In this document: positions 1-64,000 of the stretch, one piece after another | Layout of the letters: each line of letters starts with the position of its first letter | How positions within the stretch are numbered: position 1 is the first letter of the stretch | From: Mytilus trossulus | Taxonomy: Eukaryota | Direction of reading: 5' to 3' | DNA length: 64,000 nucleotides | NCBI RefSeq assembly: GCF_036588685.1 | Contig: NC_086385.1 | Coordinates: 36,417,216 to 36,481,215 of the forward strand | Notes under the pieces: generated by a model | The model's database searches: none | The model's input: only the letters and a program-made list of their open reading frames with translations | What the model was told of the DNA's origin: nothing | Position numbers and translations under genes: made by a program

Positions 1-1231
1 CTTGACGCGTTTTTGTACTTTTCAAATCAATCAAGTGTATCTGTTAAGGGGGATTTCCACCACTTGATACAGCTAATGTATTAAAATCAATAACTGCAAG
101 GTCATACCCAATGCTGTCGTTTCTTTCTGGGTTGATACGTGATTCTGAAATGAATTCACCATTAGGCGCATACTGCATCATATTATTGCGGTGTGTTTGA
201 AGAAATAGCATGTTTCCAGCTTCTAATATTGCACATCCAGATATACCGTTGCAGCCTATGTTTATCCTTCGTCCTAACCTGACGATTATGGTTCCAATAG
301 ATTTTGCTACTGATTTTGGTTTTAAAATTTGTGCTGATATGTCACCTTTCCAGGAAAAAGAAGCATGTGTTTCACTATTATTAATTTCTATATCACCAAA
401 TGTTTTTATGTCTTTTATAAATCCCTCTAGCTTTTCATTGAAAGGACATTTCACTGTCACGTTGTTTAAGCTCCCGTTGTCATATACTTTTTGGACGTTG
501 ATTTCATTGGTTGAAATACTTTCTTGGAATGCCTTTGTTCCCATGAAGATTTGTAAATCGGATGCAAACATTTTAACAGATTCAACATCTTTTTGAATTC
601 CTTCTACTTTTTCTTTTTCGTCCTCCAATTTCGTTATTACTTCTTCTATTTTCTCACAGTTTGTCTTCTCAAGTGCAGATACCTTTTCTAGTAATTCTAC
701 TTCTAAATGGTCTAAAAGTACATTAACTTCGTAACGCTTGTCTTTGATATGTTCAGAAATTTCCCGCTTCTGTTCACGTAATTCCGTTAAATTGTTTTTT
801 CTGTTTTTTAAAGCAGAAGAAATGTTACTTTCCAGTTTTTTCAGTACTTTTTGAATGTTATCTAAAGCTACTGATTGGTGTCCTTTTGAAGGCGTAAGAA
901 AATCATCTATATAAATGATTTCCTTGCATTCTTTGTGAGCTGATATTGAACAAATTTTGCAACAAAAAGAGTCATGGGATTTACAATAAAATTCAAGGAT
1001 ACATCCATGCTCCTGACAGTTATGGCTAATTTGTTTGATGAAGGTTGGCAATTTGTAATATTTTTCTATAGAGATTGTCTGATGTGATTTCGTTGATATC
1101 GAAATCTTATGATGTTCTGTACAGTCGCTACAAAGAGCCTCCTCACAATGTAAACAGTATTCTTCCGCTGACTTGTTGAGATCCCTGTGTTGGCAAATGT
1201 CGCAAAATGGTGTACTGTCGTAAGTAGCCAT
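1..1231 (-). pseudogene. TRIM-like B-box/coiled-coil/NHL-propeller gene, copy A; in-frame TAA at 44-46; continues off the window
   Basis: ORF 44..1240 (likely start MATYD at 1231): CDIC...YCLHCEEALCSDCTEHH and CQEH...YCKSHDSFCCKICSISAHKEC B-boxes, heptad-rich middle, then propeller start (GCAILEAGNMLF, IGYDLAVID). After TAA the same frame reads QIHLIDLKSTKTRQ, matching paralog text (RIYVID/NIHFID). Confidence 0.85.
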
Positions 1232-1414
1232 TCCTATCAATAGTTTGTCTAAGTTTTGGTCCTATATTGTTACATTCAATATCGGAAATATCTACACTCT
1301 AAACTTTGAATCTAGAAAAAAAAATGTAGAAAAATATACTAATTAAAGAGCAAAAATATTAGAAATTTCAGTAATACAGTACTGAGGGATCCCTTATACA
1401 CTTGGAAGTAAGTA

Positions 1415-2095
1415 TAAAAGGAAGGTGTTGTATGACTGCCAACGAGACAATTTTCCACAACAGCCTACAGACATAAACAACTGTAGATCACTGTTCAACC
1501 TTCAGCAAGGAGCAAAAATAATACCGCATAATTAGGTATTAAAGGCCTCGAAATAACAAATGTTAAACAATTAAAATGAGATATCTATCGGCCTAATTTA
1601 TAATTCACAAAATAATGAACGACAAAGCAACAACCAATAACCACCAAATTACGGGCTTCTGACTTCTGACAGAAATTAGCGGGATTAAACATATTAGCTA
1701 ATTAGCAAGCGCACAATTATCCCCTACCTCGGACAGTAGCTATAGTGTAAAAGTAATAGGAGCAAACTATAAAAATCAGTTTAAAAATGTTGGACTCATC
1801 AGATGGATACAATTAGAAATGCATCTAACAAAATAAGAGAAGTCTTGAAAGGCAACTTTTACATCCCAACAACAAAAATACTCTAGTACATATCTGACAG
1901 TACTCGCATTTACTGACATCTAGTTCAAAGAAAATTACAACTAATAAGAACATTACGCATCTAAGACTAAATTATTATTCAATACACATCTAACATCCAA
2001 TGGATTTAGTATAAGACGTCATAAAAGTCAGAGAAAGACATGACATTGTGCAATGTCAAGATACATTTGTACATGCATCGGCAGATTGAAGAGCA
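1415..2095. repeat. Abundant interspersed repeat (SINE/retroposon-like; core gatgtggtatgattgccaatgagacaact...ggccttcaac...cctgacttggg)
   Basis: Related copies at ~4140-4440, 14680-14960, 29690-29845, 42170-42270, 47370-47820, 53870-54660 and 61729-62149. Confidence 0.65.
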
Positions 2096-2099
2096 ATGA

Positions 2100-2328
2100 A
2101 TGTGCTCAATTTAGGTTTCTTGTGTACAATTTGGAGTTAAGTATTGCCTTCATTATCACTGAAATAGTATTTAAATTTGTTTAGGAGTCAACTGAAGGAC
2201 GCCTCCGGGAGCGGGAATTTCTCGCTGCATTGAAGACCTGTTAGTGACCTTCTGCTGTTGTCCGTTCTATGGTCGGGTTGTTGTCTCTTTGACACATTCG
2301 AATTCCCCATTTCCATTCTCAATTTTAT
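2100..2328. repeat. Second interspersed repeat family
   Basis: Core ggtcgggttgttgtctctttgacacattc...ccattctcaattt recurs inverted at ~28460-28550 and partially at ~21080-21130. Confidence 0.55.
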
Positions 2329-4769
2329 TGATGTTGGTTCTAATTTCACGGATAACAAAATTGATATTACTAAGTACTACCAATAAAACAATATTCAAAG
2401 ATCTTATTACAGTGTTGCATTGGTAACCTTTTAGAATATATCAAAGGTATATGAAAAAATTGTGATCTAAACGTTAATCTTGCAAATAGGTTTATCAAAA
2501 AAGCGTTATTTTTTTTATATTGTTTAAATGTCAAAGTGTATTAAGAGGTACATGAATATGATTAAATGACTCTCCTTTTCTCCTTGTTTTTTTTTAATTA
2601 TACAGACATCTACGTCTTTAATAACTGTGCGGTTTCGAATGTATATATGTCTATAGCATGATGTATAAAACACATACACATGTATATATTAAATGAACGC
2701 ATTTGTTATCCGAACAATTTCACGAACGGCATACTCACACTAGGTCCTGTGTATCACACAAGTAATCGTAATTATTTTCGTTTTAAAAATATGCTAATGA
2801 TTGATCATTCTGTACTGAGATTTAATTTGTTAACCAAACTATTACCAAAATAATATATATGTTCTTTTTTAAACGCCATCAAACTGTGTGTACTATTTTC
2901 TTTACATGCATAGTTATGTGTAATATTCTTTTCCTGGTTGGTACATGTTTCGATAATATGACGTGTTGCTCAAATACAAATCAAGCACCGATATTGACCA
3001 TTATTAAGTTAGGACCCATTATTGATACGTCTGTTCTTACCTGCTTGTATCTTTGTTGGACTTTGAGATGTTGTGTACCTTCAAGGTTTAAGCTACACTA
3101 TCTACAATTATTGATTTTACCTATTGTGGTTACAGATGTACATGTGTATAAACAATCAATACGAAGTAGGTCATATAGTTTTTGAAAAATGTTTTAGATA
3201 TTTGTTGTCCCCCTTTTTCACGTTCATTAATACAATTTTCACTATTATTTGTAGGTGAATTCTCAGACATTCTTTTATAAATAATTAATTTGTTTGCATC
3301 TGTTATGAGATCAAATGAAAAGGAACGTTACAATATATCAATATTTTCAAATGGGAAAACATGCAATTTATTTAAACAAATCAAATTTATCTATTTCCTG
3401 CCATGGCTTACTTTTTGAGTTGACATGTTTGCCGATACAATAATGACATGGGTGTATGTAACCTGGAATCCTGATGTGTCTAATACTTTCGATTTTGCTA
3501 TGCTTCAATTCAAATATAAGTCCGCTTACGGTATTAAGAATATTGTGTCAGGTTCCCAGACTAGGTTGTATGTAAATATGGCCATAGTTTGTAGTTCCTT
3601 CTTAAAACCTTCAACTGATATATTACAAAACATCAAGTATCCCTATTTACACATCATCAACTTTCAAACGAAACATATAGAGAAAGAACTGAAAACTTCA
3701 CGCATCGTAAATAATTTTCACTATAACGAACAATATACAAGAAGGAAAAGTAAGCTAAATATACATTGCTATATATGTGCAGTTATATGAACGGATGGTC
3801 ATACATCCTGTCTATACTGTTTACATATATTTTGACATTGCATAAGGTCATGCAATTCTCAGACGAATAATACGTAGTTTTACTAAATTCTTCTAATGTC
3901 TACTTATTAATACCTTTGTCTTGGAGAAAATTGAATTTATAAGTCGTAAATGGTTTTGAACGAATTTTCCGTAACTGTATGTTTGTGTCTATAGCTTCTT
4001 ATGTTAGTTGTTTTTGTACTAAGGCTTCATGATGATCTTTTAGGTTGAGCCAATTGCAACTGATTTTCACAACTTGCTTATATATTGTGCTGTTACATCA
4101 CTGTCCTAGGTTAGAAGAGGTGTGAGTGCTCACAGACACTTTAAACCCGGCAATAATCTAATTGTGCCAGATCCAAGTCAGGAGCTAGTATTTCAGTTAT
4201 TTCTATAGTTTATGTATGTCATGTTTGTTGTTTTTTTAAATTATTCTGTTATAGGTAAGGGCCGTTACTTTAAATGAATGAAACGTTTTACATTTTTGCA
4301 TATTGGTGCGTTTTGTAATCGACTATACGATATGGAACTTTTTCTCATTCTCGAACGCCGTACAGTGAAATATATTTCTACTTATTTGAAATCTAATGGT
4401 AATTTTATCATTTGCGTGCATACCACATCTCTTTTATTTCGATGCGTAAACCGCGCAATGATTGTAAGCACGTGTACAAAATAAGTCTGAATTTCAAGTT
4501 AAATATAAAAAAAACCACGTGATAAATATACTTTTTACAATGTCACTGACCAATTTGAATGACATAAGAAACACGTGAAAGCTCAAACCAACAGATAATA
4601 CTGTATAATAAAGACGATCTACATTTTAAAATATGACGTGTTTTACTACAGAAGAAAACAGGTGTTTTAACTGTGCCCGTTTGGTTATCATCAGTGTATC
4701 AGACATAATGCGACGTTGAGGAGATGTTGCATATAAAATAAGATGTACTTAAAAACTGCAAAGATCATT

Positions 4770-5935
4770 TAGAGTACATACAATTTATGACTCTTTCATC
4801 TGGCAATAGTATTAAAACATCGGACTTTTCTACACTTTACACAAGTATTCCCCGTTCCAGACTAAAAGGCAAATTGAAAGAGTAGGCATTGCTTTGTTTC
4901 ATAAAAAAGAATGGCAAACGTAGATACAAGTATCTTTTCTTAGGGAAGGATGAGTCCTACTTTGTAAAGAATCACTCTAATTAAAACAATAAATTTTCTG
5001 AAACTGAGGTGATCAAGATACTTGATTTCTTAAATGACAACATATTTGTTACGAGGAGGACGTGTTTTTCAACAGACTGTCGGAATTCCATTGGTCTAAC
5101 CGACTTTTTTCTTTATCGTTATGAGGCTTACTTCATACAAGAACTTCTTAGGAAGAAAAAAAAAGAGAAATTAGCAATATCCTCTAATTTTACGATCCGC
5201 TATATAGGTGATGTTCTCTCACTAAATTATTCAAAATTTGGTGACAATGTTGAACGAATCCATCACTTTGAACTAGAGATAAGGGATACTACATATACAG
5301 TTAATCCTGTCTCATATCTGGATTTATATCTAGAATTTGACAACGAGGGTAGGTTGAAAACAAAACTGATGATTTCAGCTTTCCAATTGTGAACTTTCCA
5401 TTTCTAGGTAGCAACATTCAAGAAGCGCCTGTGTACGATTTTCCCGGGAGTGTATTTATTATCATGCTTTCCTTGATAAGGGGTTGTTTTGCTGCTCACT
5501 AGGAAGCTAATAAACTAGAGTTCCAAATGGTGAAGTTGAAATCATCTTTTCGTAAATTTTACGGACGCCATTACGAGTTGGCTGACCGTTATTGGATAAC
5601 AGTTTCACAGATGATATCGTATATGTTCTTTATCTCGTAACTACAATCCCCTTCCCTTTTCACGAATATGACCTACAGAATAAGACTTTTTACCGGATTT
5701 GTAATAACATAAGAACCACGACTGAGGCCACATGTGGAGCAGGATCGGCATACCCTTCCGGAGCACTTGAGATCACCCCAGTTTTTTATGGAGTTCGTGT
5801 TGCTTAGTCTTTAGTTTTCTTTGTTGTGTCTTGTGTACTGATATTTGTCTGTTTGTCTTTTTCTTTTTTTAGAAATGGCGTTGTCAGTCGATTTATGAAT
5901 TTGACTGTCCTTTTTGTATCTTTCGTCCCTCCTTT
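4770..5935 (+). mobile_element. Decayed Penelope-like retroelement RT fragment
   Basis: Frameshifted RT motifs: IKTSDFSTLYTSIP, IRYIGDVLSLN (degenerate YIDD), SYLDLYLEFDNEGRLKTKL, IVNFPFL.SNI. Duplicate at ~59160-60320. Confidence 0.75.
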
Positions 5936-6344
5936 ATTGATGCATTGAAATTGTATGAATAGCTCTAAGATCTAACACGCTTATTTCCCAAATTTGATGT
6001 TAGTGTAAACTTGATAAAAGACTCTCACTCCTTCATGGATGAATCGAAAATGTATAAATAGATCTCAGATCTAAACGTCTAAGACGTTTTCCCCCCAAAA
6101 TTATGTAAGTGTAAACTTGACAACATACTCTCACAAACTTTAGGTTTATTGAAATCTATCGAATGTTATTGTTAGTCGTGAATGCTGATGCAATCGAATG
6201 CCGTTCTTCTGTATTAAATTGATTACAAAATTGTAAACGATTCTTTTTTAGGCTAACTCAGTACAAACCATACAGTCATATAATTGTATTGGTCGATATT
6301 TTCCGCATTCGATATCTTTTGGCTGAAAATAGAGATTAACTCAT

Positions 6345-6530
6345 TATAGATACCAAGATTAATATTTACATTTACGCCAGACGTGCGTTTCGTTTATAAA
6401 AGACGCATCAGTGACGCTCGAATCCAAAAAAAGTTAAAAAGGCCAAATAGAGTTGATGAGCATTGATGACCAAAATTCCTAAAAGTTTTGCCCAATACAA
6501 CTAAGGTGATCTATTCCTGAGGTAGAAAAA
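6345..6530 (-). ncRNA. Degenerate retrozyme/hammerhead fragment
   Basis: Minus strand gagcgtca-CTGATGC-gtcttttataaac-GAAA-cgcacgtc-tggcgt (core A9 mutated); homologous to 26045-26576. Duplicate at ~60730-60910. Confidence 0.7.
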
Positions 6531-7734
6531 TCAGAAAATATTGATGAATGTTCTTTTCAGTAGTAATCCGAACTTTTCTGATTAGGTTCCAGTAATATAT
6601 TCCCAAGAACCAGAAATTAAGGAAACAACAGCCATGGATTCCTCCCTTTTAAGACTATACGTCGAATTCGACACACAAATGCATCTCAGTACCATAATCT
6701 ATGACAAATGAGACGATTCTTATTTTCCCTCACCTTATAGTAAAAGGAGTATACCAGTTTTCACCTGCATATGAGATATACATTTCCCAACTTATTCGGT
6801 ATTCAATAGCATGCAGTAACTACTCAGACTTTGTAAAAGTCACCAGTGTTTGAGCAAAAAGATAATGAGACAGTGGTATGTCAAAAAAGGGTACCGAAAC
6901 CTTGTTGACAAATATTTTGAATCAACTTTACAAATATACACGATAGTCTTGAAGCATAAACTCTGGGAACTAACGTTGTTTATCTTCTTAGTTACGTGTT
7001 ATATCATTTTTCATTAAATGTTTTTTTTGTGATATCCATTAAACGTTACTCTGTACTTATGTATCCCGTTATTGTTTCTATGATATTTTTTATAATATTG
7101 TCTTTTATTTTTGCTTATGTACTTTGTATATATGCCTTTTTGTGTTTCTTTGATACATATGACGTGGCTCTGAACTCATACATCAAACCATTGTGTTATT
7201 GTTTAATGCATGTTTTTTGTATTCTTGTTTATCATTTTTGCCAATGTGCTTTGTCTATATTCCTTATTGTGCTTTCTGTGATTAAGATTATAATACAATG
7301 TTGACTGCTGTATCCGTATTTTTGACATTTTTACCTTTTGTATCTGTTTGATTTGTTCACATATTGTTGTCAATATATTGGAATTCGACGCAACTGCCAT
7401 ACAAGTAAGAGGTTTAACAAGCTATATAACCTGGTTTAATCCACCATTTTCTACATAAGAAAATGCCTGTGCTAAGTCAGGAATATGACAGTTGTTATCC
7501 ATTCGTTGGATATGTTTAGGCGTAAGATTTTGCTATTTGATTAGGGACTTTCCGTTTTGAATTTTCCTCGAAGTTCAGTATTTTTTGTGATTTTCTTTTT
7601 TCTTACACAATTTATATAATTTCTATTATTGTATAATTAATGAAAATAAAGTCCAATAGACAACAGATATGTCTTAATACAGCCGTATCAGTTGTTTGTG
7701 CATTTGTAATTAAAAATTATACATATGGCAATTT

Positions 7735-9474
7735 TCAATCAGCAGAATGTTTACTGCATTTAACGTCAAACAGAAAGGCAACTTCATGATAGTTAGCAAC
7801 AAGAAGTACGTTTTTGGTTTTATGGAAATATACGGCACGAGGATTAAAAATTCCATCACTAGCTCCAATGAGCTGTTTGGCCTGTTTTCCATCTTTAGAT
7901 ATCACTACAACATTATTTGATTCAGACCCAGCAACATATATGTTGGAATATGAATCTAAAGTTATGCCGTATGGTTTTCTAAGCAATGAATCAGAATATG
8001 TCCATTGTACCTGTCCATTGTAATTGTAACATACGACGGAATTAGTACGCCAGTTGGAATGAAAAATGTTCTTTTCATTTGAGGTAACGTACGTCTCATC
8101 TACGTCCATAGGGGCAGAAGGTAATATACGGATGTTATTTTGTTTTTGAGACGTGTCATATAGTTTAATTCCATTTTGATGTGTGCAACAAATAAGCAAT
8201 CCATTGTGACAGCTTAAGCCATAACACCAGTCGCTGAGGTCATTCACTTTGAGCAATTTTGCATTATTCATATCAATAAAGTGAATGTTTGTTGGATGAT
8301 TTCCGCCACTTGATACGGCCACCGTTTGTGAATCAACCACTGCCAGGTCGTAACCAATAGCGGTTTGCTCATTTATAATACATGATTCGGAATTTAATTC
8401 ACCATTAGGACAATATGTAAGCAGATTATTATTGTGAGCTTGTAGAAATAACATGTTTCAAGCTTCTGATATGGCACATCCTGTTAGATAATTACGACCA
8501 ATGTTAATCTTTTGTACTAGCTTGACGTGTATTTCTTCAATCGATGTCGGTCCTGAAGTAGATTTATAAATTTGCGCTGATTGGTCACTTTTCCATGAAT
8601 ATGAAACATGCTTTTCAGAAGAATCCATCTTCATATCTCCAAGTGTATTTATTTCTTTGATAATCGCTTCTAGCTTTTCATTGAACGTAAATTGTAATGA
8701 TAAGTTGTTTAAACTCCCATTATCATACAATTTCTGGACGTTAATTTCATTGATGGAAACACTTTCTATGAATGCCTTTATTCCCATGAAGATTTGCAGA
8801 TTTGATGCAAACAGTTTTACAGATTCAACGTCTTTTTGAACTTCGTCTACTTTCTTTTTTTCTTCATTGAGTTTTGCAATCACTTCTTCTATTTTCTGAC
8901 TGTTATTTTTTTCCATTCTAGATGCTTTTTCTAGAACTTCCTCTTCTAAATGGTCTAAAAGCATAAGTATTTGTTGGCGTTTTTCTTTTATATTTTTTAC
9001 AATCACTTGCTTCTGTTCACGTAACTCTGTCAAGTTTCGCCTTCTGTCCTTTATAGCAGTAGAAATGTTACTTTCCAGATCTTTCAGAACTTTTTCAATG
9101 TTATCCAAAGGTACTGATTGGTGTCCTTTTGAAGGCGTAAGAAAATGTTCAACGAAAATAATGTCCGTGCATTCCTTATGAGCTGATATCGAACAAAGTT
9201 TACAGCAAAGAGAGTCATGAGATTTGCAATAAAATTCAAGGAAGCAGTCATGCTCCTCACAGTTTTGTTTTATTTTCTTGATAAATGATGGTAATTTTTG
9301 ATATTTTTCAATAGAGATTGTCTGATGCGATTTGAGTAATTTCGATGCCTTATGATGGTCTCTACAGTCTCGACACAGAGCCTCTTCACATTGTGGACAA
9401 TATTCTTCTGCTGACGTATTAAGGTGTCTGTTTTGGCAAACATTGCAGAGTAGTACTCTTTCGTTGGTGGCCAT
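7735..9474 (-). pseudogene. TRIM-like gene, copy B; single nonsense codon GGA>TGA at 8458-8460
   Basis: ORFs 8458..9735 and 7735..8454 share a frame and are separated only by TGA-AAC. Duplicate copy E reads EAGNMLF there. Likely start MATNER at 9474 (579 codons). NHL-like blades: LRKPYGITLDSYSNIYVAGSESNNVVVI, IFNPRAVYF. Confidence 0.9.
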
Positions 9475-10904
9475 ATCTAAATGATTGATAGTTTTTATTA
9501 TTTTCAAAGGGTGCCTTACAATTTCCAAAATTCTTCTTCTGCAATCCAGTTTGTAAGCCTTAGGAAAAAAATAGGAAGAAAAATTAAGTGCAACGATTTC
9601 TGTATTCAATTTTGGTGTTTCTTTTAATGAAAGTCTTAGTATGAAATTCCATACATTAATACTGTACCTAAAATTTGTCAACGTAAAATTAAAAAGATAC
9701 AAAGATACAAAAGATACATATTCCATATAAAGCATAACACGTGTTATGAAGCTATTTTATAAATAGCAATTAGTATTTTAAATTAAAATAAAACATTAAT
9801 TTGTAGACAGAAAATTATATACTGATTGATGAAAATCTGTGTACTAGCACAACTAACCATATGATATGTTTTATCCTTATGTTAACAAGGCCAGGATAAG
9901 GTTCCTGTATTTGAGGTATCTATTAACAAATGAAAATATGTTAATAAAATTCTGTTTGAATATAAAAATATGCAAAAAACGATTAGTCATGTTAATTATT
10001 TCAAAGTCTTGCTAGGTCTTTATATTTTAACCTACCTCAAATATTCGGTAACAACGGACGCGGAAATACGCACTAGGTTTCAGGTTTATGCATAGTTTTT
10101 TCAGCTATCTCCCTTTCTCTAAACGAACGAAATACGAACCTGATCAATGTGAAACTGGCCCAAAGAGGTAAATTTGTTGTGTTTTTGTATTGTACAGGTA
10201 TAAAACTTATATAAAAACTTTTTATGTCATTTGAATATATTTTCTATATTTGACTGTATAACTAAGGTTGATTTCATTTTCCTTTGTAGTTTTCACGTTA
10301 ACTTCAGTACGATGGTCACCCCAACACTTCTATGACAACATTATTGTGTGTGTATTAACGTTCATACGTGCTATGCCAATAAACAATTAGAATGCATTGA
10401 GTTTAACTATGAGAACTTTACTACTGCTACATATGCGAAGTGATTATGAAAGTAATTGATGTCATATTCTACGTGTTCAAGATTTCAAGACTGATTGCTT
10501 TGCAGATTTTCTTTTGACTATATGGAACGGAACCTCTCATATCTCTGTTTATATTTTTGATTGTTAATGTACTTTGATATTTCAATATCATTTCCCTTAC
10601 TCGACGTGTTAATTCTGTTATAAAAAAGACATTTCAATAGCATAAGTTTATATGCTGCCCTGTTTTCTAGATTTAAACTGGCTTTACTGATACTTAGAAT
10701 ATTATGAACTAATTAAAGGGTCAGTAGCGCCTACAATATATTATAGTAAAATGCATACCCCTATTAAAAACCAAATCATCAACCTCAATCTTTTGAATGT
10801 ATTACTATTGGTCACCAGTTCAATTAAACTATACTTTCTTCAATATACGAGTATATGAATCTTAAACATGTACATGTACAAAATGGAAAGATAATTAAAA
10901 ACCA

Positions 10905-12093
10905 ATTGTTCAGAGAACAATTGAAGGTCTTTCCATCAAAACAATGTATTTTGATATGATAAGTTGTGAAACTAAGTTTAAAATGTCATTTCAATCGTCA
11001 AATGATAGCTTCTAGTAAGCTGATTCCAAAAATATATTGTTTCCATACATTTTTTTTAAATAAGGGAGATAATTTGTTACTTCCGGTTTGAAAAATGTTA
11101 CTTCCGATTATATTTGAATATTTACTTGACACTGATTCCAAAAATATCTGGTTCTATATACTTTTATATTAATAAAGTACAAAAAATAGCTACTTCCGGT
11201 TTACAAAAAGTCACGTCCGGTTGTTTTTTTCAAGGTTAAATGGTTTGATACCTTTTTCTAAAAGTTGTATATCTTTATCATGTATACATATAGAATAAAA
11301 GCAAAGGTCAAAATCTAGAACGTCAAATTAAGCTATGACCTTGAGATCAATTTCAAGGTCATAAACCAAGGACCTCAAATCAAAAGACCATAGGCCTTAA
11401 TTATATTTAGTTAATGAGTTATATCACCAAACGCGTATTTTTAAATACAAGAGGGGAGAAAACTCCCTTTTACATTCAACGTACGCTTGCAATCAAAATT
11501 TACATCTTACGACATGTCGCAACTAACAATTTAGTAAAAATAATTTGTTGATATCTTATACAGTCTTTGGATATAAGTGAAAATAAGCCAAATTCAAATA
11601 TTAGAATATGACCTTGACCTTTGACCTTGACCATATTTTAATTTTTTGGGACCAAGGACCTCAAATCAAAAGATCCTAGGTCTCTATCACTTATGGTTTA
11701 TAAGATAGAAATTCATATCACTTATATCAGATGCATAAGGGGAAATAACTCTCATATGGAGCGGTCATATTGCTTCGGTCAAAATAGGACAAATCATGCG
11801 AAGGATATAACGAGCAATTTTGTAAAATAAATTTGTCATAATCTTTAACGGTTGCGAAGGAGATGCGTTAACAAGGAAAACAGTGTTTGGGAGATAACTC
11901 CTACAAAGAAAAGTATTCGTTTACGCAGGGTAAATTTCAAAAGCGCATAAACTGTTCGATATCATATACAAAATATCTAAGCGACATATTGCGAAACAAA
12001 TGTTTATCGCAAGAACAAAATTAGGCGGAAGAAAAAAAAAATAATCAGAAGAAAAACAATAGGTCTTTCCACAGAAAAGTGGAAAGCCCTAAA
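10905..12093 (+). mobile_element. Non-autonomous Helentron/HINE-like element
   Basis: Internal tgaccttga/ggacctcaaatcaaaaga repeats; terminal palindrome ggtctttccac-agaaaa-gtggaaagccct at ~12062-12090; related aggtctttcca near 10925. Confidence 0.5.
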
Positions 12094-12513
12094 TATAGTA
12101 ACAATACACACAAATATTATCCTGCAAATGACATGATCAACATACTCGTAATTGTGAAATAGTTAAGTTTTTTTTTATTGAATAGCAAAACATAATGCTT
12201 TCCTAATGTTGAATTGGCTTGGTTAAGCAAGAATGGGATGGTTAGGTTTTGAAAGCGTTCAAACGTGTTTTGTGTAGTTTGTGAGGTGTTTTCTTTTGTT
12301 GTCTGATATATCCAAATTGTACTTGAAGCAAAACATTTGAAAACAAACATATATAACACATTTTTAGATTAAGTACCATTTCCCCCCATCTTACCTGTTT
12401 ATAAAACCCTCGGACTTTAAGCTGTTGTGTTATTTCATAGATTAAATCCACACTATTAACGATATTGATTTTACCTGTGATGAGTGTATGAACGACTAAT
12501 ATAAAGTACACGT

Positions 12514-13197
12514 AGAGGTCGATCATTTACAAACGTATCAAGCGTATCGTATACGTTGACGTAACCACATCTGCAGATAGATCTAAAAATATTATGTGAT
12601 CCCGAGCTTATTAATAAGACCATGCTTCATTTAAAAAAAAACTAATTGGAATCTCTTCGAAGCAATCAAACATACACTTTCAATATTTGTGATAGTGCTG
12701 TTTTGTAAAAACAATCAGGGGTTCTTTAAACTACTTTTACATGCCCTTAAAAGGGAATCAATGTAGGGTAGGTACACGAATATCCTACAAAACCCTTTAA
12801 TAATCTAGTTAAAAAATATTTCAAGATCTTATATGAATAAACACCCCCAAAAAAAATCAAATTTACTACTTATATAGTATATGTAAGGAACTTTGAATAA
12901 TGGTTTTATCATTACAGATAATAGAAAAGTACTGAGTATCACTCTATTTGTCAATTAACAATTTGTTTCTACGTGAGAACAAGTTCATACACAAACAAAC
13001 GATTTTACCGTATTCAGTTAACTGTTCCAACTATCCGGAATATCTTTAAAAGTCGGGTTATATTCCACAAAAACTCGATATTTCCTAATTGTTTAAAATT
13101 AAAGCTAGGGATCATATACTGTTTTTTGGTATATCTGCAGATGCGGATACGTCAACGTATATGATACGGTTATTACGTCTTTAAATGACCGACCTCT
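12514..13197. mobile_element. MITE-like element with ~66-bp imperfect terminal inverted repeats
   Basis: agaggtcgatcatttac...catctgcagata (12514-12579) is the reverse complement of tatctgcagatgcgg...ccgacctct (~13132-13197). No clear TSD. Confidence 0.75.
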
Positions 13198-13866
13198 TGT
13201 AGGACACATACATTTTGGAGCAATAGTTAAAATATCTGTTGTTTTGTTACTTTATCAATAAATACAATTTATTACATTCATTAATTGAGGAGATTTTTCG
13301 GAAATTTTTCTTTATTTGCTTTATTTTGATACCTTCTGTGTGCGGACACAATAAAAAGATATATATGAAATTTGTTATCTTTTATGCTTTTTTCTAATTC
13401 TATTTATACAATCCCCTACATTCGACTTATCAGAAATTTTTCTTTAGTCAGTTTACTAGAACTCATTTGTGAGAACACAGAAAATAATCTGAAAAATATT
13501 AAACTTACTATAGATTCCCCTTTTCTATCTGTTGACAATTCGTGATTTAGGAATCCCAATCAGTGATTTCTGATTAAAAATATAAAAAAGGGGCGAAAAA
13601 TACTAGAGGGACACTTAAACACATAGATCGAAATTAAACTGACAACGTCATAGCTAAAAAAGAAAGACAAACAGACAAATAATATATTATTAACTTTATT
13701 TCCTTCTTATCAAAGATTTTGCATGCATTAAAGGAAAAGGCCATGTTTATATTTTTTTGTAATTATCTGTTACAAATTAGTTTCAGTTGTTATAAAAAAA
13801 TAAAATAATTAACTATTTAGCAGTTTTAATTGTTATAGAGGGGTTTTTAATTTTTACATATTTGAA

Positions 13867-13930
13867 TTTCCCGCCTTCACTGGGGGCGGCCATGACCGGT
13901 GAACATCTGACGTCACATAGTCGGTTTGTT
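13867..13930 (+). promoter_or_regulatory. Candidate promoter of the accessory gene: E2F-like TTTCCCGCC, GC box, CRE TGACGTCA
   Basis: TTTCCCGCC at 13867-13875, GGGGGCGG at 13882-13889 and TGACGTCA at 13908-13915, ~110 bp upstream of ATG 14023. Confidence 0.55.
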
Positions 13931-14022
13931 TACAAGACAAAAACACAGGTGTATTTATGTATTTATGGATAGAAAATTAACGTGTTTCCGATTTATATTT
14001 TTAATTGTGAAGCGATTGTGAA

Positions 14023-15329
14023 ATGGCAGAAGGCCGGGACAATCTTGGAATAATTCCTTATGATTACGAACCGGAGTTTACGCAAGAAGAACTGCAAAAT
14101 ATAAGAGAGACATCGCCGATCACAAATCTTGCAACTTTAGAAGATTGGTGCAGTTGCAATGCATGTGAAGAAATGCCTTCGCCGGAGGAATGTATTTGTT
14201 GTTGCTCCTCTGAATATGTGCAACCGAACATTGATGACTTGGAGTGCATAACTGAACACCCTCAGTTTCAGCTGATCGTCCTTAATTCAGACGTTTTGAC
14301 AGTGGCATTTATTCAGATATTTATGTTTCAAGGAAATGCAGGTCGTGTCCCGGATAATTTAACAAATCAGTAAGTCAATTTTACATCGAATATTAAGCTT
14401 ACTAAATTTCGTAAATTGCTTAAAATTCTCGCTATCTTTATCTAACATTCATTGACATTCTCAACAACAACAAAAATGAAAAAAAGGGGGGTGCACATCT
14501 GCCTCCTCTCACCTGATAAAATGTTTTTATTATTAGTATTGACACTCTTATATATAGTCTAGCATGGAAGTAAAATCAAAGATATGAAACTTTGAAATAA
14601 CTAAACTAATTTATATATATATGTGAAAAAAAAATATGTTTCCATTTATATGTTTTAAAATGCCACATTATTTAAGTGTCCGTACCAAGTCAGGAGCCTC
14701 TCTAGAAGTTGACGTTTGTTTGTGTGTTACATATTTGTTATTGTTTATTTTTTTATATAAATAAGGACGTTCGTTTTCTCGATTGAATTGTTTTACATTA
14801 TCATATCGTGGCCATTTATAGCTGACCGGCTATGCAGTATGGACTTTGCTCATTGTTGAAGGCCGTACAATAATCTACATGTATAGTTGTTAATGTCTGT
14901 CATTTTGGTCTCTTGTGGACAGTTGTCTCATTTGCCATCATACCACATCTTCTTTTTTATATTATGTGTACAAAATGTAACTGTAATGAATAACAAGATA
15001 TTGTAAAATAAAGAACTTTGAACTCTACATGTATATATGTTAAAACCCATAATTACCACAACTAATTAAACTGATTTGACTGTTGTATTTATTAAAATAT
15101 GATAAAAAGCAAAATATTAATTATAATTGTCTTACTTTTCAGGCAGTCAAGGTTGACAGCCTACAGGCAGTTTGTATATTGGATGCTGAGAAGAGAAAAA
15201 CTTGGAAAAGGAAAGAGAGTTGTTATCCCATCGTGTGTGGTGAAATGCATTCGTGAAGCATTTCCAGAGTCAAATGGACATTACACAGGTTTTAGAACAG
15301 TATTTGACAATAGTTCACATTTGTTCTAA
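14023..15329 (+). CDS. KolX-like / P2X7 C-terminal (ballast) domain protein; exons 14023..14369 and 15143..15329; 177 aa; intact
   Basis: Donor CA|GTAAGT at 14370, acceptor TTTTCAG| at 15142, phase-2 join in frame. Motifs PYDYEP, WCSCNACEEMP..EECICCC, CITEHPQF, RLTAYRQF, GKGKRVVIPSCVVKCIREAFP...YTGF. Confidence 0.85.
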
Positions 15330-15436
15330 TATATATAATTATGTTTATTATGTACAGTGCTACTGTATTGATTTTTTAATTTCATTTAAAAAATATTTGC
15401 TCTAATTTGACTCATTTATTTATTTGTGATTCACAT

Positions 15437-18400
15437 TCAATCACAAACTTTGTTAAATCTTGAAATAAGATTATGAACTAGTTCAGCCTTTTCCGGTGCT
15501 GGTACAGGTGCAATATTGCCCTGATTTTTTGTGTCAATTTTGGGAAAGATCATCTCTGCCTTTTGCAAAACACACATTTTCATCATTGTGTTTACCCACT
15601 TATATGTCTTAGTGTTATACACTGGTTTAGCTACCCATTTTGCTGTTATCTTTGAGTACACAGTTTTGTACACTTCATTTCCTTGTGCGTCAATTTTTTT
15701 TCCACGGTTTTGTGACATATTGTGGTCAATTACTGCTAGCGATGTTCTAGCATTCATCTGGTCAAAGTCAAATTCTTGTCGCTTTGGAACATATTTTAAA
15801 AGCAAGCTATGGTACACCTCCAAATTTCCAGTGTGGCAGAACTCGCTTAAATGTTTAATGTCTTTCCTTAACCGTTTATTAAGGATAACTTCTTTCAAAG
15901 CATTGTGTGCTTTCGAATCCTTCACAAGCCACCTTTTTTTTTCAGCTATAGCTGGTGTTATCTCTTCGTGTGCACAGGATGTGACTGCCTTGCCCTCGAA
16001 TGTGTGCAGGTTTATCACATGATGAACGATTGAAACCCAGCTTTCCTCTAACCATTCCTTATCCCCGTTGCAATTGCTTGCACACCACCATAGGTGATTG
16101 CAAATAGCCTTAATCCATGGTGCAAGGTCTTCAGCTCCCCTCAGTTTGGCTTTTTGTTGGAGTTTTTTGCGTACACTTTTTGCCAAATGCCATACATCAA
16201 ACTGGTGTTCAGTCTCAGGATATTGTTTGTTCATCACACTTCTTATCTGGACATGTCGATCAGTTGCAAGAACAGTAATTTGAAAACCTTTGTCTAAAAG
16301 GTACTCCATACATCGACGGAAACCCTCTACCTCCATCTTAGAGGAACTCCCAGTTTCAGTAACTTTGATAGTGACAAAAGCCAATATGTGTTGTGTTTCA
16401 ATGTCAAGTAATGAATATGTGCAGTATTTGGCATTGAAACCAGGTGAATCACACCTACCATCTCCTGCAAGCCTTAGTGGTCTATTTGAAGCTTTCACTT
16501 TGTCTAATAATTTTCCCTGTATAACCGTCCATGTGTGTGCAATAACTGGCATAATAATTTCTCGTTGTATGGTGTAGTAGGTTGAACTTCCAATAAATTT
16601 TAAATTCATGAACTCAGCAAATTGGGCTATGTGTGTGTAGGTTTGACCACATAACATTGTAGCAGCAGTGACTAGTAAGTTGCCAGCTGGCATGTTGCCT
16701 ATGAGAGGTTGGGATAACCACTTATAGACAAGATGCCCACTGGTACAGAACACAGAAACTCTGATGATGGTACCAGATGAACAATCTTTTTTAGTGTCTG
16801 ACAAATCTACTGGACAGTTGCACTCATCACATTTAAGCCTAGCAAAGAGTTGATCCAGTTTGGTTTCAAAAACAATAAATTTTCTTTGATTAGTAATGCA
16901 AGCTTGAGTATCAGAGGCTGCAGTACTATCATCTGAATCTATGCTCTCATTTCCTTCATTTTCATCAGAATTTTGGATATCACGGTCGATGTCAAAGGTC
17001 AAGTCATTCTTATCATCACTGAAAGAATGACTTGCAATTGAGCTGTTGAAAATATCATTCTCTTTTATTGGAGTTGAGATTGAGGACGGAGGTATCTTAG
17101 GTATTGGAGTTAATGGCCAAATAGCTAAAGTCTTGTCTGTTGTTTCCATGGTTATATCAGTGTTTACTCCTATTGTACAAGTTGATGGTCCAATTCGCTT
17201 GGTGTAGCTGTGATCTGCTGTTAGAATTGATGACTCGATTTTATTTGCTTGCAAACACATCATACATGGATGACCACATGCGTTTCCTGAATATGTGACT
17301 GATAAAATGGAAGACGAATTTGGTGGTTCCTGACTGTGCAATTCTACCATGTCTTCTGTTTCAGGGACTTCAATTTGTCCACTGCATTCTACTGTTTCAA
17401 GAACTTCAATTTGTCCACTGCATTCTCCATGGGGCTCAGAAAAAATGCTCTATAACAAAAAATGCTTGAAATAGTATTTATAATACACAATAGAACCTTT
17501 TCCTTGTTTGTCTTTATGACTTATAATATTTAATTAGAATTGTTTCAAAATTGAAACATATTTATTAAAGTTCCCCAAGCTGGATTTTTTTTTATAACAT
17601 ATTTAGATATTCAAATTAATAAGATTTGCCTACAAAATATTTGTAAAATTAATTGGTTGTTTGTTGTTTGCTCAACACCCAGTGGCAAATATTTCATGCA
17701 TGTTCAGGAGGGTAATAAATAGAGGCCGTCGGGGATGAAGGTCGAGGAAATCAAATCTTTGTACAAAACAATGTACTTTTGCATACCTGATCCTGTAAAG
17801 GTAAAGTCTCTGATATGACTGGAGGTGTAGAACATGTTGCCGCTTTTGGGTTTTCAATAGACAGTATAGTCTCTTTCTCGACCTGAAAAAAAATAATGAA
17901 ATAAAATAAATACACGATGTTTATTGGATATATGTTGTATTTCACCGACCAACCTATCCCCCTCGTGTCCCCTATTTTCTCTATTTGTACTAGTTTTGCA
18001 TACCTGATTCTGTAAGGTCAAAGTCTCTGAACTGACTGATGGTGTAGAACATGTTGCCGCTTTTCTTTTCTTTTTAAACAGCTTAATCTCTTCTTTGACC
18101 TGCAAAAAATAATCAAATAAAATAAATAGACGATATTTATTGAAATTTAGCTTTTATGCCGACCCCAAACACCCCCTTTTTTCTCCCGATATTTTTTCCA
18201 AATTTTCACTTGGATAATAGCAGTTTTTAAAATATCTCTTGTTCTCTTCTCTTGTGTAACTGCACATTCTATTTTATTTAAATAACTAGATAAACGAATA
18301 TTTTGCATTCCAGTAGCACAGACTAAAACTGGATTTTAGAACCTAATCAATATAAAAGTCAAATAAGACAACACATACGAGACCAGGTTTCAGGACTTTA

Positions 18401-19043
18401 TTTTTGTTTATTAGTAATTGATATAAGTAGCAATGCATTTATAATAATTGTTTATTATTCCCTGATCTCCGCGATGCATGTTATATTGAGAACTCACCAT
18501 GATACCATGATATATATTGTTTACAAACACGCGCATACAATGACCTCAAACGACCTGATAATATGATACTATTACTACACACACATCATTACTGCACACG
18601 TGGAAATAGTTTAATTTTGCGTATTACGATAAATCGAAGTAAAAGTAATTCTTTTTTTTAATATTCTATTTACTAACCTGTGCACTTCGACGTTTTTGTG
18701 TAGATTTGGTCGATCGTTCCTGTGTTTTTCTGGTGTCCATTCCGGTGTTGACAATTGTCGGCACTGCATTTTGACGCAAATATTTTCTTTTTGGTAAGAA
18801 GTCCAAAGATTCTTTGACCAGGTTTCTCTCGAATGAATCGGGCGTGAAATGGTCTTAACAAACAACCTTGCTACTGCTAAATTTAAAATTTTCTATTTGC
18901 AGTTTACCATTTTTCAAGTTCGAGATCCATTGTTTACAAAGTTTCTTTTTATCTGCACTTTTTGAAGGATCAGGCATAACGAAAAAACTTTTTGTACACT
19001 TCCCTTTTTCATTAGTACAATTGAATGCTTGACAAGACGGCAT
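15437..19043 (-). pseudogene. THAP-DDE Kolobok transposase; exons 19043..18678, 18099..18004, 17882..17787, 17449..15437; ~856 codons; TAA at codon 63
   Basis: THAP: MPSCQAFNC...W...VVC*DHF...NAVPTI in one frame through TAA at 18855-18857. All three introns are GT-AG, phase 0. Catalytic motifs: LAGDGRCDSPG.NAKYCTYS, LATDRH, HQFDVWH, HTGNLEVYHS..LKYVPKR. Confidence 0.85.
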
Positions 19044-19126
19044 CTTTATTGAAATATTAAGCGAATTGTGTTTAATTATAGCGAAGTAAAAAAATATTTT
19101 ATTATGTTCATCCGCACTGCTTCAGT

Positions 19127-19149
19127 ACCAAACAGACTGTGTGACGTCA
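19127..19149 (-). promoter_or_regulatory. CRE-containing motif upstream of the transposase
   Basis: Minus strand TGACGTCACACAGTCTGTTTGGT matches 13908-13930 (TGACGTCACATAGTCGGTTTGTT) at 20/23 positions. Confidence 0.6.
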
Positions 19150-19644
19150 TTAGACATTCGGGGCTTATCGGTTTGAAACAATAAACAGCGAGGATGATTG
19201 GCACCGAATCTGTCTTTTATTAGAAGAGTACTTACAATGGCGTTTACCATGATATTGTGAAAATGTCAAATTTAATAAACCGTATTTCATTATTAGAAGA
19301 GTTAATTTAAAAATCGTTGGGTTATTTACGTTTGGGAAAACACTTTTTATCATATAAACTCAGCTTCAGTAAAACCTGGAGTTTTCCTTTAAAGAATTTT
19401 TGTACAATGATAATAATTACATATTGATCAAGACATTAGAGTGATTGAATTATTTAAATGTCACATATTAATTAGAGTGATTGAATCAGTTGAATATCAC
19501 TTGAAAGTAAATTATAATATTTCTGAAGGTAAGTTAACTGTTATAAAACACGCTGCACATTCGTTAAATGTGAAATACAAGTTTTTGAGAAATAAATACT
19601 GTTACCATTATCCAGATCATATTACGTATAACATGCCAAAAACT

Positions 19645-20250
19645 TTGGGTGATCTCAGGTGCTCCGGAAGGGTATGCAGGTAGGTCACATTCGCGAAAGG
19701 AGAACGGGATTGCAGTACCGATATAAGGAACATATCCGATATCATCTGGGAAACGGAAATTCCATAACGGCCAACCAACTCGTGATGGCGTCAGTAAAAT
19801 TTACGAAGGGTTGATTTCAACTTCACCATTTGGAATTCTTGGTTAAAGATATTCCTTGTGTGTAGTAACGCTCTATCAAGAAAATCATGATAGGAAATGT
19901 AAGCCCTAAAATATTGTATCAATTGGGAGATATATACTCCGTATGCAGACGCTGCTGGAATGTAACATAGAATACGAAATGGAACGTTCATAATTGGGAA
20001 GCTTAATTCATCTCTTTTGTAATAACGTTTTGTTTTCAATCCACCCTCATTGTCAATTTCTAGATGTTAGTCAAAATAATAGGCAGACTTAAATTTATAT
20101 GTTGTATCCTTTATCTCTAGCTCGATGGGATAGGTGCTCGAGGATAGATGCGTTCATCATAGTCACCAAATTTTAACTTATTTAGTGAGAGAACATCATC
20201 TATATAGCGGATAGTAAAGTTAAAGAATATTGCTTACTTCTTTTCTTTCT
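19645..20250 (-). mobile_element. Penelope-like RT 3' fragment
   Basis: RYIDDVLSLN, KTKRYYKRDELSFPIMNVPF, PAASAYGVYISQLIQY; same family as 4770-5935. Confidence 0.75.
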
Positions 20251-21331
20251 CTGATTATTATCAATTTATGATACGTATCGACACTTTCCCTTTGGATATG
20301 TATATGTAAAGAGATCATATACATCGGCAATTTTATCACGTATATCAGTCTTCATTAATATTGAATGTTGATCAAATAATAATTAACTGACAAGATGAAT
20401 GCTTGGTATTTGTGACTGGCAAATAATAAAGGCTAGCAAAAAATGTTAAAGCAGATTTGAAAGGTTTTCTACTTCACAACCTGATCGTCCAAATACATGA
20501 ATTTGAATAAAAACTATTGATAACAAAACTCTACCCTTTATACTAGCCCTTGATATATTGCAAGCAAGAACAGTGTAAATATGGCGTTCAAAACAGTCAT
20601 TAGATCGGAATTCCTGTTCCTGAAATAACAAGTTATTGTGATATTGTTTGATAAAACATATTTAATCATAATTTCCTATATTTTGTTTTATGGTAATTGA
20701 ATTGTGATATTCTTAATCAATAATTTCAAATTGGTCCTGATGGGGTGGGGCAAACTATTTGAAACACATTAATCTTTTTCTTTCTTCTTTTCTTTATATG
20801 TATTTAAAATACAGCTAACGATCTAAATATAGATACAGATTTTACCAAAAAAAAAAAGCTTCGGTAACCCTTATGGCTCATGGGTTATATTAAGCATGTT
20901 AGATAATACACGTTTCATTGGTTGCATCATGTTTATAAAAACATTGTTGAGTGTTTCTGATTTAGATAATCAATTTTATTATAACATTTTTGATTTATTT
21001 ATCATATGAATTATTAACTGTGAAAACAATTGTCAAGTGATTAATATTTGATAAACATTTGCAAGAAAGAAAGTTTTCTGCTCTTTTGTCGGGTTGATGT
21101 CTCTTGAACACAATTTTCATGTCCAGTCTTTTTTTTAGTATGGTATAAAATTGAAATAAGAAATAAATCAGAAAATTAATTTCAGATGTTCTCTTTTCTA
21201 TTTTTTCTTCTTTCTTTTATTCCTTTTTTGTAATCTGATTACCCAAATATACGATACACTGACTAGATATTCCTTATCATTACAAACATACAGAATTCAA
21301 TCCGCCAATTTAAAACATTATGTTGTTCTAA

Positions 21332-21627
21332 GGGAGCAACCATTTGATTTTTATGGGGGGGCTAGGATGGAAAATTTTGTCCTGCATTTTTTTTTTAGTT
21401 GTAATATCTGTCCTGCCTTTTTATTTTTCACTCTATTCGGTCCTGCCTTTTTTTTTAGTTTATCCTGCCTTTTTTTTTACCTAAATTGTCATCCTGACTT
21501 TTTTTTGCAAGTGTCTCATCCTGCCTTTTTTTTTACTCAAAATTCCTGTATACCTATTTTTTTTCAAATTTCATCCTAGCCCCCCCCCCCCCCCCCCCCC
21601 CCCCATAAAAACCAGATGGTAGCTCCC
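21332..21627. mobile_element. PIF/Harbinger (Tourist)-like MITE, 296 bp
   Basis: TAA TSD at 21329-21331 and 21628-21630. TIRs GGGAGCAACCAT..TATGGGGGGGCTAGGATG / CATCCTAGCCC..CATAAAAACCAGATGGTAGCTCCC. Internal tcctgc(t)n repeats. Confidence 0.8.
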
Positions 21628-24109
21628 TAATTAATGTTAATATTTAACAAAAGTAAGTGCCGATACGTGCCCTTTATACTAGCCTAACTTTCGTTTTCTC
21701 AAAAGCAAAAGAGTCTTATAAAGCAGCATACTACTAATTAAAAAGGAATGAAAATATATATTGACAAATTCTATGCCTTATATTTAAAAATCACCATAGA
21801 TCAAACAAGTATACCTTAAAATAACATCATAGTATTGTACAAGGAATGTATGATTATTATTACAAACATTTTTTTCAGATTTTAAATTAAATTATCAATC
21901 TTAATATAACTATGATTTTTCCAACAATAGCTATCGCGCACGCGCAATTTAACATAATGTCTGAAGTGCTATTGTTTGAAAAAAAATATTAAAGATTACA
22001 TAATTGTTATTTTAACATCACTCCAGTTGTCATTGAATACTAATAAGCATTTAATTATAGCCCGATACGAAAATTTTCATAACAAAAAAAACCCAATTCT
22101 TCATATTGTCAGTTCATATTTTGAATTACATTTGCAAGGATGAAATTTACAGAAAAGGTATGAAATTAAACTCGTATTTTTTTTTCTATTTTCAAATATT
22201 GTTATTCAAAAATGTTTGGATGATATTTTTTTATAAGATTGCCATCCTACTTTTCCAATTGACGGTTGATTTCCTACTTTTTATACGACCCCAAGATTTT
22301 GTGGGGGGATTCGTGTAATGCTATGATGTCGTCTGCGTCGTCTGTATCGTCGTTGTTGTTGTCGTCGTCGTCCGAATACACATTTGGTTTACGGACAATT
22401 ACTTATGTTCTAGTGAATGGATCTTTATAGAATTTTAAAAGAATGTTCAATACTACACAAGAAAGGTTTGGATTGATTTTGGGGTTAATGGTACTAACAG
22501 TTTCGGAATAAGGGGCCACAAAGGGACAAACAACAGCATTTTTGTAGTTTAATTTCAGACTATAACTTGTATGTAAGTGTATGGATTATCTGACATTGCA
22601 CCACAATGTTTTACATTACAAAGGAAAACTGGGATTTAATTTAGGGATAATAGCCTCAAATAAGAGTCAAAGAAGAGGCCAAAATTAAGCATTATTTCTA
22701 GTTTCCATACAATAACTTGTGTTTAAGTGTATGGGTATCTCTTCAATTTTACTAAAAGGTTCAATGCTACAAAAGAAAAGGCAGGTATTGAGTTGGGGGT
22801 AAGTGCTCCAAAGGGTGGGGGGTTAAATAAAATTGGGGGGAGTTTTTTGTTCAAAACGTTTCAAATTCATTTTTTTTTAAGTTTCACGAAGAAATCTTCA
22901 TTTGGGAAGTGCTATTTTGCAGGTTGCAGGTTGCGGGTTGCAGGTTGCAGGTCACACATAAATATTATATGTATGTAAATACATGTATAAAATCTACCCC
23001 ATGACTAATAAATTTAAAATTATTTAAAATAATTCAATAATCATAATTTTAATACACATACATGTATCTTATAATGCTAATTCTACTTCTTAATTGCTAT
23101 TAATATAGTTCTAAACATTGATTCCAATTAAGTGAAAGCAATAAAAACTTGACATGGACTGAACAGGTTCTATAGAACATATTTTTCTGTATTAATCTAG
23201 TTTCATAAACAATTAAATTCCTTTTGGTGGACATCCAACATCGTTGAGGCTTATATTAAGAAATTATTAGGTTTAAATAATTGTATAAATGCCCTTTCTT
23301 GCATGAACATAATTTAGCGCAAAAAACAAACAAAATAACTTCCTTCCCTTTATCTGATAAGAATTGTATCCTTGAGATCGCTAAATAAAGAGGACAACCT
23401 AAATATAGATAAAGATTTTCCCAAAACTATATTCGGGAACCCTTTTGGCTGAATAGTTATATTTATCATTGGTTGCATCATGTTTATAAAACATTGTTAA
23501 TTAGTCTTTAACAATATTTTTGAATATTTCATCATTTAAAAATACTAATTGTGCAGATAATGGTCAGATGTTTAATATTTGATAAACATTGACAAGAGAG
23601 AAGACCGTGGTCTTAAAAAGACATTTTTTGTCTATCTATGCTTTAAACAAAATAAGTATTCTTGATTTACAACCTCATCGTATTGTGCAAACTTGTACGG
23701 TAACTATCAATAAAATGTGTACTATTTTTAGATTTGAAATCTACTTACCAATCTAAATATAACAAATGTGGACTTTCCAACTAGAGCTATCGAGCAATTT
23801 AAAACTGTGTTTGACGTGCTTTTTGTGTAGAAAATCTTACCGATTACATCATTATTATTTATTCATCACTTCAGTTGTCCTTGAATACTGATAAGCATTT
23901 AATTATAGTCTCAATGAAAATTTTCATAACAATAAAAAGAATAAAAAGCAAATTTTCATTTTATCGGTTCATATTTTGAATAACATTTGCCAAGATGAAG
24001 CTGACAGAAAAGGTATGAAATTAAGCGCATTATATATTTCAAGACTATTTTCGAATCTGATTAGTCACAAATGTCTAGATGGGATGTGTTTTTAAGATTT
24101 TTATCCTAG

Positions 24110-24168
24110 GTTTTATACGACTGCAAAAATTTTGGTTGTATATTGGTATCACGTTGGCGTCGTCGTCT

Positions 24169-24203
<35 letters not shown>

Positions 24204-25685
24204 CGAATACTTTTAGTTTTCGCACTCTAACTTTAGTAAAAGTGAATAGAAATCTATGAAATTTGAACACAAGGTTTATGACCACAAAAGAAAGGTTGGG
24301 ATTGATTTTGGGAGTTTTGGTCCCAACAGTTTAGGAATAAGGGGCCAAAAAGGGCACAAATAAGCATTTTCTTGGTTTTCGCACTATAACTTTAGTTTAA
24401 GTGAATAGAATTCTATGAAATTTTACACAAGGTTTATGACCACAAAAAAAAAGATTGTGATTGATTTTGGGAGTTTTGGTTCAAACAGTTTAGGAATTAG
24501 GGGCCAAAAAAAGGACCCAAATAAGCATTATTCTTGGTTTTCGCACAATAACTTTAGTATTAGTAAATAGAAATCAATGAAATTTAAACACAAGGTCTAT
24601 AACCACAAAAGGAAGATTGGGATTGATTTTGGGAGTTTTGGTCCCAACAGTTTAGGAATAAGGGGCCCAAAGGGTTCAACATTAAACTTTGTTTGATTTA
24701 ATCAGAAATTGAATAATTGGGGTTCTTTGATATGCCAAATCTAAATGTGTATGTAGATTCTTAATTTTTGGTCCCGTTTTCAAATTGGTCTACATTAAAG
24801 TTCAAAGGGTCCAAAATTAAACTAAGTTTGATTTTAACAAAAATTGAATTATTGGGCTTCTTTGATATGCTGAATCTAAACATGTACTTAGATTTTTGAT
24901 TATGGGCTCAGTTTTCAAGTTGGTCCAAATCAGGATCCAAAATTATTATATAAAGTATTGTTCAATAGCAAGAAATTTTCAATTGCACAGTATTCAGCAA
25001 TAGCAAGAAATCTTCAATTGCACAGTATTGTGCAATAGCAAGTCTTTTCAATTGCACAGCATTGCGCAATAGCAAGAAATATCTAATTGCACAATATTTT
25101 GCAATAGCAAGAATTTTTTTAATTGGAGTTATCTTTCTTTGTCCAGAATAGAAGTTGAATTAACTTAAATCATTGTTTTATACAATATACAATGTATATT
25201 CACTGTTACTTCCAACTGATAAATTAAAACAATCTTTACCATTCAGTGATAACAAGCACTTTTTTTACATTTTAATATTTTATGATGTATTTAAATGAGT
25301 AGTTATTGTTGCAAACTCCATTAGAAATTTGAATTGAGTTCAGTTTTGGAATAAGGGAAAGGGGGATGTGAACAAAAAAATGGGGGGGGGGGGGGGGGGG
25401 GTCAATTTTACTCATTTCAGATTTCATAAATAAAAAGAAAACTTCTTCAAACAATTTTAGAGAGGATTTATATTCAACAGCATAGTGAATTGCTCAAAGG
25501 CAAAACAAAAATTTTAAGTTCATTAGACCACATTAATTTTGTGTCAGAAACCTATGCTGTGTCAACTTTTTAATCACAATCCAAATTTAGAGCTTAATCC
25601 AGCTTGAATGTTGTGTCCATACTTGCCCCAACCGTTCAGGGTTCAACCTCTGCGGTCGTAAAAAGCTGCGCCCTGCGGAGCATCT
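24110..25685. mobile_element. Helentron/HINE-like non-autonomous element with internal satellite arrays
   Basis: ttttatacgactgca at the left and inverted tgcggtcgtaaaa at the right followed by a GC-rich tail (gctgcgccctgcggagca); (cgt)n microsatellite; ~160-bp tandem units at ~24200-24690; ~32-bp units at ~24955-25110. Truncated relative at ~22277-22910. Confidence 0.6.
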
Positions 25686-26044
25686 TTTTCCATTTTAGTT
25701 TGATTTTCTTTTTATAAGATATTTTATCATGTTTATAGTAAATGTTTACAGACTATCAATTGTTCTATAATTATCATCAGAGATCGATATATCCTTTTTA
25801 TACTGCAATGTGAGAGACTTTGAAAAACAGTAACGATGACCAAATATTTTGCGGTAATAATCTCAACGAATGTCCCATGTGTTGCAAATTTAACAAATAC
25901 ATTAAATAATTAAACGATAAGTATTGTCATAGATCACAATTAGTATATTTGGTGATCTATTTTTTCTTAGCTGTAAGCATGGTAAAACAATTTCGCAAAA
26001 GTAACTTACATGAACATGATAACGGTATAGAGAGAAAACGACAG

Positions 26045-26576
26045 AATAGTTATCAAAGGTACCAGGATTATAATTGTGTACGCCAGACGCGCGTTTCGTC
26101 TACATAAGACTCTTCAGTGACACTCATATAAAAAAAGTAAAGCCAAACAAGTACAATGTTTAAGAGCATTGAGGATCCAAAACTCCAAAAAGTTGTGCCA
26201 AATACGGCTAAGGTAATCTATGCCTGGGATAAGAACATCCTTAGTTTTTCGAAAAAATTCAAGTTTTGAAAACAGGAAATTTATAAATATGACCACATTA
26301 TTGATATTCATGTCAACACCGAAGTGTTGACTACTGGGCTGGTGATACCCTCGGGGACGAAACGTCCACCAGCAGTGGCATCGACCCAGTGGTGTAAATA
26401 GTTATAAAAGCTACCAGGATTATAATTGTGTACGCCAGACGCGCGTTTCGTCTACATAAGACTCATCAGTGACGCTCATATCAAGATATTTTAAAGCCAA
26501 ACAAGTACAAAGTTGAAGAGCATTGGGGATCCAAAATTCCAAAAAGTTGTACCAAATACGGCTAAGGTATTCTATG
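26045..26576 (-). ncRNA. Non-LTR retrozyme: ~1.5 tandem 352-nt monomers with type I hammerhead ribozymes
   Basis: Minus strand gtgtca-CTGAAGA-gtct tatgt agac-GAAA-cgcgc-GTC-tggcgt (~26079-26125) and gcgtca-CTGATGA-...-GAAA-cgcgc-GTC-tggcgt (~26431-26477), 352 bp apart. Palindromic minimal stem III; cUUCGg hairpin at 26312-26331. Confidence 0.9.
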
Positions 26577-27297
26577 CAAAAGAGTGCTAGTGGTAAACGT
26601 CACTAACGGTTCTAATATTTCTGAAAAGGGTGAACCGCTCCCGTCATGATTCAGTGATTTCCTTTTAAATTAACAAAACGTTTTTTTCAAAAAGGTGGCC
26701 CTGGTTACCCACAGCCTCTTTTAATCCGCCAACGAACGTATGTTCGGACAATTACTTTAAAATTATCATTAGAATCTTAAAAATACATCAACAGATATAC
26801 ATACATATAATTATAAGATTCAAAGAAGAAGAGTTTGTATCTTCGAAAATTCTTGATCTGTCGTGTACATTGACAACCGAAACAGCTATATTTTAAAGAT
26901 TTTTTTTTATCATATTTAACATGCTTAATTTACGATATAACTGCTCAATTGTTTTTGAAGATACCATGATACAATTGATATTCGCGCACATATGCTACAG
27001 GTCAACATTGTTAATTTTTAGTATTCCAAAGTCCAATTTCTTTCTATATATAGAACATGTTTAAAAAATAATAAATGTTGTATGCTTCAACATGTTGATC
27101 ATCCTAAGCCTACAACAGATGTGTAGAAGTAGGTATAAAGTATTTCATGCGATTTGCCAGTTAAACAAATAAAGGTTTTGGATAGTCATAACTCATCACA
27201 TGTGATTTATTACAGTAAAATATGATACATGCCAAGGTCTCAAAGATTTTGTAAAGTATTACAGATATAAAATGTAACATATTGTATTTCCTTTCAG

Positions 27298-28902
27298 ACA
27301 AACTGCTGTTCCCATTGTAAACGGGACAATAATAAGTGCCTAAAGAAGAAACAAGTTTTGAAACATTTCTTAGGCGACAAAATAAATGCTTCTCTTCTTA
27401 AAAAGACAAAAACAGTACCAAACGCATATGGGTTGTACTGTATTACAAGTAATGATGCTGGTGAAGTTTTGTACGTTGGGTTTTCGAACCGTAGTGTGCG
27501 ACAAAGATTGTTGGTAAGTTTTAAAAAAAGAACTTAAAATAAAACTTTGATGTTATTCATAGTTAAACCAATGACCTTCTTTCATTTTGCGGGATTCAAT
27601 TTCAAATGAAATACAGTGCATATGCTATATTCGTTTGCTTTTATATTAATGGCCAAAATTATGTTGTCCATTGTTTTTGTTTAATTGTGATGTTAAAAAT
27701 GAAAATTAATACATTTTCTCAGATGATTCATATATTACTTATGAAATAAAATCATGTTACGACAATTGCCATCATAAACTACAGCAAAATGTTTACCTCA
27801 ACTGTCAAGGCTATCCTAGCAGATCTAAAATATACTCTTAAATGTCTCAAAGAATGGTGTTCACATAAGTCTTTTTTAAAGAGCATATAATTTTGAAACT
27901 TTAAGGACATGTGATGATTTACCGAGGAGGCGTAGGGAGGCTGGTAAAAAATGTAGAGGGATACACTTTTTCCATTATATTAGTCGTCGGGTTTATTTCA
28001 CAAAATTTGATCAAGGTTATCTCTTAAGCAATATATGCTGAATTTAACCCAAAAAATAACAGGAAAATTTATGTACAAGAAAATGTATACATTCATATTG
28101 ATAATTTTATAAAAGTCATTATGGATGCATCATCTCAAGAATCTCGCATTTCAAAGGGAATATAATGGGTAGTTATTGTTATAGACACTAGAAGTAAACA
28201 TTATGACTATCATTGAATCAAGGGCGTCGTGATTTTTTTTTGTGTAAGGAGGGGGGAAACAAATTTTTGAAAATTTAAAAATAAAAAAAAAAACAACATA
28301 TTTCCCGAAAGAAAATACCGTATTTTTTAAATGTGCATTTGGTCATGTGCTATTTGTCTGACAACAACCATTCCAAAATTGCGTGCATAAGTGGTCTCCA
28401 TTTTGTTGATACTATATGTTTCGATGTAAGGTTGGATTTTTTAGTTTTGAAACCTTACACATGAAATTGAGAATGAAAATTTGGAATCTGTCAAAGAGAC
28501 AACAACCCGACCAAAGAGCAGACAACAGCAGAAGGCCACCAATGGGTCTTCAATATTTAGCTATCAAGATAGTATTAAAAAAAATCACTGCTAAAGCCTC
28601 GCAGTTCCACATTCCTCCATAATATAATGAAAGATATGTGTTAATAATGTTATTCGTGCTAATAATATAAATCAATCTTGTCTCTTCAGGCTCATACAGG
28701 AGGATATGATAAACAGGCAATTGGTAGGTTCTTGAAAGGAAAGGATTTACGGAAATTCTCGCTCTCCTGGGTTAAGGAGCGAAAAGCGGAGTGTTTAGAA
28801 CAACAGTTTATTGAATACGTTACCCATGATCAAGGTTTTCGACCATTGAAAAAAAAAAAAGAGGGAGATCATGTGGCAAAAAGGAGGAATGAGATAATTT
28901 TT
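27298..28902 (+). CDS. Spliced GIY-YIG nuclease-like gene; exons 27298..27513 and 28690..~28902 (or 29052); 5' exon uncertain; possibly a pseudogene
   Basis: Acceptor ctttcag| at 27297, donor |GTAAGT at 27514, acceptor cttcag| at 28689, all phase 0. Joined peptide: ...VPNAYGLYCITSNDAGEVLYVGFSNRSVRQRLL|AHTGG...AECLEQQFIE...GFRPL (GLY-x11-YVG, RxRLxxH, conserved E). Confidence 0.7.
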
Positions 28903-31614
28903 ATCAGATATCATTTGTTTGGTATGCTGTATTTTTTTTATAACTCTATTGAAATGTGGCGAATTGAATTATTTTATGATCACTTATACTTTCAAAGTTT
29001 CTTCATTCATTCTTATTTGCCATTATATGTATTGAATTTATCACATCAATAAAATAAGTTTAAACAATAGGAATGTCTTTACACTTTATCTTATAATTAC
29101 ACCTTATGTAAGAATCCTGGGTTTTTGATTGGTTGATAGCCAGTGTATTTTTCACCAATTCACTGTTATCAAATGAATATCGTTCATTTTTTAACGCCGC
29201 CGGGGTATTTTCCAAAAGGATATGCCTTTTTTACCCTCTCTGCCGTGGTATTTGCCAAAAAATACTCTATCCGACTGGACGCTTGTAACGTCACGATCAT
29301 CAATGCATTTTTGAACATTAACATTCGTTGTAATTAAACAGATATATCATGTTCTTGAAGGGTATTTACGAAAAATACCAGTCTTGAGAATGAATTTCCC
29401 TCGCCTTACGGCTCGTAAAATGTAACATTCTCGCGACTGGTATTTTTCGCAAATACCCCTCCCTAACATGATATAACTGTTTATAATCCAATGTATAAAA
29501 AATAGATGTGGTATGTATGTCAAAGAAACAAATTTCAATTAAAGACTATCGGACATTGAGTGAACTTCTAAACAATCATACGTCTTACAACGAAAAACAA
29601 AACCTATGCTTATTTGTTTGTGAAGTTTGAATGTTTATCGGTTTATTCATGTTCTCATTAATATTGGATATACAAGGCTTATTTTACATTAGTCACTTTG
29701 TGGTCCTTTATAGCTTGTTGTTTTTGATGTGAGCCAAGTCTCCGTATTGAAGGCCGTATTTTGACCTATAATGGTTTACTTTCACAAAATATGACTCGAA
29801 TGGATAGTTGTCTCATTGGCACTCATACCACATCTTCTTATATCTATTATATAAACATATATATATATATGGTAGAGGGCTTTTTAAAATTTTCCCGTTC
29901 TATAAAATTAATGTAGAATGTGACATTAGAAGATCCACAAAAGAACAATATTTTATAACCAAATTCAAGCCAAAACTAAATGCGCATTAGGCTTTCAATA
30001 GCGTTACATTTAGCTTTCCATATTTCACTTTAGAACGTTTATCTCCCTTTTGTAATTGTTTTATGACGTTACGTACTTAAATACCGTCTCATAGTTACAA
30101 TTATTCGCCTTTCACCTGAAGATTGTTGTAAAACATGAAAGTACTTGTGAATATTAAATATTATATGCAGTATCCGGAAATGTTGGACTTTTTTATTTAG
30201 ATATATATATATGTATACGCCAGACACGCGTTACTTTGAAAAAACTTGCATTCAAACGTCGTTCAAGAAATGAAACAAGATACTGATTATGTTTAGTTCA
30301 TTCATGTTATTGTTTACTGTGTGAGACCCAGTATATTATTTTTGTTAAGTAGTTGTTGTAACAATGAGGTAAAATCGGCATACATTTTCATTCATAGACA
30401 GTTTCATTTTCATAAATATTGACCATAGAAAAACAATGTAAATAAAACATAACACAGAATACTTACGATTGAGCAAGATGAATTACACTCGAAATTGTCG
30501 GAAAGCAGAACTCGCTCAATTAAAGGAATCCATCAATTGTAATGATCATGACAAGCTGAAGTATAATATTTTTTGTTGTAAAGTGGCAGTAGTTGATTAT
30601 CTTTGACACATTTAGGTAAAAAAAAATCAAATACTGAAGGTTTGCAGGGATTTATGAATATCTTCTATTTTATTTAAATACTGTGGTTGTTTGTAACATT
30701 TTACACAATACAATCTTTAGCAGTTACATATGGCATATTTCAACGTTGGTGTATGTTTAACTGCATTGATAATGTTTGTCGTTATAAATTGGCATTTGAT
30801 TATTTTATACATAATATATATAATCATATTTACTGTCGGTTTTGTATATTACAAAGCGTTTCACAAGAAGTTGTCATGCTCATTTTGATAATTTTGCAAA
30901 AACTGTAAGTTTCTTGATATAAAAGATCAAAAGATGAAAGAAAAGAAAAGAAAAACAAATAGTATATAAGCCAATTTTATATATATATATATATAAAACT
31001 TACTCTGTTTTGACTGGTCGCAACACAACAAAATTGCCACCAGCTGTTTTGAGTTTTCGGTACAATGAAATAAACACATACTGTCAAACAAACGATTTCG
31101 ATTGTCATCAACAACAAAATCTATGACAACCACCTACATGTAACTTCATAATTTATTCAAGTTATTTTAAAGTACGTAAACTCATTACAGATAGCTGGGT
31201 AAAAAGTATGTATCTATGGCGCGCGATTCATCTTCAGCATCAGTGACGCTCCAACCAAAGGGTTACAAGGGTAAAATTGAATCACACTGATGGCCTAAAT
31301 GTAAATCACTTTGTTTTATTAGATAAGGTTTGTTTTCAAATGTCTTAAGACGAATATATCAATACCAAAAAAAAAAAGCTTGATGCCCTTAAGTGTTTAC
31401 GTTATTTTTATACTTGCATATAGTCGAAAGTAAAATAACATAATAACTGAACACAAGCTAGTAATATCGACCTAAGTGGATCAGTAACTCCAAAAATAAA
31501 AAGTATTATACTATGTATTAAATTAATAAAACCAACTTTTAATTGATATACACACAAATGCCATAACTAAGGAAATGGCAGAGTTGAATATTAAATATTC
31601 CATATTATACAAAT

Positions 31615-31760
31615 AGTCATCTAAGGTACCAGGATTATAATTTGATACGCCAAACGTGCTTTTCGTTAACATAAGACTCATCAGGAACGCCCAGATCAAA
31701 ATATTTAAAAAAAGTCAACAAGTACAAAGTTGAAGAGCAATGAGGACCCAAAATTCCAAC
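31615..31760 (-). repeat. Degenerate retrozyme fragment
   Basis: aaggtaccaggattataat...tacgccaaacgtgc...taagactcatcag is homologous to 26045-26190. Confidence 0.65.
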
Positions 31761-32159
31761 TCAGTTTGACAATATTTTTAGCAAAAGTTAATAACAAGCC
31801 CTCCAGTTTCCTCATGCTGAAATGATGAAGCGAATACATCGTTGCATTTGATAGATGTTGTAAAAAAAATCGGAGATAATAGTATTGCTGTCGATCATTT
31901 AAAATCTGTCTTTATGAAGAAACCAAATCCACGCCAAGACCGAAAAGAATAAAATAGAAATATGAACTTATCAAATGCCCGACATTTTGTTGTTATCAGC
32001 ATCCTTGTTAATTTCGGTGAATTTCCTTTTTAACAGACAGATAGTGATTAAGTGTCTACTTTTATTCCTTTTTTTCTGTACGAACATATTGTACTCATTT
32101 GAAGTAGAATATCACAGGCACTTGTCTCAGAATTGTTTTCCCTATATAACTTTATATAG

Positions 32160-32330
32160 CTGAAATCATCTATTTTGTCGTAAAGTTTTGTTTTCAGCCG
32201 ACCATCATTGTCAATTTCTAGGTGTAAGTCAAGATATGAGGCCGAATTAACTGTATCTGTAGTATCCTTTATCTCTAGCTCGATGGGATAGATGCGTTCC
32301 GCATAGTCATCAAATTTTGAATATTTAGTG
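32160..32330 (-). mobile_element. Penelope-like RT fragment
   Basis: SKFDDYAERIYPIELEIKDTTDTVNSASYLDLHLEIDNDGRLKTKLYDKIDDFS. Confidence 0.75.
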
Positions 32331-32339
32331 GAAAAACAT

Positions 32340-33570
32340 GTGTGTTTCATAACAAATTGAATGTCAAGCAGCTTATAACATTGAATGAGGTAAAAATGGT
32401 CATTACCGTTTACTTCTGTGGCAAAATGGAACAGGGAAGAGCCATTTGATTTGTACTATAAAACAAGAACTAAAAAAAGAGGAAAAAAACGGTCGCAGTC
32501 ACAAGAAAACGGGAGTGGCTTCCTTGAATATAGGTGGGATTACTGTCCATTCCTGGTTCGGTATAGCAGATGGTCCTTTTTCTAACGATAAACTCTTACA
32601 AAAATTGACAGGCAAGCAGATGTTTTGATTCTAGATGAAATATCAATGCTTTCTGCTAAAATGTTTAATCAGATTCTTGATCTTAAAGGTGATTTAAAAT
32701 CATTTCATTCTCTTGATGAAGGAGACCAAACTTAATTAAGGAAAATGTCTGTTGGTCAATCTTTACATTTAAAAAAAAACTGTCTAGTAATGTTGGTGAA
32801 AAATTTAAGTAAAAATCTTGTCAATGGGTTACAAGGAGCTGTGCAGAAAATAAATACTGACAATAACACTGTCACTGTTAACTTTAATGGTATGATAACA
32901 GACATATAAAGAGAAATGTCCACAGTGTATAGTTCCATTGAAAACAAATTTGTAGCTAGTAGACTACAAATACCATTAGTCTTGTCATATTGTGCGACTA
33001 TTCATACGGCACAAGGGCAAATAGAGTTGAGGTTGATTCTTCAAATATTTTTATAGCAGGACAACTGGGTGTGGCAGTTGATAGGGTAAGAAAACAGACA
33101 TAAGGTTATGTTAACCTGATATGCTGGTGACTGATGCACAGGTTTTTTTTTTATAAATGAGCGATTAAATTTACAGCTAAAGGCATACATTACTACTAAA
33201 TTCATTTCTGACGACAATTTTTGAAAACATTTCAAATAGATATGAATAGGTTTTTGCAAGTGATTCTACTGAAAAAAGACAGATTCAAAATCATGGACAA
33301 TCTATTTCAGCAAGCTCTATAAGTTTTCACATTCCAATGAATATATTTCTCTCATTGAAAATTGTTGCAATAGGAAGGCAGAATCTGATGACTTCACAGT
33401 TTTTAGTAGAATTTTTGACTTTGTTTCACATTTTATTATAGAAAATAAAACTAGTAACATTAAGGATTCAACTGAATTGCCTCATCAACAAAGTGCATAC
33501 TCATATGATGATGCAGGCTTGGGCAAACATAGGTACATTGCTGGAAGATGTATTGCAAAAATTTCTGTAA
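32340..33570 (+). pseudogene. Decayed PIF1-family DNA helicase
   Basis: Across frameshifts: GTGKSHLI (Walker A), TGVASLNIGGITVHSWFGI, DVLILDEISML (Walker B), VMLVKNLSKNLVNGLQGAV, QIPLVLSYCATIHTAQG, FIAGQLGVAVDRV. The middle motifs appear deleted. Confidence 0.8.
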
Positions 33571-34415
33571 GTTTTTGTGTTAAGTTTAATCAATTTGATT
33601 ACTTAAAAAAGACTGCTTTTTCTATTTTATGAGGGAAACCTTTTAAAATAGCACAGGAACTTGTCGCAGAAAAATATTCCTATATACCTTAATGCCTGTG
33701 CATAAAAGGCATATTGTCTTAACCTTAAAATTAAATTCTAAAATGTTTACATGTATTTATTCAATTTATGAAACATTTTTCCACATTATTAGAGTTAATA
33801 GCTTGACATATTACCTAAGAAATCTTAAAATAGATATATATAGATAAGTTGATATGTCATGACTGCGAATAAGAGACCAAATACAAAATGTCAAGACTGC
33901 TTGTTAACCATCATCTGTTTTTTTGTTGTGATAATTTTGTACATTTATGCAGTTATGCAGCTGACAGCTGTATTACACAGGTACGCACACACACACACAC
34001 AAACAAATATATATACACATACAGGAATACACCAAGACAAATGAAGATTAAGATTTTAATACTATTAAGTTGTACATTTGATCTCTAAATAAAATTGTCC
34101 ACATGTACACAGATAACAGTTATATTTTAACAAGAGTTATTCATCTTTGTACTCTGCTCTGTATTTCCGCATATATCTTTCTTCTCTTAAATCATAAGTA
34201 TGTATGCTAAGATATTGTATGCTGTGTCGCTGGTATTAATGGTCAGATCTAAATAAGCTTTTAAATTTGATTAAAAGAAATTTTAGTCTATGCAATAGTC
34301 AATATTCCATTTATTGATTGATATATAGCTTTAATATAGATTATTGTCTTTGTTTAACTGTCAGTCTATCCACTGGATAACATGCATCATGTATATGTTA
34401 ATATACAATGTTTTA

Positions 34416-35960
34416 TCAAATTCTTAATTTCTTTGTCGGAATTTCAGCGGAAAAGGGCTTAGCACCATTTCCACCTGCATTACTCTTTCTGGATACTACA
34501 GAATGTCCCAAAACAACACTGTTTATACCAGTTCTATATGAGTTATATGTTGGATGGGTAGTAGGTCCATGATAGAGTGATATTTGTTGACAAAACATAT
34601 TTTCAATTATATCACTGTTCAGTCTTGCTGGTACAACTTCAGTCTTTAGGACTTCAATGCAAAAGGTGATGAGTGACATTATCCCATGGTACATAAAATC
34701 AAGGTCTTCTCTTGTTTCCATGGTAAGAAGACTCTTGTATCACCTATAGTGTCATTTTGACAAACTTGTTTTTCAATTATATGCAATACTTAATTTCATT
34801 ATTCTTTCATCACTTATATCTTTTACAGGCTGCTGATCAGTAAAAAACTCCACCAATGTACTAAAGTGTTCAAGAAATTGGATACCGCACTTAATGCTTG
34901 CTGACCAGCTTCACCACTGAGAGACTTTCTATACATTTTCATTAAATGCAACATGTCAACCTTAAGTGTTTCAAATGCCAGCTTGTTTCTCATATTTTGA
35001 GCATTGTTAGGGAAGATTTGCTTCTGAGTTAATTTATTGTGTATTAGAAACCTATGGGTATAACGATCCCAGTTATATGTATCGATCCACATCTGCCATT
35101 GAATTGTACAGCTTTCAAATGATAATAGTCTCTGGTCATGAGCTTTTATTCCACTGGATAAGACACTATTACGGATTTTTTTAATAAGATGGCAGGGATC
35201 CATGATGAAGATCATTTTTCTTAAACATGTTAAAGGGTTTTTGTAATGTGAAGCCACCTTTTTTGTCAAAAGGGGGTCATTTTCAGGAAAATGCATTTTC
35301 AGGAAAGCACAGTTATTGCTAGAATCGTCCATACATAAGTAAAAGGGTTTAAAACCCCATTCATATAATACATCAATGCATTTCCAGGTTGTGATAAATA
35401 TGTCAGCAGGTGAAGCTTGTGCATTAGGATAATTAGCAAATGGCCAACGGAAGTCAGTTATTCCATGGAAAATGTACTGCATAACATGATTTGCTAATTT
35501 ACTTTCACATTTACCTTCATTGGAACAGTGCATTAACATAACCTCAGGTTCACAATCTACCAATCCAAACAATGAGGTACCACTCCCATGGTTAACTATT
35601 TGCAGGTCCTCTTGTATGGACATTTCATTCAATAAAACACCACCATAATAGCCTTCTGTTTCAATCCTCAGCCTAACAGCCTCATTTTTTCATCCATGCC
35701 ATCATGGTAGGAATTATACCGGGTTTTTGTTTTAAAGCATTTTTATATAAATATAGAAGATTTTCAGATGGCAAGTACTAAATTATAATCCTGGTATCTT
35801 TGATAAGTAATTAAACCAACCATTTGTTGTAATGTCTTTGTATTCAGAAGGATTTCTGTTGTATATGGTCAGTGCCATGCATATTATTTCCTTTGGCCAT
35901 CTAACTCCTTTAAAATGTTTATGTGATGAAGATTCAGTTTGACTTCAAATTCAAACCTGC
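34416..35960 (-). pseudogene. Decayed P-element/THAP9-like transposase
   Basis: GVRWPKEII..ALTIY, YGGVLLNEMSIQEDL, LANHVMQYIFHGI..FRWPFANYP, CMDDSSNN, IMDPCHLIKKIRN, QNMRNKLA, ARLNSDIIENMFCQQ; several frameshifts. Confidence 0.75.
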
Positions 35961-37065
35961 TATTGTTTGTCAATAACTCAAATTTACTAAATAGTGAAAT
36001 ATAACTGATGATCAATGTCAAATTTATTGGAAAGTTTTGTGATCATGACACCACCTTTTGTATGTACTATAAATACTCGAATTTGTCAATTATATCATAT
36101 CTTCTTATTTGCAAATTAATCATATCTAAATACAAAAATGAAACGACAAGTGAAGCACTGTGTCCATGCATGACGCGATTTTTATGACGATATCAAAGTC
36201 GCGTACATATATACGAAAAGAAGATGTGATAGAGACGTAAAAGGGACAGCAACCCAACAACACAACATACCAGAATGTGAACTGTTAGCTCTTGTGTGCT
36301 TTCTTTCCTTGGGATAAGACATTAAAAGATATTATACTGCACGCTTATATTATTCTTGCTTCAACATGCATCTTTACTTTTTTCCTCTTATGAGATCCTC
36401 ATTTACACTTATATTATAATAGTCTGTGGACCTGTATGTATTTAGGGAATGGCACTCTTCATGTATCGTACTTAAAAAAAACTTTCATATATTTTACGTT
36501 TCAGAGTCCTACATGTATTTTGAATTTTACTCAGAAGTTAATATAAGCGCGGGATATGCTTAAAGTTAGCCTTTTATTCTATATGTCAGATAACCTACTT
36601 GTGTTGATGTTGCCGGATTGCTGTCTGATTGACGAATAGCTGTAATTTTATCTCTATACTTTTTTTAGTAATTTTTTTTAAGGATTCATCCAATCCCACC
36701 TTTTCATTTGAAATATATTTCCGTGACGTAACATCAAAAGATTAGTCACTTCAAGAAAAAAAATGTGAGTGAAAATGAAACCTCTTCTCGCATGTTGCAC
36801 TTAGTGTAATTGTTCTCTTTGGCAGAATTAAATTTAAAGAAGCCACAATTTGGTTCCTGAATGAATATGCTTTAAAACCCGGGGCCTAAAGCTAGGTAAA
36901 GCCTATCACTTGACAAAGATTCTCCAATTTGGCAACTTTATAACACCGACCGTGGGATGAAATGGAATGGAAATGGGGAACGACTGACATATACTTAAGC
37001 ATATTCAATAATTACATGTAGCATAATCAAGGTTAAGTTTATGCGATAAAGTTTATTTCTTTTAA

Positions 37066-37658
37066 GATGGAATGGGTGTCTTCCTCCATCTTGGATTGTG
37101 AAAAACAGAGAATCTAAGGTCCAGATTATCTATCTAGTTAGCACAATTTGATGCAGGAATGCAGATATTTAATGTGAACTTTTATTCAAAAGAACTAATT
37201 TCTAAGAATATATCTTTTAAATATTAGTATTTTAACAAAATTTGATTAATTTTGGTTGTTTTTTAAACGTTTTAAAATTAGCATTTTAAGGGGAGATAAC
37301 TCTTAAATAGTCCATTTTCTGTTGGATTCTGCATGAATTTTTTGTATTTTGTATTTTAGATGGAAAAAACATACGGTGACCCTATCTTTTCTTTTGATTT
37401 TCTCAAAGTATTGTCTGAAAACTATATTTTTCTAATTTTATTTGCAATTCTATCATTTTGTTTAGTTTCTAATCACAAAATGTTGTTTTTTCCTGTTTAA
37501 TTCATACAAAATGTGTCATTTTATCACCACCTGTAGCTTGAGAAAATGCGCGGTTACCTATCATTTTTATTTTATTTTTGAACATATATCAATAGATACT
37601 ACGTTTTGACAAAGTATGAACAAATTCTATCATTTTTATTTTAGACTCCCATACCACC
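37066..37658. mobile_element. Non-autonomous TTAA-flanked (Kolobok-like) MITE, 593 bp
   Basis: TTAA at 37062-37065 and 37659-37662; TIR GATGGAATGGGTGTCT vs GGTGGTATGGGAGTCT. Confidence 0.65.
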
Positions 37659-38385
37659 TTAAATGCATATTTTAAGTTTTCAAGTAAATATAGGATAATT
37701 ATTTGGGAGCAATTTCTATTATGGACCCACTTATATATATATATAGTTAAAACCTTAATTAACTATCGGTGTTCCGTGTAAAATTATTTCCAATGTTCTA
37801 GTTTGTTCATAACTTTTTTTTATCTGGGACTAATATACATTTATAAAAAAAAAGGTTATATCCCAGTATTTATATAACACCTTTAATAAATTCCTTAAAT
37901 TGACCATCAGCATGGCTATACAAATTATTGACAAAGGTACTGTGAGAAAACACTTCCAGGTTTTCAAGCAAAAACTGTCGGGCTAAACAAAGCTCTTATT
38001 CATTAGGTCTACAGCAACAAACTACAATAATACAAGTATATTTTTCATGTTGAAGTAGCTCAATCAAAGTTTTAAAATTATAGAATTATAACATACATGC
38101 GATTCTATATTTTTCCTATTCAAAATGTACTACAAAAAATAATAAATTGAGGTTTCAAACAAATTAACTTCATATTAATATCAGAAAAGACACATAGCCA
38201 TATCAATAATACTAAGAAATTTAGCACAAAGAAAGAAACACTTCTCTTTAATACCTTGATTCATGTGGCACACATTGTGTGGCTGGAGCAAATTATATTC
38301 TGGTAATACGTCACGTTAGCTGCTTTAAGTGGCTATAGTAGTGAAAATAGTAGAGGGATATTATAGTTAAGACAAGTAGAAAAAA

Positions 38386-38625
38386 GGAGCCTCGGTGGCG
38401 GAGTGGTCTAAGTAGTTACTACTGTAATCACTAGCCAGTCAACACTGGGGTTGTGAGCTCATGAGGGTTCACTCGACTCCAATCTTAATTGACTCTGATT
38501 GTCAGTTTTCCTATCAAAGGTCTGTGGTTTTCTCCGGACACTCTGGCATCCTCCACCAATAAAAACTGGCCTCCACGAAATAGCCTAAATGTGGTGATTA
38601 AAAGTAGCGTTAAAACACCAAAAAT
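38386..38625 (+). mobile_element. tRNA-derived SINE (V-domain-like body)
   Basis: A-box-like TGGCGGAGTGGT head; body gtggttttctccggacactctggcatcctccacc; tail aaagtagcgttaaaacacca. Confidence 0.65.
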
Positions 38626-41600
38626 CAAAAAGTCAACAGGTTGAAAATATTGATAGTCATGTGAATCAGATATTCCATGGTGCTGTGGTTTTAGTCAGGT
38701 GACTCAGATTTCCATGGTGCTGTGGTTTCAGGGAACCAGTGCATTATGAAAATACAGGGTTGAACTTTGAGTCATGCTAGAAGTAGTAATGTATCAATAT
38801 GTTTTTTTTAATTTCATAATAATTCTTTTTTTACAGGAATCATTCAAAACCAAAGTGAAGGAATACATAACTATGTAATATGCTACTAGATAGTGATTCA
38901 TAAAACCTCCTGTTATTGCCATGTGTTCATTTATCAAGACTTCATTTTACATCATGCCCCTTCTTAAGTAAAGGAAGATAATTTGATATTCAGGTGATCT
39001 GATACCTTATAAAGGTGTGCTGAATATTTGAGAATGAGGCGAGCTGTAAAAAAAGAGGATGTTCTCTCATCAGTTGACATGGAATTTGTGATAATTTGTG
39101 AAAATGATTTGCTGTGAACCAGAACGTTAGAGATTGCTACATGTATGATAATGTATTTAGTTTGACTGCTTTATATTTACCATTTTATCCTGCCAGCTCA
39201 ATGATAATTGATTTTTTTTTATTTAAGTGCATAATTGATGAAATAAAGAATACAGTATTGAATAAGATAGTAGTGTACAAACTGTAAAGAATATTTTTTA
39301 TTGTGAAACTGAATTGTTTAATGGAATAATGGAAATTAAGAAATTGTTGTATTTCACGTTTAACAAACAACAATTTGAGATTACTATGGTCTCACTATTT
39401 CAATGAAGTTTACATTTTCTATAGGCTGCAAAATCCAGCAAATCAAATATTGACTAAATACATTTTTTCCACAATCCAAAAAAAATACAAAAATAAATCA
39501 ATTCACAGTATTAAATGTGATATCAATTTAATTCAACAACAACATAAATAATTCAATCAGATGTTAAATTGCATATTTGAATTGCAAAACAATTTCATTT
39601 TTCAGTGATACAAAATTGTCTAAAAAAGATAGTTAGTTTGGGAAAATTGTAATTTAAAGATTACACTTATCAGTCATAAAATCTTCAAGTGTTGTTTCAG
39701 ACTCCTAACATATTATTTGTTCATTAATTAAATATTTGAAAATGAATTAATTACTATTTGAATGTAAATCTGGAAGTTTTATTGGCTACTTAATTTTGTG
39801 ATTATCTTAACTACTGAAAATATTCAAACAATTTGTATCTAAGAGTAAAACTACTTTAACTAAATGATAGTTCTGTTTATTTACTCAGGGTTATGTTTAG
39901 ATACTATCAGTTTGTGTATTTGTACAGTGAAATACAGATTGTGCACATGGAAATTGGTTAAATTATTTTTATTTGATTTTTTTTATTATGATCATGTCTT
40001 TAACTGCTTTTTTATGTAAATTTGTTTTGCTCTGGGTTAAGGCTACAATAGCTGACTGTTCAGTCCTTCAGATTTAAAAAAACAAAACCCAAAAACAAAA
40101 GTTAGGTTAAAGTAGGCACACTTGTCCACCTAGAGTAAAAATAAGAGAATATTTCTAGATTTTCAATACAGTTTTTTTGTCATGATATAAGTGTTAGTGC
40201 TAGTATATCTAACCCTTGTCCATACACATGTGATTATAACAACTTGCTGTTGAAGCGTATTTATTTATCAGAAAGTTATAGTGTTGTAACATTAACATTT
40301 ATACCCATAACCCTGTTTTTACAGAATTGATCAGTAACATTTTAAATTTCTTGTCCTAAATTGAGTGTTTTGGGGACTATTTTTCAGGTTTTATTTGTTA
40401 TTTCAGAACTCTTTGATACACAAATAAAAAAAAATGTTTTCCATTTTCTATATATCATGTATGTATAGTACAGCACCTTTCCATTATAATATTAACTTGA
40501 TTCATGCATACCTGTGGTTTATATATGCTGCATTTAAATTTAATGTTTCATCAAACTTAAACTTTTCTGATATAACACTGAAAACTTACAATTTTAACCC
40601 TGAAACATGGTGCTAAATACATGTGATAAAAAGTCTGACAGACATACACATTTTAACTATAAAAGTAGTCCTTAGAATATTTTTTTTTGTAAAGCCCATT
40701 GTGTATGTGAGTGACATTTAAATGCTAAGTTCACTCTTTTTGTACAATTCTTCAATCCTTGGGTCAACATGATCTACCTATGGCTATTATGTATGATTGA
40801 ACACTTGCTTTGTTTCACTTTATTAAGGTCTTTTTGATAGACTGGAAAAGTGATTATATATGATTTTGTTGTTTATGATTGTAATTTATTGCTGTACACA
40901 GGGTTCTTTTTTCTATCATGACCTCCTTTTACATTTGTTTTGATGATTTTCGTTCAATTTTGCATTGAAATCTATATCTCCTCAAAAATCGGTTGTAACA
41001 CTGATAATTCACAGTTATAATTCATTTTGCAATTTGCTTGACAATTTTTATGTTTCAGAATATGTAAGACTTCTGTGTAGATTCATAACCTCTGTTAATT
41101 AAAATATGATTGACCACATTTGTACATTATAATTAAGTAAAACAATTACTGTACTTTCAGAAATTTTTGCATGGATTTATTGATTGTTGAACAAAAAGAG
41201 ACTTATTCAAGATTAATTTGTAAGATTTTAGGAATGCTGCGAACACATACAGCTATCAAAATGCCAATTTATAGTCCATGTCATTCTGATAGTAACAAGT
41301 ATACTGATTTGTTTTGTAAATGCCTTCACACATAAAGTCGAGCTCTAATATGACAATTTTTTGATTGAATTAACATTTATTTCAGCTCTACTCATTTGTG
41401 TTGAAATTTGAGACTTTGGCCTTTGAATATTTTGTGAAAATAATAGTTCTACTGACTTTTTTTTTAAATACCTTCACTGATTTTTAGTATGAAAGTCTAC
41501 TTTAATGAGTTACAGATCAAGTTTATGATTGGTTGTTCACCACTGATTTTTGCCGAAATTTCAATCATTAGACTTTGAAAATTTCCACTCCTAAAAATGG

Positions 41601-42999
41601 CTTCAAGCTACTTTTGCAAGTGGAGCCATTCATGTCATTTCAACACATCTAGTTTTTATTGCAACAAATATCCTCTTAAATTTATTGTCATTATACAAAA
41701 AATGCAAACATTACAGTATCTTAAATTCATAGAAAACTATACATGTCATAATTGCAAAATGTAATGAAATAAATGAATTTATAAAAAATATTATATCCTT
41801 CATTCCTATTGCTTCCATTAAATATGGTTATTGTTTGTTTGTACATATGTTGATATTTGTTATTTTATTTGAATGACAACCGAATGTGGCTGTATTAGAT
41901 GACCACACATTTGTTAGCTCATCAGATCCAACTGTCCAATGTGAGCTCATTGCAGCCATTATTACCTTATCTTTGAGATGTAATTTCTAAACCAATCAGA
42001 ATGGTTGTAACATTATAAACATGAATCTACCAAACATTAAATGGTCAACACATTATTTAATTTGCTTAGACATTGATGTAACAGTTTGACCAAATAGAAC
42101 TTAACTTTGATGAATAGATGTGAATTTGCTCTTTTAAAATTGAATATCCTTTACATTTTTTGTTTATAAAATGAAGAGGTGGTATGATTGCCAATGAGAC
42201 AACTATCCACAAAAGACCAAAATGACACAAACATTAACAACTATAGGTCACCGTACAGCCTTCAACAATGTTTATTTGAATGTCACTGATAAGTCCTTTG
42301 TAGAGGAAATGTGCGTCTGGTGCAAATATTTTTTTTCAATCCTTGTATCATCGATGAATTTATTGTTTTCTCTACAATGCTTGCTGGTTCTTTATATTTG
42401 ATGTCACCCTCACTGTATCAGCTTGGCTTAAAGATAAGAATATTTGTATTTGGCTGACCTTTAGAAATGTTATTTAGGAGACAAGTTAAATGCATTATCA
42501 GGACAAAAACTTATCAATTTGCTATGGCTGTGAACCTATCTCAATGAGTAATTAAAAAAGTGCTGACTAGTTGATGGCATTTAATTTTCTAACATAAAGG
42601 ATAGAACAGATACAGTTAAGTCTGCCTTATATATATTGACTTGCATCTTAAAAATTATGGTCGGCTGAAAACAAAACTTTACCATAAAAGAAGATATCAG
42701 CTTCCAATTGTGATCTCTTTTTGTTTGCCCCACCTACAATAGTAGACAGGCATTTTGTTTGCTGTTCTGTACGTCAGTTCGTTCCTCTGTCCCGCTTCAG
42801 GATATAGTTTATGGTCAAGGTATTTTTTGATGAAGGTGAAGTCAAATCAAATTAAAACTTAATATACATGTTCCCTATGATATGATCTTTCTAATTTTAA
42901 CGCCAAATTAGAGCTTTTAACCCAATTTCAAGGTCCACTAAACATAGAAAATGATAGTGAGAGTGAGGTATCTGTGTACTATGGACACATTCTTGTTTC

Positions 43000-43460
43000 T
43001 ATATGCAACGCCTGCATACAGAGTATATATCCTCCAGTTGATATGGTATTCCAGGGCGTGTATATCCTGTCAAGATTTCCTTAATATCACAAGGATTTGT
43101 GTTTACTAAGAGTTCAAAGGAGTGAAGTTGAAATCATCCCTTTGTAAATTTAATAAACGTCATCAAGTGATGGTTGAAAGTTATGGATTACCTGTTTCAC
43201 AGATGAAAAAATGTCGTAATTACAGTTGTGCCCCCTTTTCCCTGAATGTGACTTAATAGACAAATTACAGGTTTGTACTTACATGAGAAACATGATGTGT
43301 AGCACCTGTGACTTAGGATCTGCTTACCCTTCCCAAGCACATGAAATCACCCCAATATTTTGAATGGGGTTATCTTGCTCAGTCGTGAGTTTCTATGTTG
43401 TATTTTTAAATGCATTTTGTTTGATACTAGTAGTATTTTTCATACTAACCATGGTATTGT
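43000..43460 (+). mobile_element. Penelope-like 3' fragment
   Basis: gtgaagttgaaatcatccctttgtaaattt...ggatctgcttacccttcc matches ~5530-5760. Confidence 0.65.
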
Positions 43461-43469
43461 CAGATTATG

Positions 43470-43892
43470 TTTGACTTCACATGCAGTTTTCATTCACATC
43501 AATTTCACGTGAATTTAAATTCTGACATGTAAATCTCATGTGAAATTCACCTCAAACCAGCTGATACGTGAAACTCACGTGAAATCAGTTTATGTGAGTT
43601 TCACATGAATCTCATGAGAAATTCACTTGAACTTCACATGAAAATTACATGAAATCTTAAAATATTTCAAGCAACATCTAAATTTTTAAATTCAAGTAAA
43701 ATCATGAAAAATACCATTTTTTTTTTTAAAAGTTCATGTGAAATTATGTTAAGTTTTTCGCGGGAGAATCATGTGAATCTCAATTCACGTGAAATTTACA
43801 TGAACAGTTTCATGAGAGTTTCATGTATTAGCTCGATTGAGGTGAATCTCACATGAAATTTGAAATTCACTTGAGCAAATTTTGCCTGTGTA
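43470..43892. repeat. Array of tcacatgaaa/tcacgtga motifs (MITE or subterminal-repeat-like)
   Basis: Many direct and inverted ttcacatgaa/ttcacgtgaa units within ~420 bp. Confidence 0.55.
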
Positions 43893-44953
43893 ATGAGTTA
43901 AAATATCACTTTGGTATCTTTCTCCTTTCATTCAAATATGATGAGAGGAAGATCTTTTTAATTGAAGGTCTTTGCAAGTAAAGTTGAGTTGTAATTAGTC
44001 CATATATTTCCGGGAAAGTGGTGTAATCAATCGTTTGTTTACCAGATACATGTAGCAATTTTATATCTAAAATGGAGATGCGGTATCGTAGCAAATGCGA
44101 CACTTATCCGCTAAAGTTGATATGTGTATAATAAGCAATTAAAATCAATCGTAGGGCATTATTCAATGGGATATATATATATATATACCATATACTAAGT
44201 AGAAGGCTTTAAAAGGCTCCGGCATAGAAAATACCAAAGAATTCATTCAAGGAAACTATCAGCTTGCAACCAAGAATTAAAACCTATTAATGTGTTTGCA
44301 TACCTATTATAGTCAGATGACACACTAGTGTTGACAACGACTATAATGACAGAGTGGACGATGAAGCTAGAAAAGTAACTCTTTGGAATACACGTGTCAA
44401 TATAACGGAACCACAAACAACTGTTATACAATTGGGATATTTTAGCTATCCCTTTTTTTTAGGAAAACGCCTGCATTAAATCAGGATATGACGGTTGTTT
44501 TGTACTCGTTCCGTTGATTGATAACGTTCGATTTGTCCAGTTTTTATGGACATCCCCTTTTTGAATTTACCTTGGAGTTCGATATTTTTGTTAAAACTTT
44601 TTGGTACATTCATCCATTGTCACATACCATCTTAATGATTGATTTGTTTGCAGCTTACCTACGATTACGTTGGATTGAACTGGTAAGGATGTCTAAAATT
44701 AAAAAAAAAACAATATATCGATGTTTCATCATGAAATATATGAGCAGTCTTTAAAAGTTGCATTTCTGTATAGATATTTGAAAAAAAAAATAAGAACAGA
44801 AAAACGTTTTTATTTCAATACATAACAGATAGATTATGAAACATTGAAGCTACTTGAACTTTTAAGATAATTCCAGATTTGCTTCATACGAACTGAAGAA
44901 CGCTTTGAGGCTGTAATTGTTTTGAGTAGCACACTGATTACGGGTTTATTGTA

Positions 44954-46686
44954 TCAAACATCAAACAAAAAGGCAGCTTTGGCATAGTTTGCTACTAGAA
45001 GTAAGTTTTTTGTTTTATCAAAATGAATGGCACGAGGTTTTAAAAGTCCGTCACCAGCTCCAATCAGCTCTTTAGCCTGTTTTCCGTCTTGGGATATAAC
45101 TACAATATTGTTTGATGAAGAACCTGCAACATAAATGTTGGAATAAGAATCTAAGGTAATGCCATATGGTTCTCTGAGCAACAAATCAGAATATGTCCAT
45201 TTAACTTGACCATTGAAATCGTAACACACGACAGAATGCTCATAATAGTCTGAATGAAAAATAAAATGATCATTTGAGGTTACGTAGGTATCGTACATAT
45301 TCCGAGGTGCACTATGCAGTTTCCGGACGTTGGTCAAACTTTTATGCAACCGATCAAATATTTCAATCCCTTTCTCAGATATACAACAAACAAATAATCC
45401 ATTGTGATAGTTTAAGCCATAAGGATATCCGTCTACATCAATAATTTGACGGGATTCCTCATTACTACATGTAATATCAATCACGTAAATCCGATATGGA
45501 GGATTCCCCCCACCTGATACAGCTACTGTATTTGAATCGATCACTGCAAGATCATATCCAATAGAATTTGACTGAGGGTTGATTCTTGATTTGGAACGGA
45601 TTTCACCATTATGCGCATATTTCAACAAATGAACAATCTATTGTTGTACCCTTCTTAAAATAACATGTTTCCATCTTCTAAAATGACACATCCTGTAAGA
45701 CCGTTGCCATCTATGTCAATCTTACGTACCAGTCTGACATTTATGTTTTCAATTGTTTTTGCTCTTAATGAAGATTTATAAAGCTGTGCTGATTTATCAC
45801 CTTTCCAGGAAAAAGAAGTATGTTTATCAGAACTGTCTACCTTTATATCACCAAATGCTTTTATTTCATCTTTGAACTCTTCCAGTTTTTCATTGAATTT
45901 ACATTCCAAAGTTATGTTGTTAAGATTCCCATTATCGTATAATACTTGGAGTTTTATTTCGTTGGTTGAAACATTTTCCTGGAATGCCTTTGTTCCAATG
46001 AAGATCTGTAAATTGGATGCAAACATTTTTACAGATTCGAAATCTTTTTTTATTTCGTCTATTCTCTTTTTTTTGTCCTCCAATTTCATCACCACTTCAT
46101 CTATTTTCAGACAGTATTCATTCCCCATTGCTGATACTTCATCATGTAATACTCCTTCTAAGTTATCCAAAACTGTATTTATTTCTTGACACTTTTCTTT
46201 AATTTGTTCTACGATCACCCGTTTCTGTTCACGTAATTCTGTCAAATTTCGATTTCGGTCCTTTATAGCGAAACAGATGTTATCATCTAGATATTTTAAA
46301 ACCTTTTCAACGTTAGCTAAAGCTGCTGACTGATGTCTTGAAGATGGTGTAAGAAAATCTTCAATGAAAAAAGTTTCCTTGCATTCCTTATGACTTGATA
46401 TCAAACAACGTTTGCAGCACAGAGAGTCATTTGATTTACAATAAACTTCGAGAAAGCAGTCGTGCACCTCACAGTTATGGCTAATATTCTTGATAAATGA
46501 TGGTAATTTGTTATATTTGTCCATAGAGATTGTCTGGTGTGATTTTGACGATTTCGATATCTTATGATGATTTCGACAATCTCCACAAAGAACCTCTTCA
46601 CATTGTGGACAGAATTCTTCCGCCAATTTATTTAGGTCCCTGGTTAGGCAAATATCACAGAATGTTGCTATTTCCTTAGTGGCCAT
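44954..46686 (-). pseudogene. TRIM-like gene, copy C; TAA at 45655-45657 plus a frameshift
   Basis: 343-aa B-box/coiled-coil ORF ends ...GNMLF*. It then reads EGYNNRL, and the propeller ORF (44954..45628) is in another frame. Confidence 0.88.
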
Positions 46687-49358
46687 ATCTGAATTTGTTC
46701 TGTCGTATTTAAGGTCAAAGATGGTGCCTCATAATATTCACCACTCCCAATCTACCATCAACACTTTGATCCAGACCTATGAAAAAATATAAAAACTGAA
46801 AATTCTGTTTACTAAAAAGCAAAAATAAATGTTTCTTGGTAAAGTAACGCAAACTGAAATGCCCATTCCTATTGTGGATTGCTATATATATCTAACAAGT
46901 CCGACAGTCACTTGAACTTACTTTTAAACAAAATGAATTTAAAAAACAAATAAAAGTCCCACCTAAAAAAAATTTTTTTGGAAAAATCATATGACCTAAG
47001 TGCATGCAATGTTTTATCTTTGACGATGTTTAAAAATTAAAAAGAAATAAAAGAAGCATCAGTGTTGGAAATTGAACAAAATGGAATACTTTAGTTTCGC
47101 ACGACAGGTCATGCATGCATAACAAAAACTGTTTACCGTATTGACAAGCCTGGTCTCGCTCCTTTTCATGGAAATTTTCTTTCACCTTGATTTGCATTTT
47201 TTAAATGAATGGTTACGATTTGAAGACCTATTTTTAAACTGCAGTTGACTCAAATCGGACAGCTGATTTTGATTGGGGAATATTGAGCAATAATTGAGAA
47301 GTGAGAAGTTCAGATAATTGCAAACACTGTGTGTAATTCTTTGATTTTATGTAGTTTTATCCAAATATAAAAAAGAAGATGTGGTACGATTGCCAATGAG
47401 ACAACTGTCCACAAGAGACCAAAATGACACAGACATTAACATTTATAGGTTACCATACGGTCTTCAACAATGAGAAAAGCCTATACCGCATAGTCAGCTA
47501 CAAAAGGTCCCGATATGACAATGTAAAATAATTCAAACAAGAAAACTAACGGCCTTATTTATGTAACTATGTAAATGAACAAAAAATAAATATGTAACAC
47601 ATAAACAAACGACAAACACTGAATTACAGGCTCCTGACTTGGGACAGGCACACACATTAATAATGTTGCGGGGTTAAACATGTTAGCGGGATCCCAAACC
47701 TCCCCCTAACATGGGACAGTGGTATAAAAGTCCAACATAAGAACGAACTATAAAAATCAGTTGAAAAAGGCTTAACTTATCAAATGGACAAACATACAAG
47801 TGGACGTGGACGGGTACTTATAAAGTCTATTGCAGGTTAAAATTAAACGAATAAAGCTATGTATATGTATCGAAACGCATAGCCGTTTTCCGTGACGTTG
47901 TCTCATTATGGATTCTCTATTACTCATTTAATACGTCAAGTTTTTACTTTATTGACGCTGACATTTGAAATACAAAGTCTTTGAAGCAGATACGTTTGAA
48001 ATACTAGTAACTTTATATAAAAGAGAGAAAATGATAAACTAATCAGACGTCTTTTTTAAACTTACATTTGATTTATACACTTATATTTGAAATAGAATCA
48101 GACTTTGATACAGACTCAGGGTGTAATAGAGACACCTTTCAAATATGTTTGTAAGTACACGTTCTTTATTATTTCAAGTTATTTTCACTCATTCAGCAAG
48201 TACATTAAAAGTAGTTTATTTGTTGGCCCACTTTTCTAATTGTAAAACTGTATAGGAATAGTATATACTTACATGCTAGATAAATGTAGGCAGCTCTTAA
48301 GATATAGGGTTGAAAAGAGCAAACCCCATTACACGAACAATTATATAAGCTGAAAGGCACACGTATATCCTAAATTGATACGCATATATAATCTAATTAC
48401 CAGATAAATTGTTTCCGCGTTTATTTCTATAAAATCAACAGACCATGTGCCTGATGTGTTGTTTGACTTGCGGTTTCATGCATGCTTTGTTATCCGACCA
48501 AGGACATCATACCTTACGTGTTGATATCTTTTGGTTCAATTCTTAATCATTCTTATCAATAATTGATGTGAACTTTGTCGTGTGTTTGTGTGGTTTATAA
48601 TTTTTCTTTGTTTCTCGTTTTTATATAGGCCGCCATACTTAATGTACTGTTTGGTCTACGGGTGTGGTTTTGCGTGTACTCTTGTTATTGCTGGATTGAA
48701 AGTTTAAAAAATTTGATTAAAGGTCGATCAATTGAAAAACAGACCCATTATGAAATTCAGAATTTAGAATTTTACTTGCTCTTACCTGATTGTAACATCA
48801 TACAAATTATAGTTGTTGTGTATCTTCATACATTTAAAAAAAATTCTATTTAATCTTATTTATTTACCTGTAAGAATATACGTACACAAGTATGTTAAAT
48901 GTCAGTTCAAGCAGGACACATATATATCTATCTGAATAACCTTCTCTCTATTTATTACGTAATTCAACAACGTTCATTTAAGTATCTTTTTGTGTGACCT
49001 ATAAATGAAGGATAGATTTTGATTTTTTTTCTTTAATCGACGTTTATCCTGGGCTGAAAGTTTTGTCAAGTCGATAGTTTGTCGTGAAAATATGGCATGT
49101 TGTATGAAGACAGTCGCTCATGTACTTTAAATCCTCCTCATGAGTTTTAACGAATATACTACAAAGATTGTAATATGTGTATTTCATTTAAAATTTGTAA
49201 CTCGACCTTGTTTTCTCTCAATCGATTTATGACTTTTGAACAGAGGTAAACTACTGTTGCCTTTGTTTATGTGGAATCAATTGCCACAGTCTCTTTTGAG
49301 GAAACAAATACAAATATAAACTATACATAATTGACATGTAAACAGTTTGTCTCCTTAA

Positions 49359-49930
49359 AGTCATAAGAAACCTCAAATCAAAAAAAATTAATGCATATGT
49401 TTTTTATAACTCAATGGATAGTTTTCAACATAAAACTTATGTACATATACTTTTTATCTGAAGAAAATTCTTTAATTTATTCATATTTAGAAGAAGTTTA
49501 CTTTATTTTAATTGCTTCCTTTCAGCAAGCAATTCCCCCGACATATTTTCCGTATTCAAAGTGACCTCAGTGTGACCCATCTCGTAAAAATCCGGTGATC
49601 ACAATACGCATGGATGTCCTTAAAATAAACTATTATCTGAATTTACATGTTAAACACGTGCTCTCTTTCCATGCTTTTTTGTTTATTTTTTGTCGATTGT
49701 TTACAAACAGGTGACCATCGTTAAACTTCGGCTTCAAAACACGAACTTTAATTATTTGCCATATTTTCACAACAACACTGACCGATTGATTATTTTTTAA
49801 TGATTATACGAAATTTACACTAAAAAAATGATAAATTCGTGCACAGAAGACTAAGTTTATGATGTTTGTATGCATTTATTCAAAAATTGGAAGAACATTC
49901 TTTTTCACCGGTCACTCGTTTCTTAGGACT
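49359..49930. mobile_element. Non-autonomous TTAA-flanked (Kolobok-like) MITE, 572 bp
   Basis: TTAA at 49355-49358 and 49931-49934; TIR AGTCATAAGAAAC vs AGTCCTAAGAAAC. Confidence 0.75.
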
Positions 49931-50008
49931 TTAATATATAAATATCCGTACAGTAGTACCCCAGTACACAACATTTGGTTCTTTGTTTTACTTAAACTTA
50001 ATATGAAT

Positions 50009-51235
50009 AAATAAAGGCAACAGTTGTATACCGCTGTTAAAAACTCATAAATCCATGGACAAAAAACAAAATCGGGGAAACAAACTAAAACCGAGGAAAA
50101 CGCATTAAATATCAGAGGACAACAACGACACAACATTAAAATGTAACACACACAGAAACGGACCAAGCATCAGACAAAATCCCACGAGAATAAGAAATAT
50201 AATATCAAAACCAAATACATGAATTTGGAATAGACAAGTAGTTTTTTTTTATTGTTACCTCTTGTCATAACGCAAAGAGCAAGTAATCAGTCAATTAAAA
50301 GGATACCGTACTTTATACTCAGTTTCATACCATATAAGATTAAAACCATCTGTTATTTAACTCGAACGAAGATGATCCTCATTTGAAATATAGCTTTATA
50401 AATACGATGTGATATGAATGTCAACTCTTTACTAGACACCAATTGTCGAAAAGAATAAGCAGCCAGTATAATCATATATTGAAACATTCACCCCCATTTC
50501 CCTTCTTTAAGTATTACTTATGTGAATGGCGATATGCAAAAATTGTGTTCAATTATCAATTGCTTTTTTTTTCAAATGCGAAAGTTGTTGCCACTTGACG
50601 CAAAGAAAACAACGATCTTTAGTCAATTTTACGTTTTTTATATACATCATCCAACTAGAAAGTTTTCCATCTGACATGATTATTTACGAGTTAAGAAATG
50701 TTTTTGATACAGGTATCCTAATCATTTTCTGCTGTCAGCGATATCTTTTTTTCATTTACTTAACTGTTATCATTTGATATTTCAACAGTTGATTTTTTCA
50801 CTTTACCTCTCCATTTATAATTTTTTAGTGTTTCTCCCTTTTGTTGGTACCAACTATTCTTTTTCTACAAATTTTGAGAAACGTTTATTTTCAGAATTCT
50901 ACGTCCTCCATCATACTATTTCTGTTACTATAGTTAGATATATCATTAACGCTATTGCACACGTGTGCATGATTAATGACAGTATGTAACACTGTAATTG
51001 ATTTTCGGTTAATTTTGTTATTTAAGTTTTTAAGGTTTTGATGTTATATTTGTTATTCTCGTGGGATTGTGTCTATTGCTCGTTCCGTTTCTGTGTGTAA
51101 CATTTTAATGTTATGTCGTTGTTCTCCTCTTATATTTAATGCGTTTCCCTCGGTTTTAGTTTGTTACCCCGATTTTGTTTTTTGTCCATGGATTTATGAG
51201 TTTTGAACAGCGGAATACGACTGGCCCCTTTATTT
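50009..51235. repeat. ~200-bp inverted repeat pair (50009-50212 and ~51035-51235)
   Basis: aaaactcataaatccatggacaaaaaacaaaatcgggg... and its reverse complement; short third copy at ~49205-49270. Confidence 0.8.
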
Positions 51236-51921
51236 GCCGCGTTGACATATAACATATCACACTTCGCTAGTCTCATCACAAAATCATCCCAATTAAAACG
51301 ACGAACTACGGAATGAGGACAAATTACGATCATTCTATCATTGCATTTCTATTAAACATTTGCATAAAATGTTGAGAAAAGGATCTACTTTTTTATATTT
51401 CCTACGAACTACGTCTTACGTTATTTTTTTTTAACAAAATAAACCCGGAAATTTCGGGATGATGTAGTTTAACTTGATTTTCTGAACTAGTTCTATTATT
51501 TCTATTAATGTTATGAATTTCAACCTACTGTCCGGGAAGTTATTGAGTTAAATACAAACATGTTTTCCCTTAGAAAGAAGTACTATATATTCTTGCATGT
51601 TTTTAATAAATACGTTATAATGACCGTGTTTATTGGACTACTTTTGTTACCAATAAAGTGATTTAACAATTATTCACTATAAAAGAGGTGGTTATATCTA
51701 TGATTCAGCATTGACGAAATAGTAAAAAAAAATAAAAAAAAGATGTACTTTGTATTGAGGAATTGATATGTATGTAAGATGGCTCGCTAGTTGTAATTGA
51801 AGCCTGAAAATAGGATTTATTCTATAAGCTCGATAAAATTCCTCTTAGGCTTTTATTTAAATTTGAACTTGATTTCAAAGATGTGATTCCAATTGTAAAA
51901 GGTCTATTGTATGGTTATGCT

Positions 51922-53601
51922 TTAAATAACATCATACACGAAGGCGCCATTTTTATAGTTTGCTACTAGAAGCAAGTGTTTTGTTTTCTGGAAGAACAAG
52001 GCACGATGATTTGTCACTAGCTCCAATGAGCTCTTTCGCCTGTTTGTCATCTGAAGATATCACGACTCCATTGTTCGAGTCAGAACCTGCAACATAAATA
52101 TTCGAATAAGTATCTAATGTGATGCCGTACGGTTTTCTAAGCAATGAAGAATCGACATATTTCCATTATACCTTCCCATACAACAGAATGATCACGCTAA
52201 TTGGTATGAAAAATGTTATTTGCATTTGAGGCAACGTGGGTATCATCCGCCGATTTGGGAGAATTTGGAAGTATCCGAGCGTTAGAGTTCGACCTGTCAT
52301 TTATGTTTCTGCCATTCTGATACGTGCAACAAATAAATGAATCGTTGTTGCAGCTCAAACCGTAACAATAGTCCTCTAGTTGAAAAACTTGACTCGTGTT
52401 TGTACTATTTATATTAGATTGTTTCCACCACTTGATACAGCTACAGTATTACAGTCAATCACTGCAAGGTCATACCCAATGAGGCTCGTTGCAGGTTGAT
52501 ACGTGATTCTGAAATGAATTCACCATTAGGCGCATATTTCATCATACTATTGCTGTGTCTTTATAGAAAAAGCATGTTTCCAGCTTCTGATATCGCACAT
52601 CCAGAAATACCGTTATAGTTGCTATTTATGTTAATCCTACATCCTAACTTGACGTTTATGGTTTAAATAGATTCTAATACTGACGTTGGTTCATAAAATT
52701 GTGCTGACTTGTCACCTTTCCATGAAAAAGAAACATGTTTTTGACTTTTATCAATTTTCACATCACCAAATGTCTTTATGTTTTTCATAAACCCTTCTAC
52801 TTTGTCATTGAAAGTGCAAGTCATTGTCACGTTGTTTAAGCTCCCATTGTCATATAATTGTTGGACGTTGTCTTCATTGGTTGAAATTCTTTCTTGGAAT
52901 GCCTTTGTTCCCATGAAGATTTGCAAATTGGATGCAAACAATTTAACAGATTCAACATCTATTTGAATATCTTCTACTTTTTCTTTTTCATTCTCCAAAT
53001 TAGCAATTATTTGTTCTATTTTTCCACAGTTTGTCTTCTCAAGTGTAGATGCATTTTGTTGTAATTGTTCTTCTAAATGGTCTAAAAGTGCATTAATTTT
53101 GTAACGCTTGTCTTTGATGTGTTCAGAAATAACCCGCTTCTGTTCACGTAATCCCGTTAAATTTCTTTTTCTGTCCTTTATAGCAGATGAAATGTTACTT
53201 TCCAAATTTTTCAGAATTTTTTCAATGTTATTCAAAGCTACTGATGGGTGTCCTTTTGAAGGCGGAAGAAAATCTTGTATAAAAATAATTTCCTTGCATT
53301 TTTTGTGAGCTGATATTGAACAGATTTTGCAACAGAGAGAGTCATGGGATTTACAATAGAATTCAAGGATACAGCCGTGCTCTTGACAGTTATGGCTAAT
53401 TTGCTTGATGAAGGATGGCAATTTGTTATATTTTTCTAAAGAGATGGTCTGATGTGATTTTGTTGATTTCGATATCTTATGATGTTCTCTACAGTCTCCA
53501 CACAGAACTTCTGCACAGTGTGGACAGAATTCTTCTGCTAACTTGTTGAGGTCCCTCTGTTGACAAATGTCGCAAAATGGTGTATTGTCGTTGGTGGCCA
53601 T
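51922..53601 (-). pseudogene. TRIM-like gene, copy D; stop at 52663-52665 and several later stops, frameshifts and deletions in the propeller
   Basis: Start MATND at 53601. After ESI* the frame reads TINVKLG...EAGNMLFL*; remnants include LRKPYGITLDTYSNIYVAG. Closest paralog is copy A. Confidence 0.88.
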
Positions 53602-56209
53602 TCTTATCAAAGTTTGTCTTAGTTGAGGTCCTATATACAATTTAGGAAATATATATTATCTACACGTTGAATCTAGGAAAAAATATAAATATAGAAAAAT
53701 ATACTAATCAAAGAGAAAAACCACTGATTCTTTTGGATGTTATGAGAATCGAAAAACTGATCATAAAAAAATGTGTAGTGATTAACACTTGTGCCTGTGA
53801 AAGCATTTACAAAATTTAAAATTAGTAATACAGTTGGGTCCTTTTTTAAACTTGAGAGTAATTATAAAAATAAGATGCGATATGATTGCAACTGAGACAA
53901 TTTTAAACAACAGACCACACGGCACAGACATTATTATCTATAGTTCACCGTACGACCTTCACAAATGAGCAAAACCAATACATCATAGTCAGATATTAAA
54001 GGCCTTGAAATGACGAATGTAAAAGTAAAACAATTCAAATGATAAAATTAACGGCTTTATTTACAGAATGATAACCGAGTAACGAATATGGTAAACAGCA
54101 ACAAACAACAACCTGCGAAGATCAGGTTTCTGACTTGGGACAAGAATAAACAGAAATAAACAGGATTACACATTTTAACTAGCGTTCAACCCTCCCCTTT
54201 CCTGGAACTGCAGTAAAACTATACAACATAGAAAAAACATATACAAAATCAGTTGAAAAAGGCTAAACTAATCAAATAAATACAATTAAAAAAAACATGT
54301 AAGAAAACCACATACATGTAGGAGACGTGGAAGGCACCTTGTTTGTTCTTACAACTAAAAGACACACACTTAGTTCATTTCTGAAAGTACTCGTATTTAC
54401 TGACAACTAGTTAGAAGACAATTACAACTATTAAAAATTTATGCATCTTAGACAAAATGATCAATAAGTACAAATCCAACATCCAATGATTTTATATAAA
54501 GACGTTATAAAAGTCAGAGAAAAAAACAACACGTTGTGTAATGTCAAGATACAGGTATCGACAGATTGAAGACCCATAAATAGATATAGGAAGATGTTGT
54601 GTGAGTGGCAATAAGACAACTCTTAATCCAAATAACAATTTATCAAAGTAAACCATTATAAACCATGAATGTACATATGTATATGTTAGCGGCAATACGT
54701 GAAATTAGGCATTAAGCTTAAATCCTAGGCAATAAGCTAACGCCTAGGCATTAAGTTATTACCTGAAATTTTCAGTCATTAAGCTTATAACCTGAAATCT
54801 GGTGATGATTATTTAACCTATTGCCGAACATAGTTTTAGGCAATAAGGGAACTCTGGAATTTATGTATTTTCTGTGATTTATTTTTCATATAAAATAGTT
54901 TCTTCATTATACTCCTAATATTACATGTATTACTTTACATTCATTAGACAGATCTTCAAATTTAATTTACTTTCAATAGTTAAAAAAAAGAACAGAATTA
55001 AGAATGTATTCTTCTGACTTTTCAGTCTCGTTGAAACCTCGTAATGGAATTATTTCCAAAACGATGTTATACTAGTGGAAAGTATCAATTAATTTAAAAA
55101 AAATGTTATTATCAAAATTAATTTTGTAAGAAATTGTGTTTTTATAATAAGAAGTTTTTGAGTATAACATTTTCAAATTTCATTACCAAAGTCAGTATGT
55201 TTAGCAAAAATTTTGAGAAAACGGGTAAGGGGTACAAACAATGATTCTAACAGAAACATGAACAAATGTACATCCCATATCACATTTTTCTTTTCAAAAT
55301 TCTTAGATATGTAATAATCAATCATTTAAGAAGCTGAAACTATATGCATTTATAATAAGTACTATAAAAATCACTAATTTAAAACAATTATTGACAGCAT
55401 AGGAAATTTGACACGAAAAGCCTCAAAATATGATAAAACTTTCTTATATTAAAACCTATAGTTTTCTTAAATTTATTCAGATTGGTCCTCTTTATTTTCA
55501 TTAATGAAGAAAAAAAATATTCCCTTGAATTTGACAGTTGTAGAAAATTAACCCTGCATTTCAATGCACTTAAATTTTTCTGAGTCGTAAATATGTATGT
55601 TGGATGTCTGAAAGCATCATTCTGTTTTTTATTTGATGGTCTAATAAAATATTTTGGAACGTTAAGGTTACATAGTTACCAAAGCAGGTAACCAGTAAAT
55701 AACAGTGTAAAAATTGGGTTGTTTACTTCCGGTGATGATTATTTTCTTATATGCAATGAAATGTAGTGTGAAATTTTCACTTTATCACTGGAAAGGATTA
55801 AACTTTACACATGCAAAGTATTTCTTTGGTTGAAATAAAGGTAAATACTGTACAATTTTTTTTAAAAGTGCAAATTTAACAAAGACTAGTAGGGAAAAAT
55901 CAACAGTTTCAATTCGCATTACGGAAAATGTATGAATAGCAGGAGACGCTCCTCCAGTTCATAATTATTTTTTTTTCAATTCTTGTCATTCCTACGTTTT
56001 TTTCCCTTTGATTTGCATAATGGCGAAACACTGTATTCCATTGTTTTCAAATATGATTTTTATGTATAGAACGTTTTCAACACGATTTAGGTAAGTACGG
56101 GTGTATGAGACGTCATCTGTCATGGATTTTGTATTGTTATGCTTGTATCCCTTTAAACATTTAAAAAAGAATGCATGTACACACCTTTAAAAAATGCCTT
56201 AGTTTAAAC

Positions 56210-56548
56210 ATATTTATTTATAGTGGATTAGGAAACAAGTTTTGCAACTTATATTAATTCTTTTCCACTTTGCGGATGCGAGTGCTGCCTTGTAGCGGCA
56301 TTAGCCTACTCTTTTTCGAAATCTACAAGGGTGTCTTTAATGTGCAAGAGATATGGCTCTCTCTTAACACGGGTCAGCCATTTATCGTCCCCGTCCGACG
56401 GACTATCATCATATCCTCAAGACCATACTCGCAAATGGTGTCAAGGGAGAGCCGAAAATTGAGTTCCTGAAATTTTCATCCCAAACGGGAATCGAACCAG
56501 GAACCTTTGTGTTAGTAGTCCGATGCACTAACCACTACACCACGGCTC
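56210..56548 (-). mobile_element. tRNA-derived SINE (Deu/Nin-like body)
   Basis: Minus strand A box TGGTGTAGTGG and B box GGTTCGATTCC; body gcacattaaagacaccc...tttcgaaaaagag; (aaat)n tail. Confidence 0.75.
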
Positions 56549-56704
56549 TGTACCACTACACAAAAAATGCCTTGAAACATAAAGTAAAAAATGCCTTTCA
56601 ACAATAATTACAAAAGGCCTTTAAACATTAAATAAAAAATGCCTTTGAACATTTAATAAAAAATGTCTTTAAACATTTAGAAAAACTTTTTTCAAATAAA
56701 GTGC

Positions 56705-56850
56705 ACAATTTTTGGATCCTTAATGATCTTCAAAGTTTTACTTGTTTGACTTAATAAATATTTTGATATGAGCGTCAGTGATGAGTTTTATGTAGACGAA
56801 ACGCGCATCTGTCGTACTTAATTATAACCCTGGTACCTTTGATAGCTATT
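56705..56850 (+). repeat. Degenerate retrozyme/hammerhead fragment
   Basis: gagcgtca-GTGATGA-gttttatgtagac-GAAA-cgcgcatc...ggtacctttgatagctatt. Confidence 0.7.
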
Positions 56851-59800
56851 CCTAATATTTGGAATAGTTATTCAACATTTTTAAGTCTTTAATTAAACTA
56901 TGTGTATCGAAATTGTGGAAACACAAGTTAACATTTCTACGACGACAGCAACGTATTATTATTCGTGTCAGTATTGTTTAAACGTCAAAGTGTAATAGCA
57001 GGCACATGGATAGGAGTAAATGACCATCCTTTACCCGTTTGTTTATTATACAGACATCTACGTCTTAAATAACGGTGCGGTTTCAAATGTATATATGTTT
57101 ACAGCATGTAAAACACATATAAACGTAAATATCTAATGTACGCATATGTTATCCGAACAATTTCACAAACGGCATACTCTTATTATTATTAGGTCCTGTG
57201 TATCACCCAAGTAATCGTTATATTTTACGTTTTAAAAACCTTCTAATGATTCTGTACTGAGGTTAAATTTGATATCCAAAATATTACCAAAATAATATAA
57301 ATATATTTTTAAACGCCATCAAATTGTGTGTATTATTTTCTTTATATGCATAGTTATGAGTGGGATTTTTTTCCTGGTTGGTATTGGTTTCGATAATCTG
57401 ACGTGTTGCTCAAAGGCAAATCAAGCACAGATATTGACCATTATTAAGTTAATTAGGACCCATTATTGATATTACTTTTCCTACCTGCTTGTAACTTTGT
57501 CGGACTTTGAGCTGTTGTGTACCTTCATAGATTTAAGCTACACTATCTACGATTATTGATTTTACCTGTTGTGGTTGCATATGCACATGTGTATAAACAA
57601 CAAATACAAAGTAGGTCATATAGATTTTTGAAAAATGTTTTAGATATTTGGTGTCCCCCTTTTTCTTGTCCATTAATACAATGTTCTCTATTGTCTGTAG
57701 GTTATCATACATTCTTTTATATATAATTAATTTGTTCGCATCTGCGATGAGATTAAGTGAAAAGGAACCTCACAATATATCAATGTTTTTAAATGGGAAA
57801 ATGGATAACGTTCTAGATGCACATGTTCGACGATACAATAATGACATGGGTGTATGTAACCTGGAATCCTGATGTGTCTAATATTTTCGATTTTGCTATG
57901 CTTCAATTCAAATATAAGTCCGCTTACGGTATTAAGAATATTGTGTCAGGTTCCCAGACTAGGGTGTATGTAAATATGGCCATAGTTTGTAGTTCCTTCT
58001 AAAAACCTTCAACAGATATATTACAAAACATCAAGTATCCCTATTTACACATCATCAACTTTCAAACAAAACATATAGAGAAAGAACTGAAAACTTCACG
58101 CATCGTAAATAATTTTCACTATAACGAACAATATACAAGAAGGAAAAGTAAGCTAAATATACATTGCTATATATGTGCAGTTATATGAACGGATGGTCAT
58201 ACATCCTGTCTATACTGTTTACATATATTTTGACATTACATAAGGTCATGCAATTCTCAGACGAATAATACTTAGTTTTACTAAATTCTTCTAATGTCTA
58301 CTTATTAATACCTTTGTCTTGGAGAAAATTGAATTTATAAGTCGTAAATGGTTTTGAACGAACTTTCCGTAACTGTATGTTTGTGTCTATAGCTTCTTAT
58401 GTTAGTTGTTTTTGTACTAAGTCTTCATGATGATCTTTTAGGTTGAGCCAATTGCAACTGATTTTCACAACTTGCTTATATATTGTGCTGTTACATCACT
58501 GTCCTAGGTTAGAAGAGGTGTGAGTGCTCACAGACACTTTAAACCCGGCAATACTCTAAATGTGCCAGATCCAAGTCAGGAGCTAGTATTTCAGTTATTT
58601 CTATAGTTTATGTATGTCATGTTTGTTGTTTTTAAATTATTCTGTTATAGGTAAGGGCCGTTACTTTAAATGATTGAAACGTTTTACATTTTTGCATATT
58701 GGTGCGTTTTGTAATCGACTATACGATATTGAACCTTTTCTCATTCTCGAACGCCGTACAGTGAAATATATTTCTACTTATTTGAAATCTAATGGTAATT
58801 TTATCATTTGCGTGCATACCACATCTCTTTTATTTCGATGCGTAAACCGCGCAATGATTGTAAGCACGTGTACAAAATAAGTCTGAATTTCAAGTTAAAT
58901 ATAAAAAAAACCACGTGATAAATATACTTTTTACAATGTCACTGACCAATTTGAATGAGATAAGAAACACGTGAAAGCTCAAACCAACAGATAATACTGG
59001 ATAATAAAGACGATCTACATTTTAAAATATGACGTGTTTTACTACAAAAGAACACAGGTGTTTTAACTGTGCCCGTTTGGTTATCATCAGTGTATCAGAC
59101 ATAATGCGACGTTGAGGACATGTTGCATATAAAATAAGATGTACTTAAAAACTGCAAAGATCATTTAGAGTACATACAATTTATGACTCTTTCATCTGGC
59201 AATAGTATTAAAACATCGGACTTTTCTACACTTTACACAAGTATTCCCCGTTCCAGACTAAAAGGCAAATTGAAAGAGTAGGCATTGCTTTGTTTCATAA
59301 AAAAGAATGGCAAACGTAGATACAAGTATCTTTTCTTAGGGAAGGATGAGTCCTACTTTGTAAAGAATCACTCTAAATAAAACAATAAATTTTCTGAAAC
59401 TGAGGTGATCAAGATGCTTGATTTCTTAAATGACAACATATTTGTTACGAGGAGGACGTGTTTTTCAACAGACTGTCGGAATTCCATTGGGCACCAATTG
59501 TGCCCTCTTCTTACAGACTTTTTTCTTTATCCTTATGAGACTTACTTCATACAAGAACTTCCTCTAATTTTACGATCCGCTATATAGGTGATGTTCTCTC
59601 ACTAAATTATTCAAAATTTGGTGACTATGTTGAACGAATCCATCACTTTGACCTAGAGATAAGGGATACTACATATACAGTTAATCCTGTCTCATATCTG
59701 GATTTATATCTAGAATTTGACAACGAGGGTATGTTGAAAACAAAACTGATGATTTCAGCTTTCCAATTGTGAACTTTCCATTTCTATGTAGCATCATTCA

Positions 59801-61728
59801 AGAAGCGCCTGTGTACGATTTTCCCGGGAGTGTATTTATTATCATGCTTTCCTTGATAAGGGGTTGTCTTGCTGCTCACTAGGAAGCTAATAAACTAAAG
59901 TTCCAAATGGTGAAGTTGAAATCATCTTTTCGTAAATTTTACGGACGCCATTACGAGTTGGCTGACCGTTATTGGATAACAGTTTCACAGATGATATTGT
60001 ATATGTTCTTTATCTCGTAACTACAATCCCCTCCCCTTTTCACGAATATGACCTACAGAATAAGACTTTTTATCGGATTTGTAATAACATAAGAACCACG
60101 ACTGAGGCCACATGTGGAGCAGGATCTGCATACCCTTCCGGAGCACTAGAGATCACCCGAGTTTTTCATGGAGTTCGTGTTGCTTAGTCTTTAGTTTTCT
60201 TTGTTGTGTCTTGTGTACTGATATTTGTCTGTCTGTCTTTTTCTTTTTTTTTAGAAATGGCGTTGTCAGTCGATTTATGAATTTGACTGTCTTTTTTGTA
60301 TCTTTCGCCCCTCCTTTATTGATGCATTGAAAATGTATGAATAGCTCTAAGATCTAACAGGCTTATTTCCCAAATTTGATGTTAGTGTAAACTTGATAAA
60401 AGAATCTCACTCCTTCATGGATAAATCGAAAATGTATAAATAGATCTCAGATCTAAACGTCTAAGACGTTTTCCCCCCAAAATTATGTAAGTGTAAACTT
60501 GACAACATACTCTCACAAACTTTAGGTTTATTGAAATCTATCGAATGTTATTGTTAGTCGTGAATCCTGATGCAATCGAATGCCGTTCTTCTGTATTAAA
60601 TTGATTACAAAATTGTAAACGATTCTTTTTTAGGTTAACTCAGTACAAACCATACAGTCATATAATTGTATTGGTCGATATTTTCCGCATTCGATATCTT
60701 TTGGCTGACAATAGAGATTAACTCATTATAGATACCAAGATTAATATTTACATTTACGCCAGACGTGCGTTTCGTTTATAAAAGACGCATCAGTGACGCT
60801 CGAATCCAAAAAAAGTTAAAAAGGCCAAATAGAGTTGATGAGCATTGATGACCAAAATTCCTAAAAGTTTTGCCCAATACAACTAAGGTGATCTATTCCT
60901 GAGGTAGAAAAATCAGAAAATATTGATGAATGTTCTTTTCAGTAGTAATCCGAACTTTTCTGATTAGGTTCCAGTAATATATTCCCAAGAACCAGAAATT
61001 AAGGAAACAACAGCCATGGATTCCTCCCTTTTAAGACTATACGTCGAATTCGACACACAAATGCATCTCAGTACCATAATCTATGACAAATGAGACGATT
61101 CTTATTTTCCCTCACCTTATAGTAAAAGGAGTATACCAGTTTTCACCTGCATATGAGATATACATTTCCCAACTTATTCGGTGTTCAATAGCATGCAGTT
61201 ACTACTCAGACTTTGTAAAAGTCACCAGTGTTTGAGCAAAAAGATAATGAGACAGTGGTATGTCAAAAAAGGGTACCGAAACCTTGTTGACAAATATTTT
61301 GAATCAACTTTACAAATATACACGATAGTCTTGAAGCATAAACTCTGGGAACTAACGTTGTTTATCTTCTTAGTTACGTGTTATATTATTTTTCATTAAA
61401 TGTTTTTTTTGTGATATCCATTAAACGTTACTCTGTACTTATGTATCCCGTTATTGTTTCTATGATATTTTTTATAATATTGTCTTTTATTTTTGCTTAT
61501 GTACTTTGTATATATGCCTTTTTGTGTTTCTTTGATACATATGACGTGGCTCTGAACTCATACATCAAACCATTGTATTATTGTTTAATGGCATGTTTTT
61601 TGTATTCTTGTTTATCATTTTTGCCAATATGCTTTGTCTATATTCCTTATTGTGCTTTCTGTGATTAAGATTATAATACAATGTTGACTGCTGTATCCGT
61701 ATTTTTGACATTTTTACCTTTTGTATCT

Positions 61729-62149
61729 AGATATAGGAAGATGTGGTGTGAGTGCCAATGAGACAACTCTCCATCCAAATAACAATTTAAAAATTAAACC
61801 ATTATAGGTTAAAGTACGGCCTTCAACACGGAGCCTTGGCTCACACCGCACAACAAGCTATAAAGGGCCCCAAAATTACTAGTGTAAAACCATTCAAACG
61901 GGAAAACCAACGGTCTAATCTATATAAACAAAACGAGAAACGAGAAACACGTATATATTACATAAACAAACGACAACTACTGTACATCAGATTCCTGACT
62001 TAGGACAGGTGCGAACATTTGCAGCGGGATTAAACGTTTTAATGGGCCCAAACCTTCTCCCTTTTTCTGAAACAATAGCATAACATCACAACATATAAAA
62101 ACATACGATAAAATATCAATTAGAAGACTTAACTCAATCAAAAAACGTA
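61729..62149. mobile_element. Recent ~421-bp retroposon-like insertion
   Basis: Absent from the duplicate at ~7341; flanked by TATCT at 61724-61728 and 62150-62154. Confidence 0.85.
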
Positions 62150-62542
62150 TATCTGTTTGATTTGTACACATATTGTTGTCAATATATTGGAATTCGACGC
62201 AACTGCCATACAAGTAAGAGGTTTAACAAGCTATATAACCTGGTTTAATCCACCATTTTCTACATAAGAAAATGCCTGTGCTAAGTCAGGAATATGACAG
62301 TTGTTATCCATTCGTTGGATATGTTTAGGCGTAAGATTTTGCTATTTGATTAGGGACTTTCCGTTTTGAATTTTCCTCGAAGTTCAGTATTTTTTGTGAT
62401 TTTCTTTTTTCTTACACAATTTATATAATTTCTTTTATTGTATAATTAATGAAAATAAAGTCCAATAGACAACAGATATTCTTAATACAGCCGCATCAGT
62501 TGTTTGTGCATTTGTAATTAAAAATTATACATATGGCAATTT

Positions 62543-64000
62543 TCAATCAGCAGAATGTTTACTGCATTTAACGTCAAACAGAAAGGCAACTTCATGATAG
62601 TTAGCAACAAGAAGTACGTTTTTGGTTTTATGGAAATATACGGCACGAGGATTAAAAATTCCATCACTAGCTCCAATGAGCTGTTTGGCCTGTTTTCCAT
62701 CTTTAGATATCACTACAACATTATTTGATTCAGACCCAGCAACATATATGTTGGAATATGAATCTAAAGTTATGCCGTATGGTTTTCTAAGCAATGAATC
62801 AGAATATGTCCATTGTACCTGTCCATTGTAATTGTAACATACGACGGAATTAGTACGCCAGTTGGAATGAAAAATGTTCTTTTCATTTGAGGTAACGTAC
62901 GTCTCATCTACGTCCATAGGGGCAGAAGGTAATATACGGATGTTATTTTGTTTTTGAGACGTGTCATATAGTTTAATTCCATTTTGATGTGTGCAACAAA
63001 TAAGCAATCCATTGTGACAGCTTAAGCCATAACACCAGTCGCTGAGGTCATTCACTTTGAGCAATTTTGCATTATTCATATCAATAAAGTGAATGTTTGT
63101 TGGATGATTTCCGCCACTTGATACGGCCACCGTTTGTGAATCAACCACTGCCAGGTCGTAACCAATAGCGGTTTGCTCATGTATAATACATGATTCGGAA
63201 TTTAATTCACCATTAGGACAATATGTAAGCAGATTATTATTGTGAGCTTGTAGAAATAACATGTTTCCAGCTTCTGATATGGCACATCCTGTTAGATAAT
63301 TACGACCAATGTTAATCTTTTGTACTAGCTTGACGTGTATTTCTTCAATCGATGTCGGTCCTGAAGTAGATTTATAAATTTGCGCTGATTGGTCACTTTT
63401 CCATGAATATGAAAAATGCTTTTCAGAAGAATCCATCTTCATACCTCCAAGTGTATTTATTTCTTTGATAATCGCTTCTAGCTTTTCATTGAACGTAAAT
63501 TGTAATGATACGTTGTTTAAACTCCCATTATCATACAATTTCTGGACGTTAATTTCATTGATGGAAACACTTTCTATGAATGCCTTTATTCCCATGAAGA
63601 TTTGCAGATTTGATGCAAACAGTTTTACAGATTCAACGTCTTTTTGAACTTCGTCTACTTTCTTTTTTTCTTCATTGAGTTTTGCAATCACTTCTTCTAT
63701 TTTCTGACTGTTATTTTTTTCCATTCTAGATGCTTTTTCTAGAACTTCCTCTTCTAAATGGTCTAAAAGCATAAGTATTTGTTGGCGTTTTTCTTTTATA
63801 TTTTTTACAATCACTTGCTTCTGTTCACGTAACTCTGTCAAGTTTCGCCTTCTGTCCTTTATAGCAGTAGAAATGTTACTTTCCAGATCTTTCAGAACTT
63901 TTTCAATGTTATCCAAAGGTACTGATTGGTGTCCTTTTGAAGGCGTAAGAAAATGTTCAACGAAAATAATGTCCGTGCATTCCTTATGAGCTGATATCGA
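62543..64000 (-). CDS. TRIM-like gene, copy E; open within the window; 5' end off the window
   Basis: Continuous coiled-coil plus NHL-like propeller ORF, near-identical to copy B but with GGA where B has TGA. Confidence 0.88.
   Translation of the reverse strand, partial: SISAHKECTDIIFVEHFLTPSKGHQSVPLDNIEKVLKDLESNISTAIKDRRRNLTELREQKQVIVKNIKEKRQQILMLLDHLEEEVLEKASRMEKNNSQKIEEVIAKLNEEKKKVDEVQKDVESVKLFASNLQIFMGIKAFIESVSINEINVQKLYDNGSLNNVSLQFTFNEKLEAIIKEINTLGGMKMDSSEKHFSYSWKSDQSAQIYKSTSGPTSIEEIHVKLVQKINIGRNYLTGCAISEAGNMLFLQAHNNNLLTYCPNGELNSESCIIHEQTAIGYDLAVVDSQTVAVSSGGNHPTNIHFIDMNNAKLLKVNDLSDWCYGLSCHNGLLICCTHQNGIKLYDTSQKQNNIRILPSAPMDVDETYVTSNEKNIFHSNWRTNSVVCYNYNGQVQWTYSDSLLRKPYGITLDSYSNIYVAGSESNNVVVISKDGKQAKQLIGASDGIFNPRAVYFHKTKNVLLVANYHEVAFLFDVKCSKHSAD

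What the first reader, a model, noticed from the sequence alone, without database searches (positions are those of the whole stretch)
13732..19388. Complete Kolobok transposon carrying a stand-alone P2X7-ballast-like protein
Seen: TTAA TSD, TIRs, a THAP-DDE transposase and an intact 177-aa spliced gene with WCxCxxC/CxCC/C cysteines and R..AYR.F, RVVIPSC, IR..FP...YTGF motifs. Established: the vertebrate P2X7 cytoplasmic ballast uses such motifs to bind two Zn ions and GDP/GTP, and Kolobok elements encode an accessory protein (KolX) of unknown function. Inference: a two-component transposon with a possibly guanine-nucleotide-binding cofactor, which would suggest a transposon origin for the ballast domain and for many invertebrate 'P2X7-like' annotations.
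Basis: partly seen in the sequence, partly recalled or inferred. Interest (0 to 1): 0.8.

Follow-up and report, generated by a model that had tools for sequence, protein, structure and literature searches.

The report
Mussel Kolobok transposon with KolX gene
This is one young copy of a two-gene "Kolobok" jumping gene in a mussel genome, and the link between its small second gene and the P2X7 receptor tail was already published in 2022.

Summary
Window 13732-19388 is a 5,657-bp DNA transposon. It is flanked by a duplicated TTAA, and a paralogous empty site carries a single TTAA.

It has two convergent genes. One is a spliced 177-aa gene; both of its exons match Pfam P2RX7_C, and its model matches only P2X7 ballast domains in the PDB (Z 12). 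The other is a four-exon THAP-DDE transposase of 856 codons. In this copy it is cut by one stop codon inside the THAP finger.

The genome is Mytilus trossulus, going by the name on P0001. It holds two more near-identical copies that differ by 0.2-0.6%. Spliced transcripts of both genes occur in four public runs. Across this genome, 24 of 61 ballast-like loci lie within 10 kb of a related transposase, always tail to tail, against about 0.05 expected by chance.

Kojima & Bao 2022 (PMC9587614) already state that KolX of the Kol0 Kolobok lineage has the ballast fold and gave rise to the P2X7 C-terminus. An earlier follow-up in this scan reached the same verdict on other DNA of this genome (s1-826749).

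Guanine-nucleotide binding remains untested; only 2 of 5 rat GDP-contact residues are kept. This is a new member of a known kind, of low interest.

The parts
13728..13731 (.). Left copy of the TTAA target-site duplication
   Evidence: The empty paralogous site has one TTAA.
13732..13748 (+). 5' terminal inverted repeat, starting AGGAAAAGG (5'-RR)
   Evidence: 14 of 17 bases match the other end. The same start is seen in L002 and L003; L007 starts GGGAAAAGG.
13866..13928 (+). Promoter-like subterminal block upstream of KolX (TTTCCCGCC ... GCCAT ... TGACGTCAC). 13908-13928 is one arm of a 21-nt subterminal inverted repeat.
   Evidence: I11, 21 nt, 90%; the TGACGTCA sits 175-177 nt from the 5' end in the window, L007, L005 and the 63%-identity family 2. 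Naming the sites as E2F- or CRE-like is from recall.
14023..14369 (+). KolX exon 1 (residues 1-115 plus two bases of codon 116). Holds the zinc-cysteine motifs.
   Evidence: P2RX7_C, E 7.2e-8, 33 bits. Donor GTAAGT. The joint is in 4 of 4 runs.
14370..15142 (+). KolX intron, holding a nested high-copy repeat at about 14646-14968
   Evidence: GT..AG skip of 773 bases; many 81-84% matches to element positions 910-1238, with 6,415 first-look candidates for the whole element query.
15143..15329 (+). KolX exon 2 (residues 116-177 and the stop codon)
   Evidence: P2RX7_C, E 6.5e-11, 42.9 bits; rat P2X7 546-599, E 1.6e-4.
15437..17449 (-). Transposase exon 4: zinc ribbon, DDE/RNase H core with DxxH and an insertion domain, and the C-terminus with the stop codon
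   Evidence: (PF20700, 35.5 bits)
17787..17880 (-). Transposase exon 3 (a duplicate of exon 2, about 81% identical)
18002..18097 (-). Transposase exon 2
18676..19043 (-). Transposase exon 1 with the THAP zinc finger. This copy has an in-frame stop at 18855-18857.
   Evidence: pieces score 23.5 and 16.5 bits, while the intact exon of L002 scores 54.8 bits; the stop is private to this copy.
19129..19149 (-). Second arm of the subterminal inverted repeat with TGACGTCA, 86 nt upstream of the transposase ATG
19372..19388 (-). 3' terminal inverted repeat, ending ...GTTTTCCT (YY-3')
19389..19392 (.). Right copy of the TTAA target-site duplication

Best explanation
Window 13732-19388 is one recently inserted copy of a cut-and-paste DNA transposon of the Kolobok superfamily, Kol0 (KolX-bearing) type, in Mytilus trossulus.

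Shown:
- It inserted into a TTAA and duplicated it.
- It carries two convergently transcribed, spliced genes whose 3' ends meet near 15365-15380.
- The 856-codon transposase has an N-terminal THAP zinc finger, a duplicated linker exon, a CxxC...CxxxH zinc ribbon, and an RNase H-fold DDE core with DxxH and a Cys/His-rich insertion domain.
- The 177-aa KolX keeps all seven zinc cysteines and folds like the P2X7 cytoplasmic ballast.
- This copy's transposase is cut by one stop codon inside the THAP finger. Two near-identical copies elsewhere read through at that position.

Inferred:
- The THAP finger binds subterminal sites and the DDE core cuts at the TTAA-flanked ends.
- This copy could move only if transposase came from other copies.
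- KolX is a zinc-stabilised accessory subunit of the transposition machinery, co-expressed through a shared subterminal promoter element. It acts by binding the transposase, DNA or a nucleotide through its conserved basic residues (R119, R124, K138, R141, R153).

The biochemical role of KolX is unknown in the literature I could search.
For: Ends and target-site duplication:
- TTAA on both sides in 4 of 4 two-ended copies, each with unrelated flanks.
- An empty paralogous site with one TTAA.
- Termini AG...CT.

Transposase:
- Pfam PF20700, 35.5 bits against a cut-off of 26.5.
- THAP scores 54.8 bits in the intact exon of copy L002.
- In the alignment of 39 sequences, D147, H216 and W237 are invariant; D214, D235, H238 and E361 are kept in 90% or more.
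- The model has pLDDT 91.8. Its best PDB matches are ISCth4, E 6e-6, then Hermes and the P element transposase.

KolX:
- Both exons score above the Pfam P2RX7_C cut-off.
- P0001 against rat P2X7 458-599, E 4.2e-9.
- The model has pLDDT 88.
- The 14 best Foldseek hits are all P2X7; the next hit has E 1.6.
- VIA Z 11.3-12.3, rmsd 2.7-3.2 over 115-117 residues; the next hit has Z 2.5.
- C43, C45, C75, R119, Y123 and P145 are invariant, and C48, C59, C60 and C147 are kept in 90% or more of 66 homologues.

Linkage:
- 24 of 61 P2RX7_C loci lie within 10 kb of a transposase hit, all 24 on opposite strands, against about 0.05 expected.
- 9 of 9 fetched linked loci are tail to tail, with transposase identity of 27-65%.
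- A second family of 8 copies has TTAA|AGGAGAAGGAAACC at both ends.

Expression:
- The KolX intron is removed in 4 of 4 runs. Transposase introns are removed in 2 to 3 of 4 runs.

Age:
- Copies differ by 0.2-0.6%.

Literature:
- PMC9587614 defines Kolobok, Kol0 and KolX in this way.
Against: - No tool here held reference Kolobok transposases (Repbase), so the superfamily call rests on defining features and not on a tree.
- The Pfam and fold matches alone would equally fit a Mutator/IS256-like enzyme.
- Nothing here shows that KolX is needed for transposition.
- Between this copy and the 89% copy L005, KolX dN/dS is about 0.8, from 2 synonymous and 6 non-synonymous changes per exon. Selection is therefore visible only at deep divergence.
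- 37 of 61 ballast-like loci have no transposase hit within 10 kb.
- The spliced RNA contigs carry G at 15178 and 15192 in 4 of 4 runs, and a sense codon at 18857 in the 3 runs with contigs across that position (X1, X2, X7). They therefore come from other copies or alleles, and expression of this copy is not shown.
- The runs are labelled 'RNA?' as a guess. Only the exact GT..AG joints argue that they are RNA.
- Exon 1 alone found no PDB sequence at E <= 1.
Confidence: 0.88

Rival explanations
1. KolX is a guanine-nucleotide-binding cofactor. It would give the Kolobok transposase, in trans, the kind of GTP dependence that the related THAP-bearing P element transposase gets from its own GTP-binding insertion domain.
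For: - The ballast of rat P2X7 binds GDP/GTP (passages of PMC7016195; abstract of PMC9574498).
- KolX keeps the equivalents of R546 (R119, 66 of 66 homologues) and R578 (R153, 63 of 66).
- P element transposase needs GTP to position the transposon end (passages of PMC7776569).
- Kolobok and P share the C/DxxH signature (PMC9587614, section 3).
Against: - Three of the five rat contacts differ: H547 is L120, R574 is V149 and K583 is E158.
- Rump et al. already reported this pattern for invertebrates.
- The ballast fold is unrelated to the P element GTP-binding domain.
- No binding data exist for any KolX. In one search, PMC9587614 headed the listing of 15 of 77 papers holding 'KolX'; the other 14 listed were materials-science papers.
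Confidence: 0.12
2. The 177-aa gene is a host 'P2X7-like' gene that merely sits beside or inside a transposase-only element, as the public name suggests.
For: - The public record names P0001 'P2X purinoceptor 7-like'.
- 37 of 61 ballast-like loci have no nearby transposase hit.
Against: - The gene lies inside the TTAA-bounded unit and is absent from the empty site.
- It travels with the element in the copy on C1. The C10 copy keeps only exon 2, because a deletion removed exon 1.
- The same tail-to-tail pair recurs in lineages whose transposases are only 27-65% identical.
- No P2X channel part is present: the only Pfam hit above its cut-off on the two exons is P2RX7_C.
Confidence: 0.03
3. The element belongs to piggyBac, which also uses TTAA; a few of its families encode a KolX-like C-terminal protein. 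Or it belongs to Mutator/MULE, because of the Pfam hit.
For: - TTAA duplication.
- PMC9587614 notes piggyBac families with a KolX-like protein.
- PF20700 'Mutator' at 35.5 bits, and a best fold match to the IS256-family ISCth4 transposase.
Against: - No piggyBac transposase family appears among the Pfam hits at E <= 1.
- The termini are AG...CT, which the paper gives as the mark that separates Kolobok from piggyBac.
- This KolX keeps all 7 cysteines, unlike the piggyBac-borne ones.
- A 4-bp TTAA duplication is not the long duplication of MULEs (recalled as 8-11 bp).
Confidence: 0.04

Closest known systems
Kol0 lineage of the Kolobok superfamily (type family Kolobok-1_XT), as described by Kojima & Bao 2022, Mobile DNA 13:24 (PMC9587614)
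   Same: - TTAA duplication and RR/YY termini.
- A DDE transposase with DxxH and a Cys/His cluster before the last E.
- A second gene, KolX, with the P2X7 ballast fold and seven conserved cysteines.
   Different: - The host is a mussel. The passage I read lists vertebrates, annelids, cnidarians and sponges for Kol0, and molluscs only for Kolobok in general.
- Here I also document the convergent gene order, the intron positions, the spliced transcripts and a shared subterminal promoter-like block. I did not see these in the sections read.
- The paper's supplements and Repbase could not be seen and may already hold mollusc Kol0 families.
Cytoplasmic ballast domain of vertebrate P2X7 (PDB 6u9v, 6u9w, 8tr5, 9e3m; Pfam PF20478)
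   Same: - The fold: Z 12, 116 aligned residues, 28-29% identity.
- The zinc-binding cysteines.
- The R..AY, IPSC and IR..FP...Y.GF motifs.
   Different: - KolX is a free-standing 177-aa protein with no channel, anchor or cap.
- 3 of 5 GDP contacts are replaced.
- It has its own conserved LGK..R loop and an N-terminal PYxFEP motif.
Drosophila P element transposase / THAP9
   Same: - An N-terminal THAP finger.
- An RNase H-fold DDE core with an insertion domain, and the C/DxxH signature.
- Foldseek matches to 6pe2 and 6p5a, E 0.01-0.02.
   Different: - TTAA duplication rather than 8 bp (recalled).
- No GTP-binding insertion domain was recognised.
- A separate accessory gene.
Zebrafish Nanor and the 'ZCD' ballast-like proteins of Rump et al. 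2020 (PMC7016195)
   Same: Small stand-alone ballast proteins with the same cysteine pattern, in which only the R546 and R578 equivalents are kept.
   Different: Those were described as host genes. This one sits inside a mobile element with intact ends.

Membership tests
Kolobok superfamily | 4-bp TTAA target-site duplication | tested here: met
   4 of 4 two-ended copies. An empty site has one TTAA. 8 of 8 family-2 elements have TTAA at both ends.
Kolobok superfamily | Termini 5'-RR and YY-3', which separates it from piggyBac | tested here: met
   AG...CT in the window, L002 and L003; GG...CT in L007. The criterion comes from PMC9587614, section 3.
Kolobok superfamily | [quoted passage not shown] | tested here: met
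   D147, D214, D235-V-W-H238 and E361 are conserved in 39 sequences. The model has an RNase H fold. The catalytic role is inferred.
Kolobok superfamily | Zinc finger between C/DxxH and the last E (absent only in the Kolobok1 lineage) | tested here: inconclusive
   Conserved H269, C277, H294, H299, C309 and H311 lie in that interval. I could not tell which four bind zinc.
Kolobok superfamily | Transposase groups with reference Kolobok families in a tree | not testable with these tools
   No Repbase here, and the supplements of PMC9587614 (Data S5) were closed.
Kol0 lineage | A second gene encoding KolX | tested here: met
   A 177-aa gene inside the element. The pair recurs in 24 loci.
P2X7 ballast domain (PF20478) | Profile match above the curated cut-off | tested here: met
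   Exon 1 scores 33 bits and exon 2 scores 42.9 bits, against a cut-off of 23.5.
P2X7 ballast domain (PF20478) | Seven zinc-coordinating cysteines | tested here: met
   C43, C45, C48, C59, C60, C75 and C147 are present, and invariant or kept in 90% or more of 66 homologues. Metal binding itself was not tested.
P2X7 ballast domain (PF20478) | Ballast fold | tested here: met
   Foldseek probability 1.0 for 14 P2X7 entries. VIA Z 11.3-12.3.
P2X7 ballast domain (PF20478) | GDP/GTP contact residues R546, H547, R574, R578, K583 (rat) | tested here: not met
   2 of 5 are kept: R119 and R153. L120, V149 and E158 differ (residue list from passages of PMC7016195).
P2X receptor | ATP-gated channel body with two transmembrane helices | tested here: not met
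   The product is 177 aa. The only Pfam hit above its cut-off is P2RX7_C. The public name 'P2X purinoceptor 7-like' is therefore misleading.
piggyBac | piggyBac-type transposase | tested here: not met
   No such Pfam family at E <= 1. The hits are PF20700, MULE and THAP.
Mutator/MULE | Long (8-11 bp) target-site duplication | tested here: not met
   The duplication is 4 bp, TTAA. The MULE figure is recalled.

The most novel reading that the evidence does not exclude
KolX is a nucleotide-sensing subunit supplied in trans. It would couple Kolobok transposition to the cell's guanine-nucleotide state, standing in for the GTP-binding insertion domain that P element transposases carry in cis. P2X7 would then have inherited a ready-made GDP/GTP sensor from a transposon cofactor. 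The conserved LGK..R loop and R119, R124 and R153 would form the binding site in place of the three lost rat contacts.
Probability: 0.1. Interest if true: 0.65.

Novelty: new member of a known kind. Interest (0 to 1): 0.2.

Why it matters
The copy matters little on its own. The key idea, that the P2X7 ballast descends from the KolX gene of Kolobok transposons, has been in print since 2022.

What this locus adds:
- A clean, young, expressed mollusc example with an empty site.
- Evidence that public 'P2X purinoceptor 7-like' names in bivalves label transposon genes.
- A genome-wide count of how often ballast-only genes sit tail to tail with a Kolobok transposase: 24 of 61 loci.

The open question is what KolX does. 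This family offers natural material to answer it, since its two genes are transcribed and its copies each carry a different lesion.

Tried and rejected
I replaced it with a linkage count inside the window's own genome.
- McCarthy et al. 2019 (PMC7053488) is not held. I took the GDP and zinc residue lists second-hand from Rump et al. 2020.
- Exon 1 alone finds nothing in PDB sequences.
- dN/dS between copies is uninformative: about 0.8 on 8 changes per exon.
- I looked for a third gene in the roughly 5 kb extra DNA of the 10-11 kb family 2. There was no ORF of 120 aa or more in the 5 kb read.
- I considered and rejected piggyBac, MULE and a host-gene reading (see rivals).
- I could not read model coordinates, so the clustering of the cysteines and basic residues was not checked.
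- Repbase and the supplements of PMC9587614 (Figure S6, Data S5 and S6) could not be seen. They may already list mussel Kol0 families, which would move this to 'already known'.

Papers, and what I saw of each:
- PMC9587614: outline and abstract; sections 3, 9 and 10 in full; passages covering sections 12 and 16.
- PMC7016195, PMC7776569, PMC12750733 and PMC10294476: passages only.
- PMC9574498: one abstract passage.
- PMC7053488: nothing.

The statement that no other paper treats KolX rests. In one search, 15 of 77 papers holding the word were listed, and 14 of those 15 were materials science.
Full report
What is there.

Window 13732-19388 (5,657 bp) begins AGGAAAAGGCCATG and ends CCTGGAGTTTTCCT. 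It is flanked by TTAA on both sides. The two ends match in 14 of their first 17 bases. The repeat finder lists the pair as I2, 26 nt at 81% with the TTAA included.

The genome is 1.30 Gb in 541 contigs. Going by the name on protein P0001, it is Mytilus trossulus. It holds:
- two more near-full copies: L002 on C1, and L003 on C10, which lacks element positions 185-734;
- an 845-bp internally deleted derivative, L007;
- three partial older copies at 87-89% identity.

All 4 of 4 copies with both ends are bounded by TTAA and sit in unrelated flanking DNA. The old fragment L005 reads TTCA and T at its junction, which I take as decay.

The two flanks of the window copy also occur 53.7 kb downstream, at 97% and 99% identity. 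There they abut over a single TTAA.

The window itself shows the same duplication: 3423-9192 matches 57821-64000 at 97.5-99.5%. The insertion is therefore younger than a roughly 54-kb tandem duplication, or it is heterozygous and the 'duplication' is an uncollapsed haplotype.

The three long copies differ by 0.2-0.6%.

The small gene.

Exon 1 (14023-14369, donor GTAAGT) and exon 2 (15143-15329, after TTTCAG) each match Pfam P2RX7_C above its cut-off: 33 and 42.9 bits against 23.5.

The database returned P0001, a 177-aa protein named 'P2X purinoceptor 7-like [Mytilus trossulus]'. It begins with the exon 1 translation, ends with the exon 2 translation, and has the split-codon Gln between them.

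- P0001 aligns to rat P2X7 residues 458-599, E 4.2e-9.
- Exon 2 alone reaches E 1.6e-4. Exon 1 alone finds nothing.
- A model built from 66 homologues has pLDDT 88 and pTM 0.78.
- In the PDB its 14 best Foldseek matches are all P2X7 receptors, E 2e-4 to 4e-3. The next hit has E 1.6.
- VIA-align gives Z 11.3-12.3, rmsd 2.7-3.2 Å over 115-117 residues and 28-29% identity, for model residues 37-170. The next hit has Z 2.5.

The family is large: 1,746 clusters at 50% identity with E <= 0.001. C43, C45, C75, R119, Y123 and P145 are invariant. C48, C59, C60, C147, R141, R153, P157, Y163 and G165 are kept in 90% or more of 66 homologues. That makes seven conserved cysteines, as published for KolX.

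Of the five rat GDP contacts, listed in passages of PMC7016195, only R546 and R578 have equivalents, R119 and R153. The other three positions are L120, V149 and E158.

The transposase.

It lies on the minus strand. RNA-derived contigs define four exons: 19043-18676, 18097-18002, 17880-17787 and 17449-15437. They total 2,571 nt, or 856 codons.

- Exon 1 is a THAP finger. The intact exon of copy L002 scores 54.8 bits over profile positions 1-86 of 87.
- In the window copy an in-frame stop at 18855-18857 splits exon 1 into pieces scoring 23.5 and 16.5 bits.
- The other two copies, and the contigs of the 3 runs that cross that position (X1, X2, X7), carry a sense codon there.
- Exons 2 and 3 are about 81% identical duplicates.
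- Exon 4 matches PF20700 (35.5 bits) and, weakly, MULE.
- Among 39 homologues from bivalves, sea urchins, a hemichordate and a lungfish, C24, C27, C52, D147, H216 and W237 are invariant. D214, D235, H238 and E361 are kept in 90% or more, and there is a Cys/His cluster between DxxH and E.
- The core model (pLDDT 91.8) is closest to the IS256-family ISCth4 transposase (E 6e-6), then Hermes and the P element transposase.

This is the MuDR/hAT/P/Kolobok group of RNase H-fold enzymes. No Kolobok structure appeared among the matches.

Other copies.

Each young copy carries a different lesion:
- the window copy has the THAP stop, plus two private KolX substitutions at variable positions (Y128, R133);
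- L002 has Cys45 replaced by Gly in KolX;
- L003 lacks KolX exon 1 and has a 36-bp in-frame deletion in the transposase.

Expression.

In contigs of four runs from four studies and two coded organisms, the KolX intron is removed exactly at GT..AG in 4 of 4 runs. Transposase introns are removed in 2 to 3 of 4 runs.

The tool labels these runs 'RNA?' as a guess; the exact joints are the argument that they are RNA.

All spliced KolX contigs carry G at 15178 and 15192, so they do not come from this copy's allele. The 3' ends of the two messages meet near 15365-15380.

Linkage.

In this genome PF20478 gives 76 matches in 61 loci, and the transposase core gives 80 matches in 55 loci.

- 24 of the 61 loci lie within 10 kb of a transposase locus, with gaps of 144-5,194 bp. 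All 24 are on opposite strands. Chance would give about 0.05.
- The tool states that these counts are lower bounds.
- 37 of the 61 loci stand alone.
- In 9 of 9 linked loci that I fetched, the pair is tail to tail, with transposase identity of 27-65% and KolX identity of 37-70% to the window's.
- A second family, 63-65% identical in the transposase, has 8 elements of about 10-10.9 kb, with TTAA|AGGAGAAGGAAACC at both ends.

What it is.

By the criteria in PMC9587614 (sections 3 and 10), this is a Kolobok element of the KolX-bearing Kol0 type:
- a TTAA duplication;
- RR/YY termini, in contrast to piggyBac;
- a DDE core with C/DxxH, and a zinc finger before the last E;
- KolX as the second protein.

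I could not place the transposase in a tree with reference families, because Repbase was not available and the supplements were closed.

What is new.

The central inference is not new. The same paper (passages of sections 12 and 16) states:
- that KolX has the cytoplasmic ballast fold with seven conserved cysteines;
- that the ballast-like proteins reported across animals by Rump et al. 2020 are parts of Kolobok transposons;
- that P2X7 arose by fusion of a P2X4-like gene with KolX.

Searches for P2X7 with ballast and transposon, for Kolobok with P2X7, and for KolX turned up this paper as the one treating the link.

This scan also reached the same verdict before, on other DNA of this genome (s1-826749). 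I read that note after forming my own reading.

What remains open is the function of KolX. My best guess is a zinc-stabilised accessory subunit of the transpososome. The guanine-nucleotide reading stays a minority possibility, given 2 of 5 contacts kept.

Noticed in passing
window 3423-9192 and 57821-64000; empty site at G000:C13:36484606-36484609: A roughly 54-kb tandem duplication at 97.5-99.5% identity, or an uncollapsed haplotype. One copy carries the Kolobok insertion and the other is empty.
   Followed up: partly
G000:C6:20680011-20690951; C7:9162100-9173049; C7:49941817-49951791; C9:63268576-63278610, 63278607-63288644, 63297999-63308033; C10:15739900-15750808; C14:41045156-41056104: A second KolX-bearing family with 8 elements of about 10-10.9 kb and identical 14-bp termini after TTAA. 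Two elements on C9 lie head to tail and share a single TTAA, which recalls the multimers described for KolobokP.
   Followed up: partly
window 13866-13928, and L021 about 5100-5210: A promoter-like block (TTTCCCGCC ... GCCAT ... TGACGTCAC) sits at the same distance from the 5' end in families 1 and 2 (TGACGTCA at nt 177), although the rest of their non-coding DNA does not align. A second TGACGTCA lies upstream of the transposase start. Naming the motifs as E2F- or CRE-like is from recall.
   Followed up: partly
window about 14646-14968 and 17512-17889: High-copy repeats are nested in the KolX intron and in a transposase intron. The whole-element query raised 6,415 first-look candidates, of which 40 were scored. 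Most of the scored matches fall on this intron repeat, and contig depth there is very high in all four runs.
   Followed up: no
window 17787-17880 and 18002-18097; 17367-17402: A duplicated linker exon, about 81% identical with its flanks. There is also a 12-residue tandem repeat (CSGQIEV...) whose copy number differs between copies: L003 has a 36-bp in-frame deletion.
   Followed up: no
L002 (G000:C1:6788555-6794214) and L003 (G000:C10:10627641-10632712): Each of the three young copies has a different lesion. The window copy has a stop in the THAP exon. L002 has a zinc cysteine of KolX replaced by glycine. L003 lacks KolX exon 1 and the upstream block.
   Followed up: yes
P0001 / window 14023-15329: The public annotation calls this transposon gene 'P2X purinoceptor 7-like', although no channel part exists. 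Such names in bivalve gene sets probably inflate counts of purinergic receptors.
   Followed up: partly
G000, 37 loci listed as 'alone' (e.g. C5:70979016-70979591, C1:12945331-12945888): Ballast-like reading frames, some open and intronless, with no transposase hit within 10 kb. They could be non-autonomous elements, decayed copies or domesticated genes.
   Followed up: no

What the first reader, a model, noticed from the sequence alone, without database searches (positions are those of the whole stretch)
25910..29057. Hidden spliced stand-alone GIY-YIG nuclease-like gene, possibly secreted
Seen: two phase-0 exons join into a compact GIY-YIG signature (GLY...YVG.S..SVRQRLLAH...CLEQ) preceded by a Cys-rich, basic segment (TNCCSHCKR..KC). 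There is no adjoining RT, ankyrin or RING coding sequence, unlike Penelope EN, ANKLE1 or SLX1. A candidate first exon at ~25919-25972 (KYCHRSQLVYLVIYFFLA|GTAAGC) looks like a signal peptide but lacks an ATG by one base. A 12-A run at 28849-28860 may be frameshifted (alternative end ..RGRSCGKKEE*). Inference: an uncharacterised, perhaps extracellular or defence nuclease family within a TRIM-like gene cluster.
Basis: partly seen in the sequence, partly recalled or inferred. Interest (0 to 1): 0.7.

Follow-up and report, generated by a model that had tools for sequence, protein, structure and literature searches.

The report
Stand-alone GIY-YIG nuclease family of molluscs
This is a real, spliced mussel gene from an apparently unstudied family of small, single-domain GIY-YIG proteins, predicted to cut DNA, found in mussels, oysters, clams and abalone; it has no secretion signal, this copy is broken at one catalytic residue while its near-identical neighbour is intact, and a role in destroying foreign DNA is likely but untested.

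Summary
The spliced GIY-YIG gene is real. Exons 27298-27513 and 28690 onward join in phase 0 in RNA contigs and reads, and a published mussel qPCR amplicon spans the joint. The A12 run replaces 8 bases by 7, removing the invariant Asn and shifting the frame; a tandem twin 48 kb away is intact (145 aa). The genome holds 10 family loci; the seven spliced ones show dN/dS 0.08-0.20. Relatives occur in oysters, ark clam, abalone and unnamed animal-like contigs; the catalytic Y-G-R-H-E-N set is invariant in 27 aligned members. The predicted fold is GIY-YIG (best Z 9.8). It is not a Penelope endonuclease, SLX1 or ANKLE1. The nearest prokaryotic look-alikes are small stand-alone cyanobacterial GIY-YIG proteins, but origin is unresolved. 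I found no study of the family, only a toxin-exposure transcriptome in which one member is down-regulated. Nuclease activity is likely; defence against foreign DNA is my preferred but untested role.

The parts
22140..22157 (+). Alternative first coding exon MKFTEK (duplicate of the next), phase-0 donor
   Evidence: N-terminus of twin isoform P0001; lies in a ~960-bp local duplication 21872-22798 / 23725-24633
23995..24012 (+). First coding exon MKLTEK, ATG start, phase-0 GT donor; no signal peptide
   Evidence: conserved in L016 and L024, with MKRTDK equivalents in L022 and L027; a run-X20 contig continues from exon 2 of the L024 paralogue into this exon (loose end at L024:5123, read by eye)
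25919..25972 (+).
   Evidence: No ATG, upstream stop; stop and frameshift in the twin
26060..26566 (-). Intron-1 retrozyme-like repeat, 354-bp period, with two antisense type I hammerheads (26080-26123, 26432-26475); a sense-strand cryptic donor at 26212 is used in one RNA contig
   Evidence: Rfam RF00163 32-33 bits, just under the gathering score of 34; joint 26210>27296 in X1, 28 letters on the short side; in-frame ATG at 26157 in this copy
27298..27513 (+). Exon 2: Cys/Lys-rich N-terminal segment, GLY (27430-27438), YVG (27472-27480), catalytic-type Arg76 (27505-27507)
28690..28892 (+). Exon 3 coding part in the family frame: His80, Glu115 (28798-28800), Pro130; family stop TGA 28890-28892
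28849..28860 (+). A12 lesion: removes invariant Asn133 and shifts the frame
   Evidence: Alignment with twin: 5 substitutions and 1 deletion; X1 contig carries the intact form
28861..29052 (+). Out-of-frame read-through tail of this copy (198-aa product, record P0003); its stop lies inside an AATAAA at 29048-29053

Best explanation
The locus is a spliced host gene of a mollusc-wide family of small stand-alone GIY-YIG proteins that lack a signal peptide and are predicted to be intracellular metal-dependent DNA endonucleases, likely used to nick or degrade foreign DNA; the copy in this window has lost the invariant Asn and is likely weakened or dead, while its twin 48 kb away is intact. Shown: gene structure, splicing, absence of a hydrophobic leader, purifying selection, conserved catalytic set, the lesion. 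Predicted: GIY-YIG fold. Inferred from known GIY-YIG chemistry: Glu115 holds a divalent metal, Arg76 and the two Tyr position and attack the phosphate, and each event makes one nick. Inferred: with no targeting domain, the basic N-terminal helix (pI 9.8) holds the DNA with little sequence preference, and covarying cysteine pairs may act as a redox or metal switch. My odds: active nuclease in intact members about 0.85; for the role, defence against foreign DNA 0.4, repair 0.25, bulk clearance 0.2, other 0.15.
For: Splice joints in RNA contigs and reads. Published primers map on exons 2 and 3 with 2 and 4 mismatches and give 70 bp on the spliced message, the printed size. Y65, G67, R76, H80, E115, N133 and G137 are invariant in 27 of 27 aligned members. 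dN/dS is 0.08-0.20 in 9 of 21 pairs; 11 pairs are saturated and 1 has no synonymous change. AlphaFold pLDDT 82; the top 7 structural matches are all GIY-YIG proteins. For defence, all indirect: tandem expansion to 10 loci; position in a B-box gene array; fold neighbours include T4 EndoII, Eco29kI and PD-T4-3; weak PADLOC hits, UzuA in 9 and PDC-S14 in 10 of 23 members, best E about 3e-5.
Against: No activity, localisation or infection data. Strong purifying selection is not the signature of an arms race. P0001 itself has no PADLOC hit, and UvrC models match more members (15 of 23) than defence models do, so these hits reflect the shared motif. The only published expression change is down-regulation by an algal toxin, not induction by a pathogen. 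TRIM linkage is not family-wide. The first Tyr is Phe or His in several members. Whether the lesion is genomic or an assembly error is open.
Confidence: 0.55

Rival explanations
1. A DNA repair or genome-maintenance endonuclease, an invertebrate counterpart of the UvrC/Cho 3' incision domain or of SLX1/ANKLE1, recruited by a partner protein.
For: Best sequence matches in the PDB are UvrC N-terminal domains (E 1e-5); strong purifying selection; a member responds to a genotoxic algal toxin (PMC6215123); basic and without signal peptide.
Against: Tandem expansion, a freshly broken copy and a patchy range are unlike single-copy repair genes; no UvrB-binding, RING, LEM or ankyrin domain; the UvrC match covers only 38 profile positions.
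Confidence: 0.25
2. A bulk DNA-clearing enzyme (digestion, dead cells, extracellular traps), exported without a signal peptide in mussels and with one in some clams; the cysteine pairs are structural disulfides.
For: One Tegillarca cluster (4 of 4 members) has a strongly hydrophobic leader (KD 3.9); Cys113 and Cys140 covary (15 both, 8 neither, 4 discordant of 27); transcript measured in digestive gland and assembled from a mussel library; deep exon-limited contigs in 4 of 6 contig runs.
Against: The mussel, oyster and abalone records examined have no such leader; the secreted-looking member lacks both cysteine pairs; the covariation is not corrected for relatedness.
Confidence: 0.2
3. A relic or trans-acting endonuclease of a mobile element (Penelope-like element, retrozyme helper, homing endonuclease).
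For: The genome has at least 149 PF01541 matches, many in long ORFs; retrozyme-like repeats sit in intron 1 of 4 of 7 spliced loci examined.
Against: Conserved introns at the same positions in 7 of 7 loci, dN/dS about 0.1; the two cysteines of the CCHH motif are absent between the GIY and YIG boxes (PMC8557442); the five top PF01541 loci score 11-17 bits on the family profile against 128-148 for full-length members; no fused form among 7982 longer candidates (weak); the repeat has about 5000 hammerhead copies in a mussel genome (PMC7229834), so intronic copies are expected.
Confidence: 0.05

Closest known systems
Arabidopsis GRXS16 N-terminal GIY-YIG domain (PDB 2lwf)
   Same: Best fold match (Z 9.8, rmsd 2.6, 96 aligned). 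A compact eukaryotic GIY-YIG domain that cuts DNA alone and is restrained through a cysteine disulfide (review PMC5890173, passages).
   Different: Fused to a glutaredoxin and plastid-located; 18% identity; our family is a free animal protein.
T4 endonuclease II, R.Eco29kI, Hpy188I, PD-T4-3 (restriction-type GIY-YIG nucleases)
   Same: Small, essentially single-domain GIY-YIG proteins; Z 8.5, 7.8, 4.2 and 6.0.
   Different: Phage or bacterial; 14-18% identity; sequence or modification specificity and oligomeric state are untested for our family.
UvrC/Cho N-terminal domain
   Same: Best PDB sequence hit (E 1.3e-5); Z 7.8; keeps the C-terminal Asn.
   Different: UvrC carries further domains (PMC1564403 Table 1); only the N-terminal motif aligns by sequence.
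SLX1 and ANKLE1/LEM-3, the two annotated human GIY-YIG proteins (PMC13179284, passages)
   Same: Host-encoded, spliced animal GIY-YIG genes.
   Different: No RING, ankyrin or LEM domain; SLX1 lacks the C-terminal Asn that is invariant here; SLX1 structures score only Z 2.5-2.6.
Penelope-like element endonuclease (cd10442)
   Same: GIY-YIG core with R, H, E, N (PMC8557442).
   Different: No RT, no CCHH cysteine pair, conserved introns, low copy number.
Small stand-alone cyanobacterial GIY-YIG proteins (L107, L108; 139-142 aa, unnamed)
   Same: Nearest prokaryotic sequences found: 44-47 bits; L107 aligns over 94 columns at 28% identity, probability 97%.
   Different: A third of the score of family members; no cysteines; function unknown; not placed in the tree.
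'GIY-YIG DC' transcript of Mytilus galloprovincialis (PMC6215123)
   Same: A member of this family: primers and contig match exons 2-3.
   Different: Used only as a differentially expressed marker; the passages read discuss it by analogy to other GIY-YIG proteins and define no family.

Membership tests
GIY-YIG superfamily | GIY and YIG boxes in a ~100-aa domain | tested here: met
   GLY/YVG; PF01541 25.1 bits against cut-off 22.6 for the intact twin; 16 of 23 members hit at E<=0.1
GIY-YIG superfamily | Conserved Arg, His, Glu | tested here: met
   R76, H80, E115 invariant in 27 of 27; L033, not in that alignment, has His to Tyr
GIY-YIG superfamily | C-terminal Asn (motif E) in the window copy | tested here: not met
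   Lost by the A12 lesion; present in 6 of 6 other spliced loci and 3 of 3 C1 loci. The motif can be absent in the superfamily, as in SLX1
GIY-YIG superfamily | GIY-YIG fold | tested here: met
   Model pLDDT 82, pTM 0.76; VIA ranks 1-7 all GIY-YIG, Z 9.8 to 4.2, next 3.6; Foldseek probability 1.00 but E only 2e-3
GIY-YIG superfamily | Metal-dependent DNA cleavage | not testable with these tools
   Needs an assay
Penelope-like element endonuclease | Same ORF as a reverse transcriptase | tested here: not met
   Complete 145-aa ORF from ATG to stop
Penelope-like element endonuclease | CCHH motif with two Cys between GIY and YIG | tested here: not met
   At most one Cys there; definition from PMC8557442, which notes that Chlamys and Hydra clades also lack it
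SLX1 | C-terminal RING finger and no C-terminal Asn | tested here: not met
   Asn invariant; protein ends 12 residues later
ANKLE1/COG3680 | Ankyrin repeats and LEM domain | tested here: not met
   Only about 45 residues precede the domain; no such Pfam hit
UvrC/Cho | C-terminal C4, UvrB-binding, EndoV and HhH domains | tested here: not met
   Cho model 14.6 bits against cut-off 367
Classically secreted protein | Hydrophobic N-terminal signal peptide | tested here: not met
   Maximum KD 0.06 for P0001-P0003; hydropathy only, SignalP was not available
Single-gene GIY-YIG antiphage systems (Uzume, PD-T4-3, PD-lambda-1) | Profile match over the whole protein | tested here: inconclusive
   UzuA 9 of 23 members, best E 4e-5; P0001 no hit; PD-T4-3 fold Z 6.0; grouping from bioRxiv 10.1101/2024.10.26.620412, passages

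The most novel reading that the evidence does not exclude
Marine invertebrates carry a third class of host GIY-YIG nuclease, besides SLX1 and ANKLE1: a free, restriction-enzyme-like DNase descended from a small prokaryotic defence-type nuclease, expanded next to TRIM-like immune genes in mussels, switched by covarying cysteine pairs, and used against viral or other foreign DNA, with a secreted offshoot in ark clams.
Probability: 0.2. Interest if true: 0.85.

Novelty: new variant of a known kind. Interest (0 to 1): 0.55.

Why it matters
Animal host GIY-YIG nucleases are known as multidomain repair enzymes (SLX1, ANKLE1) or as parts of transposons. A conserved, expressed, catalytically complete single-domain family in farmed molluscs is a missing class. 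At 120-150 aa it is easy to express and assay. If it acts on foreign DNA it would add a restriction-like effector to invertebrate immunity and a candidate for oyster and abalone virus resistance. It also gives an identity to a transcript already used as a marker of algal-toxin exposure.

Tried and rejected
Simple homopolymer slip as the lesion: rejected, 5 substitutions plus a deletion. Viral origin: no relative in viral contigs with 2 single-protein queries or in 50,697 phage records; BFVD fold hits are generic GIY-YIG. Prokaryotic species scan gave 6 loci with partial matches only; 0 of 401 genomes of the second phylum sampled matched at E<=1e-8. The tree of 57 rows (L038 left out; L107-L110 found later, not included) leaves deep nodes open, so no donor or monophyly is claimed. 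Homodimer prediction gave no verdict. The scripted test of the second cysteine pair was not significant (p 0.39, loose window). First exons of the three C1 paralogues could not be identified, so their secretion status is open. The 5' untranslated sequence seen in run X20 was not found in the window. No listed run is on record as an RNA holder; X21 had no reads on exon 2 and X5 little cover, which says nothing about expression. X24 reads over the A run are few (2-13) and may be mislaid, so they do not settle the lesion. Earlier scan notes held nothing on this family. Two cnidarian transcriptome papers mention an unspecified GIY-YIG gene (passages); it could not be tied to this family.
Full report
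Setting. The window is G000:C13:36417216-36481215 of a 1.3-Gb genome. The spliced product of the gene matches, letter for letter by eye, record P0003 (XP_063411407.1, 'uncharacterized protein LOC134694332', Mytilus trossulus, 198 aa). So an automatic gene model exists, without a name.

Gene structure. Exon 2 is 27298-27513 (216 nt) and exon 3 starts at 28690; both joints are phase 0. The named twin records begin MKFTEK or MKLTEK. A six-frame search found both as ATG-started 18-nt exons followed by GT, at 22140-22157 and 23995-24012, and again in the paralogues. The product has no hydrophobic leader (maximum KD 0.06) and a pI near 9.8.

Splicing and expression. Eight runs were laid. A contig of X1 joins exon 2 to exon 3 (GT..AG, depth 332), and two X24 reads do too. 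On the L024 paralogue, contigs of X2, X3 and X20 cover the exons at depths of about 150-1140 and the second intron hardly at all; loose ends in X3 and X20 read across the exon 2-3 joint, and one X20 contig continues into the MKLTEK exon (read by eye). These contig runs are RNA by guess only, and contig depth is a poor measure of expression. X5 and X24 show little, X21 nothing on exon 2, and X19 has intron contigs. Independently, PMC6215123 (passages, section 2.5, one supplement passage) reports a 'GIY-YIG domain containing protein' down-regulated in digestive gland after exposure to a toxin-producing dinoflagellate. Its primers map on exon 2 (2 mismatches) and exon 3 (4 mismatches) and give 70 bp on the spliced message, the printed size, against 1246 bp on the genome. 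The part of its contig that I could see encodes the intact family end; the 5' part was cut from view.

The lesion. The twin 48 kb downstream (L016) ends P-L-F-N-L-K-R-G-R-S-C-G-K-K-E-E. In the window, 8 bases are replaced by 7 A, making the A12 run: 5 substitutions and 1 deletion. This deletes Asn133 and Gly137 and adds an unrelated tail ending at 29052. Elsewhere the coding regions differ by 2 nonsynonymous changes in 124 codons and the introns are about 97% identical; both copies belong to a segmental duplication of about 48-55 kb. The X1 contig carries the intact form. I put 65% on a real young lesion in a redundant copy and 35% on an assembly error.

The family in this genome. Exon searches gave 7 spliced loci, four on C13 and three on scaffold C40, in three types at 100-86%, about 57% and about 51% identity. 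Three divergent queries added three loci on C1 whose core is one exon. C40 may be a second haplotype: long stretches of it match the window at 95%. All 7 spliced loci keep both splice sites of exon 2. dN/dS is 0.08-0.20 in the 9 of 21 pairs where it can be computed.

The family elsewhere. phmmer over 1.84 billion representatives gave 24 proteins at E<=0.001. Of 20 clusters looked up, 7 carry mollusc names (Mytilus, Crassostrea/Magallana, Saccostrea, Haliotis, Tegillarca) and 13 are unnamed or 'hypothetical'; one search added M. edulis, M. californianus and a second H. rubra gene. Most are 115-165 aa. A metagenome scan gave 15 loci; 6 match most of the protein and lie in gene-poor, repeat-bearing, animal-like DNA, three with an acceptor-like site just before the ATG; their hosts are not named and the taxon is untested. 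Y65, G67, R76, H80, E115, N133 and G137 are invariant in 27 aligned members. A search for forms of 294-2000 aa found none among 7982 candidates, which is weak evidence.

Fold and relatives. AlphaFold2 on a 23-row alignment gave pLDDT 82 and pTM 0.76, with residues 1-12 unsure. VIA-align ranks seven GIY-YIG proteins first: GRXS16 N-terminal domain Z 9.8, T4 EndoII 8.5, UvrC 7.8, Eco29kI 7.8, I-TevI 6.7, PD-T4-3 6.0, Hpy188I 4.2; SLX1 scores 2.5-2.6. Differences under 1 are ties, and a shared fold shows no function. On a family profile, full-length members score 128-148 bits, the partial prokaryotic and metagenomic hits at most 41, and the genome's top five PF01541 loci 11-17. In a sample of 401 genomes of the cyanobacterial phylum, 4 matched at E<=1e-8; the best are stand-alone 139-142-aa proteins, one aligning over 94 columns. 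The Atlas also points to small prokaryotic and viral GIY-YIG clusters (leads only). The tree does not resolve deep nodes, so horizontal origin is a hypothesis.

Cysteines and secretion. Cys at E-2 and Cys after the N..G motif occur together in 15, are both absent in 8 and disagree in 4 of 27 (Fisher p 6e-4, not corrected for relatedness). A second pair looks similar in the alignment columns but failed my scripted test (p 0.39). The GRXS16 domain is restrained through a disulfide (review PMC5890173, passages), a precedent only. One Tegillarca cluster has a strongly hydrophobic leader in 4 of 4 members (KD 3.9), so a secreted offshoot probably exists; other hydrophobic-looking starts (P0006, P0027) look like intron read-through.

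Neighbourhood. The window holds five B-box genes on the opposite strand, most with a downstream propeller region, and the array runs on to about 36.53 Mb; two more family genes lie just beyond it. No B-box match was found around two of the C40 copies or in long ORFs near the C1 copies. Linkage to TRIM-like genes is therefore local.

Mechanism. Shown: a spliced, selected, leaderless single-domain gene family with the full catalytic set. Predicted: the fold. Inferred from established GIY-YIG chemistry (residue roles partly recalled; R, H, E, N named as catalytic in PMC8557442): one-metal nicking of DNA. Inferred: low specificity, because there is no targeting domain. For the role I favour action on foreign DNA (0.4) over repair (0.25) and bulk clearance (0.2). 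The basis is expansion, turnover and resemblance to single-gene restriction-type nucleases; against it stand purifying selection and the lack of infection data.

Literature. Ten full-text searches (listings, with passages read in 11 papers) found no description of this family. The 2006 classification (PMC1564403, passages and section 6 part 1) lists eukaryotic members only as SLX1 and MutS fusions, ankyrin/LEM proteins, Penelope and homing types. The library lacks most subscription papers, and bioRxiv supplements were not seen.

Verdict. A real and apparently undescribed family within a well-known superfamily; not secreted at this locus; this copy is damaged. Novelty: new variant of a known kind. 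Interest 0.55.

Noticed in passing
window 26060-26566: Retrozyme-like repeat (354-bp period, two antisense type I hammerheads) in intron 1. One RNA contig splices from its sense-strand donor at 26212 into exon 2, and this copy and the twin have an in-frame ATG that would give a 19-residue alternative N-terminus: possible exonisation. Similar repeats sit in intron 1 of L024 and L026.
   Followed up: partly
window 24010-25690: A repeat in intron 1 draws very deep, strand-biased RNA cover (up to about 3600 in X21); no Rfam match; identity unknown.
   Followed up: no
window 2518-35285 against 56972 to about 86600 (window coordinates extended): Recent segmental duplication of about 48-55 kb (94-99% identity) carrying a B-box gene and the GIY-YIG gene; 10.9-19.4 kb is largely missing from the second copy.
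   Followed up: partly
window 14011-14373 (+) and 15437-17449 (-): Mutator-like transposase ORF (670 aa, PF20700) convergent with a P2RX7_C-domain ORF; probably one DNA transposon, absent from the duplicated copy.
   Followed up: no
window 34416-35689 (-): Broken transposase with a TNP-like RNase H N-terminal domain (PF21787).
   Followed up: no
window 44-1261, 7735-9756, 44954-46728, 51927-53655, 62557-64000 (all -): Array of intronless B-box, coiled-coil and propeller genes with no RING hit; several are split by a stop or frameshift between coiled coil and propeller.
   Followed up: partly
L069, L070, L071 (G000:C1): Three more family genes with a single-exon core and Phe in place of the first Tyr; first exons not found.
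   Followed up: partly
P0022 cluster (Tegillarca granosa): Family members with a signal-peptide-like leader and an Arg/His-rich linker, pI 11.3: a likely secreted offshoot.
   Followed up: partly
L107:1468-1887, L108:1411-1839: Unnamed stand-alone cyanobacterial GIY-YIG proteins of 139-142 aa, the nearest prokaryotic relatives found; candidate single-gene defence nucleases.
   Followed up: partly
G000:C40 (L024, L026, L027, L030, L102): A 4-Mb scaffold repeats the three gene types and nearby window sequence, with dS 0.3-0.6 in the genes: possibly a very divergent second haplotype.
   Followed up: no
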